NCBI GenBank assembly: GCA_963668445.1 | Contig: OY764335.1 | Span: 532,297 to 596,296, forward strand | Length of the DNA: 64,000 nt | Source of the DNA: an uncultured candidatus Porisulfidus sp. | Lineage (GTDB): Bacteria > Pseudomonadota > Gammaproteobacteria > Poriferisulfidales > Poriferisulfidaceae | Direction of reading: 5' to 3' | Shown: piece after piece, positions 1-64,000 of the stretch | Layout: the number at the start of each line of letters is the position of its first letter | How positions within the stretch are numbered: position 1 is the stretch's first letter | Made by a program: the position numbers and the translations under genes | The notes under the pieces: model-generated | Database searches by the model: none | Seen by the model: only the letters and a program-made list of their open reading frames with translations | What the model was told of the DNA's origin: nothing

Positions 1-424
1 TGCACGCGCGCATCTGAAATATGTATGTTGTTCCGTTGGTGAGCCCGGTTACCCATTGATAGGATCTATAGTTGGGATAGTCTCTTCCGCTGCTCGGGAT
101 TGCTGTCCACCCGCCGAACGTCCCATTCTCCGTCTTGTACCTGTACTCCACACGCGAGATCGTTCCTAGGTTCTGGGTGAGAAGCTCTAGAACTAGAGCC
201 TTGTCTAGTTCATCAACAATATATGGCTGGTTCGGCGTGTTCGGCACTGCCGCCGATGCAGGAAGCAAGCAATCGGCAGCGGCGATCAGGATGAAGAAGG
301 CAGCGAGCCTACGGCCGGATCTGATGCAACTGAGATCGCGGATCCGGGCCCGCGGTCGGAGAATAGCCGCAGGCGATGCATTCCTACGGCGCAGGCTCGG
401 GGGGGGGGGGGGGGGGGGGGGCAT
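1..424 (-). CDS. Partial (N-terminal) secreted FN3-module surface protein, paralogous to the N-terminus of the giant adhesin. The ATG at 424-422 is followed directly by a C23 tract read in frame as poly-Pro, and the gene continues beyond the window start.
   Basis: Hand translation of the minus strand gives M-P7-PSLRRRNASPAAILRPRARIRDLSCIRSGRRLAAFFILIAAADCLLPASAAVP, a signal-peptide-like hydrophobic core. It continues ...RVEYRYKTENGTFGGWTAIPSSGRDYPNYRSYQWVTGLTNGTTYIFQMRA. This matches the FN3-like modules of the giant protein (YQYRQKEGSNNYGGWTDIGSS...GLTNGTQYTFKIRAVN). There is no stop codon before position 1. It is not in the ORF track because it has no stop in the window. Confidence 0.45.
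   Translation of the reverse strand, partial: MPPPPPPPPSLRRRNASPAAILRPRARIRDLSCIRSGRRLAAFFILIAAADCLLPASAAVPNTPNQPYIVDELDKALVLELLTQNLGTISRVEYRYKTENGTFGGWTAIPSSGRDYPNYRSYQWVTGLTNGTTYIFQMRAC
399..421. repeat. Homopolymeric G/C tract, 23 nt, lying in the first codons of the minus-strand surface protein gene. Putative slipped-strand phase-variation switch.
   Basis: 23 consecutive G on the plus strand, counted directly. The minus-strand ATG at 424-422 is immediately 5' of the C-run and is in frame with the downstream ORF at the current tract length. Confidence 0.8.
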
Positions 425-715
425 GCAAGTCCAATGTCAAGGGCAGGTTTAGGATAATGCAGGAACTTTAACACAATATTTGTTGAATGCCAAATTTGGC
501 GCGCAAGGCGGCGGCCCGCGCTCGCCGCAGGTGCGGGCTTGGCGGGCTCGGCTGGAAGACGAGCTTCGTTAGGCACCGGCGCTTGGAATCTTCCCGGCCC
601 CTTTCCGCCATGCGCTGAAGCCCATGGCGTGGCTCGATGCGCCCGTCCGGCGCGATTCCCAACGCTTCGTCGCTGTCCGGCTTCGGTCGCTCCGCTCCCT
701 GCGCCGAACAGCGAG

Positions 716-800
716 CCGCGACCCGGCGCCATCCGCCCACTCCTCGGTCCTGTTAAACTTGTTGCACTTGCAATTTGAATCCAGGTTTGGCTTGACAAAA
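716..800 (+). promoter_or_regulatory. Conserved non-coding element, copy 1 of 2. It contains the near-palindrome TTGCAcTTGCAA and sits upstream of the aprM promoter.
   Basis: About 70 of 75 nt are identical to the reverse complement of 50300-50385 (gccatccgcccactcctc.gtcctg.taaacttgttgc.cttgcaatttgaatcc.gg...tttgg.ttgacaa). It lies in the divergent intergenic region between the surface protein gene and aprM. Confidence 0.5.
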
Positions 801-814
801 AACCGCGCAGCAAC

Positions 815-842
815 TTGCGAAGACCATATTTTTTGGTATAAT
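815..842 (+). promoter_or_regulatory. Candidate sigma70 promoter for aprM-aprB-aprA: -35 TTGCGA (815-820), 16-nt spacer, -10 TATAAT (837-842).
   Basis: Hexamers with canonical spacing read directly from the sequence, 50 nt upstream of the proposed aprM ATG at 892. An alternative -35 TTGACA lies at 792-797. Confidence 0.35.
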
Positions 843-891
843 GGGCGAATCTGAGCACCCACAAACAGGAAGACCCCGGGTTCCAAAAGAC

Positions 892-1671
892 ATGTTTGCC
901 AGCAATCCCTTTGCTGAGCTGTCGGCGTACATTTCCAGCGCCGTGGCACAGGCTTTCGTCGCAGTGATGTTCGTGCTGGTCGTGGCGGGCACGCTGTTTG
1001 ATGTCATCCATAAGAAGAGCGCCAAATACTTTTTTGAAGACTGGCAGAAAGCCAAGAGCAAAGGAGCCAGGCAAGTCGGAGGCGGGGAAGTCGTATCCAT
1101 GGCCGCACGTACCTTGGCGAGCGAAGTGCTGACATCATCGGAATTTTGCTCCGCTCGGCGCAGGATCGCCCATTTGCTGACAATGTACGGCTTTGTCGCC
1201 TATATCGTGGCAACCGCCGTCATGGTATTCGGATACCCGACTTCGGCCAGTCCGACACCTGTCGTCTGGCCGATGGTGTGGCACATTGGAGCGCTGATGG
1301 TTTGCGTTGGCGGGTACTGGTTCTGGTTTTTCATTCGCGTCGATGTCACGGCCGAGGGCCATTCGCCGTTCCGCATCGTGCGCGCCGACCTGTTCGTCCT
1401 CTCGCTGGTGGCGAGCACGACCTTGGCCTTGGCCTGGTCATGGCTGCAGCCATCGATGCTTGGGTGGCTGTTTTTTGGGCTGTACGTGCTGGCTAGCGCC
1501 ATCCTGTTCGGATCCGTACCTTGGTCCAAGTTTGCGCATATGTTTTTCAAGCCTTCTGCCGCCTTGCAGAAAAGGGTGGCGGAAGCGGCCGGCACGAGAA
1601 GCAATTTGCCGGCGCCGGTGGACAAGCCCGAAACATTCGGTTCGGCGCGCCGGCTGCCGATGGATTATTGA
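892..1671 (+). CDS. aprM: Adenylylsulfate reductase membrane anchor AprM.
   Basis: Polytopic membrane protein (MFASNPFAELSAYISSAVAQAFVAVMFVLVVAG...) immediately upstream of aprB and aprA. The start was moved to the internal ATG at 892 because the ORF-track start at 841 overlaps the -10 hexamer. Confidence 0.75.
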   Translation: MFASNPFAELSAYISSAVAQAFVAVMFVLVVAGTLFDVIHKKSAKYFFEDWQKAKSKGARQVGGGEVVSMAARTLASEVLTSSEFCSARRRIAHLLTMYGFVAYIVATAVMVFGYPTSASPTPVVWPMVWHIGALMVCVGGYWFWFFIRVDVTAEGHSPFRIVRADLFVLSLVASTTLALAWSWLQPSMLGWLFFGLYVLASAILFGSVPWSKFAHMFFKPSAALQKRVAEAAGTRSNLPAPVDKPETFGSARRLPMDY

Positions 1672-1707
1672 CCCACCCAGCTTGGTAGCAGGAGGAAACA
1701 CAATACC

Positions 1708-2142
1708 ATGCCAACTTTCGTATACATGACACGCTGCGACGGCTGCGGCCACTGCGTCGATATCTGCCCTTCGGACATCATGCACATCGATAAGACCTAT
1801 CGGCGCGCCTACAACATTGAGCCCAACATGTGCTGGGAGTGCTACTCCTGCGTGAAGGCTTGCCCGCAAAATGCGATTGATGCGCGCGGCTATGCCGATT
1901 TTGCGCCTCTCGGCCACAGCGTCAGAGCGCTTCGTGAAGAAGAAAAGGGCACGATTTCCTGGAAAATCCTGTTCCGCGACGGCCGGGAGAAGAATTTCGT
2001 TTCGCCGATCCGGACCACCAAATGGGGCACGATTCCGTCCCCGGCCGAGTTGGAGGCACCCGGTGCGGAAGCGATGCAATCTCAAGAACTCGCGCACGAA
2101 CCGGATGCGCTCAACATCGACGGCGGACTACCCACGCTGTAG
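1708..2142 (+). CDS. aprB: Adenylylsulfate (APS) reductase beta subunit, an iron-sulfur protein.
   Basis: MPTFVYMTRCDGCGHCVDICPSDIMHID...CWECYSCVKACPQNAI carries two 4Fe-4S ferredoxin motifs, the AprB hallmark. An AGGAGG RBS lies at 1690-1695. Confidence 0.9.
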   Translation: MPTFVYMTRCDGCGHCVDICPSDIMHIDKTYRRAYNIEPNMCWECYSCVKACPQNAIDARGYADFAPLGHSVRALREEEKGTISWKILFRDGREKNFVSPIRTTKWGTIPSPAELEAPGAEAMQSQELAHEPDALNIDGGLPTL

Positions 2143-2171
2143 ATGGCCCACTAAAGCAAAAGCAGGAGCAC

Positions 2172-4019
2172 ATGATGGGATGGCTTAACCGAAGGAAAAC
2201 GATCCTTGTGGATTCCGATGTCCTCGTCGTCGGCGGCGGCATGGCCGGCTGCGGGGCCACGTACGAATCCAAATACTGGGGACGCGACCTGAAGGTGGTC
2301 TGCGTCGAAAAGGCGAATATCGAGCGCAGCGGCGCAGTCGCCCAAGGCCTGTACGCAATCAACTGCTACATGGGCATGCAGTGGGGCGAGAACCAGCCAG
2401 AGGATCATGTCCGCTATGCGCGCAGCGACCTCATGGGGCTTGTGCGGGAAGATTTGGGCTACGACATCGCCCGGCACGTCGATGCCACGGTGCATAAGTT
2501 TGAAGAATGGGGCCTCCCCATCATGCGGGATCCGGAAACGGGGCGCTACCAGCGCGAGGGCAAATGGCAGATCATGATCCATGGCGAAAGCTACAAGCCG
2601 ATTGTTGCTGAGGCTGCCCGCAAGGCTGCCGACGAGATATACAACCGCATCATGGTGACGCACCTGCTGATGGACGAGCTGAAACCGAACCGCGTGGCCG
2701 GTGCCGTCGGCTTCAATGTCCGCACGGGCGATTTCTATGTGTTCCGGTCCAAGGCCGTAATCGTTTGTGCCGGCGGTGCCTCGCACATATACAAGCCCCG
2801 CTCTGTGGGCGAAGGCATGGGGCGCACGTGGTATGCCCCGTGGAGCAGCGCATCGGCCTATGCGCTCCCGATTCTCGCCGGTGCCAAGATGACGCAAATG
2901 GAGAATCGGATCGTCCTTGCCCGGTTCAAGGACGGCTACGGCCCTGTCGGTGCCTACTTCCTGCACCTCAAGACTTATACGCAGAACGGCTACGGCGAGG
3001 AATACGAATCCAAATGGTATGAGCAGACGAAGGCGCTCGTCGGCGATTACATCGACAAGCATCCGACTCCGACCTGTCTGCGCAACCATGCTTTCCTTGA
3101 AGAAGTGAAAGCGGGCAGAGGCCCCATCCGCATGGTGACCAAAGAGGCTTTCCAGGATCCGCATAAGGAGACCGTGGGATGGGAGAACTTTCTCGGCATG
3201 ACCATCGGCCAAGCGGTCGTTTGGGCGTCGCAGAACATCGACCCCAAGCATACCAACCCGGAACTGACGACTTCCGAGCCCTACGTCATGGGCTCTCATG
3301 CCACCTGCTCGGGAGCTTGGGCAAGCGGCCCTTCGGATTGCGCGCCTTCGGATTATCAGTGGGGCTACAACCGCATGATGACCGTGGAAGGACTATTCGG
3401 CGCAGGGGACACGATCGGCGGCACCGCGCACAAGTTTTCGTCGGGCTCCTACACGGAAGGCCGAATCGCGGCCAAGGCAGCGGTCAATTACGTGAACGAC
3501 ATGAAAAACGAAAAGATTCGAGTCGGCGAAAAACAGTATCAGGATCTAAAGAAGGCCATCTACAAGCCCTTGGAAAATTACGAAGTCGGTCGTAACGAGA
3601 TCGTGGCGGGGACCGTCTCGCCAAGCTACATCTTGCCGATCCACGGCCTGCAACGCCTGGAAAAGATCATGGACGAATATGTCGGTGGCATTAGCACGAA
3701 CTATGTGACCAATGAGCCCTTGCTGACTCGCGGCTTGGAGCTGCTGGACATGCTGAAGGAGGACCTCGACAATATCGGGGCCGAAGACCTTCATCAACTG
3801 CAAAGGGCATGGGAGCTTCAACACCGGTTTCTGGCTTCGCAGTCGGTGGCCCACCATACGCTGTTCCGCAAGGAGACGCGTTGGCCGGGGTACTACTACC
3901 GGGGCGATTTCCCGAAACTCAACGACGAGGACTGGCACTGCTTCACTCTGTCCCGCTATGATCGGAGTTCCGACAGCTGGGAGGTGGAGAAGGCTCCCGT
4001 CCACCACATAATCGACTAA
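2172..4019 (+). CDS. aprA: Adenylylsulfate (APS) reductase alpha subunit, a flavoprotein.
   Basis: MMGWLNRRKTILVDSDVLVVGGGMAGCGATYE has an FAD-binding GxGxxG motif. The protein is about 615 aa with a fumarate-reductase/AprA-like fold and ends ...RWPGYYYRGDFPKLNDEDWHCF. RBS AGGAG lies at 2164-2168. The ORF-track start at 2022 is an upstream extension. Confidence 0.9.
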   Translation: MMGWLNRRKTILVDSDVLVVGGGMAGCGATYESKYWGRDLKVVCVEKANIERSGAVAQGLYAINCYMGMQWGENQPEDHVRYARSDLMGLVREDLGYDIARHVDATVHKFEEWGLPIMRDPETGRYQREGKWQIMIHGESYKPIVAEAARKAADEIYNRIMVTHLLMDELKPNRVAGAVGFNVRTGDFYVFRSKAVIVCAGGASHIYKPRSVGEGMGRTWYAPWSSASAYALPILAGAKMTQMENRIVLARFKDGYGPVGAYFLHLKTYTQNGYGEEYESKWYEQTKALVGDYIDKHPTPTCLRNHAFLEEVKAGRGPIRMVTKEAFQDPHKETVGWENFLGMTIGQAVVWASQNIDPKHTNPELTTSEPYVMGSHATCSGAWASGPSDCAPSDYQWGYNRMMTVEGLFGAGDTIGGTAHKFSSGSYTEGRIAAKAAVNYVNDMKNEKIRVGEKQYQDLKKAIYKPLENYEVGRNEIVAGTVSPSYILPIHGLQRLEKIMDEYVGGISTNYVTNEPLLTRGLELLDMLKEDLDNIGAEDLHQLQRAWELQHRFLASQSVAHHTLFRKETRWPGYYYRGDFPKLNDEDWHCFTLSRYDRSSDSWEVEKAPVHHIID

Positions 4020-4245
4020 GCGGCGCGGCGCTTGTGCCCTAATTGATCGCTCGGCGGGTGCCCGCCTGTCCCAAGCTTTTGCGAACCGGAGACGTTCATC
4101 AAAGCGTTGTGGCCGGTTCGGCCGCCTTGCGCCGGCAGCGTTTTCCGTCCGCTCCGGGAAGCCTTCCGAAGTTCCGAGAGGAATTGCATGCGCTTGTTGC
4201 CCCGCTGAATGGCGCGGCTTCGAAACCCGATGGAAATTCCGGTGA

Positions 4246-6591
<2,346 letters not shown>

Positions 6592-6603
6592 ATTAGACGC
6601 ATA

Positions 6604-6645
6604 GGGGGCGCTTCGCTCCATCGTGAAGCGCTCCCTTTCTCTTTG
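6604..6645 (+). terminator. Rho-independent terminator downstream of katG.
   Basis: Hairpin GCGCTTC...GAAGCGC (6608-6614 and 6625-6631) followed by the T-rich run TCCCTTTCTCTTT. Confidence 0.45.
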
Positions 6646-6782
6646 GGAACATCCGGAGCGTTCGTCTCCAAACACAGAAGCCCGCCTCTCGAAACGGCCA
6701 GAAACATGTTGTTCGCCAATCTAAAGACACTCGCTGGCGATTGCGGTGCAGCAGCCTGAATCGGGCTGTTCGCGGCAGCGCA

Positions 6783-7997
6783 TCAGAATGATGGGGAATC
6801 CGCTTCTGCGGATTTTCGTATGTGGTTCCCTTTTCCATCAGGGGCGCGGGTCATCGTCTCTAGCCCCTCGCGGTAATAGTCTTGCGCCGCTTCACGTAGG
6901 CCTAATTGCTCCAGTGCTTCCGCCAGTTCCCGACATAGCGCGGCGTTCGAGCCTTGCTGCACGGCGCGTTCCAAGTAGCGGCGCGCCGGCTCCCATTCTC
7001 CGAGCCGGGCATGCAGCCGGGCCAGAGTACGCAGTGCCATCGACCGCTCCGGTTCGCGCTTAAGCCACGATTCCGCATGCCGGATCATGTCGTGCGTGAC
7101 TGGATCCGGGAGGTTGGCGTACAACTCCATGCCCGCTTCGCTGGCAGCCATGCTGCGCACATGCTGCTCCAGTTCCGGCAGGTTCGTTCCGCAACACTGC
7201 AGAGCGGCTGCATACATGCGCAATACTTCCGGATCATCGCGGGCATGGGCCAGCTTGGGCCACAGGGATTTCAGCCCGGGTCCGTCGGCCTTGGCGCATA
7301 GGCGGCCCGTCGCCTCCTGCTGCCATTCGCGAACTTCGTTTTGGAGCAGATGCGTGCGAGCGGTAGGGGATTGCGCAAGTTCCAGCAGGCTCGTCCAATT
7401 GCTCAGTTCCCGGTAGCAGCGGGCCAGATGGCGCAGGGTGCGCGGATGCTGCTGGTCGCATCCGTCGGGTGCTTGCAGTACGGCCAGTGCTTCTTCCCAC
7501 TCATGCGCCGCAACAAGGCCATCGGCGCGCAACATGGCGCAAATCTGTTGATAGGCAGGGTCGTCGATGGCCCGCAAATGTTGTTCCCAAGCCGGCCGAT
7601 CGTTCGTTTGCGTGGCCGCCGCCGCCGCGAGCAGGCGCAGCAAGGGATGCTTGGGGCTGATCTTGGCTGCTTGCGCCATATCGCGCTGCGCCTGGTCCGG
7701 AGCGTCTTCCAGCATGGCGCGCAAGCCGCGGGCCAGCAACGCGTCGGTATGGCGGCGGCGGCGGTTGCGATTGCGGGAGCGGATGCGTTGCGGCGCTGCC
7801 ATCAGCCGCGACAGCGTCCAGACCAGCGCGAAGAACCCGAACATCGCCCCGATGCCGAGAAGCAGCGCCATCAGCAGCGACATGTTCGCCGTGTAGTCGG
7901 CCAGATGCACGATGATTCGTCCGCCCTGCATTTGGGTGGCCAAGACGGCCAGTACGGCGGCCAGCACCGCGACGAGCGTCAGCACCAAGAGTCTCAT
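6783..7997 (-). CDS. hemY: HemY-like membrane protein with a TPR-like domain.
   Basis: N-terminal transmembrane segments (MRLLVLTLVAVLAAVLAVLA...), an Arg-rich linker and a C-terminal TPR-like region. It is the last gene of the hemC-D-X-Y cluster. Confidence 0.7.
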   Translation of the reverse strand: MRLLVLTLVAVLAAVLAVLATQMQGGRIIVHLADYTANMSLLMALLLGIGAMFGFFALVWTLSRLMAAPQRIRSRNRNRRRRHTDALLARGLRAMLEDAPDQAQRDMAQAAKISPKHPLLRLLAAAAATQTNDRPAWEQHLRAIDDPAYQQICAMLRADGLVAAHEWEEALAVLQAPDGCDQQHPRTLRHLARCYRELSNWTSLLELAQSPTARTHLLQNEVREWQQEATGRLCAKADGPGLKSLWPKLAHARDDPEVLRMYAAALQCCGTNLPELEQHVRSMAASEAGMELYANLPDPVTHDMIRHAESWLKREPERSMALRTLARLHARLGEWEPARRYLERAVQQGSNAALCRELAEALEQLGLREAAQDYYREGLETMTRAPDGKGNHIRKSAEADSPSF

Positions 7998-8971
7998 CGG
8001 GTTTGGGACAGGGTATGGCGCAACAGCGGAAAATCAATGTCGGGCGGAAACGGATGCTCCCCGCGCAAGGTTTCAAGATCCTGCTTCAGTGCCGGGTACG
8101 CGTCGTCCAGCGCCGGATCGGCCAGCAGCACCAACGCATGTTCGATGGAATGCGCATAATCCTCAGAGCGGTGCGATTGCAAGGACAGACGCGCCAAGTA
8201 CAGTTCGGTTTGCACGGCATACAAAATGAGCACATGCTGGTAGGCCGAGATGGTTTGCACGGCCTGCGGGGCACCTTGGCGTACGGTGAGATGCTCTCCG
8301 AAATTGACGGTCAGATCGTCCCAAAACGCTTCCCAGCTGTCAGACGGCGGCGTGTGGTTTTGGTGCGCGACGGCGGTTTGGAGTTCGCCGATCTTGTCGC
8401 TCAGCACCAGCCAGCTGGCCGTCAAGATGCGATGGGCGCGGTCGGCTTTCTGGCCGGTGTAGCCTTCCAGCGTTGCCAGCGCTTCATCCAGCTGCTGGAT
8501 CAAGGTGTGGTAGCGGACCTGATCCATGGTCTTGAGAATGCGCCGGGCTTGGCGCATGGCGCTGAGCGTGCCCAAAGGGTCTTGCAGATAGTTTTGCTTG
8601 TACTGCGCGATCTGCAGCAGGAAGGAGATTTCCTCGATCGGGTACTGGCGCGGATCGGGCGCGATCGTGATGGGCGCAAGTTTCTCCTGCAGTAGCGTGT
8701 CGTAGGCCGTATAGCGGATGCGCAATTCTTCAAGGAACTGATCGACCAGGTCCTGCGTGTGTTGCTGTTCGCCCGACAGCGTTGCAAGCCGCTGCTCAAT
8801 GTTGCCCAGTGCCTGATGCGCAGTCTTGTGTGTATCGATCTGGCGGTCGCGGAGTTCTTGGAAGCGGCTTTGGGATTTGGACCAGTGGACGTACAGGGCG
8901 CCGCCGACCAGCAGCATGCCGAGCCAGCCGACCGCCGTCAGCGCGAGGAGCAGGCGCGTACCGCGGCTCAT
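7994..8971 (-). CDS. hemX: HemX-like membrane protein.
   Basis: N-terminal TM anchor (MSRGTRLLLALTAVGWLGMLLVGG) and a coiled-coil periplasmic domain. It sits between hemD and hemY with 4-nt overlaps at both ends. Confidence 0.65.
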   Translation of the reverse strand: MSRGTRLLLALTAVGWLGMLLVGGALYVHWSKSQSRFQELRDRQIDTHKTAHQALGNIEQRLATLSGEQQHTQDLVDQFLEELRIRYTAYDTLLQEKLAPITIAPDPRQYPIEEISFLLQIAQYKQNYLQDPLGTLSAMRQARRILKTMDQVRYHTLIQQLDEALATLEGYTGQKADRAHRILTASWLVLSDKIGELQTAVAHQNHTPPSDSWEAFWDDLTVNFGEHLTVRQGAPQAVQTISAYQHVLILYAVQTELYLARLSLQSHRSEDYAHSIEHALVLLADPALDDAYPALKQDLETLRGEHPFPPDIDFPLLRHTLSQTR

Positions 8972-9738
8972 GCGGGTTCCGGTGCGGTCGTGAAGTTGCG
9001 GAGGATGGCGTCTATCATGGCATCGTCGCCTGGATTGCTTGCGATGCCGCCAATTATGGCGTAGCCGCGGCCGCGGCAGGCTTCAGCAATACGTTCGTTG
9101 CCCGCCAGCAGCGGGCAGTTGAGGAGTGTCGTGCGTTCTTGCGGCGCGATGCACTGCAACAGGTTGATGGCAATTTCCGCGCTGGTGACGCAGATTAGTT
9201 CCGGCAGGCCGTGGGGCAGATTCTTGAGGGACAGCATGGCGGCAGGTGGTTCGCGGCGGTAGACCTCCAGATAGTGTACTGCCGCGCCGCGCCGATGCAA
9301 CTCCGCAGCCAGCAATTCCCGGCCGCCTTGGCCGCGGACAATGACTACGCGACGGTCGGGCAGTGCCTGGAATTCGTCCAATGCCAGCAGTGCTTCGCTG
9401 TTGTAGGGCGGTGATGCTTTGAGGTCGACCTCTAGGCCATGTTCCTGAAGCGCTCGGGCGGTCGCGTGGCCGATGGCGGCAATGCGCGGTACTGCAGGCG
9501 GATGGAGGATCGGCCAGTGCGGCGCCAGCCCGCGTGCCGCATTGGCACTAATGAAGATCGCCAAGTCGGCCTCTCGAAGACGCTGGAGAGCAGCCGCATC
9601 CGGTTCTTGCAGCACGATTCGAAGTGCCGGGAAGACGTCTGCGATAGCTCCGTGCTCCTGCAGACGCCGACGCATAGCTTGAGCTTGTCCGGCAGGGCGG
9701 GTCAGCAGAATGCGGCGACCAGTCAGTGCGGCATTCAT
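8968..9738 (-). CDS. hemD: Uroporphyrinogen-III synthase.
   Basis: MNAALTGRRILLTRPAGQAQAMRRRLQEHGAIADVFPALRI... is a HemD-type fold. The gene is translationally coupled to hemC upstream. Confidence 0.8.
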   Translation of the reverse strand: MNAALTGRRILLTRPAGQAQAMRRRLQEHGAIADVFPALRIVLQEPDAAALQRLREADLAIFISANAARGLAPHWPILHPPAVPRIAAIGHATARALQEHGLEVDLKASPPYNSEALLALDEFQALPDRRVVIVRGQGGRELLAAELHRRGAAVHYLEVYRREPPAAMLSLKNLPHGLPELICVTSAEIAINLLQCIAPQERTTLLNCPLLAGNERIAEACRGRGYAIIGGIASNPGDDAMIDAILRNFTTAPEPA

Positions 9739-10664
9739 GCGAAGCCTGCAACGCCGAGTTCCTTGAGAATGGTGCCGCCGCCTTGGGCCAGCAGGCTCGC
9801 GGCGGCCTCAGCGCCCGCTGCTTCCGGGTCGCCCTGTGCTTCCGCATGCAGCAGCAGCCGGCCGTCGGGGCGGGCTAGACAGGCGCGAAGCCGCACCTCG
9901 CCCGGATGGTCGCAGGTGGCATGGGCGGCAAGCGGAATCTGACAGCTAGCGGACAGGGCGCGGCTGACAGCACGCTCCGCCATGACGGCGGTTGCCGTAC
10001 GGGGCTCATGCAGTGCTTGAAGCCAATCGCGCACTCGCGGATGGGCGGCGGCAATCTCGATGCCCAAGGCGCCTTGGCCGATGGCGGGCAGGCAGTCTTC
10101 AGGTTCCAGCAGTTGCGTGATGCGCCGCTCCAGACCAAGCCGCTGGAGGCCGGCATAGGCCAAGATGATGGCCTCGAAGTCGCCAGCGTCCAGACGTTGC
10201 AGGCGCGTTCCGACATTGCCGCGCAAGTCTTCGAACCGCAAGCGGGGAAAGCGCGCCTGCAACTGCGCACGCCGGCGCAGGCTGGACGTGCCGATGCGGC
10301 TGTTGGGAGCGAGCGTCTCGAGCGTTTGCCGTCGCTGGGCGATGACGGCATCGCATGGATTGGCACGGGCGCAAATGGCGGCGATTTCGAGCCCTTCGGG
10401 GAGTTCCGCCGGAAGATCCTTCATGGAATGCACTGCCAGATCGGTGTCGCCGTACAACAGGCTTCTCTCCAACTCCTTGATAAATAATCCTTTTCCTCCA
10501 ATAGCGGCCAGCGGATGCTCCAGCATCCGGTCGCCTTGCGTCTGCAGGCGCACTAATTCCGGACGCAGTCCGTGGTGCCGGGCCAGTTCGCCGGCGACCC
10601 ATTCGGCCTGCCGGACGGCCAGAGGACTGCGGCGGGTTGCGATGCGGCATCGGGCGGCATTCAT
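9735..10664 (-). CDS. hemC: Porphobilinogen deaminase (hydroxymethylbilane synthase).
   Basis: RIATRRSPLAVRQAEWVAGELARHHG...GKGLFIKELE is the canonical HemC N-terminus. Confidence 0.9.
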   Translation of the reverse strand: MNAARCRIATRRSPLAVRQAEWVAGELARHHGLRPELVRLQTQGDRMLEHPLAAIGGKGLFIKELERSLLYGDTDLAVHSMKDLPAELPEGLEIAAICARANPCDAVIAQRRQTLETLAPNSRIGTSSLRRRAQLQARFPRLRFEDLRGNVGTRLQRLDAGDFEAIILAYAGLQRLGLERRITQLLEPEDCLPAIGQGALGIEIAAAHPRVRDWLQALHEPRTATAVMAERAVSRALSASCQIPLAAHATCDHPGEVRLRACLARPDGRLLLHAEAQGDPEAAGAEAAASLLAQGGGTILKELGVAGFA

Positions 10665-11086
10665 GGCTTTGCGGCATCGAATTGGATGGGGTGCTCGTCA
10701 GGCGCGTAGCTGCGGTCATTGACGAAGGCAATGTCCCAGCCGCCGGAGCGACGGCTCCGGTACTGGATTTGCTTGAGGTCGGGCAGGGATGCGCAAATCA
10801 TGGCCAATACTAGGCCCGCTTGGGAGTCGTCGCCTTGGTGTAAGGCCTCCGGGAGCATGCTGGCAGCGAATTGCGCGCACTGGAGCGCATCCGGCCGGTC
10901 GTACCGCACGCCTGCCGCGCTGAAACCTAGGCGCAACTTGTCTTCCAATTGCGCGATGGCGGTGCGCTGGGCATCGTTGAGGCGGATGGTTCGGTCCAGA
11001 TGCATTTCCAAAGTGCCGTCGATAAGTACGACGACCTTGTTTCGGTAGTTTGCGGGTGCAGATTCGGGGTTCATAGGGAGCGGCAT
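10661..11086 (-). CDS. Hypothetical protein, translationally coupled upstream of hemC.
   Basis: The ORF stop overlaps the hemC start (ATGA). No recognisable motif. The start was chosen at MPLPMNPES (11086) so that it does not overlap the divergent argH start. Confidence 0.35.
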   Translation of the reverse strand: MPLPMNPESAPANYRNKVVVLIDGTLEMHLDRTIRLNDAQRTAIAQLEDKLRLGFSAAGVRYDRPDALQCAQFAASMLPEALHQGDDSQAGLVLAMICASLPDLKQIQYRSRRSGGWDIAFVNDRSYAPDEHPIQFDAAKP

Positions 11087-11138
11087 GGCCGGAAACAGGC
11101 GCAGACAGGTAAAATGTTGCATATTTCCGGATTCTCGC

Positions 11139-12560
11139 ATGTCTGATTCTACCGTGAAACCTTGGGCCGGGCGGTTTGCCGGGGCGACCGACGGCGCGGT
11201 GGAGGCGTTTACCGCCTCCGTCCATTTCGATGGGCGCTTGTACCCCTACGATATTGCGGGGTCGCAGGCCCATGCTCGCGGTCTGCAGAAAGCGGGCGTA
11301 CTGAGCGCGGAAGAATGCGAGATGCTGGTTCGCGGCTTGCAGAAGGTGCGCGACGATATCGAGGCGGGCCGGATCGAATGGGATCCAGGCTTGGAAGACG
11401 TGCACATGAACATCGAGGCGCGCTTGGTGGATGAAGTTGGCGAGGTGGGCAAGAAGCTGCATACCGGCCGTTCCCGCAACGATCAGGTAGCGACCGATCT
11501 GCGCTTGTATGCGCGGGCCGCGCAGACGCATCTGGAAGCCCGGGTGCACGAACTTCAGGGTGCCTTGGTGGCGCGCGCCGCGGCGGAAGCGGAGACACTG
11601 ATGCCCGGCTTCACGCACTTGCAGACGGCGCAGCCGATCACCCTCGGCCATCATCTGCTGGCCTGGTACGAGATGCTGCGGCGCGATCGGGCGCGGTTGG
11701 CAGATGCCTTCCGGCGCACGGGCACGCTGCCTCTGGGGGCGGCAGCGCTCGCCGGCTCGGGCTACGCGATTGACCGCCGCTATGTCGCCGAACTTCTGGG
11801 CTTCGAGGCCGTCAGCGACAATTCGCTGGATGCGGTCAGCGACCGCGATTTCGTGGTGGAGACGTGCGCGGCCATCAGCCTGCTCATGGTGCACCTGTCG
11901 CGCATGGCGGAAGAAATCATCCTGTGGGCCAGTCCCGGCTTCGGCTTCGTGCGCCTGCCGGACGCGTTGTGCACCGGCTCGTCCCTGATGCCGCAGAAGA
12001 AGAATCCGGACGTGCTGGAACTGATCCGCGGCAAAAGTGCCCGCGTCTGCGGCCATGTGCAGGCGTTGCTGATGCTGATGAAGGCGCAGCCGTTGGCCTA
12101 CAACCGTGACAATCAGGAAGACAAGGAGCCGCTGTTCGACAGTGTGGATACGGCACTCGGCTGCGTGGCGATGCTGGCGGCCGTCGCGCAGGAGATGGAG
12201 TTCGATCAGGAGCGGATGCGGCAGGCGGCCGGCGCCGACTACGCCGTCGCCACCGATCTGGCCGACGCACTGGTGGCCCGCGGGGGCACGTTCCGGGATG
12301 CGCACCATGCCACCGGGCGCATCGTCGCGCATGCGGCGGAGCGCGGCGTGCCGCTGCATGAGTTGGACGTTGCTGAAGCGCAAGCGATCGATGCGGCGAT
12401 CGATGCCGAACTGCTGGCTACCTTGACGCCGCAAAGATCCGTGGAAGCGCGGCGCCTGCATGGCGGCACGGCGCCGGAACAGGTGCGCGAACGTGTCGCA
12501 CAGGCACAGGCGGATCTGGCCGCCGGTCCGCTTTTGAAGCTGGCAGCGCCCGGAATCTGA
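11139..12560 (+). CDS. argH: Argininosuccinate lyase.
   Basis: MSDSTVKPWAGRFAGATDGAVEAFTASVHFDGRLYPYDIAGSQAHARGL... plus the fumarase/aspartase family signature GSSLMPQKKNPD. Confidence 0.9.
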   Translation: MSDSTVKPWAGRFAGATDGAVEAFTASVHFDGRLYPYDIAGSQAHARGLQKAGVLSAEECEMLVRGLQKVRDDIEAGRIEWDPGLEDVHMNIEARLVDEVGEVGKKLHTGRSRNDQVATDLRLYARAAQTHLEARVHELQGALVARAAAEAETLMPGFTHLQTAQPITLGHHLLAWYEMLRRDRARLADAFRRTGTLPLGAAALAGSGYAIDRRYVAELLGFEAVSDNSLDAVSDRDFVVETCAAISLLMVHLSRMAEEIILWASPGFGFVRLPDALCTGSSLMPQKKNPDVLELIRGKSARVCGHVQALLMLMKAQPLAYNRDNQEDKEPLFDSVDTALGCVAMLAAVAQEMEFDQERMRQAAGADYAVATDLADALVARGGTFRDAHHATGRIVAHAAERGVPLHELDVAEAQAIDAAIDAELLATLTPQRSVEARRLHGGTAPEQVRERVAQAQADLAAGPLLKLAAPGI

Positions 12561-12577
12561 GGGTTCGGCCGGGCCGA

Positions 12578-13233
12578 TCAGGTCAGGCGTTCGCGCAGGA
12601 ATGCGCCGAGTTCGGCGAGTTCTTGCGGGTGCACTTCGTGCGCATAGGTGCTGCTGCTCCAGCACACGGATGCGCCGTGCCGTGCCAGCCAATCGCGGCT
12701 TGCTTCGCCGAAGATGACAGGGATAGTGTCATCAAGGGTGCCATGCGCGCAAAAGATAGGCGTATTCCATGTCAGATGTTCGGCACGGTGCTGCAGATGC
12801 GCATCTTGCGGCAGGTAGCCGGACAGGCAAACGGCGGCCGCCAGCGGCTCCGGATGGGTTAGAGCCGTATAGAGTGCCATGGCGCCGCCTTGCGAGAAGC
12901 CGCCGACGGCGAGATGCTCGATTCCCGCTTGCCGCTGCCGCTCCAGCTCGTCGCGCACGCATGCGGCGCTGGCATCCAAGTCTTCGAGGTTGCTGAGGAC
13001 GAGGCTGCCGAGCAGTGGCTGTATATCGAACCACGACGGTGCGGCTTGGCCATCGAACATGGTGACAGGCCGGACAGGAGCTTGCATGGCGACCACGCGC
13101 AGGCGCGGGCATTGCAGTTGTCGGCCCAAGCCGGCGAAATCGTGTGCATTTGCGCCAAGGCCGTGTAGCCAGACGAGCGCGGCGCGGGCCGGGCCATCGA
13201 GCGGTTCTTCAATCAACGGATCGGATGGTTCCA
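12578..13233 (-). CDS. Phospholipase/carboxylesterase-family alpha/beta hydrolase.
   Basis: MEPSDPLIEEPLDGPARAALVWLHGLGANAHDF...GGFSQGGAMALYT contains a GxSxG nucleophile elbow. The start was moved to 13233 from the ORF-track 13597. Confidence 0.7.
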
Positions 13234-13422
13234 TGCGAGGACTGGAGGCACCATGGGGCAGGCGAGGAGTTTGTGCGGCGCTGTCTCGGCACCGTCCGTA
13301 TTGTAGCGATGAATCATGGTGGCACCGCGGACGGTTGCGGAACGGGTCGTCTGCTTGGCCGGGCGGGCGACCAAGCAAAAGTAGTATCATTAATCGGTAT
13401 TTTGCTGCTTTCGGGTTTTCCA

Positions 13423-13584
13423 ATGCATCGATCGGCTCTTGACGGAAGGGGCACGCCCCCGGTGCACTGTCTGCTGCGGCAGGCGGTTTTGTGGCTCGTG
13501 TTGTCCGGCGCAGTCGCGGGATGCGGGCAGATGGGTCCGCTGGAGCCGCCTCCGGAGACGGAATTCGCCGCCACGAGCCGTTAA
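13423..13584 (+). CDS. Small lipoprotein, possibly LptM/YifL-like, upstream of lysA.
   Basis: ...LWLVLSGAVAGCGQMGPLEPPPETEFAATSR has the lipobox VAGC. The stop overlaps the lysA ATG (TAATG). The start is uncertain: ATG at 13423 or GTG at 13462. Confidence 0.3.
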   Translation: MHRSALDGRGTPPVHCLLRQAVLWLVLSGAVAGCGQMGPLEPPPETEFAATSR

Positions 13585-14843
13585 TGGAAGATTTCATTTA
13601 TCGCGAGGGCCGGCTGCACGCGGAGTCGGTGCCAGTACGGGAGATTGCGGAAGCGTACGGCACGCCATGCTATGTCTATTCGGCGACCGCAATGACCCGT
13701 CGCATCACCGAATTGCATGCGGCCTTCGGCGCACAGCCGCATCGAATCTGCTACGCCGTCAAAGCGAACGGCAATCTGGCCGTATTGCAGCGCTTGGCGC
13801 AGTTGGGCTGCGCTTTCGACATCGTGTCTGGCGGCGAGTTGGCGCGCGTGCGTGCGGCTGGCGGCGACCTGTCGCAGACGGTGTTTTCGGGGGTGGGAAA
13901 ATCCGAGGTCGAAATCCGGCAGGCGCTGGAGGCGGGCATCGGCGCCTTCCATGTGGAATCGGTCAGCGAACTGAAGCGGATCGACCGGATCGCCGGCGAA
14001 GAAGGCGTGACGGCGCCGGTCTCGTTGCGCATCAACCCGGCCGTCCAAGTGGACACGCATCCGAATATCGCGACGGGCTTTCGCGGCAGCAAGTTCGGCA
14101 TTCCGATGGAGGATGCGCTGGACGGCTACCGACTGGCCGCCGAACGGGATGCCCTGAAGATTTGCGGTGTGGCTTGCCACATCGGTTCGCAACTGGTCAA
14201 TGCGGAGCCGATTCTGGAGGCAGTGCGGCAACTGGTCGAATTGGCGGATACGCTGCGCGATGAGGGCATCGCGCTGGACTATGTGGATGCCGGCGGCGGG
14301 TTGGGGATCTGCTACAACAACGAACATCCGCCGCAGGCGAACGCGTATGTGGAAGGGCTTCAGCAGGCGATCGGCGATCGGCCCTTGACATTGGTCATCG
14401 AGCCGGGGCGGTTTGTCATGGGCAATGCGGGAATTCTGCTGACTCGTGTGGAATACATCAAGCGCACGGCGGGCGGCTGCTTCGCGGTGGTGGATGGCGC
14501 CATGACCGAACTGATGCGCCCGGCCCTGTATGGCGCTTGGCATGCCATCATGCCGGAACGGCAGCGCACGGAGACAGACGAGACCATCACCTGCGATGTC
14601 GTGGGCCCGGTGTGCGAGACGACCGACTGCCTCGGCCGCGCCCGGCGCCTGGCCGTTCAGGAAGGAGACTTGCTGGCGGTGTTTTCCGCCGGCGCTTACG
14701 CGTCGTCGATGTCCAGTTCCTACAACGCCCGTCCGCCTGCGCCCGAGGTCATGGTTGAGGAGAATCAGTATGACCTGATTCGGCAACGCGGGAATGCGGC
14801 GCAGCTGTATGCGGAAGACCGGCTTCTGTACAATGACGGCTGA
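13584..14843 (+). CDS. lysA: Diaminopimelate decarboxylase.
   Basis: MEDFIYREGRLHAESVPVREIAEAYGTPCYVYS...ICYAVKANGNLAVL is a PLP-dependent Orn/DAP decarboxylase of about 420 aa. Confidence 0.9.
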   Translation: MEDFIYREGRLHAESVPVREIAEAYGTPCYVYSATAMTRRITELHAAFGAQPHRICYAVKANGNLAVLQRLAQLGCAFDIVSGGELARVRAAGGDLSQTVFSGVGKSEVEIRQALEAGIGAFHVESVSELKRIDRIAGEEGVTAPVSLRINPAVQVDTHPNIATGFRGSKFGIPMEDALDGYRLAAERDALKICGVACHIGSQLVNAEPILEAVRQLVELADTLRDEGIALDYVDAGGGLGICYNNEHPPQANAYVEGLQQAIGDRPLTLVIEPGRFVMGNAGILLTRVEYIKRTAGGCFAVVDGAMTELMRPALYGAWHAIMPERQRTETDETITCDVVGPVCETTDCLGRARRLAVQEGDLLAVFSAGAYASSMSSSYNARPPAPEVMVEENQYDLIRQRGNAAQLYAEDRLLYNDG

Positions 14844-14862
14844 CAGCGGCTACCGAAATCGC

Positions 14863-15573
14863 ATGAACGCCCGTTTCCCAGCCATTTTTTTACTGGCCGC
14901 GTCGTCTGCAGCGCAGGCCGAATGCTCCCGGGAAGATGTCCAGTTCTATCTGGATCGGGGCTTCAGCCATGAACAGGTGGCCCAATTGTGTTCCGTGCAG
15001 CCGCACGCCAAGCAGTCCTACCGTGCGTATACGGACGAGTACGTCGACCGGGCCGACCACGAGTACCAGGCGCGCATGCGGCTGGAGCGGGAGGTCACCT
15101 TGCGCGGTGCCATCGAAGGCAACGATGTGCAGTTGCAGGGCGGCTACCTGTCGTATATCCGCAAGCAATGCGTAAGCGAAGGCGTGGAGAAGGATCGCAT
15201 GTTCGGGCTCAAATCCTGTCCGAATGTCCGGTACCGTATCCGCTTGGCGGGGCTGACGATCGATCCGAAGGAATACAAGAAGCGGTTCCTTTACGGCCAG
15301 CGCATGATTCGCGTGGAAGGCGTCATCCGTCGCCAACCGATGCCGGATGCCTTCTCCGACATTCCTGACGAGTACTGGCGGGCGCAATTGCGCAAGAAGC
15401 TGGAATCCGGCAATTCCACCAAGATTCCGTTGCGTTCGGGCGTGGACTTCCATTTCGTGCGCGGCACCATGGAGGACATGGTGGCCTTCGAAACCCGCCG
15501 CATTGAGGAACGCAACCGCCGCCATGCGGAAGAGAGTTCGGACGATCTGGATTTGAGCGGCGCTCTCGAATAA
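14863..15573 (+). CDS. Hypothetical secreted protein.
   Basis: Signal peptide MNARFPAIFLLAASSAAQA/EC. No motif identified. It lies immediately upstream of the second aprBA. Confidence 0.5.
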   Translation: MNARFPAIFLLAASSAAQAECSREDVQFYLDRGFSHEQVAQLCSVQPHAKQSYRAYTDEYVDRADHEYQARMRLEREVTLRGAIEGNDVQLQGGYLSYIRKQCVSEGVEKDRMFGLKSCPNVRYRIRLAGLTIDPKEYKKRFLYGQRMIRVEGVIRRQPMPDAFSDIPDEYWRAQLRKKLESGNSTKIPLRSGVDFHFVRGTMEDMVAFETRRIEERNRRHAEESSDDLDLSGALE

Positions 15574-15757
15574 CCGCCCACAGGGCCTCCCTTCGCGTGA
15601 TGAATCAATTATTGATTCCAAAGAATTTAAGCTATTCCGTGAATTTCATCGGTTTCATAAAAATGGCGATGTGCGCAATGCCGTTTTCTTTGCTAAGGCA
15701 GTCTTCATGGCCGGGGTGTATGGCACCCTGCGTGATGAACTTTTTCAGGAGGTAGAT

Positions 15758-16219
15758 ATGCCGACTTTCGTACGCACCGACAAATGCGACGGGTGCAAGG
15801 GCCAAGACAAGGCGGCCTGCATGTACATATGTCCTCACGATCTGATGCGTCTGGACGAGGACGGCACCGAGACCGGGCATGCCATGAAGGCATACAATCA
15901 GGAGCCGGAGCAGTGCTGGGAATGCTATGCCTGCGTCAAGATTTGTCCGCAGCAGGCGATCGAATGCCGCCACTATGCGGATGTCGTCCCGTTGGGAGCT
16001 TCGGTGCAGCCGTTGCGCGGCACGGATTCCGTCATGTGGGCCATCAAGTTTCGCAACGGCACCATGAAGCACTTCAAGTTCCCCATCCGCACCACGCCGG
16101 AAGGCTCGGCCAACCCGTTCGGCGGCGAGAACGAGGCGGTGACGGCGGAAGGCAAGGACCACAGCACTCTTTTTACCAAAGGCACGCACAGCTGCGACAT
16201 GTCGCAGTTTGCGAACTGA
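15758..16219 (+). CDS. aprB: APS reductase beta subunit, second copy.
   Basis: MPTFVRTDKCDGCKGQDKAACMYICPHDLMRLD...CWECYACVKICPQQAI. An AGGAGG RBS lies at 15748-15753. Confidence 0.9.
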   Translation: MPTFVRTDKCDGCKGQDKAACMYICPHDLMRLDEDGTETGHAMKAYNQEPEQCWECYACVKICPQQAIECRHYADVVPLGASVQPLRGTDSVMWAIKFRNGTMKHFKFPIRTTPEGSANPFGGENEAVTAEGKDHSTLFTKGTHSCDMSQFAN

Positions 16220-16259
16220 CAGCCGTGCCGGGCAGCGTGAAGGATGGGAGAGACAACCA

Positions 16260-18227
16260 ATGGCTGAATTCGGGAATCCCGAGATTGTCGAGGAAGAAGT
16301 CGATATTCTTCTGATCGGCGGCGGCATGGCGTGTTGCGGCGCGGCATTCGAAGTGTCGCGCTGGGTCGAGAAGGCTCGCGCCGAAGGCCATGACATCAAG
16401 GTCAAGCTTGTGGACAAGGCGGCCATGGACCGTTCTGGCGCCGTGGCGCAGGGGCTGTCCGCAATCAACACGTACATGGGCGAAAACGATCCGGCGGAGT
16501 ATGTGCGGTATGTGCGCGGCGACCTGATGGGCATCGTGCGCGAAGACCTCGTCTACGACGTCGGCCGGCATGTGGACGATTCGGTGCACAACTTCGAGAA
16601 GTGGGGCCTGCCGATCTGGAAACAGTCCGGCGACGAAGGCAAGCGGCTGGCCGACGGCGGCAAGCCGGTGCGCTCCGGGCGCTGGCAGATCATGATCAAC
16701 GGCGAGTCCTACAAGTGGATCGTGGCCGAGGCGGCGAAGAAGGCTTTGGGCATCGAGAACATCGACGAGCATATCTTCATCGTGCGGCTGATTACCGACA
16801 AGAACGACCCGACCTGCGTGGCGGGCGCGGCCGGCTTCAGCGTGCGCGACGACCGCGTGCACATCTACCGCTTCAAGTGCTGCCTGTTGGCATGCGGTGG
16901 TGCCGTCAATGTATTCCGCCCGCGTTCGGTGGGTGAAGGCATGGGACGGGCTTGGTACCCGGTGTGGAACGCCGGTTCCACCTACTCGATGGCGGCTGAA
17001 TGCGGCGCCGAACTGACCATGATGGAAAACCGCTTCGTGCCGGCCCGCTTCAAGGACGGCTACGGTCCGGTGGGCGCATGGTTCTTGCTGTTCAAAGCGA
17101 AGGCGATGAACGCATTCGGCGAGGACTATCAGGCCAAGAACTACGAGGATCTGAAGACCTACGGCTACGATGCCTACGCCAGCGGCCGCAAGATGGGCAC
17201 CTGCCTGCGCAACCATCTCATGATGAAGGAGTTGAAGGAGGGCCGCGGCCCGATCTTCATAGATACGCCGACGGCCATGGCCAAACTGGCGGAAAACATG
17301 ACGCCGAAGGAGATCAAGCATATGGAGGCCGAAGCATGGGAGGACTTCCTCGACATGACGATCGGCCAGTGCGGCGTGTGGGCCGGCGAGAACATCGAAC
17401 CGGACAAGGAAATGTCCGAACTGATGCCGACCGAGCCCTACCTGCTCGGCTCCCATGCCGGCTGTGCAGGCATCTGGGTGTCGGGTCCGGAAGATTTGCC
17501 GGGCACGCCCGACCACTACCATTGGGGCTACAACCGGATGGCCACCGTGTCCGGCCTGTTCACCGCCGGCGACGGCGTGGGCGCTTCAGGCCACAAGTTT
17601 TCCAGCGGGTCGCATTCCGAGGGACGGATCGCCGGCAAAGCTATGGTGCAGTACGTGCGGGACAATGCGGACTTCAAGCCGGAATTGGGCCGCTCCGTGG
17701 AGGATATCGTGGAAGAGATCTACCGCCCGGTGCGGAACTTCCTCGATCACAAGGACTACACGACCGCGATCGATGTCAATCCGCACTACATCACGCCGAA
17801 GATGTTCCAGTTCCGCCTGCAGAAAGTCATGGACGAATACGTGGCAGGCATCTCAACCATGTACCAGACGAACAAGCGCATGCTGGAACTGGCCGAACGC
17901 AAGCTGGAGATGTTGCGCGAGGATTCGCTGAAAATGCGGGCCAAGGACCTGCACGAGCTGTTGCGGGCTTGGGAGAACTACCATCGCCTGATTACTGCCT
18001 TCGCGCATATGAAGCACATCAAGTTCCGCGAGGAGACGCGCTACCCGGGCTACTACTACCGGGCCGACTACATGCGGATCGATGACGAGAACTGGAAGTG
18101 CTTCGTCAACTCCCAATTCGATCGGGACACCGGCGAGTGGAGCATGAAGAAGGTTCCGTATGTGCAACTGATCAAGGCCAGCGAGGAAGAGCCGGAGGGC
18201 ATGGGTCGCGTTGGCAGTGCTTGCTGA
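16260..18227 (+). CDS. aprA: APS reductase alpha subunit, second copy.
   Basis: MAEFGNPEIVEEEVDILLIGGGMACCGAAFE...RYPGYYYRADYMRIDDENWKCF is paralogous to 2172-4019. Confidence 0.9.
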   Translation: MAEFGNPEIVEEEVDILLIGGGMACCGAAFEVSRWVEKARAEGHDIKVKLVDKAAMDRSGAVAQGLSAINTYMGENDPAEYVRYVRGDLMGIVREDLVYDVGRHVDDSVHNFEKWGLPIWKQSGDEGKRLADGGKPVRSGRWQIMINGESYKWIVAEAAKKALGIENIDEHIFIVRLITDKNDPTCVAGAAGFSVRDDRVHIYRFKCCLLACGGAVNVFRPRSVGEGMGRAWYPVWNAGSTYSMAAECGAELTMMENRFVPARFKDGYGPVGAWFLLFKAKAMNAFGEDYQAKNYEDLKTYGYDAYASGRKMGTCLRNHLMMKELKEGRGPIFIDTPTAMAKLAENMTPKEIKHMEAEAWEDFLDMTIGQCGVWAGENIEPDKEMSELMPTEPYLLGSHAGCAGIWVSGPEDLPGTPDHYHWGYNRMATVSGLFTAGDGVGASGHKFSSGSHSEGRIAGKAMVQYVRDNADFKPELGRSVEDIVEEIYRPVRNFLDHKDYTTAIDVNPHYITPKMFQFRLQKVMDEYVAGISTMYQTNKRMLELAERKLEMLREDSLKMRAKDLHELLRAWENYHRLITAFAHMKHIKFREETRYPGYYYRADYMRIDDENWKCFVNSQFDRDTGEWSMKKVPYVQLIKASEEEPEGMGRVGSAC

Positions 18228-18265
18228 TCGGGCATTCGTGGCAAAGCGGGGCTACAATAGACGTC

Positions 18266-18580
18266 ATGGACATGCAGCAGCGCATCACAGACAAGCTGAC
18301 GGCGGAACTCGCGCCGACGCACCTTGAAATCGAGGACGAGAGCCCCATGCACAACGTTCCGGTTGGGGCGCAATCGCATTTCAAGGTTACGGTCGTCGCG
18401 CCCGAATTTGCCGAGAAATCCCTCGTGGAACGGCACCGGCGCGTGAATCGGATTTTGGCCGAAGAATTGGCGGGCCAAGTGCACGCGCTGGCACTGCATA
18501 CGCTCAGCGAGGCGGAATGGGATGCGGCCCCGGAGGTGCCGGACAGCCCTCCATGCCGAGGCGGTGGCGCAAAAGCCTAA
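18266..18580 (+). CDS. BolA-family protein.
   Basis: MDMQQRITDKLTAELAPTHLEIEDESPMHNVPVGAQSHFKVTVVAPEFAEKSLVERHRRVNRILAEELAGQVHALALHTLSEAEW follows the BolA pattern. Confidence 0.6.
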   Translation: MDMQQRITDKLTAELAPTHLEIEDESPMHNVPVGAQSHFKVTVVAPEFAEKSLVERHRRVNRILAEELAGQVHALALHTLSEAEWDAAPEVPDSPPCRGGGAKA

Positions 18581-18849
18581 ACGCCGACTTGGCGGTATCC
18601 CTGCGTTGGCTCCAGCACTTCAATATCGCAGACGGCGCCGGGTTCGAGCGCGAACCAGTCGCCGCCTTGCAGGTCGACCGCCGCTTGCTCCGCCATGTGG
18701 ATGCGGAGGCGGCCTTCAAGCAGATAGTATTCTTCGGGAACCACCACGGTTCGCCATGTCCGGCCGGGCTCGGCCTGCCAGTCCGGCCAGTCTTCTATCG
18801 CCCAGACTTCCAGTTTGCCTGGCGGCACACGTTTTTCGTAGCGGAGCAT
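18577..18849 (-). CDS. Small cupin-domain protein.
   Basis: ...WRTVVVPEEYYLLEGRLRIHMAEQAAVDLQGGDWFALEPGAVCDIEV is a cupin beta-barrel signature. Confidence 0.45.
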   Translation of the reverse strand: MLRYEKRVPPGKLEVWAIEDWPDWQAEPGRTWRTVVVPEEYYLLEGRLRIHMAEQAAVDLQGGDWFALEPGAVCDIEVLEPTQGYRQVGV

Positions 18850-19079
18850 GGGCGCATTATAGGTTTCACGGCATTAGGCCGGGCCTTTATTTGGTTCGGA
18901 CAGCGTATGCCTGGAAGAAGCGATCTTGCTGAGACGTCATGGCGCGATGGGCTCTTCCATATCCATAGTATACGAATAATCTATATTTGCAAAAATGTAT
19001 AGAAAATTCTATTTTTTATGCATATCATTCGGGTGGTTGGATGTTATTTAATATAAATATATGTTAAGTATAATATTTA

Positions 19080-20239
19080 ATGATTTCCAAAGAGATTCGG
19101 CATAAGTTGAATCAAGAGAAAATCTCCAAGAGAAAAAGGAGGCATATGTATAGAAAAATCTCAAAACTATTGCGCAGGTTCAACAACATATTGGAACAAA
19201 GGCAGGCGTCGGCCAATCGGGCTTTGGGCGAAGTCAAAGGCCGGGCTGCCAGCATCCCCAATCAGGATATTCTGATTGATACGTTGGTATTGCAGGAAGC
19301 GTGTTCCAGTTCTGAAATCGAAAACATTGTGACCAGACAAGATGAATTATTTCGGGCGGATAGCGGACCTCAGGTTTCGGATTCTCCGGAAGCCAAAGCA
19401 GTCTTGCGCTACCGAGTGGCTTTCAAAGAAGGGTACCAACTTCTGCAAAAGCATGGAAACATCACGAATGAGACGCTAATCACAATGTACCGCCGGATTA
19501 AACTTGCGGATGACAGATTTCGCAAGAAGCCTGTTTATATCGGCAATCCTGCAATGCAGGAGATCATCTGCACGCCGCCCAAAGATCCTGCGGAGATTCA
19601 AGAATTGATGAACGGTCTTGAACGCTTTATCAATGACGATGCCATGAGTGTGCTGGACCCATTAATAAAAATGGCTCTCATCCATTACCAGTTCGAAAGC
19701 ATTCACCCGTTCTCGGATGGCAACGGGCGCGTCGGACGCATCCTCAATATGCTATACCTCACGAAATCGAAGTTGCTTGACAATCCCATTTTGTATCCGA
19801 GCCGAATGATTGCGCAGACCAAAGAACGGTACTACCGGCTCTTCACCGAAGTGCGGGAGCAGGAGGCGTGGCATGAATGGGTGGCCTACATGCTGGGCAT
19901 CGTCGAGCAGTCCGCGCACTCTTCGCTGCATATGGTCTCGCGCATTCGCGAGTTGATGGCCGAATACGAAAATCGAATTCGCGGGCAATTTGGATCCTAC
20001 TCGCAGGATTTGCTCAATAATCTGTTTCGCCACCCCTATTCGCGCGTGGCGCATCTGAACATGACCTCGGAGTCGCGAGGCTGACCGCGACTCGTTATCT
20101 GGATGCGCTGGCAGATGCAGGACTTCTGGAAAAGCGTCGCGTGGGCCGGAGCAACTACTACATCAATCTGCCTCTGGTCGAGATTTTCACGGAAATCTCG
20201 CATCGCTCGGATCCGGGCCAATTCATGCGAATCACGTGA
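19080..20239 (+). pseudogene. fic: Fic/DOC-family protein, class II, with a Fic_N domain. The gene is frameshifted near 20055-20085 and its C-terminal winged-helix domain continues in the +2 frame to 20239.
   Basis: Fic motif HPFSDGNGRVGR. The Fic_N region is IDTLVLQEACSSSEIENIVTRQDELF, which includes an inhibitory (S/T)xxxE(G/N) motif. Frame 0 stops at 20084. Frame +2 encodes LTATRYLDALADAGLLEKRRVGRSNYYINLPLVEIFTEI, the typical Fic C-terminal wHTH. The gene lies in a lower-GC islet. An alternative start is the ATG at 19146. Confidence 0.6.
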
Positions 20240-20284
20240 TGTTTGGAGACAGTGCCATAGAGTTCAAAACCTATGCCATTCGCC

Positions 20285-20665
20285 TCAGTGCACGGCTTCG
20301 GCAAGCAGCGCCTGTTCCATTTGCTGTTCCGAAACCGGGAGATCCAAAGTCGCGTGGAATTCGTGCCAGTCTTCGAGCCGCTTGAAATGCGCACGGTGCG
20401 CGGGCTCCATCATGGCGACGGTGCGGATTCCAGAGTGCTTCTGAATCGCTCCGATCATGGATTCCAAGCTGCTGGTGCGGTCGCGGAAGTCGGATTGGTA
20501 GTTGAACTCGCAGACGATGACATCGGGCGGCTGCCGTCGAATGGCGGCCAGAGCCTTGCGCATTGAGGCGCACACCTCGACCGAGAAGCCCAGCCGGCGG
20601 TACAGCGGCGTAAAATCGGGATACCCTCCCAGTTCGACGATGGCCAGCAGGCGGCGTTCGCTCAT
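20285..20665 (-). CDS. Hypothetical protein with a degenerate CheY-like (pseudo-receiver) fold.
   Basis: MSERRLLAIVELGGYPDFTPLYRRLGFSVEVCASMRKALAAIRRQPPDVIVCEFNYQ resembles a receiver domain but lacks the conserved DD and phospho-Asp residues. Its start overlaps the upstream Nudix stop (ATGA). Confidence 0.4.
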   Translation of the reverse strand: MSERRLLAIVELGGYPDFTPLYRRLGFSVEVCASMRKALAAIRRQPPDVIVCEFNYQSDFRDRTSSLESMIGAIQKHSGIRTVAMMEPAHRAHFKRLEDWHEFHATLDLPVSEQQMEQALLAEAVH

Positions 20666-21240
20666 GCGCCCGGTTCGGTTTGGGCTTCCGAGCCGTGCGA
20701 CGGCATGACGACTCCCGTGTGCACCGTGCCGTTGCCGGGGCCGAACTCGAGGTACAGTTCGAGATTGATGCGAATGACATCGAAAGCGAGTTCGTCCCAT
20801 GGGATGTCGTCCGGAGCAGTCAATCGGGTGCTGCTGGATTCCGGGCCCGGAGAAGCCTCGCCGCCGGCCAGAATGCCGGAGTACATCGCGTAGATTTGGG
20901 AGACGTGCGGCAGGCTGTACAGGCTGAACAGCTTTAGGTTTTCGATTTGCGCATTCGCTTCTTCCATGCATTCACGGCGTGCGCATTCTGCTAGGGTCTC
21001 ATGGTTTTCCATGAACCCGGCCGGCAGCGTCCACAACCCGAGCTTGGGCTTGATCGCACGCTTGCACAGAAGGATTCGTCCTTCCCATTCCAGCACGGCG
21101 CCCGCCACCGTCAAGGGGTTCTGGTAGATGATGTGGCCGCAGCGGTCGCATACGTGGCGTCGCTTGGTATCCCCATCGGGAATGCGGTAAGCGAGATTGG
21201 CGTACCCGCATTGCGGGCAGAACGAAGGCTTGGCATGCAT
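20662..21240 (-). CDS. NUDIX hydrolase with an N-terminal zinc ribbon.
   Basis: CPQCG...CDRCG zinc ribbon, followed by the Nudix box GFMENHETLAECARRECMEEANA (GX5EX7REUXEEXGU). Confidence 0.7.
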   Translation of the reverse strand: MHAKPSFCPQCGYANLAYRIPDGDTKRRHVCDRCGHIIYQNPLTVAGAVLEWEGRILLCKRAIKPKLGLWTLPAGFMENHETLAECARRECMEEANAQIENLKLFSLYSLPHVSQIYAMYSGILAGGEASPGPESSSTRLTAPDDIPWDELAFDVIRINLELYLEFGPGNGTVHTGVVMPSHGSEAQTEPGA

Positions 21241-21249
21241 GGCGAATCT

Positions 21250-22092
21250 TCAGGCGTCGCCAGTAGCGATGGGCCGTTCAGGGTTGCGTATCCAAGCACT
21301 CCATGAGCCGACGTAGAGCCGGCCTGGTTCAAGTCCTGCATGTGCCATCGCCAGCAGGTTGTGGCATGCGGTCACGCCGGAGCCGCAAGAGTGGCAGACA
21401 GGCTGGGGATTTGCGGACAGGGCTGCGAAGCGTTCGCGCAAGTCGGCACGCGAACGGAACGTGCCATCCGCATTCAGGTTGCCGCGGAACGGTAGGTTTT
21501 GGGAGTTGGGAATGTGCCCGGCTTTGGCGTCCAGAGGCTCGATGCGCCCCGCGAAGCGGTCAGAGTCGCGGGCATCAACGACTTGGAGCGTCTTTTGCTC
21601 CAGTCCCGCTTCAATGTCTTCGGTCGAGACCCATAGAGCGTCGTTCGGTCTGATCGGATGGCAAGCGCGGGCTGCAGAAGGGCGGTCTTGGGAAAGCGCT
21701 CGCGCTTCCTGCACCCATTGGGGCAGTCCGCCATCCAAGACCGCAACGGCGGCATGGCCGACCCAACGTAACAGCCACCACATGCGTCCGGCAATGGCAC
21801 CGCCCGCATCGTCGTAGACGACGACTTGCGCCCCCGGTGTGATGCCGAATGCTTCGAGCCTTGTCTGGAAAGCCTCGGGATCGGGCAGGGGATGCCGTCC
21901 GCTGGACGCATCAGGAGCGGCTGCCATGTCGGTGTCCAGATGGGCATAGCGTGCGCTTGGGATATGGCCTTCGCGCCACGCGGCTTCTCCGGCGTCCGGG
22001 TGTCCGACATCGAAGCGGCAATCCAGAACTATGGCCGCATTCTGCGCCAGCAAATCCGCCAGTTGCCCGGTTTTGATCAATGTTGTGTACAT
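21250..22092 (-). CDS. sseA: Tandem-rhodanese sulfurtransferase (thiosulfate / 3-mercaptopyruvate sulfurtransferase).
   Basis: Two rhodanese domains. The catalytic Cys is in ...PVCHSCGSGVTACHNLLAMAHAGL. The N-terminus is MYTTLIKTGQLADLL. Confidence 0.8.
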   Translation of the reverse strand: MYTTLIKTGQLADLLAQNAAIVLDCRFDVGHPDAGEAAWREGHIPSARYAHLDTDMAAAPDASSGRHPLPDPEAFQTRLEAFGITPGAQVVVYDDAGGAIAGRMWWLLRWVGHAAVAVLDGGLPQWVQEARALSQDRPSAARACHPIRPNDALWVSTEDIEAGLEQKTLQVVDARDSDRFAGRIEPLDAKAGHIPNSQNLPFRGNLNADGTFRSRADLRERFAALSANPQPVCHSCGSGVTACHNLLAMAHAGLEPGRLYVGSWSAWIRNPERPIATGDA

Positions 22093-22154
22093 GCTCGTAG
22101 TCGCGGGAGACGCTTCCTTGCCCCAGTGTGCGAGATGTGCGCGATTATAACGAG

Positions 22155-23156
22155 TCAGCCGTCCGCGATGAAAATGGCGCGTTCCGGGGCGGGATGGCCT
22201 TCCTTGGTGAGTCGGGGATTTTCGGGGTCCAGCGCGTCCTGCAGCGAATAAAAGGGCATCCAGTCCGTGGTGCGTTGCTCTTCCGGCGTGGTGGCGGAGC
22301 AGTCGGCGCAGCGTGGCGTCAGGAAGCCGGCATCCTCAAGCTGGTGCAGGATGCGATCCGGGTGCATGAGCATCCAGACATTGTGCATGTTGGCATAGCG
22401 GCCGTCGATGGCGAGGATGCCGGAAGCCGGTGTCTGTGTACTGATCAGCGTCTCGAGGATCAATTCGCCGCCGGGGCGCAATTGCGTGCGCAATTGCCGC
22501 AGGTGCTCCTGCGGGTTGCGGCGATGATGCAGTACGCCCATCGAGAAGACGCTGTCGAAAGCGGCGGGCGGCAAGGCTTCGAAAGGTGCGGGAATCATCC
22601 AGGCCGGAAAATCTTCTGGCAGGAAATGTGTGAGCGCGGCGAACTGCCAATTGGCCAACCAGGAAGGTTCGACGCCCAGCGCGAAGCGGGTTCCTTGCCC
22701 GGTCATGCGCAGCAGGTAGTAGCCGTTGCTGCATCCGACATCCAGAACCTGTCGGCCTTGGAGGCCGGAGATATGGGGCAGGATGCGATTCCATTTCATA
22801 CCGCTGCGCCATTCCGCATCGATTTGTACACCGCATACCGAGAATGGGCCTTTCCGCCACGGAATCAGCGTTTGCAGGCTTTTGCGCAGGCGCGCATGCT
22901 GCGGGTCGCTTAGTTCGCTGTCGGCGCCGATGACGGGCCGGTCGGCATGGAGGGCCGTGTGCCGGGCAGCATGGGCGGGCAGAACCCGAACCGCATCGCG
23001 CCAGCGGGCGAAGTCGCCGTGCTCGGGATGCTGCCAGCGCTGTGCCGCAATTGGCAGCCATGCGTCGAGGCCGCCTTGCGCCAGAGTTTCGGTCAGGTAG
23101 GTTTCCCGCTGCAGCGCAAGGCCAGTATGGAGATGAAATGCAGGCATTGGAACCAT
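22155..23156 (-). CDS. cmoB: tRNA U34 carboxymethyltransferase.
   Basis: ...LIPWRKGPFSVCGVQIDAEWRSGMKWNRILPHIS aligns with the E. coli CmoB core (MPWRKGPFSLYGV.IDTEWRSDWKWDRVLPHLS). The ORF-track N-terminal extension to 23531 was rejected. Confidence 0.8.
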   Translation of the reverse strand: MVPMPAFHLHTGLALQRETYLTETLAQGGLDAWLPIAAQRWQHPEHGDFARWRDAVRVLPAHAARHTALHADRPVIGADSELSDPQHARLRKSLQTLIPWRKGPFSVCGVQIDAEWRSGMKWNRILPHISGLQGRQVLDVGCSNGYYLLRMTGQGTRFALGVEPSWLANWQFAALTHFLPEDFPAWMIPAPFEALPPAAFDSVFSMGVLHHRRNPQEHLRQLRTQLRPGGELILETLISTQTPASGILAIDGRYANMHNVWMLMHPDRILHQLEDAGFLTPRCADCSATTPEEQRTTDWMPFYSLQDALDPENPRLTKEGHPAPERAIFIADG

Positions 23157-23857
23157 ACGGCGGTCGAATCGAATCCGGCCGCAACCAGGCGGCTGCGGTG
23201 GGTGGCAAGCGAATCCCGCACCAGCGTCTGTTCGAGTGCGGTGCGCTTCTGGCTGATTTCCAGCGCACTGTAGCCTTGCGCCTTCTTGAAGGCGTCGTAG
23301 CGCTCTTGCGTACGACTTTCCAGCGGCTCCTTGAAGCGGAGCTTCTCCGTGAGAATCAGTGCGCCGCAAGGCCGTAGCGCATGCGCGATGCGCTGCAGCA
23401 GGGGCAGGCGGTCTTCCGGATCCAGAAACTGCAAGGTCAGGTTGAGCACGACGACGCCGGCCGGCTCCAAATCGACATGGCGGATATCGGCGCAATGGTA
23501 GCGGACCGGAGGGCCGGGCAGGCACTGGCACTGCTCGATCATATCTGTCGAAGCATCAATGCCCACGACCGGGCTGCTGGAGCCTAGGCGTGCGCTCAGG
23601 GCCCGGGCGACGGCGCCGAGGGAACAGCCGAGATCGTAGCACAGGGTGCCGGGCTGCGCGTGCCGAGCGCCTAGAATGCTGATGCCGTGAATGAGCGAAG
23701 CGTACCCCGGCACGGACCGTTCCGCCATGTCCTGAAACACTCGGGCGACTTCGGCATTAAAGCGGAACGGAGCCTCGGCGCGAGGCGCCGCATAGAGCGT
23801 GTCGATGGCGGGCGCCAGTTCAGGCGCCTTTGAAGCGGGTGCCCGGGGCGAAGCCAA
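23093..23857 (-). CDS. cmoA: Carboxy-S-adenosyl-L-methionine synthase.
   Basis: Class I SAM methyltransferase fold (...LCYDLGCSLGAVARAL...). Gene order cmoA-cmoB, with about 64 nt of overlap with cmoB. Confidence 0.85.
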   Translation of the reverse strand: MASPRAPASKAPELAPAIDTLYAAPRAEAPFRFNAEVARVFQDMAERSVPGYASLIHGISILGARHAQPGTLCYDLGCSLGAVARALSARLGSSSPVVGIDASTDMIEQCQCLPGPPVRYHCADIRHVDLEPAGVVVLNLTLQFLDPEDRLPLLQRIAHALRPCGALILTEKLRFKEPLESRTQERYDAFKKAQGYSALEISQKRTALEQTLVRDSLATHRSRLVAAGFDSTAVWFQCLHFISILALRCSGKPT

Positions 23858-24012
23858 AGATGTTTTCCAAGTGCAGTTCGCGAGTCAGGCCGTGACTGCC
23901 TGTTGGCCGTGTTCCCTGGACGTCTCTGCCAGAATCAGGCGAGCGCCGTTGCGCACGTAGCCGCCGGCGACTTGCGCTTGCTTGCGCAGCAGTTCGCGGG
24001 CTTTGTCGAGCG

Positions 24013-25272
24013 TCATGGCGCGAACGGCGGCAGTTTGCGTTCGACGGCAATGTTTTTGAGCTTGGCATAAGTCGGCAGGCCTTGTCGGAACGGCGGAGGC
24101 TCTTCGCCGCGGATGAGCGGCTCCAAGTACGCACGGCAGCGCTTGGTGATGCCGAAGCCATTGCGGGTGATGTAGCTGCGCGGCATCATGCGTTCCCGGT
24201 TGGCGACGCGGGATAGGGCGACATGGCCAATTTTCCAACGGTACGGACGATCGGAGGTGCGCACGATCGTCGGCATCACGGCCGTGTGCCCGGCAACGGC
24301 CAGCCGGACGGCGGCGCGGCCGACCCCATACGCCTGTTGCAGGTCGGTCGCGGAAGCGATGTGGCGAGCGGCGCGTTGCAGATAGTCGGCGACTGCCCAG
24401 TGGTACTTGTAGCCGAGGCGCTCTTTGACCATGTGCGCGAGAATCAGGGCGTTGCCGCCGAGTTGCGCATGGCCGAAGGCATCGCTAGAGCCGACCTCGG
24501 CCAGAAATTTGCCGTCCGGGGTGCGTACGCCTTCGGACGCGACGATGGCGCAGAAGCCGAAGCGTTGCACGCAGTCGTCGACGCGGGCTAGGAAGGCCTT
24601 GGCATCGAACGGGATTTCCGGGAACAGGATGAGATGCGGGGCGTCGCCGGGGGCTTCGGCGGCCAAGCCGCCGGCCGCGGCGATCCAGCCGGCGTGGCGG
24701 CCCATTACTTCGAGAATGAACACTTTGGTGGATGTCGCCGCCATGCCGGCGACATCCAGACCGGCCTCGCGGATCGAGGTGCCGACGTATTTCGCGACTG
24801 AGCCGAAGCCGGGGCAGTTGTCGGTGACGGGCAGATCGTTGTCGACCGTCTTCGGCACACCGATGCAGCGAAGAGGATATTTCAGCGAGCGAGCGAGCTG
24901 GGCGATCTTCCAGGCAGTGTCTTGCGAATCGCCGCCGCCGTTGTAGAAGAAATAGCCGATATCGTGCGCGTCGAACACCTCGATCAGGCGTTCGTATTCG
25001 CGCCGGTTCTCTTCGAGGCCCTTGAGTTTATAGCGGCAGGAGCCGAACGCGGCGCCCGGCGTGTTGCGCAGCGCGGCGATCGTGCGCGAGGTCTCGCGAT
25101 GGGTGTCGATCAGGTCTTCATGCAGAGCGCCGAGGATGCCGTGGCGCCCGGCATACACGCGGCCGATATGCGTTCGGCAGCCCCGGGCTGTTTCGATTAC
25201 GCCGCAGGCCGAAGCGTTGATGACGGCCGTCGGCCCTCCCGACTGGGCGTAGAAGGCGTTGCGGGGGCTCAT
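24013..25272 (-). CDS. pfp: Pyrophosphate-dependent 6-phosphofructokinase.
   Basis: MSPRNAFYAQSGGPTAVINASACGVIETAR...GGGDSQDTAWKIA...PKTVDNDL are PFK family signatures, in a roughly 420-aa PPi-type architecture. Confidence 0.8.
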   Translation of the reverse strand: MSPRNAFYAQSGGPTAVINASACGVIETARGCRTHIGRVYAGRHGILGALHEDLIDTHRETSRTIAALRNTPGAAFGSCRYKLKGLEENRREYERLIEVFDAHDIGYFFYNGGGDSQDTAWKIAQLARSLKYPLRCIGVPKTVDNDLPVTDNCPGFGSVAKYVGTSIREAGLDVAGMAATSTKVFILEVMGRHAGWIAAAGGLAAEAPGDAPHLILFPEIPFDAKAFLARVDDCVQRFGFCAIVASEGVRTPDGKFLAEVGSSDAFGHAQLGGNALILAHMVKERLGYKYHWAVADYLQRAARHIASATDLQQAYGVGRAAVRLAVAGHTAVMPTIVRTSDRPYRWKIGHVALSRVANRERMMPRSYITRNGFGITKRCRAYLEPLIRGEEPPPFRQGLPTYAKLKNIAVERKLPPFAP

Positions 25273-25649
25273 GGCGCCTCCGATGCTCGTCCGCGACCGG
25301 TCATGCGTGCATAGTCGGACTGCATCTGCAGCAGTTGCATGACGCATTCGGCAAGTTCCGTGTAGTCGGTCACATCCGGGCCCATCTGCTGCAAGCCATT
25401 ATAGAAAAATGGGCATCGGTAGTGGCTCTCGCCGGCCTTGACGATGAGGAAGTTGCAGTCGTTGGCGGCCCAGAACAGGGCCGGGCCGGGCGTGCCGCTT
25501 TCGGCCTTCGGGCGCAGGCCGATTTCCATGTCGGCCGCATGCAGTTCCACGGCACCTTGGCCCCAACGTTCCTTGACGGCGGTTTGGGTCACCCGTTTTT
25601 CACGATCCGTGAAGTCGGCGATGTTCGAAGGCACGGCGGATGCGGCCAT
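25269..25649 (-). CDS. Hypothetical protein co-transcribed upstream of pfp.
   Basis: 126-aa ORF whose stop overlaps the pfp ATG. No recognisable motif. Confidence 0.35.
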   Translation of the reverse strand: MAASAVPSNIADFTDREKRVTQTAVKERWGQGAVELHAADMEIGLRPKAESGTPGPALFWAANDCNFLIVKAGESHYRCPFFYNGLQQMGPDVTDYTELAECVMQLLQMQSDYARMTGRGRASEAP

Positions 25650-25667
25650 GGGCGTACCGGGCCGGCC

Positions 25668-26831
25668 TTATTGCTGGCGCAGTTCGTCGGACAGGGCCAT
25701 GGGCGACGGGTAGAACAGGATGATCCAGTAGGACGAGATGATGAAGGTCAGCAGGGTTGCCGTCTGGATCGTATAGGAGGCGGCTTCGCTGATGACGCCG
25801 CCAGTCAGCGCCAGCACCGAGATCAGCAGGGAAAATTCGCTGATATTGGCCATGCGCACGCCGACTTCATGCGATCGGTTCGGCTTTTCCCCGCCTTTCC
25901 GCAGCAGCGTGCGAAACAGCCACGGCTTGCTGAGCATCACGAAGGCGACCAGCAGCACGGAGGGCAGCATGACATCGCCGAAGGCATGCCAGTTGTATGC
26001 GGCGCCGACGGAGAAGAAGAAGATCACCAGGAAGAAATCGCGCAATGGCCGCAGCACTTCCGCAATGTAGTTGGCGATGGGGCTCGCAGCCAGTGCGACG
26101 CCGGCGATGAAGGCTCCGGATTCGCTGGACAGGCCAAGGAAAGTGGCCGCTTCCGCCATGCCCAGGCACCAGCCGATGACGACCAGAAAGACGTACTCCT
26201 GAATCTGGTCGAATTTGGTGAACAGCGGCACCAGAACATAGCGTTGCATCAGGAACGCCAAGCCGACGACCGCCGGGAAGCCGATCATCAGGCGCAGGAA
26301 TTCGTTGCCGACGAAGATTCCGGTCTGCAGTTCGATCAGTAGCAGGATGATGATCGCGATCAAGTCCTGCAGCAGAAGGATGCTGATCATCAGTTCGCCT
26401 GTAATCTGGTGGTGCAGGACGGTGGTCGGCAGCAGTTTCAGGCCGATGATGGTGCTGGAGAACATCAGGGCAGCGCCGATGACGGCTGCATCGATCAGGT
26501 TGAAGCCGAGCATATAGCAGATGGCAAAGCCGCCGGCAGCGAAAAAGCCGCTGGTGAGCGTGGTGATGATGGCGGTCTTCTTGAACAGGCCTACCAGTTT
26601 CTGGGGCACCAGATTGAGGCCGAGCAGGAACAGCAGGAACGTGATGCCGATATGGGAGACTTCCTGCACCATGTGCACATCCGGAATGAGTCCCAGGCTG
26701 TAGGGGCCGATGAGCAGTCCGAGCAGAATGTAGGCGATGAGCAGGGTTTGCCGGGCGAACAGGGCTAATGTCGCTAAAATAGCCGCACCCGTATAGATCA
26801 GGAAGATGGGAAATACGATATCGCCGTGCAT
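25668..26831 (-). CDS. Cation:proton antiporter (CPA family) membrane protein.
   Basis: About 12 TM helices (...GLLIGPYSLGLIPDVH...ELMISILLLQDLIAIIILL...) matching the Na+/H+ exchanger fold. Confidence 0.75.
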   Translation of the reverse strand: MHGDIVFPIFLIYTGAAILATLALFARQTLLIAYILLGLLIGPYSLGLIPDVHMVQEVSHIGITFLLFLLGLNLVPQKLVGLFKKTAIITTLTSGFFAAGGFAICYMLGFNLIDAAVIGAALMFSSTIIGLKLLPTTVLHHQITGELMISILLLQDLIAIIILLLIELQTGIFVGNEFLRLMIGFPAVVGLAFLMQRYVLVPLFTKFDQIQEYVFLVVIGWCLGMAEAATFLGLSSESGAFIAGVALAASPIANYIAEVLRPLRDFFLVIFFFSVGAAYNWHAFGDVMLPSVLLVAFVMLSKPWLFRTLLRKGGEKPNRSHEVGVRMANISEFSLLISVLALTGGVISEAASYTIQTATLLTFIISSYWIILFYPSPMALSDELRQQ

Positions 26832-26890
26832 GGGGGAATTCCCGGCAGGTTTCCTATGCTGAAAGCCGTATTCTATCAGGATTTCAGACC

Positions 26891-27445
26891 GTGCGCATGA
26901 AAGTGGCGGCTGGGCTTTTGCACGGCGTGCGCTATGCGGCGTCGCCGAATTGCGATGCGCGTCCGCCCGGATGCGAGCCGGAATTGGTCGTGGTGCATGG
27001 CATCAGTCTGCCGCCCGGGAAATTCGGCAGCGACGCGATCGAACGCTTGTTCATGAATACGCTGGACATCCAGGCGCATCCGTATTTCGAGCGGCTTCGG
27101 GGCTTGTGCGTATCCGCGCATGCCTTGATCCGCCGCGATGGGGAAGTTCTGCAGTTCGTGCCGTTCCATCTTCGGGCGTGGCACGCCGGCGAATCCTGCT
27201 ATGCGGGCCGGAAGGATTGCAACGATTTTTCAATCGGCATCGAACTGGAAGGGACGGACGATCAGCCGTATGCCGAAGTGCAGGTGCGGATGCTGGCCGC
27301 GATGATTCGGGCCTTGTGCGAGTGCTATCCTCGCTTGGGCCCAGACCGCGTGGCAGGGCATAGCGACATTGCGCCGGGGCGCAAGACCGACCCCGGACCG
27401 CATTTCGATTGGGTGGGCTTGCGGGAGCTGCTGGCCGAAGATTAG
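26891..27445 (+). CDS. ampD: 1,6-anhydro-N-acetylmuramyl-L-alanine amidase.
   Basis: [16 protein letters not shown]...[10 protein letters not shown]...HAGES...[10 protein letters not shown]...[19 protein letters not shown] is the amidase_2/AmpD signature. Confidence 0.8.
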
Positions 27446-27879
27446 TCTTGGCGCGATTCCAATTGCAAGGCCGCCGAATTGATGCAGTAGCGCTGGCCGC
27501 CCGGTGCCGGACCGTCGGGGAAGACATGGCCCAAATGCGCGTCGCATCGCGCGCACAGCACTTCCGTGCGGCGCATGCCGAAGCTGAAGTCGTCTTCTTC
27601 CGTCAGGCAGTGCGCCGCGGCGGGCCGTGCGAAACTGGGCCAGCCTGTGCCGGAATCGAACTTGTCCTGCGAATCGAACAGGGCTTGCCCGCAGCAGACG
27701 CAGGCGTAAATGCCGTCCGCATGGCAGTCCCAATAGAGCCCGGCAAAGGCCAGTTCGGTTCCTTTGCGGCGGCATACGGCGTATTGCTCGGCACTGAGCT
27801 GTTTGCGCCATTCGGCGTCGTTGCGGCGAAGCTTGTCCATTCGGGGTCGGGGTTTCTCGGAGGTGTCGCCTTTCATCAT
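27442..27879 (-). CDS. msrB: Peptide-methionine (R)-S-oxide reductase.
   Basis: CxxC...CxxC zinc site, plus GTGWPSF and ...[17 protein letters not shown] with the catalytic Cys. Confidence 0.85.
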
Positions 27880-27961
27880 ACCATTCCGGCGGCAGCGGCG
27901 GCGAATTTGAGGTACAATGCCGCCTACGCCGACCCACACACCTGATTGATGAGGAGAGCGA

Positions 27962-28042
27962 TATGACCGGATGGGCTTGGATGGCGCTGGGCGCCGTCGT
28001 TCTCGCCGTGGTGATTATGCAGATCGCCGCGCGCATTAAGTA
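27962..28042 (+). CDS. Candidate 26-aa small hydrophobic peptide.
   Basis: [26 protein letters not shown], preceded by a GAGGAG RBS 6 nt upstream. A hairpin CTGGCCGAGCGGCCAG lies just downstream. Confidence 0.25.
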
Positions 28043-28124
28043 ATCTGGCCGAGCGGCCAGCCATCGTCGGCAGCTGCGGCGCGGCGCTCTGGCCGGTGCT
28101 TGCGCGCCGGTTTTCGCTAGAGCT

Positions 28125-29711
28125 TTGATGCCCCTGAATCCGCGGCTTTTCCAAGCGCGCTTGGATGCGATGCGCACTTCTGGCGTGCGAGCGGAATTGC
28201 GCGACATCCGAATCGGCTTGGAGCGCGAAGCCTTGCGCGTGGATGCGGAAGCGAATTTGAGTCGGCGTCCACACCCCCCGGAACTGGGTGCAGCTCTGAC
28301 GCACTCCTACATCACGACGGATTACTCCGAGGCGATGCTTGAACTGATTACGCCGCCGGGCCGTCTGGACGAAACGCATGCCTTCCTCGCCGAACTTCAT
28401 CGCTATGCCTACGGCCACCTAGGCGGGGAGAATTTGTGGTGCGGGAGCATGCCCTGCGTGATTGCGGGCGACCCGGACATTCCGCTGGCGCGCTATGGGG
28501 AATCCAATGCCGGGCTCATGAAGACCGTTTACCGCCGCGGGCTCGGCTACCGCTATACCCGATCCATGCAGGTCATCGCCGGCCTGCATTTCAATTGCTC
28601 CATGCCGGACGGTTTCTGGCGGCACGAACAAGGCGGCGTGCCGGATCGTCCGGCGGTCTCCGAACGCTATTTCGGCGTGCTGCGCAATCTGCTGCGGTTC
28701 GGTTGGCTGGTCGCCTACCTGTGGGGCGCCTCGCCAGCGACCTGCCGGCGTTTTCTGGCCCGCAATCCCAGCGACTACGAGCTGGAATCCTTTACGCCGG
28801 GGACGTATTACGGCCCGTATGCCACATCGCTGCGGCTGGGGGGCATCGGCTACCAAAACAATTTGGGAGCCAGCACCGGCGTGCAGGCCGATTACAACAG
28901 TTTGGCCGGCTATATCCGGAGTCTGGAGCGGGCGACGAGCACGCCGTGCCCGGCCTACGAGCGCATCGGGGTGCGACAGGCGGACAAGTACCTGCAACTG
29001 AACGCGAACCGGCTGCAGATCGAAAACGAGTTCTACAGTTCGGTGCGCCCGAAATGCGTCCCGCACGGCAACGAGCGGCCGATTCGCGCGTTCCGGATGC
29101 GCGGTGTGGAATACGTGGAACTGCGTGCGCTGGACATCAACCCGTTCGAGCCTTGCGGCATCGATCGGACGGCGATGCGGTTTTTGACGGCACTGATCGT
29201 CTATTGCCTTTTGGATGACAGCCCCGACATGTCCGAAGCCGAGCAGCAGGAGGCGCATGGCAACATGCAGTGGGTCGCGCAGCGCGGGCGAGGTTCGGGC
29301 ATGATGCTGGAGCGCAGCGGCGCGGCTGTGGCGTTGCGCGATTGGGCGGAAGAATTGCTGAAGGACATCCGGCCGGTCTGCGCGCTCTTGGACGACGCGT
29401 ACGGGCAGGCGCATTTCGCCCAAGCTTGGCGGCAGCAGCAGAATCGCGTACGGGATGTGACGCAGACCTTGTCCGCGAAGATGGTGGAGGATATGCGGAT
29501 GCATGGCGAGGGCTATGTGGAATGGGTGCTGGCCCGTTCGCAAGCGCATCGAGAGTTCTTCATGCGGCAGCCTCCGGATGCGGCCCTGAACGCGCGGTTG
29601 GATCGGATGGCCGTGCAGTCGCATGTGCAGCAGCAGGCGATGGAAGCGGCGGAACGTGAGACGCCGATGTCGTTCGAGGACTATTTAGCGGCGTACGAGG
29701 CGCGGCGATGA
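28125..29711 (+). CDS. gshA: Glutamate--cysteine ligase (proteobacterial GshA type).
   Basis: About 525 aa with ...LEREALRV...; length and N-terminal pattern match E. coli-type GshA. Confidence 0.85.
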   Translation: MMPLNPRLFQARLDAMRTSGVRAELRDIRIGLEREALRVDAEANLSRRPHPPELGAALTHSYITTDYSEAMLELITPPGRLDETHAFLAELHRYAYGHLGGENLWCGSMPCVIAGDPDIPLARYGESNAGLMKTVYRRGLGYRYTRSMQVIAGLHFNCSMPDGFWRHEQGGVPDRPAVSERYFGVLRNLLRFGWLVAYLWGASPATCRRFLARNPSDYELESFTPGTYYGPYATSLRLGGIGYQNNLGASTGVQADYNSLAGYIRSLERATSTPCPAYERIGVRQADKYLQLNANRLQIENEFYSSVRPKCVPHGNERPIRAFRMRGVEYVELRALDINPFEPCGIDRTAMRFLTALIVYCLLDDSPDMSEAEQQEAHGNMQWVAQRGRGSGMMLERSGAAVALRDWAEELLKDIRPVCALLDDAYGQAHFAQAWRQQQNRVRDVTQTLSAKMVEDMRMHGEGYVEWVLARSQAHREFFMRQPPDAALNARLDRMAVQSHVQQQAMEAAERETPMSFEDYLAAYEARR

Positions 29712-29884
29712 GGAATGATATGAGCCCTCTGGGTTCGTCCAAGCCCGATAGAATCAGATGGATTCATGGGCAGGGCCTTGTTCATGCATGCCCGCTGCCA
29801 ATGTCCGATTGCCCGAAACGTGAGATTCCGGTACGATTGTCGTGAGTTGGGGAGGCGGCTTGAACTGGCTTCGGCGGCGAAAGG

Positions 29885-32800
29885 TCAGAACATCAGTTCG
29901 ATTTTCAGATGGATGCTCAAGCCATTTGCCTCGTTGCTGGCGGCATGTTCGCCGAACACATCCGCGCGCCATTGCGCCATGGCGCCTGTCTCGCGCCCGA
30001 ACCGCACACCCAATCGCATTTTCGAGAGGTCGCTGCTGTGTTCCGCCTTGCCAAACCACTCGATCGGCCGCCTCAGCCACGGCGACCACATGCCGTATCC
30101 GACTTCCACTCCCATGGCTGCGGATTCATTCGGTGCTGATCGATCAGCCAGATCGGCGGCGTTCTCCTCCCACATCGTGGACGAGCTGTCGGTTGGCGCG
30201 CCCCATCGCGGGGACAGCATCAGGGACAGCCCGCGACCGTCCGCGTCTGGATTTTTCTTCAGCGTCACACTCACGCCCCGTTCTTCGTAGTCGCTCTCGG
30301 AATGTGCTGCCAGCCATCGCCCTTGTACATCCAGTGCCCAGCCGTCGACCACACTTTCGAAATACATGCCGCCGGCCAATTCCAGCCCGACTCCTTCGGA
30401 CCCGTTGCCACCATCGTAGCGGGCAAACGCCTGCGCGTACGGATTCGTGAAGTTGCCAGCCTCGTCCTCGATTGTCCGGGAATATTCCATTCCGGCACGG
30501 ACCTGATGCGCATTCGCTGTCAGGTCGTCAATCTCCAGAATCTCGCCATCGGCTTCCAGCTGGACGTATCCGGCATCGGCCATCAGTGCCCAGCGATGGT
30601 CCTTCCGCTCCGATTCCCCGAGTTCTCGGCGCAAGCCCACCGAAGCCATCTGCATCGATAGGTCTCTGTGCTCGGAATCCGCGCTGTCCATGCCGCTACG
30701 CAAGCTCTCCAATTCGATATCCCCCTCGCCTGCGCCCAGCATCATCCAAACCCCTACACCATCTCCCAAGTCCACATGGGCGTAAGGATGCACACTGGTC
30801 AGTTTCATCTCCATCGTGCCCGACCCGTTTAGACCTTGCTCGCCGAAAGAATAATCCGAATGCGCCCGACGATGCGATACCGCAACTCCGGCGATCCATT
30901 GTTTCTGAATGCGGGCATCAACGCCTACGTAGAACGAGCGCATGTCGCTTTCGTAATGGCCATTGCCATTGATTTCACCGGAGCTTTCCGTGTAGTCGCC
31001 CTGACCCCAGACGCTCCATTGCGCATGCGACGCTTCACTGCCCGCATTGAGGGAGAAGTCAAAAGTGCTTTCCAACAACCATTCGGTTGTGCTGATGCGA
31101 GAGCCCTCGTCCGTTACCGAGCCTGCTTTGAACCTTTCGATAACATCTAACGCGGCTGGCTGCGTCAAGGTTCGACGGTCGGATTCCGATGTGTCTGGCT
31201 CCAGTCCGGCCATACGAATCACGTCGTCGGGCGGCTTCGCAAACCTCCAATTTAGCACTTGCTGCGTACTTGCCATCATGCTGCCTGCGATTTGGCTCAA
31301 GGAGGCTTCCAAGACTGCCTTTTCCTCAATGGTATCTGTTTGCACCGCGATGGTAAAGGCGGCGGCGGCACTGTTGCCGTCGGCGTCGGTGGCGGTGTAG
31401 GTGTAGCCGGTGGCGGCCTGGGTGCCGCTGGGGGTGCCGGACAGGGTGCGGGTGGCGGCGTCGAAGCTCAGCCCGGGGGGCAGCGCCGGGGTGCCGCTGG
31501 TGCGCGCCAGCGCGTAGCTGAGCGCGCCGTTGCCGCCGCTGGCCAGCGGCAACGCCAAGTCCGTGATTCTGCGGCCTCGTGCATACACCTGGTCGGCAAT
31601 TGTGTCGTTCAAGGTTGGAGGGCCCAAGGGGGGGCTCTCTATAGATTCCTGCACCATGATGGTGAAGGTGGCGGTGGCGGCGTCGCCGTCGGCGTCGGTG
31701 GCGGTGTAGGTGTAGCCGGTGGCGGCCTGGGTGCCGCTGGGGGTGCCGGACAGGGTGCGGGTGGCGGCGTCGAAGCTCAGCCCGGGGGGCAGCGCCGGGG
31801 TGCCGCTGGTGCGCGCCAGCGCGTAGCTGAGCGCGCCGTTGCCGCCGGTCGCGGCCGGCAGCACCAGATCGGTGATCGGGCGGCCCTCGGAGTAGGCCTG
31901 GTCGGACGGCGCGGTCACGGCGGGCTGGCTGTTGGACTCGACCGCGAGGCTGAAGGTCGCCGAGTCGGTCTCGCCGTCGGCGTCGGTGACCGCGTACTTC
32001 AGGCTGGCGGTGGCGGCGCTGCCCGGCGTGGTGCCGGACAGGGTGCGGGTGGCGGCGGCGAACGACAGCCAGGCGGGCAGCGCGGTGCCGTCTTCCTTGG
32101 TCAGCGCGTAGCTCAGCGGGGCGTTGCCGCCGGTGGCGGCCGGCAGCTGGTGCGAGACGCTGCGCCCGGTGCCGTAGGTGAGGCCGGCCTGGGACGGCAG
32201 GTCCGGGGCGCTGTTCGCGGCCACCGCGATGGTGAAGGTGGCGGTGGCGGCGTCGCCGTCGGCGTCGGTGGCGGTGTAGGTGTAGCCGGTGGCGGCCTGG
32301 GTGCCGCTGGGGGTGCCGGACAGGGTGCGGGTGGCGGCGTCGAAGCTCAGCCCGGGGGGCAGCGCCGGGGTGCCGCTGGTGCGCGCCAGCGCGTAGCTGA
32401 GCGCGCCGTTGCCGCCGGTCGCGGCCGGCAGCACCAGATCGGTGATCGGGCGGCCCTCGGAGTAGGCCTGGTCGGACGGCGCGGTCACGGCGGGCTGGCT
32501 GTTGGACTCGACCGCGAGGCTGAAGGTCGCCGAGTCGGTCTCGCCGTCGGCGTCGGTGACCGCGTACTTCAGGCTGGCGGTGGCGGCGCTGCCCGGCGTG
32601 GTGCCGGACAGGGTGCGGGTGGCGGCGGCGAACGACAGCCAGGCGGGCAGCGCGGTGCCGTCTTCCTTGGTCAGCGCGTAGCTCAGCGGGGCGTTGCCGC
32701 CGGTGGCGGCCGGCAGCTGGTGCGAGACGCTGCGCCCGGTGCCGTAGGTGAGGCCGGCCTGGGACGGCAGGTCCGGGGCGCTGTTCGCGGCCACCGCGAT

Positions 32801-35800
32801 GGTGAAGGTGGCGGTGGCGGCGTCGCCGTCGGCGTCGGTGGCGGTGTAGGTGTAGCCGGTGGCGGCCTGGGTGCCGCTGGGGGTGCCGGACAGGGTGCGG
32901 GTGGCGGCGTCGAAGCTCAGCCCGGGGGGCAGCGCCGGGGTGCCGCTGGTGCGCGCCAGCGCGTAGCTGAGCGCGCCGTTGCCGCCGGTCGCGGCCGGCA
33001 GCACCAGATCGGTGATCGGGCGGCCCTCGGAGTAGGCCTGGTCGGACGGCGCGGTCACGGCGGGCTGGCTGTTGGACTCGACCGCGAGGCTGAAGGTCGC
33101 CGAGTCGGTCTCGCCGTCGGCGTCGGTGACCGCGTACTTCAGGCTGGCGGTGGCGGCGCTGCCCGGCGTGGTGCCGGACAGGGTGCGGGTGGCGGCGGCG
33201 AACGACAGCCAGGCGGGCAGCGCGGTGCCGTCTTCCTTGGTCAGCGCGTAGCTCAGCGGGGCGTTGCCGCCGGTGGCGGCCGGCAGCTGGTGCGAGACGC
33301 TGCGCCCGGTGCCGTAGGTGAGGCCGGCCTGGGACGGCAGGTCCGGGGCGCTGTTCGCGGCCACCGCGATGGTGAAGGTGGCGGTGGCGGCGTCGCCGTC
33401 GGCGTCGGTGGCGGTGTAGGTGTAGCCGGTGGCGGCCTGGGTGCCGCTGGGGGTGCCGGACAGGGTGCGGGTGGCGGCGTCGAAGCTCAGCCCGGGGGGC
33501 AGCGCCGGGGTGCCGCTGGTGCGCGCCAGCGCGTAGCTGAGCGCGCCGTTGCCGCCGGTCGCGGCCGGCAGCACCAGATCGGTGATCGGGCGGCCCTCGG
33601 AGTAGGCCTGGTCGGACGGCGCGGTCACGGCGGGCTGGCTGTTGGACTCGACCGCGAGGCTGAAGGTCGCCGAGTCGGTCTCGCCGTCGGCGTCGGTGAC
33701 CGCGTACTTCAGGCTGGCGGTGGCGGCGCTGCCCGGCGTGGTGCCGGACAGGGTGCGGGTGGCGGCGGCGAACGACAGCCAGGCGGGCAGCGCGGTGCCG
33801 TCTTCCTTGGTCAGCGCGTAGCTCAGCGGGGCGTTGCCGCCGGTGGCGGCCGGCAGCTGGTGCGAGACGCTGCGCCCGGTGCCGTAGGTGAGGCCGGCCT
33901 GGGACGGCAGGTCCGGGGCGCTGTTCGCGGCCACCGCGATGGTGAAGGTGGCGGTGGCGGCGTCGCCGTCGGCGTCGGTGGCGGTGTAGGTGTAGCCGGT
34001 GGCGGCCTGGGTGCCGCTGGGGGTGCCGGACAGGGTGCGGGTGGCGGCGTCGAAGCTCAGCCCGGGGGGCAGCGCCGGGGTGCCGCTGGTGCGCGCCAGC
34101 GCGTAGCTGAGCGCGCCGTTGCCGCCGGTCGCGGCCGGCAGCACCAGATCGGTGATCGGGCGGCCCTCGGAGTAGGCCTGGTCGGACGGCGCGGTCACGG
34201 CGGGCTGGCTGTTGGACTCGACCGCGAGGCTGAAGGTCGCCGAGTCGGTCTCGCCGTCGGCGTCGGTGACCGCGTACTTCAGGCTGGCGGTGGCGGCGCT
34301 GCCCGGCGTGGTGCCGGACAGGGTGCGGGTGGCGGCGGCGAACGACAGCCAGGCGGGCAGCGCGGTGCCGTCTTCCTTGGTCAGCGCGTAGCTCAGCGGG
34401 GCGTTGCCGCCGGTGGCGGCCGGCAGCTGGTGCGAGACGCTGCGCCCGGTGCCGTAGGTGAGGCCGGCCTGGGACGGCAGGTCCGGGGCGCTGTTCGCGG
34501 CCACCGCGATGGTGAAGGTGGCGGTGGCGGCGTCGCCGTCGGCGTCGGTGGCGGTGTAGGTGTAGCCGGTGGCGGCCTGGGTGCCGCTGGGGGTGCCGGA
34601 CAGGGTGCGGGTGGCGGCGTCGAAGCTCAGCCCGGGGGGCAGCGCCGGGGTGCCGCTGGTGCGCGCCAGCGCGTAGCTGAGCGCGCCGTTGCCGCCGGTC
34701 GCGGCCGGCAGCACCAGATCGGTGATCGGGCGGCCCTCGGAGTAGGCCTGGTCGGACGGCGCGGTCACGGCGGGCTGGCTGTTGGACTCGACCGCGAGGC
34801 TGAAGGTCGCCGAGTCGGTCTCGCCGTCGGCGTCGGTGACCGCGTACTTCAGGCTGGCGGTGGCGGCGCTGCCCGGCGTGGTGCCGGACAGGGTGCGGGT
34901 GGCGGCGGCGAACGACAGCCAGGCGGGCAGCGCGGTGCCGTCTTCCTTGGTCAGCGCGTAGCTCAGCGGGGCGTTGCCGCCGGTGGCGGCCGGCAGCTGG
35001 TGCGAGACGCTGCGCCCGGTGCCGTAGGTGAGGCCGGCCTGGGACGGCAGGTCCGGGGCGCTGTTCGCGGCCACCGCGATGGTGAAGGTGGCGGTGGCGG
35101 CGTCGCCGTCGGCGTCGGTGGCGGTGTAGGTGTAGCCGGTGGCGGCCTGGGTGCCGCTGGGGGTGCCGGACAGGGTGCGGGTGGCGGCGTCGAAGCTCAG
35201 CCCGGGGGGCAGCGCCGGGGTGCCGCTGGTGCGCGCCAGCGCGTAGCTGAGCGCGCCGTTGCCGCCGGTCGCGGCCGGCAGCACCAGATCGGTGATCGGG
35301 CGGCCCTCGGAGTAGGCCTGGTCGGACGGCGCGGTCACGGCGGGCTGGCTGTTGGACTCGACCGCGAGGCTGAAGGTCGCCGAGTCGGTCTCGCCGTCGG
35401 CGTCGGTGACCGCGTACTTCAGGCTGGCGGTGGCGGCGCTGCCCGGCGTGGTGCCGGACAGGGTGCGGGTGGCGGCGGCGAACGACAGCCAGGCGGGCAG
35501 CGCGGTGCCGTCTTCCTTGGTCAGCGCGTAGCTCAGCGGGGCGTTGCCGCCGGTGGCGGCCGGCAGCTGGTGCGAGACGCTGCGCCCGGTGCCGTAGGTG
35601 AGGCCGGCCTGGGACGGCAGGTCCGGGGCGCTGTTCGCGGCCACCGCGATGGTGAAGGTGGCGGTGGCGGCGTCGCCGTCGGCGTCGGTGGCGGTGTAGG
35701 TGTAGCCGGTGGCGGCCTGGGTGCCGCTGGGGGTGCCGGACAGGGTGCGGGTGGCGGCGTCGAAGCTCAGCCCGGGGGGCAGCGCCGGGGTGCCGCTGGT

Positions 35801-38800
35801 GCGCGCCAGCGCGTAGCTGAGCGCGCCGTTGCCGCCGGTCGCGGCCGGCAGCACCAGATCGGTGATCGGGCGGCCCTCGGAGTAGGCCTGGTCGGACGGC
35901 GCGGTCACGGCGGGCTGGCTGTTGGACTCGACCGCGAGGCTGAAGGTCGCCGAGTCGGTCTCGCCGTCGGCGTCGGTGACCGCGTACTTCAGGCTGGCGG
36001 TGGCGGCGCTGCCCGGCGTGGTGCCGGACAGGGTGCGGGTGGCGGCGGCGAACGACAGCCAGGCGGGCAGCGCGGTGCCGTCTTCCTTGGTCAGCGCGTA
36101 GCTCAGCGGGGCGTTGCCGCCGGTGGCGGCCGGCAGCTGGTGCGAGACGCTGCGCCCGGTGCCGTAGGTGAGGCCGGCCTGGGACGGCAGGTCCGGGGCG
36201 CTGTTCGCGGCCACCGCGATGGTGAAGGTGGCGGTGGCGGCGTCGCCGTCGGCGTCGGTGGCGGTGTAGGTGTAGCCGGTGGCGGCCTGGGTGCCGCTGG
36301 GGGTGCCGGACAGGGTGCGGGTGGCGGCGTCGAAGCTCAGCCCGGGGGGCAGCGCCGGGGTGCCGCTGGTGCGCGCCAGCGCGTAGCTGAGCGCGCCGTT
36401 GCCGCCGGTCGCGGCCGGCAGCACCAGATCGGTGATCGGGCGGCCCTCGGAGTAGGCCTGGTCGGACGGCGCGGTCACGGCGGGCTGGCTGTTGGACTCG
36501 ACCGCGAGGCTGAAGGTCGCCGAGTCGGTCTCGCCGTCGGCGTCGGTGACCGCGTACTTCAGGCTGGCGGTGGCGGCGCTGCCCGGCGTGGTGCCGGACA
36601 GGGTGCGGGTGGCGGCGGCGAACGACAGCCAGGCGGGCAGCGCGGTGCCGTCTTCCTTGGTCAGCGCGTAGCTCAGCGGGGCGTTGCCGCCGGTGGCGGC
36701 CGGCAGCTGGTGCGAGACGCTGCGCCCGGTGCCGTAGGTGAGGCCGGCCTGGGACGGCAGGTCCGGGGCGCTGTTCGCGGCCACCGCGATGGTGAAGGTG
36801 GCGGTGGCGGCGTCGCCGTCGGCGTCGGTGGCGGTGTAGGTGTAGCCGGTGGCGGCCTGGGTGCCGCTGGGGGTGCCGGACAGGGTGCGGGTGGCGGCGT
36901 CGAAGCTCAGCCCGGGGGGCAGCGCCGGGGTGCCGCTGGTGCGCGCCAGCGCGTAGCTGAGCGCGCCGTTGCCGCCGGTCGCGGCCGGCAGCACCAGATC
37001 GGTGATCGGGCGGCCCTCGGAGTAGGCCTGGTCGGACGGCGCGGTCACGGCGGGCTGGCTGTTGGACTCGACCGCGAGGCTGAAGGTCGCCGAGTCGGTC
37101 TCGCCGTCGGCGTCGGTGACCGCGTACTTCAGGCTGGCGGTGGCGGCGCTGCCCGGCGTGGTGCCGGACAGGGTGCGGGTGGCGGCGGCGAACGACAGCC
37201 AGGCGGGCAGCGCGGTGCCGTCTTCCTTGGTCAGCGCGTAGCTCAGCGGGGCGTTGCCGCCGGTGGCGGCCGGCAGCTGGTGCGAGACGCTGCGCCCGGT
37301 GCCGTAGGTGAGGCCGGCCTGGGACGGCAGGTCCGGGGCGCTGTTCGCGGCCACCGCGATGGTGAAGGTGGCGGTGGCGGCGTCGCCGTCGGCGTCGGTG
37401 GCGGTGTAGGTGTAGCCGGTGGCGGCCTGGGTGCCGCTGGGGGTGCCGGACAGGGTGCGGGTGGCGGCGTCGAAGCTCAGCCCGGGGGGCAGCGCCGGGG
37501 TGCCGCTGGTGCGCGCCAGCGCGTAGCTGAGCGCGCCGTTGCCGCCGGTCGCGGCCGGCAGCACCAGATCGGTGATCGGGCGGCCCTCGGAGTAGGCCTG
37601 GTCGGACGGCGCGGTCACGGCGGGCTGGCTGTTGGACTCGACCGCGAGGCTGAAGGTCGCCGAGTCGGTCTCGCCGTCGGCGTCGGTGACCGCGTACTTC
37701 AGGCTGGCGGTGGCGGCGCTGCCCGGCGTGGTGCCGGACAGGGTGCGGGTGGCGGCGGCGAACGACAGCCAGGCGGGCAGCGCGGTGCCGTCTTCCTTGG
37801 TCAGCGCGTAGCTCAGCGGGGCGTTGCCGCCGGTGGCGGCCGGCAGCTGGTGCGAGACGCTGCGCCCGGTGCCGTAGGTGAGGCCGGCCTGGGACGGCAG
37901 GTCCGGGGCGCTGTTCGCGGCCACCGCGATGGTGAAGGTGGCGGTGGCGGCGTCGCCGTCGGCGTCGGTGGCGGTGTAGGTGTAGCCGGTGGCGGCCTGG
38001 GTGCCGCTGGGGGTGCCGGACAGGGTGCGGGTGGCGGCGTCGAAGCTCAGCCCGGGGGGCAGCGCCGGGGTGCCGCTGGTGCGCGCCAGCGCGTAGCTGA
38101 GCGCGCCGTTGCCGCCGGTCGCGGCCGGCAGCACCAGATCGGTGATCGGGCGGCCCTCGGAGTAGGCCTGGTCGGACGGCGCGGTCACGGCGGGCTGGCT
38201 GTTGGACTCGACCGCGAGGCTGAAGGTCGCCGAGTCGGTCTCGCCGTCGGCGTCGGTGACCGCGTACTTCAGGCTGGCGGTGGCGGCGCTGCCCGGCGTG
38301 GTGCCGGACAGGGTGCGGGTGGCGGCGGCGAACGACAGCCAGGCGGGCAGCGCGGTGCCGTCTTCCTTGGTCAGCGCGTAGCTCAGCGGGGCGTTGCCGC
38401 CGGTGGCGGCCGGCAGCTGGTGCGAGACGCTGCGCCCGGTGCCGTAGGTGAGGCCGGCCTGGGACGGCAGGTCCGGGGCGCTGTTCGCGGCCACCGCGAT
38501 GGTGAAGGTGGCGGTGGCGGCGTCGCCGTCGGCGTCGGTGGCGGTGTAGGTGTAGCCGGTGGCGGCCTGGGTGCCGCTGGGGGTGCCGGACAGGGTGCGG
38601 GTGGCGGCGTCGAAGCTCAGCCCGGGGGGCAGCGCCGGGGTGCCGCTGGTGCGCGCCAGCGCGTAGCTGAGCGCGCCGTTGCCGCCGGTCGCGGCCGGCA
38701 GCACCAGATCGGTGATCGGGCGGCCCTCGGAGTAGGCCTGGTCGGACGGCGCGGTCACGGCGGGCTGGCTGTTGGACTCGACCGCGAGGCTGAAGGTCGC

Positions 38801-41800
38801 CGAGTCGGTCTCGCCGTCGGCGTCGGTGACCGCGTACTTCAGGCTGGCGGTGGCGGCGCTGCCCGGCGTGGTGCCGGACAGGGTGCGGGTGGCGGCGGCG
38901 AACGACAGCCAGGCGGGCAGCGCGGTGCCGTCTTCCTTGGTCAGCGCGTAGCTCAGCGGGGCGTTGCCGCCGGTGGCGGCCGGCAGCTGGTGCGAGACGC
39001 TGCGCCCGGTGCCGTAGGTGAGGCCGGCCTGGGACGGCAGGTCCGGGGCGCTGTTCGCGGCCACCGCGATGGTGAAGGTGGCGGTGGCGGCGTCGCCGTC
39101 GGCGTCGGTGGCGGTGTAGGTGTAGCCGGTGGCGGCCTGGGTGCCGCTGGGGGTGCCGGACAGGGTGCGGGTGGCGGCGTCGAAGCTCAGCCCGGGGGGC
39201 AGCGCCGGGGTGCCGCTGGTGCGCGCCAGCGCGTAGCTGAGCGCGCCGTTGCCGCCGGTCGCGGCCGGCAGCACCAGATCGGTGATCGGGCGGCCCTCGG
39301 AGTAGGCCTGGTCGGACGGCGCGGTCACGGCGGGCTGGCTGTTGGACTCGACCGCGAGGCTGAAGGTCGCCGAGTCGGTCTCGCCGTCGGCGTCGGTGAC
39401 CGCGTACTTCAGGCTGGCGGTGGCGGCGCTGCCCGGCGTGGTGCCGGACAGGGTGCGGGTGGCGGCGGCGAACGACAGCCAGGCGGGCAGCGCGGTGCCG
39501 TCTTCCTTGGTCAGCGCGTAGCTCAGCGGGGCGTTGCCGCCGGTGGCGGCCGGCAGCTGGTGCGAGACGCTGCGCCCGGTGCCGTAGGTGAGGCCGGCCT
39601 GGGACGGCAGGTCCGGGGCGCTGTTCGCGGCCACCGCGATGGTGAAGGTGGCGGTGGCGGCGTCGCCGTCGGCGTCGGTGGCGGTGTAGGTGTAGCCGGT
39701 GGCGGCCTGGGTGCCGCTGGGGGTGCCGGACAGGGTGCGGGTGGCGGCGTCGAAGCTCAGCCCGGGGGGCAGCGCCGGGGTGCCGCTGGTGCGCGCCAGC
39801 GCGTAGCTGAGCGCGCCGTTGCCGCCGGTCGCGGCCGGCAGCACCAGATCGGTGATCGGGCGGCCCTCGGAGTAGGCCTGGTCGGACGGCGCGGTCACGG
39901 CGGGCTGGCTGTTGGACTCGACCGCGAGGCTGAAGGTCGCCGAGTCGGTCTCGCCGTCGGCGTCGGTGACCGCGTACTTCAGGCTGGCGGTGGCGGCGCT
40001 GCCCGGCGTGGTGCCGGACAGGGTGCGGGTGGCGGCGGCGAACGACAGCCAGGCGGGCAGCGCGGTGCCGTCTTCCTTGGTCAGCGCGTAGCTCAGCGGG
40101 GCGTTGCCGCCGGTGGCGGCCGGCAGCTGGTGCGAGACGCTGCGCCCGGTGCCGTAGGTGAGGCCGGCCTGGGACGGCAGGTCCGGGGCGCTGTTCGCGG
40201 CCACCGCGATGGTGAAGGTGGCGGTGGCGGCGTCGCCGTCGGCGTCGGTGGCGGTGTAGGTGTAGCCGGTGGCGGCCTGGGTGCCGCTGGGGGTGCCGGA
40301 CAGGGTGCGGGTGGCGGCGTCGAAGCTCAGCCCGGGGGGCAGCGCCGGGGTGCCGCTGGTGCGCGCCAGCGCGTAGCTGAGCGCGCCGTTGCCGCCGGTC
40401 GCGGCCGGCAGCACCAGATCGGTGATCGGGCGGCCCTCGGAGTAGGCCTGGTCGGACGGCGCGGTCACGGCGGGCTGGCTGTTGGACTCGACCGCGAGGC
40501 TGAAGGTCGCCGAGTCGGTCTCGCCGTCGGCGTCGGTGACCGCGTACTTCAGGCTGGCGGTGGCGGCGCTGCCCGGCGTGGTGCCGGACAGGGTGCGGGT
40601 GGCGGCGGCGAACGACAGCCAGGCGGGCAGCGCGGTGCCGTCTTCCTTGGTCAGCGCGTAGCTCAGCGGGGCGTTGCCGCCGGTGGCGGCCGGCAGCTGG
40701 TGCGAGACGCTGCGCCCGGTGCCGTAGGTGAGGCCGGCCTGGGACGGCAGGTCCGGGGCGCTGTTCGCGGCCACCGCGATGGTGAAGGTGGCGGTGGCGG
40801 CGTCGCCGTCGGCGTCGGTGGCGGTGTAGGTGTAGCCGGTGGCGGCCTGGGTGCCGCTGGGGGTGCCGGACAGGGTGCGGGTGGCGGCGTCGAAGCTCAG
40901 CCCGGGGGGCAGCGCCGGGGTGCCGCTGGTGCGCGCCAGCGCGTAGCTGAGCGCGCCGTTGCCGCCGGTCGCGGCCGGCAGCACCAGATCGGTGATCGGG
41001 CGGCCCTCGGAGTAGGCCTGGTCGGACGGCGCGGTCACGGCGGGCTGGCTGTTGGACTCGACCGCGAGGCTGAAGGTCGCCGAGTCGGTCTCGCCGTCGG
41101 CGTCGGTGACCGCGTACTTCAGGCTGGCGGTGGCGGCGCTGCCCGGCGTGGTGCCGGACAGGGTGCGGGTGGCGGCGGCGAACGACAGCCAGGCGGGCAG
41201 CGCGGTGCCGTCTTCCTTGGTCAGCGCGTAGCTCAGCGGGGCGTTGCCGCCGGTGGCGGCCGGCAGCTGGTGCGAGACGCTGCGCCCGGTGCCGTAGGTG
41301 AGGCCGGCCTGGGACGGCAGGTCCGGGGTTAGCCTCAGTGGCGTTGCTTTTGCTGTATCTGAAGGGGGGCTGCCACCGGTCGAATTCACCGCACGAATCT
41401 GAAAGGAGTATTCCACCCCGGTGGTCAAGTTGCCAACCGTGTGGCTTGTGGTATTTGCTCCGCTTTTGTTGATATTTCCCCAGATCTCGAATACGCTATC
41501 CGTTTCGGTCTTTTTCCGTATTTGGTATGTCGTAATGTTCGTGTCGGACGGATCCGTCCATTCGAGCAAGACCTGCTGATCGCCTGCAGTGGCCGCGAAG
41601 CCGCTCGGTTTCGCCGGCCTCGGCCTCGGTGTCACCGACACCTCGTCCGATTCTGTGCCATTGCCCACTGGGTTGACCGCTCTGATCTTGAACGTGTATT
41701 GGGTTCCGCTGGTCAATCCGGTGACCGTGTGGCTTGTGGTGGTCGCGCTGCTGGAGCCGATATCCGTCCACCCGCCATAATTGTTCGAGCCTTCTTTTTG

Positions 41801-42895
41801 CCGGTACTGGTATTTCGAAATGCTTGCGTTGGACGGATTGGTCCATCCCAAGAACACCCGAGTTCCATCAAGTGCTTGTGCGGTGAAATTGCTTGGTTTG
41901 CCCGGTGCCGTCAGATTCGCCATTACTGTAGATGAAGAACCAGCACCCGCTGGATTCACTGCACGGAGTTGAAACGTATATTCCGTCTCATTGGTCAATC
42001 CGGTGATCGTGTGGCTTGTGGTGGTTGCGCTGCTGGAGCCGATATCCGTCCATACGCCATAATTGTTTGAGCCTTCTTTTTGCCGGTACTGGTATTTCGA
42101 AATGGTTGTGTCCGACGGATCCGTCCATTTCAATGCCACGCTCTGATTGCCTACTGTCGCGGCAAGGTTGGTCGGGGCCGCTGGCGGAGGCGTTGCCGTT
42201 GCTGTTGCTTCATCCGATTCCAGCCCATCGCCGACTGAGTTGACCGCTCTGATCTTGAACGTGTATTGGGTTCCGTTGGTCAATCCGGTGACCGTGTGGG
42301 TCGTGGTGGTCGCGCTGCTGGAGCCGATATCCGTCCATCCGCCGTAATTGTTCGAGCCTTCCTTTTGCCGGTACTGGTATTTCGAAATGGTTGTGTCCGA
42401 CGGATCCGTCCATTTCAAGTTCATGCTTTTGTCAGCCGGCGTCACGGTGAAGTCGGTTGGTTTGTCCGGCGATGCCGACATGGAAACCGAGTTGGAGCCT
42501 AGGGAGAGTCCGCAGGATGATGATGTATGTTTAAGCCAATTGCTGTCTTTTGTGAACGATGACAGGTTCATGGTGTTGGTGCCGATCTTGACTTTCACGT
42601 CAGCGGTTTTCAGGTTGTTCGGATCCTTATTGAACTGGATCCAGCATTGGCCAGAAGATTGGAAAAAGTCTTTTATTTCGTATGTGGTCCCCCGGAAATC
42701 AAAATCGTCATCGCTTAAACTCCCATATGTGATGATGAGTGTGCTGTATCCTAGAGAATTGCCGAAACCCTGTGCTGCATTTAACGTGGCACTCCAGAAG
42801 AGTCCTGAATTGGCCGCGTATGTCGGTCGCGCTTCTCCTGTCAGTAGCACTGCAAGCAGCAATAAGAGATGTACTGCCTTGGGTTCCTTGCACAT
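29885..42895 (-). CDS. Giant (about 4336 aa) secreted repeat adhesin. Order: signal peptide, FN3-like modules, 17 tandem copies of a 190-aa double He_PIG/'putative Ig' unit, then a C-terminal autotransporter-like beta-barrel.
   Basis: Signal peptide MCKEPKAVHLLLLLAVLLTGEARPTYA/AN. Repeated motif LPxGLSFDAATRTLSGTP. The C-terminal 400 aa have alternating hydrophobic beta-strand patterning (AQWSVWGQGDY...), are Gly/aromatic-rich and end ...HLKIELMF. The start was moved from the ORF-track 43090 to the ATG at 42895, ahead of the signal peptide. Confidence 0.85.
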   Translation of the reverse strand: MCKEPKAVHLLLLLAVLLTGEARPTYAANSGLFWSATLNAAQGFGNSLGYSTLIITYGSLSDDDFDFRGTTYEIKDFFQSSGQCWIQFNKDPNNLKTADVKVKIGTNTMNLSSFTKDSNWLKHTSSSCGLSLGSNSVSMSASPDKPTDFTVTPADKSMNLKWTDPSDTTISKYQYRQKEGSNNYGGWTDIGSSSATTTTHTVTGLTNGTQYTFKIRAVNSVGDGLESDEATATATPPPAAPTNLAATVGNQSVALKWTDPSDTTISKYQYRQKEGSNNYGVWTDIGSSSATTTSHTITGLTNETEYTFQLRAVNPAGAGSSSTVMANLTAPGKPSNFTAQALDGTRVFLGWTNPSNASISKYQYRQKEGSNNYGGWTDIGSSSATTTSHTVTGLTSGTQYTFKIRAVNPVGNGTESDEVSVTPRPRPAKPSGFAATAGDQQVLLEWTDPSDTNITTYQIRKKTETDSVFEIWGNINKSGANTTSHTVGNLTTGVEYSFQIRAVNSTGGSPPSDTAKATPLRLTPDLPSQAGLTYGTGRSVSHQLPAATGGNAPLSYALTKEDGTALPAWLSFAAATRTLSGTTPGSAATASLKYAVTDADGETDSATFSLAVESNSQPAVTAPSDQAYSEGRPITDLVLPAATGGNGALSYALARTSGTPALPPGLSFDAATRTLSGTPSGTQAATGYTYTATDADGDAATATFTIAVAANSAPDLPSQAGLTYGTGRSVSHQLPAATGGNAPLSYALTKEDGTALPAWLSFAAATRTLSGTTPGSAATASLKYAVTDADGETDSATFSLAVESNSQPAVTAPSDQAYSEGRPITDLVLPAATGGNGALSYALARTSGTPALPPGLSFDAATRTLSGTPSGTQAATGYTYTATDADGDAATATFTIAVAANSAPDLPSQAGLTYGTGRSVSHQLPAATGGNAPLSYALTKEDGTALPAWLSFAAATRTLSGTTPGSAATASLKYAVTDADGETDSATFSLAVESNSQPAVTAPSDQAYSEGRPITDLVLPAATGGNGALSYALARTSGTPALPPGLSFDAATRTLSGTPSGTQAATGYTYTATDADGDAATATFTIAVAANSAPDLPSQAGLTYGTGRSVSHQLPAATGGNAPLSYALTKEDGTALPAWLSFAAATRTLSGTTPGSAATASLKYAVTDADGETDSATFSLAVESNSQPAVTAPSDQAYSEGRPITDLVLPAATGGNGALSYALARTSGTPALPPGLSFDAATRTLSGTPSGTQAATGYTYTATDADGDAATATFTIAVAANSAPDLPSQAGLTYGTGRSVSHQLPAATGGNAPLSYALTKEDGTALPAWLSFAAATRTLSGTTPGSAATASLKYAVTDADGETDSATFSLAVESNSQPAVTAPSDQAYSEGRPITDLVLPAATGGNGALSYALARTSGTPALPPGLSFDAATRTLSGTPSGTQAATGYTYTATDADGDAATATFTIAVAANSAPDLPSQAGLTYGTGRSVSHQLPAATGGNAPLSYALTKEDGTALPAWLSFAAATRTLSGTTPGSAATASLKYAVTDADGETDSATFSLAVESNSQPAVTAPSDQAYSEGRPITDLVLPAATGGNGALSYALARTSGTPALPPGLSFDAATRTLSGTPSGTQAATGYTYTATDADGDAATATFTIAVAANSAPDLPSQAGLTYGTGRSVSHQLPAATGGNAPLSYALTKEDGTALPAWLSFAAATRTLSGTTPGSAATASLKYAVTDADGETDSATFSLAVESNSQPAVTAPSDQAYSEGRPITDLVLPAATGGNGALSYALARTSGTPALPPGLSFDAATRTLSGTPSGTQAATGYTYTATDADGDAATATFTIAVAANSAPDLPSQAGLTYGTGRSVSHQLPAATGGNAPLSYALTKEDGTALPAWLSFAAATRTLSGTTPGSAATASLKYAVTDADGETDSATFSLAVESNSQPAVTAPSDQAYSEGRPITDLVLPAATGGNGALSYALARTSGTPALPPGLSFDAATRTLSGTPSGTQAATGYTYTATDADGDAATATFTIAVAANSAPDLPSQAGLTYGTGRSVSHQLPAATGGNAPLSYALTKEDGTALPAWLSFAAATRTLSGTTPGSAATASLKYAVTDADGETDSATFSLAVESNSQPAVTAPSDQAYSEGRPITDLVLPAATGGNGALSYALARTSGTPALPPGLSFDAATRTLSGTPSGTQAATGYTYTATDADGDAATATFTIAVAANSAPDLPSQAGLTYGTGRSVSHQLPAATGGNAPLSYALTKEDGTALPAWLSFAAATRTLSGTTPGSAATASLKYAVTDADGETDSATFSLAVESNSQPAVTAPSDQAYSEGRPITDLVLPAATGGNGALSYALARTSGTPALPPGLSFDAATRTLSGTPSGTQAATGYTYTATDADGDAATATFTIAVAANSAPDLPSQAGLTYGTGRSVSHQLPAATGGNAPLSYALTKEDGTALPAWLSFAAATRTLSGTTPGSAATASLKYAVTDADGETDSATFSLAVESNSQPAVTAPSDQAYSEGRPITDLVLPAATGGNGALSYALARTSGTPALPPGLSFDAATRTLSGTPSGTQAATGYTYTATDADGDAATATFTIAVAANSAPDLPSQAGLTYGTGRSVSHQLPAATGGNAPLSYALTKEDGTALPAWLSFAAATRTLSGTTPGSAATASLKYAVTDADGETDSATFSLAVESNSQPAVTAPSDQAYSEGRPITDLVLPAATGGNGALSYALARTSGTPALPPGLSFDAATRTLSGTPSGTQAATGYTYTATDADGDAATATFTIAVAANSAPDLPSQAGLTYGTGRSVSHQLPAATGGNAPLSYALTKEDGTALPAWLSFAAATRTLSGTTPGSAATASLKYAVTDADGETDSATFSLAVESNSQPAVTAPSDQAYSEGRPITDLVLPAATGGNGALSYALARTSGTPALPPGLSFDAATRTLSGTPSGTQAATGYTYTATDADGDAATATFTIAVAANSAPDLPSQAGLTYGTGRSVSHQLPAATGGNAPLSYALTKEDGTALPAWLSFAAATRTLSGTTPGSAATASLKYAVTDADGETDSATFSLAVESNSQPAVTAPSDQAYSEGRPITDLVLPAATGGNGALSYALARTSGTPALPPGLSFDAATRTLSGTPSGTQAATGYTYTATDADGDAATATFTIAVAANSAPDLPSQAGLTYGTGRSVSHQLPAATGGNAPLSYALTKEDGTALPAWLSFAAATRTLSGTTPGSAATASLKYAVTDADGETDSATFSLAVESNSQPAVTAPSDQAYSEGRPITDLVLPAATGGNGALSYALARTSGTPALPPGLSFDAATRTLSGTPSGTQAATGYTYTATDADGDAATATFTIAVAANSAPDLPSQAGLTYGTGRSVSHQLPAATGGNAPLSYALTKEDGTALPAWLSFAAATRTLSGTTPGSAATASLKYAVTDADGETDSATFSLAVESNSQPAVTAPSDQAYSEGRPITDLVLPAATGGNGALSYALARTSGTPALPPGLSFDAATRTLSGTPSGTQAATGYTYTATDADGDAATATFTIAVAANSAPDLPSQAGLTYGTGRSVSHQLPAATGGNAPLSYALTKEDGTALPAWLSFAAATRTLSGTTPGSAATASLKYAVTDADGETDSATFSLAVESNSQPAVTAPSDQAYSEGRPITDLVLPAATGGNGALSYALARTSGTPALPPGLSFDAATRTLSGTPSGTQAATGYTYTATDADGDAATATFTIMVQESIESPPLGPPTLNDTIADQVYARGRRITDLALPLASGGNGALSYALARTSGTPALPPGLSFDAATRTLSGTPSGTQAATGYTYTATDADGNSAAAAFTIAVQTDTIEEKAVLEASLSQIAGSMMASTQQVLNWRFAKPPDDVIRMAGLEPDTSESDRRTLTQPAALDVIERFKAGSVTDEGSRISTTEWLLESTFDFSLNAGSEASHAQWSVWGQGDYTESSGEINGNGHYESDMRSFYVGVDARIQKQWIAGVAVSHRRAHSDYSFGEQGLNGSGTMEMKLTSVHPYAHVDLGDGVGVWMMLGAGEGDIELESLRSGMDSADSEHRDLSMQMASVGLRRELGESERKDHRWALMADAGYVQLEADGEILEIDDLTANAHQVRAGMEYSRTIEDEAGNFTNPYAQAFARYDGGNGSEGVGLELAGGMYFESVVDGWALDVQGRWLAAHSESDYEERGVSVTLKKNPDADGRGLSLMLSPRWGAPTDSSSTMWEENAADLADRSAPNESAAMGVEVGYGMWSPWLRRPIEWFGKAEHSSDLSKMRLGVRFGRETGAMAQWRADVFGEHAASNEANGLSIHLKIELMF
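31640..41335. repeat. Seventeen nucleotide-identical tandem repeats of 570 bp inside the giant adhesin gene. A divergent partial copy lies at each end.
   Basis: Sequence blocks 570 nt apart are character-for-character identical; for example the lines at 32221 and 33361 continue identically across the whole array. Each unit encodes DLPSQAGLTYGTGRSV...TFTIAVAANSAP. Confidence 0.9.
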
Positions 42896-42936
42896 GTCCT
42901 GCAACCATTTCTCAATGGCCTTACGACAGGGCCGAT

Positions 42937-42960
42937 GGGGGGGGGGGGGGGGGGGGGGGG
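42937..42960. repeat. Homopolymeric G/C tract, 24 nt, 41 nt upstream of the giant adhesin start codon. Putative phase-variation switch.
   Basis: 24 consecutive G on the plus strand, counted directly. It lies between the adhesin ATG (42895) and the AT-rich upstream region. Confidence 0.8.
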
Positions 42961-43949
42961 CTGTAATGTTAGGAATGCGCCGCCTGCTGCCATTCGCTGG
43001 CCGGGCCGGATCAATGCTGGCCAAAGCCTTCCGGAAATCCATGCGCGCTAAGCCTTCCCGTGAAAAGCGGAGAATTTGCTCTGGCACCAATTGCGCGGGT
43101 TATAATCCATAGAGATAGCATCTCCACTATGTTTGAATTCTTGTTGTGGTTAATGTGGGTTTGTTCGTTACTTTCTGTTATGTATTTATTAGTTACATCA
43201 CATTTTTGCATGCATGTTTAGGTATCTTATAGCAGATTCCCACAATTTGTCAACAACTGCAAGGCAAATGTCAAACCAAAGCCGGAACGACTATGGCGAG
43301 AAAACTAAGACTTCCCCGAAGGTCCAAAGTGTCAGAAGACTCGGATTCGAAGCGTCAAGTCGGTGTTGAGTTTCAAGGACTGGAGACGGATTTGGAGACT
43401 TAAGGCCGCAGGATTCGACTTGTATCCTTCCTGCCATGATTACGTGCGGATGGTCATAATCAATCTATGGATGACTGCATGAGCATGCTTGATCGGACGC
43501 ACGAAACCGTGCATGGCATACATCGGAGCGTATGCCCACAAGGACGGCATCGCCATCGCCCGGGCGCTGTCGGTCGCAATGGGTGGCATCGCCCGTCATT
43601 CCATGAGTCTTTGCCGCGACGTTCACGATACGGGAGGCTTTGTCGAATGCTGCAGTCGAAGTGTCGCGGCCGGTCTGGGGAACCCTTGATCATGTTCCAG
43701 AGTGCCGGAAAATTCCTAGTAGCAAGACGAAAGCAGCTCGCGACGAACGTGTGATCTTGCAGCAGCCAATCCGCACATAGCAACTTGATCAATCATCGTC
43801 ATTAGCAGTGGCACCCTGACTTGGTGCAAACCTCCGCATTCTCCACTACAAGACATGGTATCATGAAATGCTGCATCGCAGAGCTTTCGCCCGACATCGG
43901 CGGAGGTTACGAGCCGGTCACAACATAGCAGCACAATTATTCTCCAACG

Positions 43950-44351
43950 ATGAGCTACTGCATTCTGGACACGCGGGGACTTTGGATTGAGCGCGTTGAG
44001 CAGAGTTCGGAATGCCTGTCGCTGGCCTTTGCGCAGGCGAACATCGAAAAAATCATGGACAATGCAGAACAGCGCACATTGTGGACGCAGGCGGGAGCGC
44101 TTGAAATCTGGACGGCGCAGATGGTGCCGGACCTGCCGGAGGCTCCGTTCGTGATTGCGCATTCGGGTCTGGACGACGGCTTGTACACGCAACGCGACAT
44201 GATTCGCATCCCGATGGATGCTTCGGGGACGGTCGCGATGGAGTTGCAATGCGCGGGGCTGCCGGAGCCTTGGCGCATCGAAGGGGAACGCGTGCGGCTG
44301 CGCTTGGATGGAAACCCGCGCTATGTGCGCCATTTGGAGCCGGAAGCCTAA
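43950..44351 (+). CDS. Hypothetical protein immediately upstream of djlA.
   Basis: 133-aa ORF ending 4 nt before the djlA start. No recognisable motif. Confidence 0.4.
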   Translation: MSYCILDTRGLWIERVEQSSECLSLAFAQANIEKIMDNAEQRTLWTQAGALEIWTAQMVPDLPEAPFVIAHSGLDDGLYTQRDMIRIPMDASGTVAMELQCAGLPEPWRIEGERVRLRLDGNPRYVRHLEPEA

Positions 44352-44355
44352 GCCC

Positions 44356-45129
44356 ATGCCCAACCTGCTCGGCACCGTCCTGAAGACGATCCTCTTCATG
44401 CTGATCGGCGGTTTTTTTCTGGGCAGCTGGGGCATTCTTCTCGGCGCCATGGTGGGCTTCATGTCGGGCATGAACAGCGAACGGGTGCGCGTCTCGCGCA
44501 GCGACGAATTCTTCCGTGTCACGTTCCGGATGATGGGGCACATGGCCAAAGCGGACGGCCGGGTTTCTGAGCAGGAGATCGCATGCGCCCGGCAGGCGAT
44601 GCATTCCTTCGGGCTGGATCCGGTGCAGCGGGACCGTGCCATCGACTACTTCCGGGAAGGGGCGCAGGAGGAGGTAGATCTGGCCGCGGAATTGCGCGAA
44701 GTGGCGCAGATTTGCCGCCGCGACGTCCGGCTGGCGGCGATGTTCGTGGAAATCCAAGTCGCGCTGGCCTGCGCGGATGGCGAGTTCTCGCCGCCAGAGC
44801 AGGAAATCGTTCGGGCCTGCTGCACGACATTGGGATTTTCGGAAGAACAGGCGCAGGTCTTTGTGGAGCATCATCTCGGCGGCGGAGACGCTGGGACGGA
44901 TGCGGGCATGGCGCGCGGGCAGGAACTGGAGCGGGCGTACGGCCTGCTGGAAGTGGAGGCTTCGGCCTCGATGGAAGAGGTGCAGCGGGCATACGGCCGC
45001 AAGATGAAGGGCTTCCATCCGGACAAATTGGCATCCAAGGGCCTGCCGAAGGAATTCATGGATTTCGCGACCGAGCAGACCAAGAAGTTCACGAAGGCGT
45101 ACCAAGTCATCAAGCAGGCGCGGAGGTGA
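44356..45129 (+). CDS. djlA: DnaJ-like co-chaperone DjlA: TM anchor, TerB-like domain and C-terminal J domain.
   Basis: N-terminal TM segment (MPNLLGTVLKTILFMLIGGFFLGSWGILLGAMVGF). C-terminal J-domain with the HPD motif (...AYGRKMKGFHPDKLASKGLP...). Confidence 0.8.
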   Translation: MPNLLGTVLKTILFMLIGGFFLGSWGILLGAMVGFMSGMNSERVRVSRSDEFFRVTFRMMGHMAKADGRVSEQEIACARQAMHSFGLDPVQRDRAIDYFREGAQEEVDLAAELREVAQICRRDVRLAAMFVEIQVALACADGEFSPPEQEIVRACCTTLGFSEEQAQVFVEHHLGGGDAGTDAGMARGQELERAYGLLEVEASASMEEVQRAYGRKMKGFHPDKLASKGLPKEFMDFATEQTKKFTKAYQVIKQARR

Positions 45130-45132
45130 CCG

Positions 45133-46014
45133 ATGCGTTTGGTGACCGTTGCTTTTGAAGGCTGCGACCAGTTGGGCGTATGGCAGGAGGATCTGGTGTT
45201 TCTGCCGGCTCGGCAGGATGCCGCACTGCCGGCGACGATGCTGGCATTGATCGACGGAGGGGATGCCGCGCTGCTCGCCTTGCGGCAGGCGGTGGAGGCG
45301 GCCGATGCGCAGGCGCATGTGCCCGCGGACCGAATGGAATTGCTGGCGCCCATACCGCGGCCTCGCCAGAATATCATGTGCATGGGGTTGAACTATGCCG
45401 ATCATGTCGAGGAGGCATCCGCTTCGCTGGGGCGCGGATCCGACCTGCCGAAATACCCGATCGTATTCACCAAGGCTGCCAACAGCATCAATGCGCCGTA
45501 TGGAGATATTCCCTACGATGCCTCCGTTTCGGACAAGCTCGACTGGGAAGCGGAATTGGGCGTCGTGATCGGCCGTGCGGGCCAGGGCATTGCGGAAGCG
45601 GATGCGCAGACGCATGTCTTCGGCTATACCGTCATCAACGACGTTTCAGCTCGCGACTTGCAGCGCCGGCACAAGCAGTTCTTCATCGGCAAGAGCCTCA
45701 GCGGCTTCTGTCCCATGGGGCCATGCATCGTGACGGCGGACGAGATCGAAGACCCGCACAATTTGGAACTGTGGTGCCGCGTCAACGGTGTGGAGAAGCA
45801 GCATTCCAATACGCGCCACCAGATATTCCGCATCGAGCAACAGATTGCGGTGCTGTCGCATGGCATGCGGCTGGAGCCGGGCGATATTCTGGCGACCGGC
45901 ACGCCGAGCGGCGTCGGCTTCGCCCGTACGCCGCCGGAATACTTGCGGCCGGGGGATGTGGTGGAATGCGAAGTCGAGCGGGTTGGCGTAATCCGCAACC
46001 GCGTGCGCGGCTGA
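45133..46014 (+). CDS. Fumarylacetoacetate hydrolase (FAH)-family hydratase/isomerase.
   Basis: ...NIMCMGLNYADHVEE...PIVFTKAANSINAPYGDI...GTPSGVG... is the FAH fold signature. Confidence 0.8.
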   Translation: MRLVTVAFEGCDQLGVWQEDLVFLPARQDAALPATMLALIDGGDAALLALRQAVEAADAQAHVPADRMELLAPIPRPRQNIMCMGLNYADHVEEASASLGRGSDLPKYPIVFTKAANSINAPYGDIPYDASVSDKLDWEAELGVVIGRAGQGIAEADAQTHVFGYTVINDVSARDLQRRHKQFFIGKSLSGFCPMGPCIVTADEIEDPHNLELWCRVNGVEKQHSNTRHQIFRIEQQIAVLSHGMRLEPGDILATGTPSGVGFARTPPEYLRPGDVVECEVERVGVIRNRVRG

Positions 46015-46033
46015 AGGCTGGCCGCGACGGCCC

Positions 46034-46780
46034 CTACCAGTAGCTTTCGGTCGTAATTTGCCCGGGTGCGCTTCGTCGGTTGCGCGCCAAACCCATCGTG
46101 CGCAGCAGCGCCGATGTGTCTTTCACCATCTGCGGGTTGCCGCAGAGCATGACTTGGGCGTGCGCCGGATCGAAATCCATGCCGGTGCGTTTTGCCAGCC
46201 GGTCGTCCTCAATGGCGGCGGGAATGCGTCCGTCCAGCGCATTCGGATCGTTTTCGCGGCTGACGATCGGGACGAAGGCGAATTGCTTCGGATGCTGCTG
46301 CTGATAGGTTCGGATGGTCTCCCGGTACGAAAGTTCGCGGCTGTAGCGTACGGCATGCACCAAGGCAATTTTCCGGTGCCGGGCCCATGGCTCCGGCGTG
46401 CCGAGCATGGACAGATACGGGCCGATGCCGGTGCCGGTCGAAAGCAGCCAGAGGCATTCGCTTTCAGGCACTTCGCTCAGCACGAAGAACCCGACGCCCT
46501 GCGACGACACCCAGATCGTATCGCCGGGCTTCAGGGCTTCCAGACGCGACGACAGCGGCCCTTCGGGCACGATGATGGAATAGAATTCCAGCGGCGAGGT
46601 GCCGGGCGGGTTGACGAACGAGTAAGGGCGCGCCACACGCTCGCCGTCGATATCAAGCGCCAGACGCCCGAATTGCCCAGCTTGAAATCGGACGCCCGGA
46701 GCATCGATGCGCAAGGAGTACAGTTGATCGGTCCAGTGGCGATTTTCGACCACCGTGCCGGCGAGCCATTCGGTTGCCAT
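46034..46780 (-). CDS. fpr: Ferredoxin--NADP+ reductase.
   Basis: FAD-binding RPYSF and NAD(P)-binding LLSTGTGIGPYLS motifs in a roughly 250-aa Fpr-type architecture. Confidence 0.8.
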   Translation of the reverse strand: MATEWLAGTVVENRHWTDQLYSLRIDAPGVRFQAGQFGRLALDIDGERVARPYSFVNPPGTSPLEFYSIIVPEGPLSSRLEALKPGDTIWVSSQGVGFFVLSEVPESECLWLLSTGTGIGPYLSMLGTPEPWARHRKIALVHAVRYSRELSYRETIRTYQQQHPKQFAFVPIVSRENDPNALDGRIPAAIEDDRLAKRTGMDFDPAHAQVMLCGNPQMVKDTSALLRTMGLARNRRSAPGQITTESYW

Positions 46781-46786
46781 CGAATC

Positions 46787-47098
46787 TCAGCAGCGGACGA
46801 AGATGTGATTGTCCTCAACGCGCACCGGATAGGTGCGCAGCGGCTCATCGGCCGGTTCTTCCATCGGCTGCCCGGTGCGGACGCTGAAGCGGCTGCCATG
46901 CAGCGTGCATTTGATCAGTTCGCCATCCAGGCATCCTAGGGACAGGGAAGAGTCTTCATGCGTGCATGTGTCGTCGCAGGCGTACACCGTGCCCGACACG
47001 TTGGCTAGAAGAATAGGGCCGTTCGGGTGCTCGATGCGAAGGGTGCAACCAAGCGGCAAGTCGGCCATTTTCGCGACCCGTTGGTAGGGATTTGGCAT
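46787..47098 (-). CDS. Rieske (2Fe-2S) domain protein.
   Basis: CTHEDSSL...CTLHGSRF supplies the Cys-x-His and Cys-x-x-His ligands. The start is uncertain (ATG at 47098 or 47068). Confidence 0.6.
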   Translation of the reverse strand: MPNPYQRVAKMADLPLGCTLRIEHPNGPILLANVSGTVYACDDTCTHEDSSLSLGCLDGELIKCTLHGSRFSVRTGQPMEEPADEPLRTYPVRVEDNHIFVRC

Positions 47099-47165
47099 AA
47101 TCAATCCGGCTTTACGGAGCAATTATAGCCGCAAGCCGTTTGGCGCAGGCGATCAGGGCGCAACT

Positions 47166-48692
47166 ATGGACTATTTGGAACGCATTCGGCAGGCGTGTCG
47201 GGTTTACGATGTGGCGGAGCGTACGCCGTTGCAGCGAGCGCCGCGGCTGACGGAGCGGCTGGGTTGCGAGGTATGGCTCAAGCGCGAAGACCTGCAGCAG
47301 GTTTTTTCGTTTAAATTGAGGGGCGCGTACAACAAAATCGCGTCGCTCGATGCGCAACAGCGTGTGCACGGCGTGATTGCTGCTTCCGCTGGCAATCATG
47401 CGCAGGGCGTGGCGTTGGCTGCCGCCAAACTGGGCCTGGATGCGGTCATCGTGATGCCGCGCACCACGCCGCCTATCAAGATCAACGCCGTGCGTGCGTT
47501 GGGCGCGAAGATCATTTTGGAAGGCGATGATTACGATGCGGCGCAGCAATATGCGCTGGACCGGGCTGCGGCGGAACAGCGCGCCTTCGTGCCGCCGTAC
47601 GACGATCCGGACGTGATCGCCGGGCAGGGCACGATCGCTGTGGAAATTTGCGAGCAATGCGAATCGCCGCCGCATGCGGTCTTCATCCCAGTGGGCGGCG
47701 GCGGGCTGGTGGCTGGCATGGGCACGTGGCTGCGCCATGCCATGCCCGAAACGCTGGTCATCGGTGTGGAACCTGAGGATGCGCCTTCGATGGAGCGAGC
47801 CTTGGCAGCAGGCGAGCGCGTGCGTCTGGAGCAGGTCGGCCTGTTCGCGGATGGCGCGGCCGTGCGCCAAGTGGGCGAGGAAACGTTCCGGCTGGCGCGC
47901 GAGTGCGTGGATGAAATGATTCTGGTCGGCATCGACGAGATCTGCGCGGCGATCAAGGATATGTTCGAAGAGACGCGGGTGCTGGTCGAACCGGCCGGTG
48001 CGCTGGCGGTCGCCGGCATCAAGCGTTATACGCAGAACCACGCTGTCCAAGGCCAATCGCTGGTGGCCGTGAGCAGCGGCGCCAATATCAATTTCGATCG
48101 CTTGCGGCATGTGGCCGAACGTTCCGAACTGGGCGAGGGGCATGAAGGCATTTTTGCGGTGACGATTCCGGAAGAACCCGGCAGTTTCCTGCGTTTTTGC
48201 AAAGCGGTCGGCAAGCACAGCATCAGCGAGTTCAATTACCGTTATGCGGATTCCCAGAATGCGCAGATATTCGTCGGCATTAAATTCCGCGATGCCGAAG
48301 CCGAAAAGCCGGACTGGGTGGCGCATCTTCGGGATTGCGGCTACCGCGTGCAGGACTTAAGCGACAACGAAGCTGCCAAACTGCATTTGCGCTATATGGT
48401 CGGCGGGCATACGCATAGTCCGCAGCGCGAAATCTTGTACCGCTTCGAGTTTCCGGAACGGCCGGGGGCATTGCTGAACTTTCTGTCCAGCATGAGCCAG
48501 AATTGGAACATCAGCCTGTTCCATTACCGGAACCACGGTTCCGCATACGGGCGGGTGTTGGTCGGCATGCAAGTGCCGGAAGGCGAAATGGATTTGCTGA
48601 GGGAATTTCTTGATACGTTAGGCTACCGCTACTATGAGGAAACGAGCAATGCGGCCTGCCAGATTTTTCTGGGATTGGTAGCAGAGGCTTGA
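47166..48692 (+). CDS. ilvA: Biosynthetic threonine dehydratase.
   Basis: PLP lysine motif SFKLRGAYNK, with a catalytic domain plus two C-terminal ACT-like regulatory domains (about 508 aa). Confidence 0.9.
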   Translation: MDYLERIRQACRVYDVAERTPLQRAPRLTERLGCEVWLKREDLQQVFSFKLRGAYNKIASLDAQQRVHGVIAASAGNHAQGVALAAAKLGLDAVIVMPRTTPPIKINAVRALGAKIILEGDDYDAAQQYALDRAAAEQRAFVPPYDDPDVIAGQGTIAVEICEQCESPPHAVFIPVGGGGLVAGMGTWLRHAMPETLVIGVEPEDAPSMERALAAGERVRLEQVGLFADGAAVRQVGEETFRLARECVDEMILVGIDEICAAIKDMFEETRVLVEPAGALAVAGIKRYTQNHAVQGQSLVAVSSGANINFDRLRHVAERSELGEGHEGIFAVTIPEEPGSFLRFCKAVGKHSISEFNYRYADSQNAQIFVGIKFRDAEAEKPDWVAHLRDCGYRVQDLSDNEAAKLHLRYMVGGHTHSPQREILYRFEFPERPGALLNFLSSMSQNWNISLFHYRNHGSAYGRVLVGMQVPEGEMDLLREFLDTLGYRYYEETSNAACQIFLGLVAEA

Positions 48693-48707
48693 TCGCTACT
48701 GGAAAAG

Positions 48708-48735
48708 CATAGGGCCTGCCGAAGCAGGCCCTGTA
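48708..48735. terminator. Bidirectional hairpin terminator between ilvA and the H1-like gene.
   Basis: Perfect hairpin GGGCCTGC-CGAA-GCAGGCCC (48712-48731), flanked by an A-run on the plus side (a T-run on the minus side). Confidence 0.5.
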
Positions 48736-48776
48736 CAAAACATCGCGGCAGCAGCGGCTACTGTCCGCAGATTGCT

Positions 48777-49346
48777 TTACGCCTTTTTAGCGGTTTTCCG
48801 CTTGGTGTATTTGCGCTTGGCGACCTTGCGTTTAGCCGTCTTGCGCTTGGCGGTTTTCCGCTTGGTGTATTTGCGCTTGGCGACCTTGCGTTTAGCCGTC
48901 TTGCGCTTGGCGGTTTTCCGCTTGGTGTATTTGCGCTTGGCGACCTTGCGTTTAGCCGTCTTGCGCTTGGCGGTTTTCCGCTTGGTGTATTTGCGCTTGG
49001 CGACCTTGCGTTTAGCCGTCTTGCGCTTGGCGGTTTTCCGCTTGGTGTATTTGCGCTTGGCGACCTTGCGTTTAGCCGTCTTGCGCTTGGCGGTTTTCCG
49101 CTTGGCGACTTTGCGTTTAGCCGTCTTGCGCTTGGCGGTTTTCCGCTTGGTGTATTTGCGCTTGGCGACTTTGCGTTTAGCCGTCTTGCGCTTGGTGACT
49201 TTCCTCTTGGCCGTCTTTCTCTTGGCGACTTTGCGCTTGGGCGTAGTTTTTTTCTTTGCTACGCGACGTTTGGTCGCGGATTTCGCGGCGCTGGCCTTTT
49301 TCTTGACGCTACGGCGCTTTTTCTTGGTGGTGCTTTTGACAGCCAT
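48777..49346 (-). CDS. Histone H1-like lysine/alanine-rich nucleoid protein (AlgP / BpH1-like).
   Basis: MAVKSTTKKKRRSVKKKASAAKS... followed by KRKTAKRKVAKRKYT repeats. An AGGGAGA RBS precedes the ATG. Confidence 0.75.
   Translation of the reverse strand: MAVKSTTKKKRRSVKKKASAAKSATKRRVAKKKTTPKRKVAKRKTAKRKVTKRKTAKRKVAKRKYTKRKTAKRKTAKRKVAKRKTAKRKTAKRKVAKRKYTKRKTAKRKTAKRKVAKRKYTKRKTAKRKTAKRKVAKRKYTKRKTAKRKTAKRKVAKRKYTKRKTAKRKTAKRKVAKRKYTKRKTAKKA
48790..49200. repeat. Perfect 60-nt tandem repeat array (about 5 exact copies plus shortened variants) inside the H1-like gene.
   Basis: The sequence lines at 48841, 48901, 48961 and 49021 are identical. A variant unit with a 15-nt deletion begins at 49081. 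Confidence 0.9.
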
Positions 49347-49511
49347 GTGATTCTCCCTTGGTTTGTGGAAAGAAAATATTTACGCCAAGGCAAGACGGCA
49401 GGCTGCACGGTAATGCGCCTTAGCGTGGTTGGGAGCGCGGTTCGCAGCCTGTAGCAGGCCTCGAATTGCGCAAGGTGACGCATGTGCGCCGTGGATGGTT
49501 GGCAGTTGTAG

Positions 49512-49696
49512 AGGGTGCACTCCGCATGCCCCATGCCGCATCACGACACTGAACCGGAGGTTCAGGTGGGTCCCTAGGAGACGCCGCAGGCTTCCCGGCA
49601 TCGTACGCCGGTACTGCGCAAAGGCATCTGCACGCTGGGTCCCATGATTGTGTGATAGGTTCACGGGCGTGATTGGCGAGGCATGCGGAGGCACGT
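49512..49696 (-). ncRNA. ssrS: Candidate 6S RNA (ssrS).
   Basis: Located immediately downstream of zapA, the conserved ssrS position. About 185 nt long. The ends can form a long closing stem: GUGCCUCCGCAUGCC at the 5' end pairs with GGCAUGCGGAGUGCAC at the 3' end. Internal imperfect repeats are compatible with a central bubble. Confidence 0.45.
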
Positions 49697-49732
49697 GATT
49701 AGAAGCATCGGAACTTGGGGTTGCGGAAGGCA

Positions 49733-50041
49733 TCACGAAAACTTTACGTTTCTGGCCTGTTCCAGAACCTTCTTGATGCGTTGCGATTGCGCATCCAAGC
49801 GCGTGGCAAGATCGTCCGGCATGGCTTGAGAAAATTTCAGGTAGTCATGGCTGATATTCAAGGCCGCAACGACGGCGATCTGATCCATCGGCGCATTGGC
49901 ATCGTGGTCATGGATATTCCGCACCCGTTGCTTGAGCATTTTGACGGCGTCGTCGAAGGATTTGCGTTGTTCGGGCGGACACGTGACCTCGTAGGTCTTC
50001 TTGAGAAGCCGGAACGATACATGCGAGGAATCGGAGTTCAT
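49733..50041 (-). CDS. zapA: Cell division protein ZapA.
   Basis: MNSDSSHVSFRLLKKTYEVTCPPEQRKSFDDAVKMLKQ...VVAALNISHDY parallels E. coli ZapA (...RVNCPPDQRDALNQAA...IAALNISYEL). Confidence 0.7.
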   Translation of the reverse strand: MNSDSSHVSFRLLKKTYEVTCPPEQRKSFDDAVKMLKQRVRNIHDHDANAPMDQIAVVAALNISHDYLKFSQAMPDDLATRLDAQSQRIKKVLEQARNVKFS

Positions 50042-50265
50042 TGGATTTCGGCGTAGGGGCGAAGTTGCGTCAGGATGCGTTCGACATCTGCGCGGGCTTG
50101 TCGATTCTTGCGACGCAATTCAAGTTGTTGCTGCTCAAGTTGGTCGCAATTCTGAACCAGCAAACGGTTCGCTTCCAGCAGATCTTCGCACAAGGCCGTA
50201 AGCGCGTCAACATGCTGCTCGAGCGAGGCGAGCGCCAATTCGGACGAGGGCTTTTGCGGACTCAC
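50038..50265 (-). CDS. Small coiled-coil protein (ZapB-like) co-transcribed with zapA.
   Basis: 75 aa, Leu/Glu/Gln-rich with a heptad pattern. Its stop overlaps the zapA start. Confidence 0.45.
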   Translation of the reverse strand: MSPQKPSSELALASLEQHVDALTALCEDLLEANRLLVQNCDQLEQQQLELRRKNRQARADVERILTQLRPYAEIQ

Positions 50266-50299
50266 GCTTGAATGAAAAGTTGTTTTTCAACTCCCGCAG

Positions 50300-50385
50300 T
50301 ATATCAAACCACAAAATGCGCATTATTGCAAGTCCAACTTGTCAAACCAAAGCTAAAATTCCCGGATTCAAATTGCAAGCGCAAC
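50300..50385 (-). promoter_or_regulatory. Conserved non-coding element, copy 2, upstream of the zapB-like/zapA operon.
   Basis: Reverse complement nearly identical to 716-800. It includes the TTGCGCTTGCAA palindrome and the TTTGGTTTGACAA motif. Confidence 0.5.
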
Positions 50386-50499
50386 AAGTTTAGCAGGACT
50401 GAGGAGTGGGCGGATGGCACCGGGCCGCGTTTCGCCGGAGGTATCGCCATTTTTCTGCTTTGCGAATCCTGAGCCGGATGCGCGCGGAAGATGAAAGCT

Positions 50500-51006
50500 T
50501 CAGGCTCGCAAGGCTTCGAGAGCTGCCGCATAATCGGGCTCGTCGCCGATTTCGGGGACCAGTTCCGTGTAGGTCACCTTGTTGCGGGCATCCAGCACGA
50601 CGATGGCTCGTGCCATAATGCCTTGGAGCGGCCCCTCGGCAATCAGGACCCCGTAGTCGCGGGCAAAATCGTGGTTGCGGGTCATGGACAAGGTGATCAG
50701 CCGGTTGGTGTCCTTGTCCGTGCAGAAGCGGTTCATGGCGAACGGAAGATCGGCCGATATGACCAGCATCACAGATTTCTCGTCGAGCTTGGCGGCTTCT
50801 TCATCGAATTTTACGGAAGACGTGGCGCAGACCGGCGTGTCAAGGCTGGGGACGATGGACAGCAGCTTGCGCGTATCTCCGAATGTGCTGAGCGTGACAT
50901 CGTTGAGGTCGCGGTCGACTAGGATGAAATCCGGCGCGTCGCTGCCGATCTTTGGCAGTTCGCCCTCTAAATGGACTTCATTGCCGTGCAGAGTAACGGT
51001 GGTCAT
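50500..51006 (-). CDS. tpx: Thiol peroxidase (atypical 2-Cys peroxiredoxin).
   Basis: ...LLSIVPSLDTPVCATS... carries the peroxidatic Cys in the Tpx-typical context. Confidence 0.85.
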   Translation of the reverse strand: MTTVTLHGNEVHLEGELPKIGSDAPDFILVDRDLNDVTLSTFGDTRKLLSIVPSLDTPVCATSSVKFDEEAAKLDEKSVMLVISADLPFAMNRFCTDKDTNRLITLSMTRNHDFARDYGVLIAEGPLQGIMARAIVVLDARNKVTYTELVPEIGDEPDYAAALEALRA

Positions 51007-51114
51007 GATATGGCTCCTGTGCGAAATAATGGGCAATTCGGACTGCTGATTCTACCCTCTTTTGCGTTCCATGTAGAATGGCACACCAAATAAGGCCTTG
51101 GGAGGGCCGGATTC

Positions 51115-52323
51115 ATGCAGCAGGGCTTGTTCACTTCCGAGGCGGTGTCGCGCGGGCATCCGGACAAGGTCTGCGATCAGATTTCCGATGCGGTGCTGGA
51201 TGCGGCACTGGCATGCGACCTTCAGGCGCGGGTGGCCGTGGAGGCGATGGTCAAGGACCAGCACGTGATTCTGGCGGGGGAATTGTCGCTCAAGCAGGGC
51301 CGCGAGACGCTGGATTACGACCGGATTGTCCGCACAGTGATTGCCGACATCGGCTACGTTGAGGAGTTGCAGGTCGGGTTCGATGCGCGCAATTGCCGGA
51401 TTACGCAGCATCTCGGCGGCCAGTCCGCGGACATTGCGGGCGGCGTCGACCCGGATCCGGCCAATGCGAAGGAGCTGGGGGCCGGCGACCAGGGCATCAT
51501 TTTCGGGTATGCCTGCGATGAGACGGAGCATTTCATGCCGGCGCCGATCCATTACGCGCATGCGCTGATGCGCCGCCATGAGCAGGTGCGCTTGGGCGAA
51601 GGGGCCGGCGCGCTGCGTCCGGATGCGAAGAGTCAGGTGACGTTCCGCTACGACGCGCAGGGGCATCCGATGGAAGTGGTGGCCGTGGTGCTTTCGACCC
51701 AGCACAGTGCGCAGGTTCGCGGGACCGACTTGGAGGAACTGGTGCGCCAGCAGATCATCGATCCGGTGATTCCTGCCGAGATGCGGGCTGCGGAATTCCG
51801 GATGCACGTCAATCCGGCCGGCGATTTCGTGACGGGCGGGCCGGTCGGAGACTGCGGCGTGACGGGGCGCAAGATCATCGTGGACACGTATGGCGGCATG
51901 GCGCGGCATGGCGGCGGCGCCTTTTCCGGCAAGGATCCGTCCAAGGTCGACCGTTCGGCCGCATATGCGGCACGCTACGTCGCCCGGCATGTGGTCAGCT
52001 GTGGCTTGGCGCGACGCTGCGAAGTGCAGTTGGCGTATGCGATCGGACGGGCGGAACCGGTTTCGGTGCGTGTGGAAACGTTCGGGAGCGGCCGGATCTC
52101 CGATGAGCAACTGCAGCGCGTGCTGGAGGCGGGCAGCGTGTTCGACCTGTCGCCATCCGGTATTATCGACATGCTGGGGCTGTTGAATGCGGACGCGGCA
52201 CGGCGTCCCTGCTACCAGCGGACCGCGGAGCATGGGCATTTTGGTTGCCCGGACTGGTCGTTCTCATGGGAAGCGGCGGACCGGGCGGAAGCATTGCTTG
52301 AAGCAGTGGGAGAATACGCATGA
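51115..52323 (+). CDS. metK: S-adenosylmethionine synthetase.
   Basis: [26 protein letters not shown] is the MetK N-terminal signature, with ATP-binding loops downstream. Confidence 0.9.
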
Positions 52324-53630
52324 CGGAACTGGCTACCCAACTACACCCGGATTACGAGGTTGCCGACTTGGGCTTGGCCGCATGGGGGCAGCGCGAAATC
52401 GCGATTGCCCGCACGGAAATGCCGGGGCTGGTGGCGCTGTGCGACAAGTACCGGGAGGCGCAGCCGCTGGCGGGTGCCCGCATTGCTGGCTGCCTGCATA
52501 TGACCATCCAGACTGCGGTGCTGATGGAGACCTTGGCAGCGCTGGGCGCAGAGCTGCGCTGGTCGTCGTGCAACATCTATTCCACGCAGGACCATGCGGC
52601 GGCGGCAATGGCCGAGCAGGGCATTCCGGTGTTCGCGTGGAAGGGCGAGACGGAGGAAGAATATCTGCAATGCATCCGGCGCACCATCGAAGGGCCGGGC
52701 GGCTGGCGGCCGAATTTGCTGCTGGACGACGGCGGCGATCTGACGCGCATCATGCACGACGAATACCCGCAGTTGCTGGAGGATGTGCGGGGCGTTTCCG
52801 AAGAGACGACCACGGGGGTCAGCCGTCTGCATGCGATGCATCGCGCCGGCGAGTTGAAGATTCCGGCGATCGACGTCAACAATTCGGTCACCAAATCCAA
52901 GTTCGACAATACGTACGGATGCCGCGAGTCGTTGCTGGACGGCCTCAAGCGTGCGACGGATGTCATGATCGCCGGAAAGGTTTGCGTGGTCGCGGGCTAC
53001 GGAGGCGTCGGCAAGGGTTGCGCCCAGTCGCTGCGGGCGCAAGGCGCGGTCGTCTGGGTCACGGAAATCGATCCGATCTGCGCTCTGCAGGCGGCAATGG
53101 AAGGGTTGCCGGTCGTTACGATGGAGCAGGCCGCGCCGCAGGCGGACATCTTCGTGACGGCGACCGGCTGCCGGCATGTCATCGACCGCCGGCACATGGA
53201 GCAGATGAAAGACGAGGCCATCATCTGCAATATCGGGCACTTTGACAACGAGATCGATATTGCGTCGCTAGAGGATTGCGTGTGGGAAGAGATCAAGCCC
53301 CAAGTGGATCATGTGGTGTTTCCCGACGGCAAGCGCCTGATCGTGCTGGCCCGGGGTCGGCTGGTGAATCTGGGCTGCGCCACGGGCCATCCGAGCTTCG
53401 TCATGTCGTGTTCGTTCACCAATCAGGTGCTGGCCCAAATCGAGTTGTGGCGGAACCCGGAGGGTTACGCCATCGATGTCCACACGCTGCCGAAGGCCAA
53501 GGACGAAGAAGTGGCGCGGCTGCATCTTGGCAAGCTGGGGGTCGACCTGACGGCTTTGACGGAGGAGCAGGCCGCCTATCTGGGCGTGCCGGCCGACGGG
53601 CCGTACAAGCCGGACCTGTATCGCTACTGA
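52320..53630 (+). CDS. ahcY: Adenosylhomocysteinase.
   Basis: ...[37 protein letters not shown] is the NAD-binding signature of SAH hydrolase. The start overlaps the metK stop. Confidence 0.9.
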
Positions 53631-53657
53631 CAGGGTTGCGGGGCTGGCGGTCGGCGA

Positions 53658-54614
53658 ATGCCAGAAGTGTGCCGCGTAGCCGTCGTCATGGATCCGCCGG
53701 CGCGGATCCGGGCGGCCAAGGACTCGACGGTGGCCTTGATGCTGGCGGCCCAGCAGCGCGGTGCCGAAGTCTTCATCACCACGCTTTCCGAACTGCGCGC
53801 CGGGCCGGCCGGCATTGATGCGGACGTCCGCAAAATCAAACTGGCGGATCGCGAGGATTGGTGGCAGGAGCAGGAGCGTTGCGTGGCGGCCTTGACGGAT
53901 TTCGATGTAGTGCTCATGCGTAAGGACCCGCCCGTGGACATGGCCTACATCACGGCCACATGGATGCTGGATCGGGTTCAGGCTGCCGGGACTTGCGTAC
54001 TCAATGCCCCGGCAGCCCTGCGCGGCATGAACGAGAAGCTGTCGATCTTGGGCTATCAGGATTTGGCGCCTCCGTTTCTGGTGGGCGCGCGGCGGGAAGA
54101 CCTGCTGGCGTTTCTGGACGAGCACGGCGAGATTGTCATCAAGCCGTTGGATCGCATGGGCGGCGCTCTCGTGTACCATCTGCGTCGTGGAGAGCCGAAT
54201 GTGGAGACGATCATCGAGTCCTTGACGCACGCAGGCGGGGAGGCGATCATGGCGCAGCGCTTCCTTCCGGAAGTGGCCGAAGGGGACCGGCGGCTGCTGC
54301 TGGTGGATGGCCAGCTGGTTCCGGATGTAGCGGTACGCATGCCGAAACAGGGCGAGTTCCGGGCGAATCTGGCGCAGGGCGGGACGTTGAGGGTGGAGCC
54401 TGCCAATGGGCGGGATCGAGAAATTGCCGAGCATGTGGGCGAACCTTTGCGCCGTGCAGGCGTCTGCTTCGCCGGCCTCGACGTGGTGGGCGGATGGCTC
54501 ACCGAAATCAATATCACGTCGCCGACCTGCATCCGCGAAGTGGAGGCGCACACCGGGCGTTCAGTGGCCATGGGCTTCTGGGATGCCGTAGCCGATCATT
54601 GGCTGGAGTCTTGA
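53658..54614 (+). CDS. gshB: Glutathione synthetase.
   Basis: ...VAVVMDPPARIRAAKDSTVALM parallels E. coli GshB (GIVMDPIANINIKKDSSFAML), with a C-terminal ATP-grasp domain. Confidence 0.85.
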   Translation: MPEVCRVAVVMDPPARIRAAKDSTVALMLAAQQRGAEVFITTLSELRAGPAGIDADVRKIKLADREDWWQEQERCVAALTDFDVVLMRKDPPVDMAYITATWMLDRVQAAGTCVLNAPAALRGMNEKLSILGYQDLAPPFLVGARREDLLAFLDEHGEIVIKPLDRMGGALVYHLRRGEPNVETIIESLTHAGGEAIMAQRFLPEVAEGDRRLLLVDGQLVPDVAVRMPKQGEFRANLAQGGTLRVEPANGRDREIAEHVGEPLRRAGVCFAGLDVVGGWLTEINITSPTCIREVEAHTGRSVAMGFWDAVADHWLES

Positions 54615-54618
54615 GGTC

Positions 54619-55176
54619 ATGGAGACGTTGCGCGGCAGATTGCTGGTGGCGGCGCCGGACATGCAGGATTCGATCTTCCAGCGCGCCCTGATTCTGGTGT
54701 GCGAGCATGATGCCAAGAATGGCGCGATGGGGGTCATCGTCAACCATCCGTCCGAAATGACGTTGCGCGATTTGCTGGAGGATTTGGATATCAAGCCTCT
54801 GGTCGAGCAAGGCTTGACGCGGCCTATTTTCCTGGGCGGCCCGGTGCAGCCGAGTTTGGGCTTCGGGTTGTATGCCGGCGCACTCGAACTAGTGGACAGC
54901 ATGGCGATCGACGGAGATCTCAAGATAACGGCCTCGCGCGATTTGCTGGAGAAGTGCGCGGTCGGCGAGGGGCCGAAAAGCCTGCTGCTGATCATGGGCT
55001 ATGCCGGCTGGTCGCCTGGGCAGTTGGAACGGGAGTTGCAGGTGGGCGCTTGGTGGCTGGCATCGCCGTCGCCCACGCTCATGTTCGAGTTGCCGCCCGT
55101 GCAGCGCTGGGGCGAAGCGGTACGGCAGCTGGGGCTGGACGAATCGACCCTGTACCATGGCAGCGGGCATGCCTGA
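54619..55176 (+). CDS. yqgE: YqgE/AlgH-family protein (UPF0301).
   Basis: METLRGRLLVAAPDMQDSIFQRALILVCEHDAKNGAMGVIVNHP is the family signature. Confidence 0.8.
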   Translation: METLRGRLLVAAPDMQDSIFQRALILVCEHDAKNGAMGVIVNHPSEMTLRDLLEDLDIKPLVEQGLTRPIFLGGPVQPSLGFGLYAGALELVDSMAIDGDLKITASRDLLEKCAVGEGPKSLLLIMGYAGWSPGQLERELQVGAWWLASPSPTLMFELPPVQRWGEAVRQLGLDESTLYHGSGHA

Positions 55177-55621
55177 AAAGCAGGGGCTGGCCTTGGCGTT
55201 CGATTTCGGACTGGCCCGCATCGGCGTGGCGGTCGGGTCGTTGGAAGCCGCCACTGCTCACGGGCTGGATGTGGTTCCGGTGCGCCGGGGCGTGGTCGAT
55301 TGGGCGGCCGTGGACCGGCTGGTTGCGACGTGGCGCCCGGACCATCTGGTCGTGGGGGAGCCGCAGGCGCAGGTTGGTGGCGATCGCCGGCTCTTGCAGG
55401 CTTTGCGCCGCTTTTGCGCGGAGCTTGCGACGCGTTACCGGCTGCCGGTCAGCCGGATCAACGAGGATTACACGTCCGCGTGCGCCCGTGCGGAATTGCG
55501 GGCGCGGCGGCAGGCCGGGGGGCGGCGGCGCACATTGCGCGGCGAAACTGATAAAATGGCCGCCGCCTACATCCTGAACACGTGGCTTTCGGAGCGCGAT
55601 GCCGTCACAGGAAAAGATTGA
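55169..55621 (+). CDS. ruvX: Holliday-junction-resolvase-like / pre-16S rRNA nuclease YqgF.
   Basis: MPEKQGLALAFDFGLARIGVAVG parallels E. coli YqgF (LLAFDFGTKSIGVAVG). Its start overlaps the yqgE stop. Confidence 0.8.
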   Translation: MPEKQGLALAFDFGLARIGVAVGSLEAATAHGLDVVPVRRGVVDWAAVDRLVATWRPDHLVVGEPQAQVGGDRRLLQALRRFCAELATRYRLPVSRINEDYTSACARAELRARRQAGGRRRTLRGETDKMAAAYILNTWLSERDAVTGKD

Positions 55622-56135
55622 GACCGGTGCAGTGTTGGCCCACTTGGGCGATGCCGTTAAATCTTTTCTGGCCACGCGAAGCATCTCGCAGCCGGTATTC
55701 GTCGGCCTTCACACGGGCGGCGTGTGGGTCGCCGAGGTCCTGCATGCGCATTGCGGCATTGCAGAGCCTCTGGGCATGTTGGATGTCAGCTACCATCGCG
55801 ACGACGTGGGGCGTACGGGAGTGCGTCCGCTGCAGTCCGTGTGCATGCCGGCGTCGCTGGACGGGCGGCATGTGCTGCTGGTGGACGATGTGCTGTATAC
55901 CGGCCGCACGACGCGAGCGGCCCTCAACGAACTGTTCGAATATGGCCGGCCTGCATCGGTGGTGCTGGCCGTGCTGGTCGACCGGCCCGGGCGCGAGGTT
56001 CCGGTGGCGCCCAACCTGACCGGCATGCGTTTGGAGCTGGGGCCGGACGACCGGGTCAAGCTGCATGGCCCAGCGCCGCTGGAACTGATCATCACGCGGG
56101 CCTCTGGCTCGCTGCTGGAGGAGGCCGGCGGGTGA
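55599..56135 (+). CDS. pyrR: Bifunctional pyrimidine operon regulator / uracil phosphoribosyltransferase.
   Basis: PRTase motif [18 protein letters not shown]. Confidence 0.85.
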
Positions 56136-56161
56136 GCGCGCAGAGCACGCTGTTCCCGATG

Positions 56162-57124
56162 CCGGATACGGCGCAATGCCAACTGGACGAGCAGGGCCGG
56201 CTGCGGCATTTCCTGACAATCGAAGGGTTGCCGGCCGAGCTGCTGGAAGCCGTTCTAAGAACGGCGCAGTCGTTCCATGTTGCTTCGAGTCGGGCGGTGC
56301 GCAAGGTCCCGCTATTGCGCGGCAAGACGATCGCCAATCTTTTTTTCGAAGCGAGCACGCGCACGCGCACGACCTTCGAGTTGGCTGCCAAGCGCTTGTC
56401 GGCCGATGTGCTGAATCTGGACATGGCGACTTCCGCCACCCGCAAGGGCGAGAGCCTGCTGGATACCTTGCGCAATCTGCAGGCGATGGGCTGCGACATG
56501 TTTGTGGTGCGCCACGACGAAAGCGGGGCCGCGCATTTCATCGCCCGCCATGTGGCGGAGCATGTCAGCGTCATCAATGCGGGAGACGGTCGGCATGCGC
56601 ATCCGACGCAAGCCATGCTGGACGTGTTCACATTGCGCCAGAAGTTTCCGGACTTCCGGACTCTGACGGTGGTGATCGTGGGCGACATCCTGCACTCGCG
56701 GGTCGCCCGCTCCCTGATGCGGGCCTTGCAGACGCTGCATGTCGGCGAGATTCGGGTCGTCGCGCCGCGGACGCTTCTGCCGCCGGAAGCGGAAAGCATG
56801 GGCGTGGTGCCGTTCAAATCGATGGAAGAGGGTCTGGCAGGCGCGCAGGCCGTCGTCATGCTGCGCTTGCAGAAGGAGCGGATGCACGGCAGTTTCGTGC
56901 CGAACGAGAGCGAATACTATCGGCTGTACGGCCTGACGCAGGCGCGGGCGGATCTGTTGGCGGACGACGGGGTCGTGATGCATCCCGGGCCAGTCAATCG
57001 CGGGGTGGAGATCGAGTCGGCGGTCGTGGACGGGCCGCGGTCAGTGATTCTGCAGCAGGTGCACAACGGCATCGCGGTGCGCATGGCGGTGCTGTCGATG
57101 GCGATGCAGAGGCATTCATGGTGA
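56162..57124 (+). CDS. pyrB: Aspartate carbamoyltransferase catalytic subunit.
   Basis: Carbamoyl-phosphate binding STRTR ([13 protein letters not shown]) and an HPxQ motif. An alternative GTG start at 56132 overlaps the pyrR stop. Confidence 0.85.
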
Positions 57125-58407
57125 TGCGGCTGGCGATTCGCGGCGGGCATGTGCTGGACCCTGCCAATGGGGTCGATGCGGTGCAGGACGTCTTTTGCGC
57201 TGACGGCGTCATCGTTGCGCTGGGCGCAGCTCCGGAAGGCTATGAGGCGGAGCGGGAGTTGGATGCGCGGGACTGCCTGGTCATGCCTGGTGCCATCGAC
57301 TTGGCGGTCTGCCTGAGCCCATTGGGCGAGCAGCGAGCAAGCGTCGCGAGCGAAGCGCGGGCGGCGGCCTCCGGCGGCATTACGACCGTCTGCTCGGTCG
57401 CGGAGACGCATCCGGTGCCGGATTCGGCGGCGACGGTGCGGCTGCTTCTGGAGCAGGCGCAGCAGGCCGGCTTCGTGCGGCTGGCGCCGTTGGGGGCGGC
57501 GATGCAGGGATTGGGCGACACGCAATTGGCCAGTCTGGGCGCCTTGCGCGAAACCGGTTGCGTAGGCGTCAGCAACGGGTTGCGGCCGTACGCCAATTCG
57601 CTGGTGCTGCGGCGCGTCATGGAGTATGCGGCTAGTCAGGACATGATCCTGTTCTACCATCCCTTGGATCATGCCTTGGCGGGCGAAGGTTGCGCCCACG
57701 AGGGCACGTATGCGGCCCGGCTGGGATTGCCGGGCATTCCGCGCGCCGCGGAAACGGCGGCGCTGGCGCAGATGATGGCGCTGGTTCAAGACACCGGGGC
57801 GCGAGTCCACTTCTGCCGCCTGTCGTGCGCCCTGGCGGTCGATATGCTGGAAGCGGGGCGGCGGTCCGGGCTGCCGGTGACGGCGGATGTCGCGGTGCAC
57901 CAGTTGTTCCTGACAGAGGCGGCGGTCGAAGGCTTCGATGTCAACGCGCATGTCTGCCCGCCGTTGCGTACGGAAGGCGATTGCGTGCGTCTGCGCGAAG
58001 CGGTGCGGGACGGCGTGGTCGACGCGGTCTGCTCGGATCATCAGCCGCTGGATCCGGATTCCAAGGCGGCGCCGTTCCCGGCGACTCGGGCGGGCATATC
58101 CGGCGTCGAGACGCTGGTGCCTCTGACTCTGCGTCTGGCAACGGACGGGGTGCTGTCGCGGATGACCGCGGTGGAGCGGCTGACGTCCGGGCCGGCGAAG
58201 ATCCTCGGGCGCGGAGGCTCGCTGGAGGCGGGCGCGGATGCGGACGTGTGCGTCGTTCGCCCGGATGTTCCGTGGCATTTCGACCGAGAGTCCATGCTGA
58301 GCGCGGGCCGTAACACGCCGTTCGACGCCTGGCAGTTGCATGATCGCGTGCAGGCGACGGTCTGCAGTGGCCGAATCGTCTATGCGCGTCCGGAACAGGC
58401 GGCATGA
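57118..58407 (+). CDS. Dihydroorotase-like protein (PyrC-prime type, possibly non-catalytic).
   Basis: Amidohydrolase fold (...[12 protein letters not shown]...), position after pyrB, and a start overlapping the pyrB stop (ATGGTGA). The ORF-track 743-aa version is an upstream read-through. Confidence 0.7.
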
Positions 58408-59285
58408 ACGAGTCCCGTAATGTCATCTACAGCATCGAGGCGCGGGTGGCGCAGGTGCACCATCTGGGGGCGGAGCAGCATGTGCTGACGCTGGAGGCTC
58501 CGGACATTGCCCGCACGGCCGTGCCGGGGAGTTTCGTGCATGTGGCGCCGGATGAGGAGGGGCGCAGCCTGCGCCGGCCCCTTTCGATCCTGTGGAGCGA
58601 CCCGCAGGCGGGAACCGTCGATGTGCTGTACAAGGTCGTCGGCGAGGGCACGGCGGCGCTGGCGAGGATCGAGCAAGGCGAAATGCGGCCCGTGCTCGGA
58701 CCGGTCGGACGCGGCTTCGCGTTTGATCCGGCGTACGACCGTCCGCTTCTGGTGGGCGGCGGCGTCGGCATTCCGCCCATCCTGTTTCTGGCGCGGGAGA
58801 TCAGGCAGCAGGCCGAGCCGCTGGTGGTCATGGGCTCGGAAGTGCCGTTCCCGTTCAAGAGTCGCCCGTCGGCCATTCGGGTTCCGGGCATGCCGGACGG
58901 CGTCATCGCCGGCATGGAACTTCTGGAGGATTGGGGCATTGCGTCGCGCTTGTGCTCGCTGCAAGGCTACGCAGGCTGCCATGCGGGCTATGTGGATGCG
59001 TTGGCGCGGATGTGGCTGGAGGTCCAGACCGACGAACTGTGCGCTCGGGTGGCGGTGTACGCATGCGGCCCGATGCCGATGCTGGAAGCTGTGGCGAAAC
59101 TGGCGCGGGATTTCGGGCTGCCGTGCCAAGTCTGCGTCGAGGAGTACATGGCTTGCGCCGTAGGCGGCTGCGCCGGCTGCACTTTGCCTGTCATGGGCGA
59201 GCATGGCCTCGCCATGAAGCGGGTATGCGTGGACGGGCCGGTGTTTGATGCACGTTCCGTGTTCTATGCCGAGGCAGGGGCCTAG
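58404..59285 (+). CDS. PyrK-like FAD/NAD(P)-binding oxidoreductase with a C-terminal 2Fe-2S cluster.
   Basis: FNR-family FAD-binding RRPLSI, NAD-binding LLVGGGVGIPP, and a C-terminal C-x4-C-x2-C...C motif (CAVGGCAGC...C). Confidence 0.55.
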   Translation: MNESRNVIYSIEARVAQVHHLGAEQHVLTLEAPDIARTAVPGSFVHVAPDEEGRSLRRPLSILWSDPQAGTVDVLYKVVGEGTAALARIEQGEMRPVLGPVGRGFAFDPAYDRPLLVGGGVGIPPILFLAREIRQQAEPLVVMGSEVPFPFKSRPSAIRVPGMPDGVIAGMELLEDWGIASRLCSLQGYAGCHAGYVDALARMWLEVQTDELCARVAVYACGPMPMLEAVAKLARDFGLPCQVCVEEYMACAVGGCAGCTLPVMGEHGLAMKRVCVDGPVFDARSVFYAEAGA

Positions 59286-59319
59286 GCACCGGGCCGGCTT
59301 GTCCTGAAAGGCGCCTATA

Positions 59320-60039
59320 ATGGATGCGGACAACTCTGTCGCGGAGCGGCTGCAGGCATTGCAGCAGCGCGTCCGGGAAGCGGAACGACGGTACGGACGC
59401 GCTCCGGGCAGCGTCCGGTTGCTGGCGGTCAGCAAGCAGCAGGATGTCGCCTTGATGCGTGCGGCGGTGCGGCTGGGGGTTCAGGATCTTGGCGAGAATC
59501 ATGTGCAACCGGCCATGGAGAAAATGACGGCCATGTCGGATTGCGCGGTGCGCTGGCACTTCATCGGTTCCATCCAAAGCCGCAAGGCGAAGGAGGTGGC
59601 GCACCGCTTCGATTGGACGCACAGCCTGGATCGTCTGGAGGTGGCCCGGCGCCTGCACGATGCGCGTCCGGAGGGCATGCCGAAGCTTTCCGTGTGCGTA
59701 CAGGTGAAGATCGGCGGCGAGTCCGGAAAATCCGGCATCGAGTTGGTGCAGGTGGCATCCTTCCTCGAGCGCTTGGCCGAATTGGGCCGGCTGCATGTGC
59801 GCGGTCTGATGACCATTCCGGCGCCGGTCGCCGGGTTTGATGCGCAACGGGCGCAGTTCGCTCTCTTGCGCGCTTGCCAAGAGCGGATGAATGCGGCCGG
59901 CTTCAATCTGGACGTGCTGTCGATGGGCATGAGCGGCGATTTCGAAGCGGCGATCGCCGAGGGGGCGACTTGGATCCGGATCGGCACCGCCTTGTTCGGG
60001 CCCCGGCCGCAGCAGGAGCGGAGGCATGCACATGTCTGA
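59320..60039 (+). CDS. yggS: YggS-family PLP-homeostasis protein.
   Basis: ...RLLAVSKQQ... has the PLP-binding Lys context. The roughly 230-aa alanine-racemase N-terminal fold precedes proC as in many proteobacteria. Confidence 0.8.
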   Translation: MDADNSVAERLQALQQRVREAERRYGRAPGSVRLLAVSKQQDVALMRAAVRLGVQDLGENHVQPAMEKMTAMSDCAVRWHFIGSIQSRKAKEVAHRFDWTHSLDRLEVARRLHDARPEGMPKLSVCVQVKIGGESGKSGIELVQVASFLERLAELGRLHVRGLMTIPAPVAGFDAQRAQFALLRACQERMNAAGFNLDVLSMGMSGDFEAAIAEGATWIRIGTALFGPRPQQERRHAHV

Positions 60040-60871
60040 TGTGCCGCGACTGTTGCTGATTGGCGGCGGCAACATGGGCCGTGCGCTCATCGGCGGCCTG
60101 CTTCGGCATGGCTGGGAGGCCGGACGCATTGCGGTCGCAGACCCGGATCCGCAATCGCATCAGGTGCTCTCCGAGGAGTTCGGTTTGGAACGGCGCTTCT
60201 ATGATAATTCGCTGGCGTACGACGAGGTGCGCCCGGCGGTGCTGCTGTTCGCCGTCAAGCCGGGCCGGATGCCGACGACCGCGACGGACTTGGCGCCTTG
60301 GATGGTGGCGGAGCCTCCGCTGCTCATGACCATCGCCGCCGGCGTGCGTGCGGACGATCTGGCGCGATGGACCGGCGGGCACTGCCCTGTGGTGCGCGTA
60401 ATGCCGAACACGCCGGCTCTCGTTGGTGCGGGCATGAGCGTGCTGTATGCCCGCGATGAAGCTTCGGCTGCGCAGCGCGAACTGGCCGAACGGATCATGC
60501 GAAGCGTCGGGCGGACGCTGTGGGTGGACGACGAGGGCCTCATGGATGCGGCGACGGCGGTGTCCGGCAGCGGGCCGGCCTATTTCTTCGCCTTCATGCA
60601 GGCGATGATCGAGAGCGCTTGCGGCATGGGCTTGAATGAGGAGCAGGCGCGCATGCTGGTGCTCGAAACGGCGCGCGGTGCGCAGCAATTGGCTGGCGCG
60701 TCCGAGGGGTCGCTGGATGCGCTCTGCCGGCAGGTTACGTCCAAGGGCGGAACGACCGAGAAAGCGCTCGAGGTCATGGAATCGAGCGACTTCCACGGAA
60801 TCGTCGCCAAGGCGCTGGAAGCGGCGCGTCGGCGAGCTCAAGAGATCGGGGATGAAAACGGTCGGGCTTGA
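60026..60871 (+). CDS. proC: Pyrroline-5-carboxylate reductase.
   Basis: Rossmann motif LLLIGGGNMGRAL. The C-terminal dimerisation-domain signature is ...VTSKGGTTEKAL. Confidence 0.85.
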   Translation: MHMSDVPRLLLIGGGNMGRALIGGLLRHGWEAGRIAVADPDPQSHQVLSEEFGLERRFYDNSLAYDEVRPAVLLFAVKPGRMPTTATDLAPWMVAEPPLLMTIAAGVRADDLARWTGGHCPVVRVMPNTPALVGAGMSVLYARDEASAAQRELAERIMRSVGRTLWVDDEGLMDAATAVSGSGPAYFFAFMQAMIESACGMGLNEEQARMLVLETARGAQQLAGASEGSLDALCRQVTSKGGTTEKALEVMESSDFHGIVAKALEAARRRAQEIGDENGRA

Positions 60872-60962
60872 GTTGCGTTCCATGTTGCTGATGCAGACTT
60901 CGATGGGTTCGATGCGCCGCAGAGGCTTGCGAACGGGAATTTGAGAAAAGCGATTCGATCGG

Positions 60963-61511
60963 ATGGATTTCATAGCGCTGCTTAAGCTCTTGCTGAGCCT
61001 GTATTTGTACGGGCTGCTGCTGCGCTGGCTGCTGCAGGCGCATCGTGCGGATTTCTACAATCCGCTGTCGCAAATGCTGGTGCGGGTCACCAACCCGGTG
61101 TGCCAGCCGGTGCGGCGCATCGTGCCGCTGGTGCGGGGATGGGATCTGCCGCTTCTCGTCGTGGCCTTGGCTCTGAAGCTGCTCATCTTGTACCTTTCGG
61201 GGGCCATGCACATGCAGGTCTCGGCGCTGGGCTTGGGGCTTTTTGCGCTGGCGCAGTTGGCGGCGATGGTGCTGAATCTCTATCTGGTGCTGCTGATCGT
61301 GGCGGTGGTGGCGAGTTGGGTGCAGCTGGCGGCGGGCGCGGCGCCGCTTTTGATGCTGGTGCATAGCGTGACCGCGCCGCTTCTGTCGCGCATCCGAGCG
61401 GTGCTTCCGAACACGGGAATGCTCGACTTCTCGCCGATGGTGGCGCTGTTCGGCATCTATTTCGCGGGCACGGCGTTGAATCAGTTCGGTGCTTGGGTAT
61501 TGCGGCTGTAG
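60963..61511 (+). CDS. yggT: YggT-family membrane protein.
   Basis: Two YGGT-like hydrophobic repeats. Follows proC as in the conserved yggS-proC-yggT cluster. Confidence 0.7.
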   Translation: MDFIALLKLLLSLYLYGLLLRWLLQAHRADFYNPLSQMLVRVTNPVCQPVRRIVPLVRGWDLPLLVVALALKLLILYLSGAMHMQVSALGLGLFALAQLAAMVLNLYLVLLIVAVVASWVQLAAGAAPLLMLVHSVTAPLLSRIRAVLPNTGMLDFSPMVALFGIYFAGTALNQFGAWVLRL

Positions 61512-61584
61512 CGTTCTCGGGGCATGCAGGCTGGTCCTGCGGGACCGTCTGCTTAGCTTTGGCCGGTAGCACGGCCGGTCGCCG

Positions 61585-62712
61585 CTACGCGGCCGGCGGC
61601 TGGTACTGCCATTCGTCCACCGCAAACCGCCAGACCTCGTCCACTCGCGCAATCACAGACGGGTCTTCGGGATAAACATTCTTATGGTATCCCTCGAGGC
61701 TTTTCAGATATGCCTCGATTGGCGCATGCGCATCGTCCCAGCCCTCTATGCCCAATTGCCGATAAATGCGCTCCAACTCTGAAACCGGCCGCCGCTCGAG
61801 GTCTTCGTAACGCACTTCCACGAGGCGTCCGTCCGGAATCAGGTCGCGGTCTTCCAGATACTTGCGCATGAACCATATGTAGAACTGTTCAATGTTTTGG
61901 CGGGTCTGCTCCATTGTCGTCGCCTGCAGCTGGCAGACCTCCGTAAGCCGGGTGAACAGTCCTACGAGCGAGTTGTAAATGGTGTACGGGCTGCGTATGA
62001 TATGGATGAAGCGTGCTTCAGGGAACAGGCGCAGCAGATGCGGAATCCGGCCCATGTTGCCCGGACTCTTCAGCACGAGGCGCTTGCCGCCGGCGTTGTA
62101 GGCCGCCTTGCGCAACGTTTCCAGATACAGCCGTTCCCAGTGCGCCAGTTCGCGGGGCGACAGGGCATCCAGAGTCGAGTAGCGATGCAGCAGGAATGCT
62201 AGGCTTCGCGGGAATGAAAAGCAGTGCATGAAGGAACGATGGGTCATGTTGGATAGGGCGATTTCCTCTTCCTGAGGGGTGTTCGCTGAGACTTTCATGT
62301 TGTCCATCGGGCGCAGGATTTCCGGCATATTCTGCAAGCGCCGCCATGTGACCCCTTTGGACAGGAACAAGCCGGGCATCATCGCTTGCTGATTGGTGAG
62401 CGAGCCGAGGCGGGGATCCTGCGCCATCAGGTTGTGCAAGTGCGTGGTGCCGCTGCGGTTGCAGCCCAGAATGAACAGCGGCGAAGAATCGATAGGAACC
62501 CGTGCGACATGCCGCCTGTACAGCGGCCGTTCCGCCAACCGCCGCGGAGCGTGCATCGCCGTCACCAGAAGCATCTTCGCCAGCCGCTTTCGGTATTCCG
62601 TATCCGGGCCTCCGTGCTCCCACAGCAGCCGCATCCAGACATGCAGCGGGGCCATGATGTTGAGGGGAATGGTGACCCGGGCGGGCTTCGCCGCAGAAGC
62701 AGAATCATTCAT
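61585..62712 (-). CDS. Sulfotransferase-family protein.
   Basis: 5'-PSB motif ILGCNRSGTTHLHNL and a 3'-PB-like region RLVLKSPGNM. Confidence 0.7.
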   Translation of the reverse strand: MNDSASAAKPARVTIPLNIMAPLHVWMRLLWEHGGPDTEYRKRLAKMLLVTAMHAPRRLAERPLYRRHVARVPIDSSPLFILGCNRSGTTHLHNLMAQDPRLGSLTNQQAMMPGLFLSKGVTWRRLQNMPEILRPMDNMKVSANTPQEEEIALSNMTHRSFMHCFSFPRSLAFLLHRYSTLDALSPRELAHWERLYLETLRKAAYNAGGKRLVLKSPGNMGRIPHLLRLFPEARFIHIIRSPYTIYNSLVGLFTRLTEVCQLQATTMEQTRQNIEQFYIWFMRKYLEDRDLIPDGRLVEVRYEDLERRPVSELERIYRQLGIEGWDDAHAPIEAYLKSLEGYHKNVYPEDPSVIARVDEVWRFAVDEWQYQPPAA

Positions 62713-62763
62713 CGCGTTTTGGGTACCTGTCGATCATGTTCGTTCGGATTTTCCTGAGCGTGC

Positions 62764-64000
62764 CTATCGTCGCTTCTGAACCTTGAAAGCAAACGAGTCG
62801 GCCGGGCGCAAGTTTGGCAGATTCTGAACCGGCACCGGCCCTTTCCTTCCAACCCTTCCCAGTTCCAGTCCATGCAGTAGCGTCGCTACGACCAACGGGC
62901 AAAGCATCATCGCAAAACTGGCTCCAAGGCAGGCATGTGTGCCCAGTCCGAAAGGGGCGTACGTGCCCGGTGTGCTGTTTTCCATGCGTTCCGGCAAATA
63001 GCGGTCGATGTCGAAGCGCTCGGGATCGGGGTAGCATTCCGGAAGGCGGTGCACCACGGTCGAAGCGATGAGCACAGGCTCGCCGGCGGGAATCCGATAG
63101 CCGCCGAAATCGAAGGTATTGGCGGTCGTCCGAGGCATCACGTTGAGTGGTGGGTACATCCGAAGCGTTTCCATCATCACGCGGCGCAGGATATCCAGTT
63201 TCTTCACGGCCTCCGGCGCGGGCGTGCCGTGCGCAAACAGTTCGTCCGCTTCCGCCGTTCCCTGCATCATCAGATCCGGATTATCGAGCAAGGCGTACAG
63301 CATGAAGCCTACCGTGCTGCCGACCGTATCAATGCCGGCGAGGAACGGCAAACTCGTCGTTGCGGGAAAATCCGCTTCGGACAGGAATCCGGGGTCTTCC
63401 TCGTGCAGGGCAAGCATGGTGTCGAGGTAATGCTGTGCGGTGCCATCGCGTGGCTTCGTACGGTGCTGTCGCACGATGCCGGCGAGCAGTTCCAGCACCT
63501 GCTCGCGATGCTTCTCGTAATTCGGATATTTCATTGGCACTAGGAATTTGGGCCCACCACGCCTGAGCACCTGAAGGGCTATCTCCGCATCGATGAACTC
63601 CACCAAATCGTCCACGTATTCGCCCGCGGAGGTGCCGTAATGCAGGCGGGCCTGGACTTCCGCCATGAGGCGGAACAGTTCGTGGTTTGCGGGGACGGGC
63701 TTCCCTGTCGCCCATGCCGCCATCCGACGGTGCGTGGCATCTATGACATCGGGAATCCGGTCTGTTAGGCAATGGGGGCCGAATGGCTTTTTGAAAGCTT
63801 TGCGCATCCGGTCGTGGCCTGAACCGTCCATGGCGAGAAGAAAGCCTTCTCTCCCCGCTCCCATGTCTCTGCCGAACCGGCCCCATGCATCGAAGCTTCT
63901 CAGGCAGCGCGCGCTGTGCCGAGCGATGAAGCGATTCGCTTCCGGCCCGGCCAAGACCGTGCTCATGCGGTGCATCCCCCAGATGCGGAAAACCGGCCCC
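62764..64000 (-). CDS. Cytochrome P450. Its N-terminus is probably beyond the window end.
   Basis: Heme-binding loop FGLGTHACLG, the ExxR motif (METLR) and the PERF-like motif PERF. Confidence 0.8.
   Translation of the reverse strand, partial: GPVFRIWGMHRMSTVLAGPEANRFIARHSARCLRSFDAWGRFGRDMGAGREGFLLAMDGSGHDRMRKAFKKPFGPHCLTDRIPDVIDATHRRMAAWATGKPVPANHELFRLMAEVQARLHYGTSAGEYVDDLVEFIDAEIALQVLRRGGPKFLVPMKYPNYEKHREQVLELLAGIVRQHRTKPRDGTAQHYLDTMLALHEEDPGFLSEADFPATTSLPFLAGIDTVGSTVGFMLYALLDNPDLMMQGTAEADELFAHGTPAPEAVKKLDILRRVMMETLRMYPPLNVMPRTTANTFDFGGYRIPAGEPVLIASTVVHRLPECYPDPERFDIDRYLPERMENSTPGTYAPFGLGTHACLGASFAMMLCPLVVATLLHGLELGRVGRKGPVPVQNLPNLRPADSFAFKVQKRR

Follow-up and report, generated by a model that had tools for sequence, protein, structure and literature searches.

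A 23-nucleotide poly-C tract at the 5′ end of an FN3 surface-protein gene is a candidate translational phase switch

Our analysis located a 23-nt poly-C tract directly behind the only canonical start codon that is in frame with the signal-peptide-like segment of an FN3 surface-protein gene. We propose that the tract is translated as part of the 5′ end of the gene, that it is hypermutable, and that it mediates translational phase variation, as at a contingency locus, a reading to which we assign a probability of roughly 0.58. The gene, hereafter gene 1, lies on the minus strand at one edge of the window, that is, the whole stretch of 64,000 nucleotides that was analyzed. Both the sequence itself and a listing of homopolymers place G23 at 399-421 on the plus strand, corresponding to C23 at 421-399 on the minus strand, where the order of elements is ...CCCTTGACATTGGACTTGC-ATG (424-422)-C23 (421-399)-GAGCCTGCG.... 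Conceptual translation from 424 to 2 gives MPPPPPPPPSLRRRNASPAAILRPRARIRDLSCIRSGRRLAAFFILIAAADCLLPASAAVPNTPNQP..., a frame of 141 codons that leaves the window open and whose N terminus reads M-P8-SLRRRNASPAAILRPRARIRDLSCIRSGRR-LAAFFILIAAADCLLPASAA-VPNTPNQP.... The features of this region are as follows.

2-256, minus strand: first FN3 module of gene 1 (aa 57-141), found by BLASTP; the gene continues past the window edge.
248-313, minus strand: signal-peptide-like segment RRLAAFFILIAAADCLLPASAA (aa 38-59), similar to ...LALLFAWLLMAPGIADA followed by AVP in the related locus L060.
314-397, minus strand: Arg-rich stretch SLRRRNASPAAILRPRARIRDLSCIRSG (aa 10-37) between the tract and the hydrophobic core, without a canonical start codon.
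399-421, minus strand: poly-C tract, codons 2-9, read as seven CCC plus CCg (g at 398), giving Pro8.
422-424, minus strand: candidate ATG start, the sole canonical start in frame with the signal peptide, without a Shine-Dalgarno (SD) sequence (anti-SD duplex, -3.0 kcal/mol).
437-439, minus strand: in-frame TGA five codons 5′ of ATG 424, which closes the frame and leaves it open for only 15 nt before the tract.
465-493, minus strand: sigma-70-like promoter match TTGGCA-17-TAAAGT with a TG extension, a consensus match only.

The initial annotation of this region, made from its sequence, had described a G/C tract of 23 nt immediately after a minus-strand ATG and in frame as poly-Pro, and this description is confirmed. 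Because the frame is closed by the TGA at 439-437, ATG 424 is the first possible start of gene 1; beyond the tract, the next in-frame ATG, GTG, or TTG is a TTG 130 nt on, at the end of the hydrophobic core, in agreement with the earlier statement that no other start precedes that core. The C-terminal 85 residues of gene 1 matched several FN3 modules of the giant ORF described below (BLASTP, E=3e-8 to 3e-4, 32-43% identity), and the claimed homology of the FN3 module to the giant adhesin was thereby recovered (E=3e-8, 33-43% identity). With its signal-peptide-like segment and FN3 module the gene 1 product is of surface type, as is that of its paralogue in the window, an FN3/Ig autotransporter. 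The Pfam fn3 model remained below threshold on the gene 1 fragment, which is cut by the window edge. Between Pro8 and the twin-Arg at the head of the signal-peptide-like segment lie 28 residues rich in Arg, Ala, and Pro, a composition that translated noncoding GC-rich DNA would also have.

With C23, gene 1 carries a repeat capable of slippage (a homopolymer of about 7 nt or more), and a change of a single nucleotide was computed to disrupt the product, as had been predicted, with C22 leading to a stop 110 nt past the tract and C24 to a stop 12 nt past it. In the mechanism that we propose, translation would begin at ATG 424, possibly in an SD-free manner owing to the unstructured region, and the ribosome would decode the tract as Pro8 before continuing into the Arg-rich n-region and the signal peptide. 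Eight Pro codons in a row at positions 2-9 are expected to cause ribosome stalling (EF-P). Slipped-strand mispairing in replication would alter the tract by ±1 nt at high frequency, and the signal peptide and FN3 module would be in frame only at 23 ± 3n, translation otherwise meeting a stop after 4 codons (C24) or 36 codons (C22). As only these lengths are in frame, we infer that the population would be a reversible mix of expressing and nonexpressing cells. It is uncertain that C23 represents the current ON length, since this depends on the assembly consensus of a 23-nt homopolymer, which assemblies fix unreliably. More generally, frames and start sites around homopolymers of 14-28 nt are unreliable, making such tracts a systematic annotation hazard.

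With respect to transcription and initiation, a scan of a 1-kb region on both strands returned two promoter-like matches, compared with 0.3 expected in shuffles. The site at 493-465 would start transcription ~35 nt 5′ of ATG 424, in which case the tract would be transcribed. Whereas aprB1, aprB2, and katG of the same organism are preceded by AGGAGG and metK by GGAGG, ATG 424 lacks an SD. Both poly-C runs of the window are unpaired in the predicted RNA fold, which fits with initiation at ATG 424 in the absence of an SD. The claim that ATG 424 is the true start and that the tract is intragenic has in its favor that no other canonical start is available, but it is weakened by the missing SD and by relatives that often have a second, downstream start.

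Several other mechanisms were considered and rejected. Sequestration of an SD by poly-C is rejected on the predicted fold, which leaves the tract unpaired. A promoter-spacer switch does not fit the window tracts, since the best promoter-like sites (465-493 and 43224-43253) lie upstream of the tracts and no usable -10 follows; a TTGACA at 440-435 is located 13 nt 5′ of the 23-nt tract, again with no -10 after the tract. The 425-840 intergenic region is flanked by no inverted repeat pair that would indicate an inverton, and no match to the extended signal peptide region (ESPR) of autotransporters was found in either N terminus from the window (Pfam, E<=5).

Gene 1 diverges from what we take, from their translations, to be a cluster of aprM-like, aprB, and aprA genes, followed by katG, and a second presumed aprBA pair lies at 15.7-18.2 kb. 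This apr-type gene content, with names read off translations, indicates a sulfur oxidizer. The window also contains a giant surface-protein gene with a second long tract, as follows.

29885-43042, minus strand: giant surface-protein gene, with four FN3 modules, ~33 Ig-like (He_PIG) repeats of 288 nt, and a C-terminal autotransporter beta-domain.
42893-42904, minus strand: alternative starts behind the tract, TTG 42904-42902 and ATG 42895-42893, which would yield the canonical signal peptide MCKEPKAVHLLLLLAVLLTGEARPTYA.
42937-42960, minus strand: second tract, C24 on the coding strand (G24 on the plus strand), in the 5′ leader of the giant gene, read as Ala-Pro7-His in the long ORF.
43040-43042, minus strand: upstream ATG of the giant gene (AAGG, 10 nt, ATG; -6.5 kcal/mol), 82 nt 5′ of the tract and in frame with the adhesin through C24.
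43224-43253, minus strand: promoter-like site TTGACA-18-TAAGAT, ~260 nt upstream of the C24 tract.

The giant ORF comprises 4401 codons at 29885-43090. Its C-terminal autotransporter beta-domain, which scored 29 bits against a Pfam cut-off of 26, marks the giant protein as an outer-membrane-anchored adhesin. Read from ATG 43042, a change to C23 leads to a stop at +93 and a change to C25 to a stop at +13. The two starts behind the tract have poorer SDs (-2.9 kcal/mol for TTG 42904 and -2.7 kcal/mol for ATG 42895) than ATG 43042, at -6.5 kcal/mol. In the proposed mechanism, this autotransporter adhesin would have its own C24 switch of the same type, independent of gene 1. Alignment of the C23 flanks with the C24 flanks gave no meaningful match, which indicates that each tract arose or was kept on its own, at an equivalent position of two related genes; the nonaligning flanks also exclude a shared cassette, such as a duplicated or mobile promoter module. 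The window thus appears to hold two candidate, independently switchable adhesin genes in a sulfur-oxidizing bacterium.

The length and placement of these tracts are far from random. Apart from G23 and G24, the longest homopolymer in the 64-kb window is 7 nt, and the independent and identically distributed expectation for a G run of at least 23 nt in the window is 1.6e-6. The window has only two FN3 genes, and each of them carries one of these tracts (23-24 nt), as coding-strand poly-C, at its 5′ end. A look-up of the exact AprB sequence gave no match, nor did a search of genome contigs and metagenome contigs with the 24-nt tract flank. A protein-pattern scan of metagenome contigs for the gene 1 N terminus returned only a generic FN3 array without a tract (L079), and a protein search with the L006 N terminus for the same locus in other samples likewise gave no matches. 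Homologs were found, however, for the N-terminal domain plus FN3 of the giant gene. A pattern scan restricted to one genome per species yielded 76 loci (635 kb), nearly all of them from metagenome-assembled genomes (MAGs) labeled Dehalococcoidia, Tepidiformaceae, Acidimicrobiales, Arenicellales, Paracoccaceae, Binatia, Nitrospira, "Ca. Porisulfidus," and similar. The lengths of G/C runs in these 635 kb are bimodal, with 940, 137, 20, and 5 runs of 5, 6, 7, and 8 nt, respectively, none of 9-10 nt, and 20 of 11-28 nt, while about 0.1 runs of 14 nt or more would be expected. All but one of the 20 long runs are located at the 5′ end of an FN3 gene, the exception (L049) being unrelated to an FN3 gene. 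In sixteen of the 20, the C's are on the FN3 gene strand, and a start leading into a normal signal peptide follows 1-131 nt downstream; these runs come from eight MAGs (L003, L004, L006, L008, L010 with three, L017 with two, L022, L029 with three, L033, L048, and L060).

The coding-strand base of the leader tracts is C in 18 of 18 and G in none, as would be expected if the tracts are transcribed and translated. Poly-G on the gene strand was found in three relatives. Two of them, upstream of FN3 genes in one Dehalococcoidia MAG, read TTGACA-gaca-G16-TAGAGT (L063) and TTGACT-ata-G16-TAGACT (L075), so that poly-G forms part of promoter spacers of 19-20 nt, a classical transcriptional arrangement; in the third (L078, Arenicellales), G11 is located 8 nt before the ATG. 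For 46 matched FN3 genes the locus includes the 5′ end, and 12 of these carry a tract; a tract is missing from close homologs of the N-terminal domain (P0014/L001 and P0006/L002), showing that the tract is not universal in the family. The recurrence at FN3 gene fronts makes the window tracts part of a recurrent, nonrandom class. That the association of G/C runs with these fronts holds across mechanisms points to selection for variable expression rather than to one sequence function.

In the relatives, the tracts can be related to translation signals. Upstream of C11 in L048, AGGAGG-7nt-TTG is found 26 nt before the tract with the FN3 ORF in frame, and L022 has AAGGA-4nt-ATG 70 nt before C20, also in frame, while its downstream ATG lacks an SD. 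The frame opened by AGGAGG-7nt-GTG 76 nt before C21 in L060 stops at a TGA overlapping the signal-peptide ATG (ATGA), and that opened by GGAGG-10nt-ATG 28 nt before C17 in L003 ends on TGATG at the main ATG. Since strong SDs and starts lie upstream of these tracts, ribosomes very probably cross them. A pure 5′ untranslated region, suggested for the relatives by the starts next to their signal peptides, was displaced as a reading by the same SDs and upstream starts. A TTGACA-17-TAACGT promoter seen by eye in L060 was not confirmed by the promoter scan. Across nine independent lineages, including both window tracts, the upstream start with the best SD shares the frame of the adhesin in seven and is stop/start coupled in two; the binomial probability of seven or more of nine, given one-third, is 0.008, a rough value as the starts were picked post hoc.

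One Tepidiformaceae MAG carries nine paralogues with conserved flanks and tract lengths of 14, 15, 15, 16, 16, 16, 18, 18, and 25 nt. Their elements follow the order TTGCGT-17-TA[G/C/A]AAT promoter ~70 nt before the tract, SD, 7 nt, ATG TCT A, and C14-C25, the SD being of the (A)AGGAG type and degraded in two copies. The upstream ATG lies 7 nt before the tract in eight of the nine, ATAG taking its place in the ninth (L029_2868). It is in frame in only two paralogues, and the lengths are spread over all three frames. This pattern looks like a family of independently switching genes, comparable to opa, and the lengths of these paralogues are the only evidence for hypervariability of the tracts.

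The relatives also support a different hypothesis, which we regard as unlikely, namely, that the tract is a leader element. In this scenario, gene 1 truly starts elsewhere, for example at ATC 325-323 (IRSGRR...), or has lost its start by mutation, and tract length, unlikely as we think this is, acts through termination and reinitiation of a leader ORF, through loading of Rho on C-rich RNA, or through leader length, leaving the frame of the adhesin unshifted. The ATC at 325-323 compares with ATG AGA TCG (MRSR...) in L060. A canonical start between the tract and the signal peptide is present in most relatives, as it is just before the signal peptide in the giant gene, sometimes with a strong SD (-10.9 in L006, -11.5 in L033, and -8.5 in L008), and its retention suggests that in such genes the tract may lie in a leader ORF or an N-terminal extension rather than be obligatorily coding. 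Moreover, the SD-driven leader ORFs of L060 and L003 end at the ATGA and TGATG that overlap this downstream start; in L017_545, the leader ORF would end 2 nt before the TTG start at C16, not at the current C15. The spacing from tract to downstream start among the Tepidiformaceae paralogues (30, 30, 30, 31, and 35 nt) differs by amounts that are not multiples of 3, ATG 424 lacks an SD, and the poly-C is predicted to be single stranded. Rho prefers C-rich, unstructured RNA. However, gene 1 has no ATG, GTG, or TTG between the tract and the hydrophobic core, the ATC at 325-323 has no SD and ATC is an extremely rare start, and in-frame upstream starts are overrepresented among the independent lineages. 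Considering these data, the proposal of a translational phase switch, as originally made for gene 1, retains the support of its anatomy, of a tract length beyond chance, and of the tracts in relatives, which make a hypermutable switch of expression the simplest account, while the second starts of those relatives leave room for a leader ORF or N-terminal extension.

A second alternative, which we consider improbable, is graded control, wherein slippage of RNA polymerase and/or ribosome frameshifting would yield heterogeneous products at any length of the DNA tract and, combined with stalling on poly-Pro, would give low, noisy expression and no clean, heritable ON/OFF states. It is known that Pro8 at codons 2-9 would be a strong EF-P-dependent stall, and the run far exceeds the length of the RNA-DNA hybrid. 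The window tracts are also two to three times longer than characterized switches (C. jejuni, modal G9; PMC3401435). Nevertheless, the Tepidiformaceae paralogues are found in all three frames, as switching at the DNA level predicts. Transcriptional slippage is, furthermore, documented mainly for A/T runs.

Equally doubtful is a nonadaptive origin, in which gene 1 is a decaying paralogue or tolerates a poly-Pro extension and the tract is kept by mutational expansion and not by selection for switching. Gene 1 lacks an SD and is incomplete in the window, which cuts the gene off, so that it could be a pseudogene, and its 132-aa N-terminal fragment was unmatched among 5.8 billion proteins. Yet at least 10 lineages from several phyla show the feature at the equivalent position, always on the coding strand and with nonhomologous flanks, and the use of CCC codons only points to a nucleotide-level rather than a protein-level feature. 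In addition, given a deletion bias of 23:1 at G11 (PMC3401435), long tracts should decay unless they are maintained.

Finally, although long poly-G is a known class of artifact, an origin from two-color chemistry or a chimeric join is hardly credible here, as both window tracts are internal, at equivalent sites of two related genes whose frames stay open through the tracts, as similar tracts occur in many independent MAG assemblies, at least some from PacBio HiFi reads and others SPAdes-style (L048, C11), and as the array of 288-nt repeats in the giant gene implies long-read data.

The recurrence in unrelated genomes opens the way for a broader and more tentative hypothesis, which we hold to be possible though not probable. 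In this scenario, very long tracts, of poly-C and in some cases of poly-G, have evolved convergently in several phyla to control FN3 "eukaryote-like" surface proteins of bacteria that live with sponges, and the poly-C form consists of an SD-driven leader ORF before a second start, with three length-class states. These classes would produce, respectively, an extended fusion, termination and reinitiation at ATGA or TGATG, and wrong-frame read-through that blocks expression. The tract-bearing MAGs are labeled Dehalococcoidia, Tepidiformaceae, Chloroflexi, Terriglobia, Gammaproteobacteria, and Arenicellales, to which the aprMBA-carrying sulfur oxidizer of the window is added. A Sanger sponge genome note, which is based on PacBio HiFi reads and names metaMDBG among its tools, describes Porisulfidus as a known sponge symbiont (PMC12988363). 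From their taxon names, we infer that the tract-bearing relatives are sponge associated; for the organism of the window, homology suggests the same, albeit more weakly. We found no relevant description in the literature on homopolymeric tracts, phase variation, or contingency loci in sponges or symbionts, and it appears to be unreported so far that G/C tracts of 11-28 nt recur across phyla at the front of FN3 genes in these MAGs.

Phase variation by simple sequence repeats (SSRs) is textbook knowledge for a handful of pathogens and commensals, and to our knowledge it is hardly documented in uncultured environmental symbionts. A role in sponge symbiosis, in recognition and in evasion of phagocytosis, has long been suggested for FN3 and other "eukaryote-like" surface proteins. 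If the tracts do switch, these proteins would not be constitutive but stochastically varied within symbiont populations of several phyla, and the metagenomic presence or absence of FN3-type genes would need a different reading. If the cross-phylum hypothesis is also true, symbiont populations would vary their host-facing adhesins combinatorially and heritably, within an animal that feeds by phagocytosis of bacteria.

Among known systems, the closest analogs of the proposed mechanism are the poly-G tract of pilC and the CTCTT repeats in the signal-peptide-coding region of opa in Neisseria, both examples of translational SSR phase variation. There, as in gene 1, the start codon is separated from the mature adhesin by a simple repeat, the number of whose units sets the frame; the nine Tepidiformaceae copies furthermore resemble opa in forming a family of multiple paralogues that are mostly out of frame. 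The window tract differs in being about twice as long, in following the ATG directly, in encoding Pro instead of Gly or a hydrophobic repeat, and in preceding the hydrophobic core rather than lying inside it. It also belongs to an uncultured sulfur oxidizer rather than to a pathogen, and its switching is a prediction.

Homopolymer switches in promoter spacers, such as the poly-C of Bordetella fim, the poly-A of Mycoplasma hyorhinis vlp, and those of Neisseria porA and opc, are matched by the relatives L063 and L075, whereas in the window the best promoter-like sites precede the tracts. The ESPR of autotransporters and two-partner secretion (TPS) proteins shares with the window genes a long N-terminal extension before a classical signal peptide, and the window paralogue is itself an autotransporter, but the extension in the window is Pro/Arg-rich and has no conserved motif.

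C. jejuni lacks mismatch repair, and hosts that are proficient in it may need longer runs. In known systems, 8-14 nt of G/C are already enough for switching. In C. jejuni, such far shorter tracts switch at 1e-4 to 4e-3 per division, at a rate that increases with length, and the modal tract length is 9, with a ratio of deletions to insertions of 23:1 at G11 (PMC3401435). The likeness to our loci extends to intragenic G/C homopolymers, surface-structure genes, and many loci per genome, whereas tracts of 23-28 nt would be unexpected under its mutational regime, with its 23:1 deletion bias at G11. The tracts described here are two to three times longer than those of characterized systems despite that bias (PMC3401435). 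The length of the poly-C in Gardnerella nanH3 has been found by experiment to vary within colonies, between 8 and 14 C (bioRxiv 10.1101/2020.09.16.300947). Like gene 1, nanH3 encodes a secreted protein of the cell surface and has coding-strand poly-C in its 5′ part, only every third length giving a full-length product, and it shows annotation frameshifts; it differs in that its tract of 8-14 C comes right behind the signal peptide, ~100 nt into the ORF (bioRxiv 10.1101/2020.09.16.300947). In conclusion, the locus in the window is most likely of a known type, a translational SSR switch like those of pilC, opa, nanH3, and C. jejuni.

Long G/C homopolymers recur beside related FN3 genes in other organisms, and in this sample their placement differs with the repeated base. 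Sixteen coding-strand poly-C tracts, 11 to 28 nt long, closely precede the signal-peptide segment in genes for large FN3 proteins, at loci L003, L004, L006, L008, L010, L017, L022, L029, L033, L048 and L060 (coordinates below are local to each locus), the source MAGs being labeled Dehalococcoidia, Tepidiformaceae, Chloroflexi, Terriglobia and Gammaproteobacteria. Run lengths in FN3 loci have a bimodal histogram, with the 9- to 10-nt class empty. Within this sample, coding-strand poly-G occupies promoter or Shine-Dalgarno (SD) positions only, and poly-C occupies leader or translated positions only.

The window's giant adhesin gene has the following tract and repeat array.

Window 42937-42960: tract 2, which is C24 on the coding (minus) strand and G24 on the other; it belongs to the 5' leader of the gene for the giant FN3/Ig autotransporter.
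Window 31742-41267: array within the giant adhesin gene in which a 288-nt unit, encoding an He_PIG Ig-like repeat, occurs about 33 times in tandem.

The ATG at 43042, upstream of C24, shares its reading frame, and alternative starts are found 3' of the tract (region 42893-43042), a TTG at 32 nt and an ATG at 41 nt. The GC content of the repeat array is about 77%, versus about 62% elsewhere, and the array shows strong GC and AT skews.

P0014 (L001 816-1000, Rhodospirillales MAG), which is homologous to the N-terminal domain encoded by the giant gene, comes from a gene without a tract. It has a 43-residue Arg/Pro-rich extension ahead of the hydrophobic core, as is also seen with a tract, and no canonical start at L001 816-1000 is closer to the core than that of the extension. 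Long N-terminal extensions may be a family trait.

In the Tepidiformaceae MAG OZ220489 (L004, L010, L017 and L029), nine paralogous FN3 genes have a common 5' layout of promoter, SD, ATG TCT A and then C14 to C25, apart from two with a degraded SD and one in which ATAG replaces ATG. The ATG before the tract is in frame in only two of these paralogues. At L029, A10 comes immediately after the C25 tract, the two together forming a compound homopolymer. At two loci of other lineages, SD-driven leader ORFs run through the poly-C.

L060 3246-3348: leader ORF whose stop overlaps the signal-peptide start, ATGA.
L003 3147-3215: leader ORF whose stop overlaps the signal-peptide start, TGATG.

These stop/start overlaps suggest, at the sequence level, that the proposed switch has a third state, translational coupling.

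Three poly-G runs precede FN3 genes.

L063 1919-1934: G16 as spacer of a sigma-70-like promoter, TTGACA-gaca-G16-TAGAGT, spacer 20 nt.
L075 1538-1553: G16 as spacer of a sigma-70-like promoter, TTGACT-ata-G16-TAGACT, spacer 19 nt.
L078 3247-3257: G11 at the SD position of an Arenicellales FN3 gene, 8 nt 5' of its ATG.

As judged from these motifs, the G16 spacers would be the transcriptional counterpart of the tract theme in FN3 genes.

Four further features lie in the window, the apr names being read from translations only.

Window 19080-20084: Fic/DOC-family gene, within a kilobase of low GC (46%).
Window 48790-49240: tandem array, 60-nt period, 6.3 copies, 94% matches.
Window 841-4019: aprB-aprA pair 1, preceded by an aprM-like membrane protein gene.
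Window 15758-18227: aprB-aprA pair 2.

The Fic/DOC-family gene was possibly acquired horizontally. The tandem array also has a shorter, 15-nt subperiod, and its minus-strand translation, judged by eye, would be a repeat rich in Lys, Arg and Ala. The start of the aprM-like gene is ambiguous (841 or 892). Two aprB-aprA pairs together with an aprM-like gene are typical of sulfur-oxidising bacteria.

Follow-up and report, generated by a model that had tools for sequence, protein, structure and literature searches.

The window, the whole stretch of DNA that was analysed, is 64 kb long, has a G+C content of 63.6% and contains only two homopolymers longer than 7 nt, a G23 run at 399-421 (tract 1) and a G24 run at 42937-42960 (tract 2). 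The next-longest homopolymer after both tracts is 7 nt, and from the base composition of the window about 2 × 10−6 occurrences of a G run of at least 23 nt are expected, which rules out chance for the tracts. Both are G on the plus strand and so poly-C on the coding strand of two minus-strand genes: tract 1 (C23) forms codons 2-9 (Pro8) of a partial gene, p1, and tract 2 (C24) is found 41 nt upstream of the ATG, at 42895, of a giant gene. The two long tracts of the window are therefore at the 5′ ends of its two FN3-type genes. The sequence-only reading had reported tracts of 23 and 24 nt at these 5′ ends, and we confirm them at 399-421 and 42937-42960. Its placement of them holds for tract 1, which is inside the ORF after the ATG at 424-422, but not for tract 2, which falls outside the coordinates of the giant gene.

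We also observed that the GC skew is positive across the whole window and that the cumulative skew rises monotonically. This points to the plus strand as the leading one. In that case the transcription of both genes with tracts would run head-on to replication, and the leading strand would carry the poly-G at each of the two loci.

p1 is a partial ORF of 141 codons on the minus strand (1-424), which leaves the window at position 1. Its start codon, an ATG at 422-424 identified by three-frame translation and direct reading, abuts tract 1: the order on the minus strand is GC-ATG-C23-G, and this ATG is in frame with the FN3 ORF. The encoded order is Met-Pro8, a 27-aa Arg-rich leader, the signal-peptide-like segment LAAFFILIAAADCLLPASA and a first FN3 module; the product starts with MPPPPPPPPSLRRRNASPAAILRPRARIRDLSCIRSGRR-LAAFFILIAAADCLLPASA-AVPN..., where a hydrophobic core with an A-S-A motif is followed by FN3. 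The ATG at 424-422 is the sole in-frame ATG, GTG or TTG before this hydrophobic core, so that a secreted p1 product must be translated through tract 1. An in-frame stop is present 4 codons upstream of the ATG, and the alternative frames end 4 and about 45 codons past the tract. A sigma-70-like promoter match is found upstream at 465-493 of the minus strand (TTGGCA, 17 nt, TAAAGT, with a TG extension), in a search that gave 2 sites against 0.2 expected from shuffles, and it implies that transcription would start about 34 nt upstream of the ATG. Read from its sequence, locus 1 has the layout of a classical translational homopolymer switch, with what would be the ON frame in the assembly.

The giant gene (29885-42895, minus strand) encodes a protein of 4336 aa with, in order, a signal peptide, an N-terminal module of about 115 aa, 4 fn3 domains, 35 He_PIG stretches and a PF03797 beta-barrel. 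The signal peptide, MCKEPKAVHLLLLLAVLLTGEA, was read by eye from the sequence, without a predictor. The Autotransporter beta-domain PF03797 occupies the final 481 aa (E = 1.5e-8; 35.1 bits, with the cut-off at 26), and the match to TIGR01414 is just under the cut-off of that family. A C-terminal barrel preceded by a signal peptide and a repetitive passenger is the organization of classical type Va autotransporters. By its predicted architecture the giant protein is an adhesin of this class, and its domains support the view that the gene encodes a surface protein. The He_PIG stretches form a tandem array (31658-41328, minus strand) in which a 570-nt unit is repeated 17 times with 100% DNA identity. 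Each unit corresponds to two He_PIG domains. This array is likely to be a second source of rapid length variation in the giant gene, and its assembled copy number calls for comparison with the reads. The N-terminal module (42461-42810, minus strand) carries the motif W.ATL....G.....L.DDDF.F.G..Y.I. and matches no Pfam or NCBIfam family.

Upstream of the giant gene, its frame is open through C24 as far as the codons ATG (43042) and TTG (43090). A putative in-frame N-terminal extension of 49 codons (42896-43042, minus strand) would read MDFRKALASIDPARPANGSRRRIPNITA-Pro8-HRPCRKAIEKWLQD from the ATG at 43042-43040, which has GGAAGG 10 nt upstream; since two of the three frames are open across tract 2, the open frame is weak evidence. 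The best sigma-70-like promoter match of this leader (43224-43253, minus strand; TTGACA, 18 nt, TAAGAT) agrees with the consensus at 10 of 12 positions and is a consensus match only, from a search that gave 2 sites against 1.1 expected. It is about 265 nt upstream of tract 2, which places the tract inside the transcript. Tract 2 would thus either encode the Pro8 of a 49-codon extension or belong to a 5′ UTR some 320 nt long.

Other arrangements of this leader were considered. No −35/−10 pair brackets tract 2, which rules out a promoter-spacer model for it. An invertible-promoter switch was also rejected: the sole inverted repeat is a 12-nt pair with 83% identity (42886-42897 and 43253-43264). 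No recombinase ORF is present within about 1.3 kb, and neither leader has a match in Rfam at an E of 1 or below. In the predicted mRNA folds the poly-C is unpaired and the ribosome-binding site is not sequestered, with no significant structure.

Both tracts are flanked by a module of 46 nt, M, with the core TAGGAATGC..CGCCTGC.GC.ATTC...CCGGATC. The first copy (341-386, minus strand; TAGGAATGCATCGCCTGCGGCTATTC...CCGGATC) follows tract 1 after 12 nt; it is on the coding strand of p1 and encodes RNASPAAILRPRARI of the p1 leader. The second copy (42970-43012) is 9 nt from tract 2 on the plus strand, opposite to the giant gene, and points away from it. Aligned locally, the two copies score 39, whereas none of 300 shuffles exceeded 30, and a 26-nt degenerate M pattern has 2 matches in place of the 0 expected. 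M thereby ties the two 5′ regions by what would be common descent and argues strongly against an artefact. The second copy is part of a short divergent ORF (42934-43051, plus strand) composed of an ATG, G23, 9 nt and M, which comes to a dead end after 38 codons (MGGGGGGGGCNVRNAPPAAIRWPGRINAGQSLPEIHAR and a stop) and in which M has the same reading frame as in p1. With this order, the divergent ORF resembles the 5′ cassette of p1 in an inverted and vestigial form, with G replacing C. The homopolymer is not complemented between the M copies, so no simple inversion gives the arrangement of locus 2.

No further copy of M was detected in the window, in 130 fetched loci or in JGI metagenomes (0 pattern matches), and the two matches in viral contigs are both chance matches without a tract. 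Blastn of the region upstream of locus 2 against plasmids gave no match. To the right of locus 2, tblastn found no p1-like pseudogene remnant beyond M.

The relationship between p1 and the giant protein was proposed at first from a shared module, as paralogy. The FN3 similarity is real and modest: by BLASTP, the 141 aa of p1 are 33-43% identical to the N-terminal part of the giant protein that contains the Pfam fn3 domains (best E = 7e-9). An HMM built from five FN3 copies matches only p1 and the giant ORF in a six-frame scan of the window; p1 scores 109 bits with this custom HMM, being itself one of the five training sequences, and its truncated 141-aa product has no match in Pfam. The shared signature, YQYRQKE..NYGGWTDI..GLTNGT.Y.F..RAVN, is also present in FN3 proteins of other phyla, and so taken alone it marks an FN3 subfamily and not a paralogy within this genome.

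In the genome collections, the sole relatives of the N-terminal region of the giant protein are from Dehalococcoidia/Chloroflexi MAGs (31-48% identity). In proteins of these MAGs the N-terminal module recurs, sometimes repeated, before FN3 domains (L004, 1886-5152; L007, 6001-6927), and it appears to be an uncharacterised domain common to several phyla. These Chloroflexi relatives point to a horizontal transfer. One of them is from the sponge metagenome sample SB0662, other bins of which are listed among the sponge-associated Entoporibacteria (PMC7883664). This sponge relative raises the possibility of a host-associated habitat.

We then compared the tracts with homologous loci elsewhere, that is, eight relatives of the N-terminal or FN3 region of the giant protein (L001-L004, L007, L008, L129 and L130). 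None of the eight has a G/C run of at least 12 nt; the long G/C tract is not a family-wide trait. The sponge Chloroflexi homologue carries a C11 (L004, 1858-1868), 17 nt upstream of a signal-peptide ATG and in frame with an upstream TTG. This C11 is a weaker echo of the layout of locus 2. Another homologue (L007) has an A9 about 170 nt upstream. A search for homologues of p1 gave no match. A scan of JGI metagenomes for an ATG followed by C20 or more returned more than 120 loci. Most of these either come close to a contig end (about 130 nt or less) or consist of low-complexity sequence of eukaryote-like character, and not one is followed by a credible bacterial gene for a secreted protein. The scan is uninformative on how general such tracts are, but it illustrates the appearance of artefactual or assembly-terminal tracts, from which the two tracts of the window differ.

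The neighbours of the two loci in the window include aprM, aprB, aprA, katG, argH, lysA and a second aprBA-like pair near 16-18 kb, as well as PFK, gshA, a TerB-DnaJ gene, metK, ahcY and gshB. The start of aprM is probably at 892 (259 aa, as in its relatives) rather than at 841, since 841 is inside a −10 match. The two aprBA-type pairs, both on the plus strand (1708-4019 and about 15600-18227), are separated by about 12 kb; in one relative (L006) they are neighbours. The second AprA-like protein (672 aa) matches FAD_binding_2 weakly. AprA shares 93% identity with proteins from two uncultured contigs, including a circular one of 1.8 Mb, and about 85% with MAG proteins of Burkholderiales, Betaproteobacteria and Gammaproteobacteria. 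A sulfur-oxidising proteobacterium is thus a plausible host, judging from the gene content. The designation of the organism as a chemolithoautotroph is plausible from AprM, the two aprBA pairs and the relatives of AprA, but these genes do not demonstrate autotrophy or a free-living habit.

In both nearest AprA relatives, a p1-like gene upstream of aprM is absent, and so are long homopolymers. In one of them (L006, 7244-9461) aprM comes immediately after PFK; the PFK of the window is inverted and about 23 kb away (24013-25347). With p1 and its tract upstream of aprM where the relative has PFK, locus 1 is at a synteny breakpoint. GC3 is about 0.60 in both FN3 genes, against 0.75-0.78 in aprA, gshA and metK; by this measure both FN3 genes seem compositionally foreign and fit accessory genes. 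Elsewhere in the window, a Fic/DOC-family gene (Fic_N and Fic; 19080-20084, plus strand) is in a patch with 46% GC over 19001-20000, compared with 64% for the window. This patch is probably a small horizontally acquired island.

Taken together, we favour with moderate confidence the reading in which both tracts are genuine, hypermutable runs of poly(dG)·poly(dC) in transcribed 5′ leaders, which would act as slipped-strand contingency switches. At p1, translation would begin at the ATG that abuts the tract, and one C gained or lost would bring a stop after 4 or about 45 codons (OFF); C23 would correspond to ON. At the giant gene, two readings of the mechanism can be proposed. If the tract is the Pro8 of an extension that starts at 43042, it would be a translational switch or a coupling device. 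If it is in a 5′ UTR, it would tune expression without gating it. The promoter-like sites upstream of both tracts and the C11 of the sponge homologue count for the switch reading, the lack of long G/C runs at the eight homologous loci counts against it, and with 23 and 24 nt the tracts are well within the range of G/C runs, about 7-8 nt or more, that is associated with contingency loci. Only p1 also has the placement expected of such a locus; the tract of the giant gene is not in a promoter spacer.

Slippage at G/C runs rises with their length, as established in Campylobacter, Neisseria, Haemophilus and Bordetella. From this length dependence in other bacteria we infer the hypermutability of the tracts; their reversibility and any benefit are assumed. 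The slippage rate at 23-24 nt should be high enough for mixed populations. These runs exceed the length found in classical switches, RNA polymerase slippage on runs of 23-24 nt could blur ON and OFF, and eight N-terminal prolines would by themselves stall or slow ribosomes. The tract lengths were read from a single assembly; a long-read consensus length can be off by about 1 nt at such runs, which makes statements such as "both in frame" or "both ON" soft. The case for a switch is, at present, architectural. The proposal of a phase-variable family therefore needs to be narrowed: p1 has the anatomy of a translational switch, the on/off effect is uncertain at the giant gene, and the "family" consists of two genes.

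A frameshift at tract 2 need not silence the giant gene, because downstream of the tract the gene has an ATG and a signal peptide of its own. It may then be that only locus 1 is functional, and that tract 2 with M is a vestigial, rearranged 5′ cassette in the long leader of the giant gene, with little or no on/off effect. We regard this as rather unlikely overall, even though several features of locus 2 agree with it: the start and signal peptide of the giant protein come 41 nt after the tract, M is directed away from the gene, the divergent ORF has just 38 codons, no promoter element extends across the tract, and the predicted leader fold leaves the poly-C unpaired and the ribosome-binding site free. 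On the other hand, a functionless run of 24 nt should decay fast, yet tract 2 has kept its full length; the giant ORF can be read in register from the ATG at 43042 across C24 without a stop; and both long tracts of the window are at FN3 genes.

Another explanation, which we judge to be unlikely and to rank below the vestigial cassette, is that the tracts are not adaptive switches but have a structural role in the DNA or are scars of a rearrangement. Possible roles would be a template-strand G-quadruplex that attenuates transcription, a hot spot for recombination or rearrangement, or a junction left by an acquired mobile M cassette. In its favour are the G on the plus strand at both loci regardless of the orientation of M, which a simple inversion cannot explain, the synteny breakpoint at locus 1 with the inverted PFK at 24013-25347, and the foreign composition of both genes. 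Nevertheless, no recombinase gene, strong inverted repeats or extra M copies were found nearby or elsewhere in the sequences searched, and a scar would not easily produce the exact succession at p1 of an ATG, the tract and an ORF in frame. In addition, so long a tract would be hypermutable anyway, and the expression of p1 would vary regardless of how the tract arose.

The switch reading can be extended to a portable 5′ cassette, composed of an ATG, a 23-nt G/C homopolymer and M, which would install a hypermutable switch on acquired adhesin genes of an environmental or symbiotic sulfur oxidiser. The tract of locus 2 would then serve two divergent frames, one that leads through poly-Pro to the autotransporter and one that leads through poly-Gly to a p1-type leader. 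We consider this extension to be quite improbable and put it forward as a speculation.

Finally, that the tracts are sequencing or assembly artefacts (two-colour poly-G or an error of homopolymer consensus) is very improbable: it might be suspected from the G on the same strand at both tracts, from the position of tract 1 just 399 nt from the window start and from the JGI matches to ATG and C20 or longer, most of which are within about 130 nt of a contig end with no credible gene after them, but tract 2 is well inside the window, with some 21 kb between it and the end, the tracts are at the starts of the two FN3 genes, adjoin a shared 46-nt module and an ATG and are in frame, neither shows the read or contig end and incoherent context of a two-colour poly-G artefact, and the 17 identical 570-nt repeats were resolved, presumably by long reads, to which poly-G dark-cycle artefacts do not apply.

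If the slipped-strand switch reading is true, a secreted FN3 protein, and possibly an autotransporter of 4336 aa, would be gated in a proteobacterium of the sulfur-oxidiser type, and the idea of contingency loci would be carried beyond medicine, to attachment, to the exposure of phage receptors or to contacts between symbiont and host. The succession of a start codon, a long G/C run and a signal peptide would also be a signature with which long-read environmental genomes can be screened. Simple-repeat phase variation has been documented almost entirely in host-adapted pathogens. According to a review of 2025, ocean and soil bacteria are still a knowledge gap for phase variation (PMC11868660). 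The novelty of finding it beyond pathogens had been overstated, however, since homopolymeric tracts were proposed by Orsi et al. in 2010 as a general device of gene inactivation in prokaryotes (PMC2831843). The locus shares with that device, claimed beyond pathogens, a tract at the 5′ end and what would be a reversible inactivation by frameshift; it differs in that the device described consists of short poly(A)/poly(T) runs of up to about 7 nt, whereas the tracts of the window are very long and made of G/C (PMC2831843).

The closest parallels are contingency loci with mononucleotide repeats in the 5′ part of adhesin and autotransporter genes. Such repeats include the A9/G runs of Bartonella badE as well as a C11 found in an autotransporter barrel protein (PMC11466379), and phase-variable poly-G/C tracts are described in Campylobacter, Neisseria and Helicobacter (PMC8355987, PMC5084427, PMC2823697). 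As in those loci, a G/C homopolymer is found in the first codons, the frame would set expression and the targets are accessory adhesins, the likeness being here one of architecture alone. Unlike them, the tracts have 23-24 nt in place of the usual 7-17, one tract abuts the start codon, a 46-nt module is present, and the host resembles a sulfur-oxidising proteobacterium and not a known pathogen. It is plausible that the locus is an added case of a homopolymer contingency locus on adhesin genes, with a mechanism that we infer.

In Bordetella, a betaproteobacterium, the fim2 and fim3 fimbrial promoters contain poly-C tracts that cause transcriptional phase variation. Locus 2 is similar in having a poly-C upstream of a gene for a surface structure, but tract 2 is not between recognisable promoter elements and would be inside the transcript. 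The giant protein also resembles the "eukaryote-like" secreted proteins of sponge-associated bacteria that are rich in FN3 and cadherin/He_PIG domains: its N-terminal module with FN3 is 31-48% identical to its nearest relatives, from Dehalococcoidia/Chloroflexi MAGs, one of which is from the sponge sample SB0662. In contrast to it, the Chloroflexi homologues have no long G/C tracts (the longest is the C11) and are not autotransporters; compared with them, the giant protein alone fuses the N-terminal module to a proteobacterial type Va barrel.

Follow-up and report, generated by a model that had tools for sequence, protein, structure and literature searches.

Why should the same short stretch of non-coding DNA stand in front of two operons as unlike in function as one for sulfur oxidation and one for cell division? 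The question is raised by the 64-kb stretch of DNA analysed here in full (the window), in which a repeat, E, occurs upstream of aprM at 709-797 on the plus strand, E(A), and again between tpx and a zapB-like gene at 50339-50437 on the minus strand, E(B). Aligned over 709-797 versus 50437-50339, the copies are identical at 79 of 89 positions and differ by 8 transitions, 2 transversions and one 9-nt indel, the segment aattttagc at 50352-50360 (-) that is present in E(B) and missing from E(A). The initial annotation had reported a duplicated element, and the duplication proved to be real: a repeat search of the 64-kb window returned inverted-repeat arms at 711-785 and 50361-50435 (75 nt, 89% complementary), blastn aligned the copies with an E-value of 1e-23, and two matches to the 54-nt core (729-782 versus 50417-50364, with 3 mismatches) were obtained in 0 of 100 dinucleotide-preserving shuffles; TTGCAcTTGCAA is a core sequence within E. 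The first interval assigned to the element, 716-800, is correct; the second, 50300-50385, is displaced by about 50 nt from the true copy at 50339-50437 (-), and comprises only the 3' part of E(B) together with the native zapB promoter. The identity, previously given as about 70 of 75 nt, amounts to 67 of 75, or to 79 of 89.

Since 10 substitutions and an indel distinguish the copies, an assembly artefact was rejected as the source of E, and the 8:2 ratio of transitions to transversions is the pattern expected for plain mutational drift. Base composition changes along E(A), from 78% GC in the 5' part to 40% in the 3' part, the window standing at 64%. No called open reading frame translates E, and the six-frame peptides of both copies, compared with 5.8 billion protein clusters, gave no match at an E-value of 10. 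No third copy, even a degenerate one, was detected by blastn within the 64-kb window, and the evidence base for E thus consists of two copies in one genome.

E(A) lies in a divergent intergenic region of about 570 nt, bounded on the left by a minus-strand ORF without annotation or Pfam match, which has its start near 319 and runs beyond the left end of the window. A run of 24 G residues (398-421) occupies the same intergenic region; it lies roughly 290 nt to the left of E(A) and some 80-100 nt upstream of that ORF, and could be either a slipped-strand phase-variation tract or a poly-G artefact of sequencing or assembly. On the 3' side of E(A) is the operon formed by aprM (892-1671), aprB (1708-2142) and aprA (about 2172-4019), spanning 892-4019 on the plus strand. 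Elsewhere in the window, about 11.7 kb downstream of aprMBA, a second aprB/aprA-like pair is found at approximately 15758-18227 (+), with 76% identity over a 63-nt aprA segment, and is preceded by a 259-aa ORF (14794-15573) that overlaps the 3' end of the ORF at 13491-14843 and is a putative second aprM. In the related locus L019 the two apr sets are adjacent; in the window they are separated by katG and other genes amounting to about 10 kb.

E(B) is preceded by the co-directional gene tpx (Redoxin; 50500-51006, -), and the order tpx-zapB is the same in relatives. It is followed on the minus strand, within 49515-50265, by the zapB-like gene (50265-50041), zapA (50041-49733) and a 6S RNA (49694-49515). 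The names originally given to the downstream genes stand for AprB, AprA and ZapA, which have Pfam matches; AprM, for which no Pfam family was matched, is recognized through homologues only, and the ZapB match of the 75-aa, coiled-coil zapB-like product is weak, at 17.6 bits versus a cut-off of 31.5. The 6S RNA (RF00013) is a full-length match at 49694-49515 (-) with 36 bits and an E-value of 2e-5, the gathering score being 46.4; it lies directly 3' of zapA and was missed by the default Rfam scan. The succession zapA-ssrS is the usual arrangement, and the 6S RNA region is kept in relatives (tblastx; L022 10345-10572). No tRNA, rRNA or other Rfam family was found at the gathering threshold in the 64 kb. 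Between the 6S RNA and ilvA, at 48777-49346 (-), lies a gene for a 189-aa Lys/Arg-rich protein without a Pfam match, built of (KRKTAKRKVAKRKYT)-like 15-aa repeats and similar to AlgP or histone H1; relatives carry a comparable gene, which varies in length.

The placement of E relative to these genes is much the same at both loci, where promoters and start sites are predictions. E(A) occupies -140 to -52 from the predicted transcription start (about 849) and -183 to -95 from the ATG of aprM; E(B) occupies -146 to -48 from the predicted start (about 50291) and -172 to -74 from the GTG of the zapB-like gene. The 3' ends of E thus lie at -52 and -48, and both copies point at the downstream operon. 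It was rightly noted before that both copies are non-coding, stand upstream of promoters and are oriented toward two functionally unrelated operons. The -35-like TTGACA hexamer described as lying downstream of the element is, however, the last hexamer of the repeat itself (792-797; 50344-50339), and in neither copy does it have a -10 partner at 16-18 nt. No complete -35/-10 pair with 16-18 nt spacing was found inside E; the promoter scan returned only the predicted aprM core promoter, TTGCGA-16-TGgTATAAT at 815-842 (+), for locus A and nothing for locus B, where the predicted zapB extended -10, TGaTATACT at 50298-50306 (-), is conserved in L024 and L025. The AT-rich 3' half of E contains the -35-like hexamers TTGCAC, TTGCAA and TTGACA, at about -90 to -50, and no complete promoter is carried in common by both copies.

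An extended -10-like site, TGnTAAACT, is present in both copies (750-758; 50399-50391) without a -35, and its promoter activity is only putative. If it were used, E could be transcribed and act as RNA, be it a shared 5' leader, a small RNA or a 3' element of an upstream transcript. This reading draws on the preservation of the site, which reads TGtTAAACT or TGcTAAACT, the sole change falling at the free position, and on the fact that no terminator is predicted after tpx, so that E(B) may be read through. Against it, the minimum free energies of E are no better than those of shuffled sequences on either strand (z-scores for both strands of both copies of -0.33, +1.62, -0.38 and +0.38), no stable hairpin is formed, the two copies are predicted to fold differently, and the 9-nt indel falls within the predicted stem region. 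An Rfam search around both copies, at the gathering threshold and at an E-value of 1, yielded nothing except the sub-threshold 6S RNA; moreover, copy A has no co-directional upstream gene, and the spacer of the closest relative lacks such a -10-like site. The structured RNA element entertained in the initial annotation thus finds no counterpart in these folds or in Rfam, and a function of E as RNA appears very improbable.

Comparison with relatives' loci separates E from the promoters it accompanies. The aprM loci compared were L019, L027 and L028, with AprM at 82-84% identity, and L020; the zapB loci were L021-L026, reached through ZapA homologues of 84-87% identity. E is absent upstream of aprM in L019, L020, L027 and L028. 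Homology of the aprM upstream region to L027 covers only 828-888, that is, the extended -10 and the 5'UTR, with ATTTTTTGnTATAAT in common (p<0.001). At zapB, the block (G/C)TTGACTTGCAATAATGCG.ATTTT.TGATTTGATATAC is kept in L022-L025, and blastn homology to L024, the closest relative, covers 50514-50463 and 50334-50231; the part between, 50462-50335, which contains E(B), is unaligned, and homology restarts at 50334, 5 nt past the end of E(B). The sequences thus indicate that the core promoters are conserved among relatives and E is not. The zapB promoter itself appears to have undergone turnover (L022 9700-9745 versus window 50338-50298): in L022 TATACC is weakened and TTGACT-17-TATGAT comes close to consensus, and the window and L024 carry TGTGGT/TGTGAT at the site of TATGAT in L022 and would use TGaTATACT, 10 nt further downstream.

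The provenance of E becomes apparent when its sequence is compared with the native zapB promoter. The 64 kb contain exactly three instances of the 14-mer GTTGNNCTTGCAAT: one in each copy of E and one, 47 nt downstream of E(B), in the native zapB block. By chance an estimated 0.008 or so would be expected (12 specified bases in 128 kb). In E(A) the 14-mer reads GTTGCACTTGCAAT (761-774, +), agrees with the native block at 13 of 14 positions and holds TTGCACTTGCAA; in E(B) it reads GTTGCGCTTGCAAT (50372-50385, -) and belongs to a unit, X1, that is the first of a tandem pair; and the native block of the zapB -35 region, GTTGGACTTGCAAT (50325-50338, -), belongs to the second unit, X2, and lies outside the A/B repeat. 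The native block is kept in relatives as (G/C)TTGACTTGCAAT. A second block, TGGyTTGA, follows in each case. In the native promoter it is TGGTTTGA (50304-50311, -), which directly precedes TATACT, the extended -10 taking its TG from it; in E(B) the block is TGGTTTGA again (50342-50349, -), identical to the native one, and in E(A) it is TGGCTTGA (788-795, +), 13 nt after the 14-mer, which is the spacing of the native unit. The 14-mer followed by TGGyTTGA was recovered in 0 of 20,000 shuffles of either copy.

Since the 14-mer and TGGyTTGA recur in tandem, locus B can be read as U'-X1-X2-TATACT, with U' for the native spacer. At zapB the 14-mers are spaced by 47 nt and the 8-mers by 38 nt, only the downstream unit is provided with a -10, and the two units share 22 of 35 positions without gaps. 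The native unit is 35 nt long; X1 is likewise 35 nt in E(A) and is 44 nt in E(B) because of the 9-nt indel. This indel is ambiguous in its polarity, in that E(B) with the 9 nt resembles L022 and E(A) without them has the native unit length. Further upstream, the 34 nt preceding the CTTGCAAT motif in E(B) match the L024 spacer at 21 of 34 positions without gaps (p of 0.002 after allowing for offsets), the corresponding value for the true orthologues L024 and L022 being 19 of 34; gapped alignments of E(B) to relatives are modest (p of 0.06 and 0.02). Two differences between the copies can be polarised, and in both B has the state of L024. The A/B similarity continues through TTGACAA, that is, about 3 nt into X2. 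Taken together, these similarities suggest that E(B) is the parent copy, composed of the native spacer U' and a decayed tandem promoter unit X1; and because E would be native to the zapB locus, we infer that copying ran from zapB to aprM, the simplest history being that E arose at zapB and was then copied.

The same homology bears on the palindrome TTGCA-N2-TGCAA, which had been proposed as the site of a dimeric transcription factor. The palindrome is perfect only in copy A and is broken in copy B, which reads TTGCG..TGCAA; perfect palindromes with 5-bp arms and spacers of 0-10 nt arise at a rate of 0.8 per shuffled E, and 48% of the shuffles contain at least one. It is therefore at chance level, and TTGCACTTGCAA appears most readily understood as a duplicate of the zapB -35 region (TTGACTTGCAA) into which 4 nt were inserted. 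Sites for sigma-54 (-24/-12), LexA, FNR/CRP, regulators of the PurR/LacI type, IHF and Fis were also considered by eye against consensus sequences, and none fits E. As it stands, the locus chiefly cautions against taking short palindromes in duplicated promoter DNA for operators.

A broader form of the proposal is that E is a portable regulatory module, bound by a transcription factor or a nucleoid protein at either TTGCA-N2-TGCAA or the GTTGnnCTTGCAAT block, that would place aprM and zapB-zapA-6S RNA under one regulator. The equal orientation and near-equal distance of the copies to the core promoters (-52 and -48) are what such a module would show, as is the 95% identity of the central 55 nt next to a more diverged left edge; moreover, three lineages preserve the related 14-mer of the native zapB promoter and not the remainder of the spacer. 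Yet the palindrome, besides being at chance level and degraded in copy B, has its centre near -80 in A and near -88 in B, so that the distance is not constant and the shift does not amount to a full turn of the helix. The block in L022 reads as a plain -35 (TTGACT-17-TATGAT), so that -35 function explains its conservation. The motif was not found upstream of other genes in the 64 kb, and no regulator gene is linked to either copy of E. On this balance we consider a regulatory module unlikely.

The surroundings of E(A) add a structural aspect. In L019 a gene for PFK immediately precedes aprM, both being on one strand, and the orientation is the same in L028; in the window, PFK (24013-25347, -) and aprM (892, +) are 23 kb apart and inverted. 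The gene order at aprM therefore differs from that of relatives, the PFK-aprM adjacency having been broken, and E(A) occupies precisely the point where the new upstream neighbour adjoins the conserved core promoter of aprM. Recombination between the inverted copies of E was rejected as an origin of the inversion, given that gene order on the tpx-zapB side matches that of relatives (59969-25222 versus L022), the collinear segments shared with L022 being 59969-43947 and 29717-25222. The intervening stretch, 29717-43947, is missing from the collinear L022 and includes a giant repeat gene at 29885-43090 (-), which encodes 4401 aa and comprises, besides diverged units, about 17 near-identical (99%) units of 570 nt (31343-42419) that each consist of two 285-nt halves. 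On the PFK side, no third, degenerate E was found near the junction (about 24000). The stop codon of PFK overlaps the ATG of the next minus-strand ORF (24013-24020, ATGA), which suggests that the 3' junction of PFK is native and settled and was not created by the assembly. The arrival of E(A) may have coincided with the rearrangement, templated filler DNA being one possibility, or may have followed it.

A copy at a rearranged junction, two copies at unrelated loci within 64 kb, and the failure of E to be aligned by blast to the orthologous spacers of relatives could also be accounted for if E belonged to a family of dispersed repeats specific to this lineage, either REP-like sequences or small, non-autonomous mobile elements, with more copies in the remaining 1.7 Mb of the genome and a tendency to insert upstream of promoters. 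Several observations argue against such a family. No terminal inverted repeats join the ends of E at either locus, the flanks of E share no duplicated bases that would mark a target-site duplication, and a stable hairpin is absent, as is any further copy in the window. The core 20-mer TTGTTGCNCTTGCAATTTGA has exact matches at 5 loci of a genome collection (596 Gb of species representatives) and 13 of a metagenome collection, neither of which included the source genome, and these are chance matches, since only 20-27 nt of the core are matched and the organisms are unrelated; plasmid, phage and viral-contig collections gave no match. It follows from these scans that E is not a known or widespread element, as had been suggested with the idea of a short mobile element. 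Finally, a foreign insert would not be homologous to the native promoter of zapB and the sequence upstream of it, as E(B) is. A dispersed repeat family is accordingly a doubtful explanation.

The reading that best accommodates these observations is that E is probably a DNA-level segmental duplicate of promoter-upstream sequence from zapB, copied to aprM. In a first step, a unit of about 35 nt from the zapB -35 region, extending from GTTGnACTTGCAAT to TGGTTTGA and ending just before the -10, would have been duplicated in tandem, giving U'-X1-X2-TATACT at zapB. In a second step, U' and X1, together with about 3 nt of the X1/X2 junction, would have been copied, inverted, to a position 49.6 kb away, landing just 5' of the ancestral extended -10 promoter of aprMBA at the junction of altered gene order. 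Any activity of the copied sequence would be that of promoter-upstream DNA, offering extra contacts for RNA polymerase or nucleoid proteins. The like orientation of the copies and their near-equal spacing (-52 and -48) weigh against a neutral view of this event, as they would also be expected under selection for a functional module or under a target-site preference. On the sequence evidence, a lineage-specific duplication of a promoter region of this type would be ordinary in kind.

A stronger version of the segmental duplication holds that E(A) is a recent and selected rewiring of a promoter, which brought aprMBA under the upstream control of zapB-zapA-6S RNA, through a regulator or through contacts between RNA polymerase and GTTGnnCTTGCAAT, and thereby coupled energy metabolism to the growth state; we regard this as improbable. 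Were expression of aprMBA changed by the copy, an uncultured sulfur oxidiser would provide a natural example of transcriptional rewiring, and, if this were true, the main sulfur-oxidation operon of an uncultured gammaproteobacterium with a small genome would be tied to a cell-division and growth-phase unit. Apart from any such effect, the locus offers a small and well-resolved case of promoter-upstream DNA that would have been duplicated and moved, in which the donor, the tandem intermediate and the recipient junction are all readable.

Several known systems resemble E in part. MITEs and the Correia elements of Neisseria are short non-coding repeats next to promoters of unrelated genes; unlike them, E has neither terminal inverted repeats nor a target-site duplication, occurs in two copies in 64 kb, and is in its B copy homologous to resident sequence. 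REP and BIME sequences are intergenic repeated palindromes that form hairpins, lie at 3' ends of genes and are abundant, whereas E has no stable hairpin, stands upstream of promoters and is not abundant in the window. The UP element, positioned at -40 to -60, and the Fis sites of rrn P1 are upstream activating regions, and E is similar to them in being AT-rich, in its position at about -50 to -140 and in accompanying promoters of products that are usually abundant (Apr proteins and 6S RNA); it differs in lacking, by eye, a match to the UP consensus or the Fis motif, and the UP position falls mostly outside E. With tandem or decayed duplicate promoters E shares the two head-to-tail units of -35 block and spacer at zapB, the difference being that part of the upstream zapB unit would have been exported to a second locus.

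The closest comparison is with the putative mobile promoters (PMPs), defined as sequences of at least 50 nt and at least 80% identity that precede non-homologous genes of a single genome (Matus-Garcia, Nijveen & van Passel 2012, PMC3488235). Of the published PMP families 68% are doublets, with a mean identity of 92% and a mean length of 66 nt, and the survey used an upstream window of 100-150 nt (PMC3488235). E, a doublet of 75-89 nt at 89% identity, lies within the limits of length and identity. The genes downstream of its copies are non-homologous, AprM and the ZapB-like protein giving no BLASTP alignment at an E-value of 100, and so are the upstream neighbours, tpx (Redoxin) and the divergent ORF without a Pfam match. 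As for position, about 56 nt of E(A) and about 77 nt of E(B) fall inside the 150-nt window, and little of either within 100 nt. E would thus fit the operational definition of a PMP doublet except for lying somewhat further upstream, PMP being an operational class and not a mechanism. It differs from PMPs in lacking a working core promoter and in that its putative donor locus and its internal tandem structure can be reconstructed.

What the first reader, a model, noticed from the sequence alone, without database searches (positions are those of the whole stretch)
19080..20239. A class-II Fic gene in a lower-GC islet has a frameshift that separates its C-terminal winged helix.
The gene has the Fic motif HPFSDGNGRVGR and an N-terminal inhibitory-helix motif (SSSEIEN). 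The reading frame stops at 20084. The typical C-terminal wHTH (LTATRYLDALADAGLLEKRRVGRSNYYINLPL) continues in the +2 frame to 20239, implying a 1-nt indel around 20055-20085. The gene and its roughly 230-bp upstream region are markedly AT-rich relative to the flanks. It is therefore probably a horizontally acquired toxin-type or AMPylator gene. It is now either decaying, or the frameshift is a sequencing error.
Basis: seen in the sequence. Interest (0 to 1): 0.5.

Follow-up and report, generated by a model that had tools for sequence, protein, structure and literature searches.

The report
Broken SoFic-type Fic gene islet
A foreign SoFic-type AMP-transferase (toxin / anti-phage) gene lies between two conserved genes of a sponge-symbiont-like sulfur oxidiser; it is broken by a one-base deletion and lacks its normal N-terminal end, so it is most likely an ordinary decaying pseudogene.

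Summary
ORF 19146-20084 (longest form from 19080) encodes Fic_N plus a Fic core with intact HPFSDGNGRVGR and inhibitory SSEIEN motifs. The rest of the SoFic-like winged helix is open in the +2 frame to 20239. A profile of 131 homologues matches frame 0 at positions 24-314 and the +2 frame at positions 315-362. So exactly one nucleotide is missing, between 20057 and 20058 (CTG^AA CAT, where homologues have a Gln codon).

The gene belongs to the SoFic family: PADLOC SoFic E 1e-103, and a fold match to S. oneidensis SoFic with TM 0.84. Published work describes this family as class-II AMPylases of EF-Tu and as abortive-infection defence toxins.

Thirteen syntenic Candidatus Porisulfidus genomes keep the flanking genes and have no Fic there. 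The closest of them has a 31-bp spacer at that position. GC is 51% in the gene and 25% upstream, against 64% for the window. Horizontal gain is well supported.

New here: the first 23 family positions, including the conserved dimerisation helix, are not encoded in any frame. The gene also departs at 9 of 123 near-invariant positions.

Published truncations shorter than this one abolish EcSofic toxicity. Most likely this is a dead relic. A sequencing error cannot be excluded without reads. Interest is low.

The parts
18850..18958 (.). Spacer of host-like composition (about 55% GC) between the cupin start codon (18849, minus strand) and the AT-rich block. Its origin is unknown, and it marks the outer left limit of the inserted segment.
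   Evidence: GC 0.556. No similarity to the relatives' intergenic DNA or to their TPR gene.
18959..19171 (+). AT-rich block (25.4% GC), the presumed promoter and 5' leader of the Fic gene. It carries one sigma-70-like site at 19000-19028 and AGGAGG at 19137-19142. It overlaps the first 9 codons of the ORF.
   Evidence: Maximum-likelihood change-points at 18959 and 19171. Promoter-like site. Analogy: SoFic binds the 29%-GC 100 bp upstream of its own start (bioRxiv 10.64898/2026.07.09.737422).
19146..19205 (+). The first 20 codons (MYRKISKLLRRFNNILEQRQ) are not homologous to the family N-terminus. The conserved L-E-T-V-x-V-L-K-A-L-A dimerisation segment is replaced by R-F-N-N-I-L-E-Q-R-Q-A.
   Evidence: Every HMM or BLAST match starts at residue 18-24. 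The N-terminal sub-profile finds nothing in any frame of 18950-19215. Column table.
19146..20084 (+). Frame-0 ORF of 312 aa (the longest form starts at 19080). It contains Fic_N (19206-19439), the inhibitory motif SSEIEN (19308-19325), the Fic core (19467-19760) with HPFSDGNGRVGR (19704-19739) and the first half of the SoFic-like C-terminal domain (19953-20060). Eight out-of-frame codons (NMTSESRG) and a stop at 20082-20084 follow.
   Evidence: Identical to database protein P0001. AlphaFold2 model pLDDT 81.8, best PDB match SoFic at TM 0.84.
20057..20058 (+). Site of the one-nucleotide deletion. The window reads CAT CTG ^AA CAT GAC, where the closest homologues read CAC ATT CAG CAT GAA (H-I/V-Q-x-E/D). 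The first base of the Gln codon is missing.
20060..20239 (+). Second half of the winged helix-turn-helix, in the +2 frame (HDLGVARLTATRYLDALADAGLLEKRRVGRSNYYINLPLVEIFTEISH...), stop at 20237-20239. No start codon allows it to be expressed on its own: the first ATG/GTG/TTG in this frame would give only 32 aa.
   Evidence: Pfam SoFic-like_C positions 41-75, E 1e-08. Family HMM 315-362, E 2e-19. Frame read directly.
20240..20284 (.). A 45-bp spacer up to the stop codon of the convergent host gene p125 (20285-20662, minus strand). It marks the outer right limit of the inserted segment.

Best explanation
This is a single-gene insertion of a SoFic-family class-II Fic AMP-transferase, carried with its own AT-rich promoter region. 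It sits in a variable intergenic slot (p125 | cupin) of a small-genome, Candidatus Porisulfidus-like sulfur oxidiser. From published work on SoFic and EcSofic, an intact enzyme is a homodimer held by an N-terminal helix. It is auto-inhibited by the Glu of the SxxxE(G/N) helix. [quoted passage not shown] Its C-terminal wHTH packs on the AMPylase domain and binds the gene's own promoter. In this copy a one-nucleotide deletion at 20057/20058 ends the protein at the equivalent of EcSofic residue 312. That removes the recognition helix, the wing and helix alpha15. The N-terminal dimerisation segment is also unrecognisable. The gene is therefore most likely an inactivated, decaying relic of a toxic defence gene. 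What is shown: family membership, the frameshift position, absence of the gene from syntenic relatives, the foreign composition and the aberrant N-terminus. What is inferred: loss of toxicity and of DNA binding, that the frameshift is real rather than an assembly error, and the direction of the event (gain rather than loss).
For: Family: Pfam Fic_N, Fic and SoFic-like_C; PADLOC SoFic E 1.4e-103; PDB SoFic E 7e-68 and EcSofic 9vjc E 1e-67; fold TM 0.84 to 3zcn and 3eqx. Frameshift: contiguous HMM coordinates 314|315 across the two frames and a codon-level alignment. No slippery heptamer at the site (read). Foreign origin: 13 syntenic relatives keep cmoA-cmoB-rhodanese-nudix-p125-[slot]-cupin-bolA-aprA-aprB without Fic. 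The slot is a 31-bp spacer in the closest relative, L001. GC is 51% in the gene and 25% upstream against 63.6% for the window. The nearest protein in 5.8 billion is 59% identical. 1008 plasmid records carry family members. Decay: HMM positions 1-23 are absent in all frames. The residues equivalent to SoFic L28, L31 and K32 are N, E and Q, and the last column is K/R in 131 of 131 homologues. L28D, L31D and K32A each monomerise SoFic, and monomers neither AMPylate nor bind DNA. The gene departs at 9 of 123 columns that are at least 95% conserved, against a mean of 1.24 in homologues. EcSofic P290X and T350X truncations abolish toxicity (PMC12249575). Assembly quality: 9 of 9 neighbouring genes align full length to relatives, and a 13.2-kb ORF is uninterrupted.
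Against: No reads were available, so a one-base assembly error cannot be excluded. Both the catalytic and the inhibitory motifs are intact, and 312 codons remain open behind a Shine-Dalgarno sequence. The lesion is therefore recent or the product may still be made. The N-terminus of this family is its most variable part, and the nearest relative is only 59% identical, so a lineage-specific N-terminus is possible. The count of conserved-column deviations is biased, because the homologues define the consensus. For some related wHTH-Fic enzymes, monomerisation does not reduce AMPylation. No dN/dS test is possible without a close relative.
Confidence: 0.7

Rival explanations
1. The gene is intact and functional in the organism, and the missing base is a sequencing or assembly error. 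The acquired SoFic-type defence or toxin gene would then be a normal 364-aa protein.
For: A single one-nucleotide lesion accounts for the whole split. The catalytic and inhibitory motifs are intact. If the lost base was G or A, rather than the family-typical C, it would lie in a 2-3-nt homopolymer. Only one assembly carries the gene: cluster P0001 has one member.
Against: The surrounding sequence shows no other indel damage. Nine neighbouring genes are full length against relatives, and a 4401-codon ORF is open. The site is not a long homopolymer. Independent abnormalities remain even after repair: no recognisable N-terminal dimer helix and 9 changes at near-invariant positions.
Confidence: 0.15
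2. The truncated 312-aa protein is made and kept for a new role. One example would be a monomeric, wHTH-less Fic that no longer AMPylates but still de-AMPylates, or that binds EF-Tu without killing.
For: A long open frame with AGGAGG 3 nt before the ATG. The model folds with pLDDT 81.8 and pTM 0.83. The SoFic preprint reports constitutive deAMPylation, while AMPylation needs the dimer.
Against: The C-terminal 14 residues and the inhibitory-helix region are predicted with pLDDT below 50. The half of the wHTH that is left (beta1 only) normally packs on the AMPylase domain. The downstream wHTH sequence is still well preserved in the other frame, which suggests a recent break and not a long-kept truncated form. 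No other example of such a truncated form was found: 120 listed homologues are 338-385 aa and carry the C-terminal domain.
Confidence: 0.08
3. A full-length protein is made by programmed -1 ribosomal frameshifting or by transcriptional slippage at the junction.
For: The second frame is -1 relative to the first, and the joined product is exactly collinear with the family.
Against: There is no X XXY YYZ slippery heptamer and no homopolymer run at 20040-20084 (GTG GCG CAT CTG AAC ATG ACC). None of the intact homologues uses a frameshift.
Confidence: 0.02
4. The Fic gene was ancestral at this locus and was lost in all sampled relatives; it was not gained by this lineage.
For: The slot is variable. 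It holds a TPR gene in 10 relatives, is empty in L001, and p125 is also missing in L013.
Against: All 13 relatives lack it. Its composition is foreign: GC3 0.61 against 0.66-0.82 in five neighbouring genes, with a 25%-GC leader. It is oriented against the otherwise co-directional nudix-p125-cupin series. Its closest homologues sit in an unrelated context, lspA-Fic-cysG-ahpC.
Confidence: 0.05

Closest known systems
SoFic (SO_4266 / MloA) of Shewanella oneidensis, the class-II Fic AMP-transferase with a C-terminal wHTH (PDB 3eqx, 3zcn, 3zec, 9tc4)
   Same: The same domain order: N-terminal helix, alpha-inh SxxxE(G/N), Fic core HPFxDGNGRxxR, SoFic-like wHTH. About 40% identity, E 7e-68, and a fold match of TM 0.84. 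The region upstream of the gene is AT-rich, as in the SoFic promoter fragment that SoFic itself binds.
   Different: The wHTH is out of frame after beta1. The residues equivalent to L28, L31 and K32 of the dimer interface are N, E and Q. It scores 311 bits against NCBIfam NF046030, below the equivalog cut-off of 550. It is therefore a family member and not an orthologue.
EcSofic-AS1 of E. coli H397, the SoFic anti-phage abortive-infection toxin with a 47-aa antitoxin (PMC12249575; PDB 9vjc)
   Same: PADLOC SoFic model E 1e-103 over profile positions 27-359. E 1e-67 to 9vjc. It is a single toxin gene that sits apart from mobility genes.
   Different: No AS1-like gene is present. Only 45 bp separate the stop from the convergent host gene, and the 48-codon ORF at 20239-20385 is mostly antisense to conserved p125. 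The truncation point, at about EcSofic L312, lies between the published P290X and T350X constructs, both of which are non-toxic.
CccR of Yersinia pseudotuberculosis and other wHTH-Fic autoregulators
   Same: A Fic domain plus a wHTH that binds its own promoter, as cited in the SoFic preprint.
   Different: No direct comparison was made here. In that group, AMPylation is reported to be unaffected or enhanced by monomerisation. The functional inference from the N-terminal changes is therefore not universal.
FICD/HYPE and other class-II Fic enzymes
   Same: The N-terminal inhibitory helix and the Fic fold (fold matches with TM 0.55-0.6). The oligomeric state switches the enzyme between AMPylation and deAMPylation.
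   Different: Eukaryotic TPR-Fic architecture, no wHTH, and 16-21% identity.

Membership tests
Fic/Fido AMP-transferases | Fic core motif HxFx(D/E)GNGRxxR within a Fic fold | tested here: met
   HPFSDGNGRVGR at aa 187-198 (nt 19704-19739). Pfam PF02661 E 3e-17. Fold match to Fic structures.
Class-II Fic (Engel et al. 2012 classification, as used in PMC3667792) | Inhibitory motif (S/T)xxxE(G/N) on a helix N-terminal to the Fic core, in the same polypeptide | tested here: met
   S55-S-E-I-E59-N60 at nt 19308-19325, 127 residues upstream of the catalytic His. Pfam Fic_N E 1.5e-23. It aligns to SoFic SSEIEN with E73.
SoFic family (PADLOC SoFic / Pfam SoFic-like_C architecture) | Full-length match to the SoFic profile | tested here: met
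The ORF as it stands covers positions 27-314.
SoFic family (PADLOC SoFic / Pfam SoFic-like_C architecture) | C-terminal SoFic-like winged helix-turn-helix in frame with the Fic domain | tested here: not met
   PF21248 positions 1-37 are in frame 0 and positions 41-75 in the +2 frame. Family HMM positions 314 and 315 fall in different frames. The domain is encoded but not translatable as one protein.
SoFic family (PADLOC SoFic / Pfam SoFic-like_C architecture) | N-terminal dimerisation helix with a hydrophobic patch and a conserved Lys (SoFic L28, L31, K32; EcSofic R25, K29, I32) | tested here: not met
   The window has N14, E17 and Q18. The family columns are V/I, L/F and K/R (the last in 131 of 131). 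No frame of 18950-19215 matches the N-terminal sub-profile.
SoFic orthologue (NCBIfam NF046030 equivalog) | Score at or above the curated cut-off of 550 bits | tested here: not met
SoFic anti-phage defence / toxin-antitoxin system (EcSofic-AS1) | Small antitoxin gene (AS1, 47 aa) downstream of the toxin | tested here: inconclusive
   No AS1 sequence or profile was available. Only 45 bp follow the stop. The one small ORF (20239-20385) overlaps conserved p125 antisense and has no PADLOC hit. The close homologues L081-L083 show no shared small ORF downstream.
SoFic anti-phage defence / toxin-antitoxin system (EcSofic-AS1) | Toxicity, phage defence and EF-Tu AMPylation | not testable with these tools
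   These need expression and phage assays. Published truncations predict loss of function.
Genomic islet acquired by horizontal transfer | Absent from the same site in syntenic relatives, and atypical in composition | tested here: met
   13 of 13 syntenic loci lack it. GC is 51% in the gene and 25% upstream against 63.6% for the window. No flanking direct repeats, tRNA or integrase were found, so the insertion mechanism is unknown.

The most novel reading that the evidence does not exclude
The break is real, and the wHTH-less, non-dimerising 312-aa Fic is nevertheless expressed and retained by the symbiont as a detoxified enzyme. It might act as a constitutive EF-Tu de-AMPylase or as a decoy against related Fic toxins of phages or of co-resident bacteria. 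That would be a natural example of a defence toxin converted into an antidote by loss of its two regulatory modules.
Probability: 0.05. Interest if true: 0.45.

Novelty: new member of a known kind. Interest (0 to 1): 0.2.

Why it matters
The finding matters mainly for annotation. The 312-aa 'Fic family protein' called on the deposited assembly is a truncated SoFic-type toxin or defence gene. It should be flagged as a probable pseudogene, and defence-system counts for this genome should not include it as active. It is also a clean small example of how a reduced-genome sponge-symbiont-like sulfur oxidiser takes up a single defence gene into a variable intergenic slot and then disables it. It carries no new mechanism.

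Tried and rejected
1. Remnant of the relatives' TPR gene in the islet. tblastn and blastn of the L002 260-aa TPR protein and of the intergenic DNA against the window gave only chance hits, so there is no evidence that Fic replaced it.
2. Flanking direct repeats, tRNA or RNA families as insertion landmarks. None were found.
3. A second hidden frameshift that would restore the N-terminus. By eye the +2 frame reads NLKTIA, which resembles the family's DLETVP. However, an N-terminal sub-profile finds nothing in any frame, so this was rejected as chance.
4. An independent copy to check the frameshift. None exists above 52% identity in JGI metagenomes, above 36% in IMG/VR, or above 59% in the 5.8-billion-protein set. 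The look-up of P0001's contig returned nothing.
5. Operator motif of the closest homologues (TTTTGAGAAS arrays). It is not enriched in the window's leader.
6. AS1-like antitoxin. None could be identified.
The native 312-aa product was modelled instead.
8. My first guess that L218P sits next to an ATP-binding Tyr was wrong. The ATP-binding Tyr (EcSofic Y237) is in the conserved YY of ERYYRL, which is intact here.

Full report
OBSERVATION. On the + strand an ORF runs from ATG 19080 to TGA 20082-20084 (334 aa). An internal ATG at 19146 is preceded by AGGAGG. Pfam finds Fic_N (E 1.5e-23), Fic (E 3e-17) and positions 1-37 of the 76-position SoFic-like C-terminal domain in this ORF. Positions 41-75 of the same domain lie in the +2-frame stretch 20045-20236 (E 1e-08). 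The catalytic motif HPFSDGNGRVGR (19704-19739) and the inhibitory motif SSEIEN (19308-19325) are intact. In the six-frame translation of the whole 64-kb window, only the two segments 19074-20081 and 20021-20236 match the family.

WHERE THE LESION IS. I built a profile from 131 homologues of 340-400 aa, without the window sequence, and searched the three forward frames. Frame 0 matches profile positions 24-314 (E 2e-136). The +2 frame matches positions 315-362 (E 2e-19). The two matches abut without gap or overlap, so exactly one nucleotide is missing. Codon by codon, the three closest homologues read H-(I/V)-Q-x-(E/D)-L-G/E-V (for example CAC ATT CAG CAT GAA CTC GGG GTA). The window reads CAT CTG ^AA CAT GAC CTC GGA GTC. 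The first base of the Gln codon has been lost between 20057 and 20058. The frame-0 product therefore ends ...HPYSRVAHL + NMTSESRG*. The +2 frame has no ATG, GTG or TTG that could express the remaining wHTH on its own: the first would give only 32 aa (read). There is no slippery heptamer or homopolymer run at the junction. Programmed frameshifting is therefore not a credible reading.

WHAT THE GENE IS. After repair, the protein is 364 aa counted from ATG 19146, which is the family's length (362-372 aa).
- It matches the PADLOC SoFic model at E 1.4e-103 over profile positions 27-359 of 361.
- It matches the PDB chains of Shewanella oneidensis SoFic at E 7e-68 and of EcSofic (9vjc) at E 1e-67.
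- An AlphaFold2 model of the native 312-aa product (pLDDT 81.8) superposes on SoFic 3zcn and 3eqx with TM 0.84.
- It scores 311 bits against the NCBIfam SoFic equivalog model, whose cut-off is 550. It is therefore a family member and not an orthologue.

SoFic is the reference class-II Fic enzyme (PMC3667792). Published work reports the following. It dimerises through the N-terminal helix. [quoted passage not shown] AMPylation and binding to its own promoter require the dimer. The bound promoter fragment is the 29%-GC 100 bp upstream of the start (bioRxiv 10.64898/2026.07.09.737422). The E. coli homologue EcSofic is a toxic abortive-infection defence protein. Its toxicity is abolished by monomerising mutations and by C-terminal truncations P290X and T350X. 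A 47-aa downstream protein, AS1, counteracts it (PMC12249575). From memory only, and not checked here: SoFic was first listed as a defence system by Millman et al. 2022.

WHERE IT SITS. A scan of one genome per species with the neighbouring NUDIX protein returned 13 loci with 71-76% identity, largely labelled Candidatus Porisulfidus; the rest are labelled uncultured Chromatiales or Gammaproteobacteria MAGs. The chromosome-level records among them are 1.57-1.88 Mb. The source assembly itself was not among them. In most of them the gene order is the same: cmoA-cmoB-rhodanese-nudix-p125-[slot]-cupin-bolA-aprA-aprB. None has a Fic match. The slot varies among the relatives:
- In L001, the closest relative (AprA 92%), it is a 31-bp spacer.
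- In ten loci it holds a 260-aa TPR protein of native composition.
- In L013 p125 is missing as well.

In the window the slot is 1,435 bp long (18850-20284). It carries the Fic gene in the opposite orientation to the otherwise co-directional host genes.

The composition is foreign. The gene is 50.9% GC, with GC3 0.61 against 0.66-0.82 in five neighbouring genes. A 213-bp block at 18959-19171 is 25.4% GC. The window as a whole is 63.6% GC. It is the deepest GC trough in the window. The nearest protein in the 5.8-billion-sequence collection is 59% identical, apart from the 312-aa ORF called on the same assembly. Nothing closer exists in JGI metagenomes (52% at most) or IMG/VR (36% at most). Family members occur on 1008 plasmid records. 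Gain by horizontal transfer is therefore well supported. The mechanism of insertion is unknown: I found no flanking repeats, tRNA or recombinase.

SIGNS OF DECAY BEYOND THE FRAMESHIFT.
(a) Every search, by sequence or by profile, starts matching at residue 18-24 of the ORF. The family's first 23 profile positions have no counterpart. A sub-profile of the N-terminus finds nothing in any frame of 18950-19215. The family's conserved L-E-T-V-x-V-L-K-A-L-A segment is R-F-N-N-I-L-E-Q-R-Q-A here. The residues equivalent to SoFic L28, L31 and K32 are N14, E17 and Q18, and the last column is K or R in 131 of 131 homologues. Each of L28D, L31D and K32A monomerises SoFic. This non-homologous stretch coincides with the end of the AT-rich block. 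The authentic 5' end may therefore have been lost or overwritten.
(b) At 123 columns that are at least 95% conserved among the homologues, the window departs 9 times. The homologues average 1.24 departures and most have 0-2. This count is biased in favour of the homologues, because they define the consensus.
(c) One codon is missing in the conserved LPKLYSQ segment.

IS THE FRAMESHIFT REAL? This cannot be settled without reads. Three things argue against an assembly error. The nine neighbouring genes align full length to relatives. A 4401-codon repetitive ORF in the same window is uninterrupted. The site is not a long homopolymer. One thing leaves room for an error: only one assembly carries the gene.

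MECHANISTIC READING. The truncation point corresponds to EcSofic L312 (alignment). That lies after beta1 (Y306, R308) of the C-terminal domain. It lies before its three helices, the wing and alpha15, whose L352 and R351 dock on the AMPylase domain. The shorter deletion T350X already abolishes toxicity. By analogy, the product here should therefore be non-toxic and unable to bind DNA. The altered dimer helix points the same way. There is a caveat: in some related wHTH-Fic enzymes monomerisation does not reduce AMPylation. In the model of the native product, the last 14 residues and residues 58-65, next to the inhibitory motif, have pLDDT below 50. I conclude that this is a horizontally acquired SoFic-type toxin or defence gene that has been inactivated and is decaying (confidence about 0.7).

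The alternatives are:
- an assembly error in an intact gene (0.15);
- a retained truncated enzyme, for example one with deAMPylase activity only (0.08);
- programmed frameshifting (0.02);
- separately, on the question of origin, ancestral presence followed by loss in all relatives (0.05).

NOVELTY AND INTEREST. The family, its class, its target and its role in defence have all been published. Pseudogenes of toxic defence genes are commonplace. This is a new, damaged member of a known kind. Its value lies in annotation and as a tidy example of gain-then-loss in a small symbiont-like genome. Interest is 0.2.

Noticed in passing
window 29885-43090 (- strand); low-GC stretch 42451-43500: An uninterrupted 4401-aa ORF (GC3 0.90) with 35 He_PIG Ig-like domains plus fn3 domains, apparently a giant surface or adhesin-type protein. 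Its 5' end and upstream region form the second-deepest GC trough of the window (36.5%).
   Followed up: partly
window 18577-18849 / 20285-20662; L001 10935-10976; L002-L012 10977-11759; L013 10573-10593: The intergenic slot between p125 (a 125-aa protein with no Pfam or NCBIfam hit) and a EutQ-like cupin varies among Ca. Porisulfidus relatives. It is a 31-bp spacer in L001 and a 260-aa TPR protein in ten loci, and p125 itself is absent in L013. It behaves as a small hotspot for gene turnover next to aprBA-bolA.
   Followed up: partly
L081 5812-5996; L082 5899-5990; L083 5896-5987: The closest intact Fic homologues (59% identity, in an lspA-Fic-cysG-ahpC context) carry arrays of the motif TTTTGAGAAS, in both orientations, within 200 bp upstream of their start codons. 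L081 has 7 copies, a count that none of 200 shuffles reached. These are a candidate operator for their own wHTH. The window's leader lacks the array.
   Followed up: partly
window 18995-19010 and 19146-19161: A 16-nt direct repeat matching at 15 of 16 positions (ATGTATAGAAAATTCT / ATGTATAGAAAAATCT). The second copy begins with the likely Fic start codon, and the copies are 151 nt apart inside the AT-rich block. Possibly a trace of a duplication or rearrangement of the 5' end. Unexplained.
   Followed up: no
window 19120, 19156, 20180 (-), 20193: Four of the five AAATCTC heptamers in the 64-kb window lie in the islet. Two flank the Shine-Dalgarno sequence and ATG, 36 nt apart. Two form an inverted pair (GAGATTT-N6-AAATCTC) inside the wHTH-coding 3' end. 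TCTCAAAA at 19159-19166 is the reverse complement of the homologues' TTTTGAGA core.
   Followed up: no
window 20239-20385 (+): A 48-codon ORF whose ATG overlaps the +2-frame stop of the wHTH (TGATG). Its size is similar to the 47-aa AS1 antitoxin of EcSofic. About 100 nt of it are antisense to the conserved 3' end of host gene p125, and it has no PADLOC hit. Probably spurious.
   Followed up: partly
L081 6001-7119, L082 6001-7119, L083 6001-7119: The nearest homologues come from long metagenome contigs (39 kb to 2.0 Mb) of 58-64% GC with a shared chromosomal context. Their Fic genes also sit behind AT-richer leaders (37-49% GC). The host taxa were not identified.
   Followed up: no
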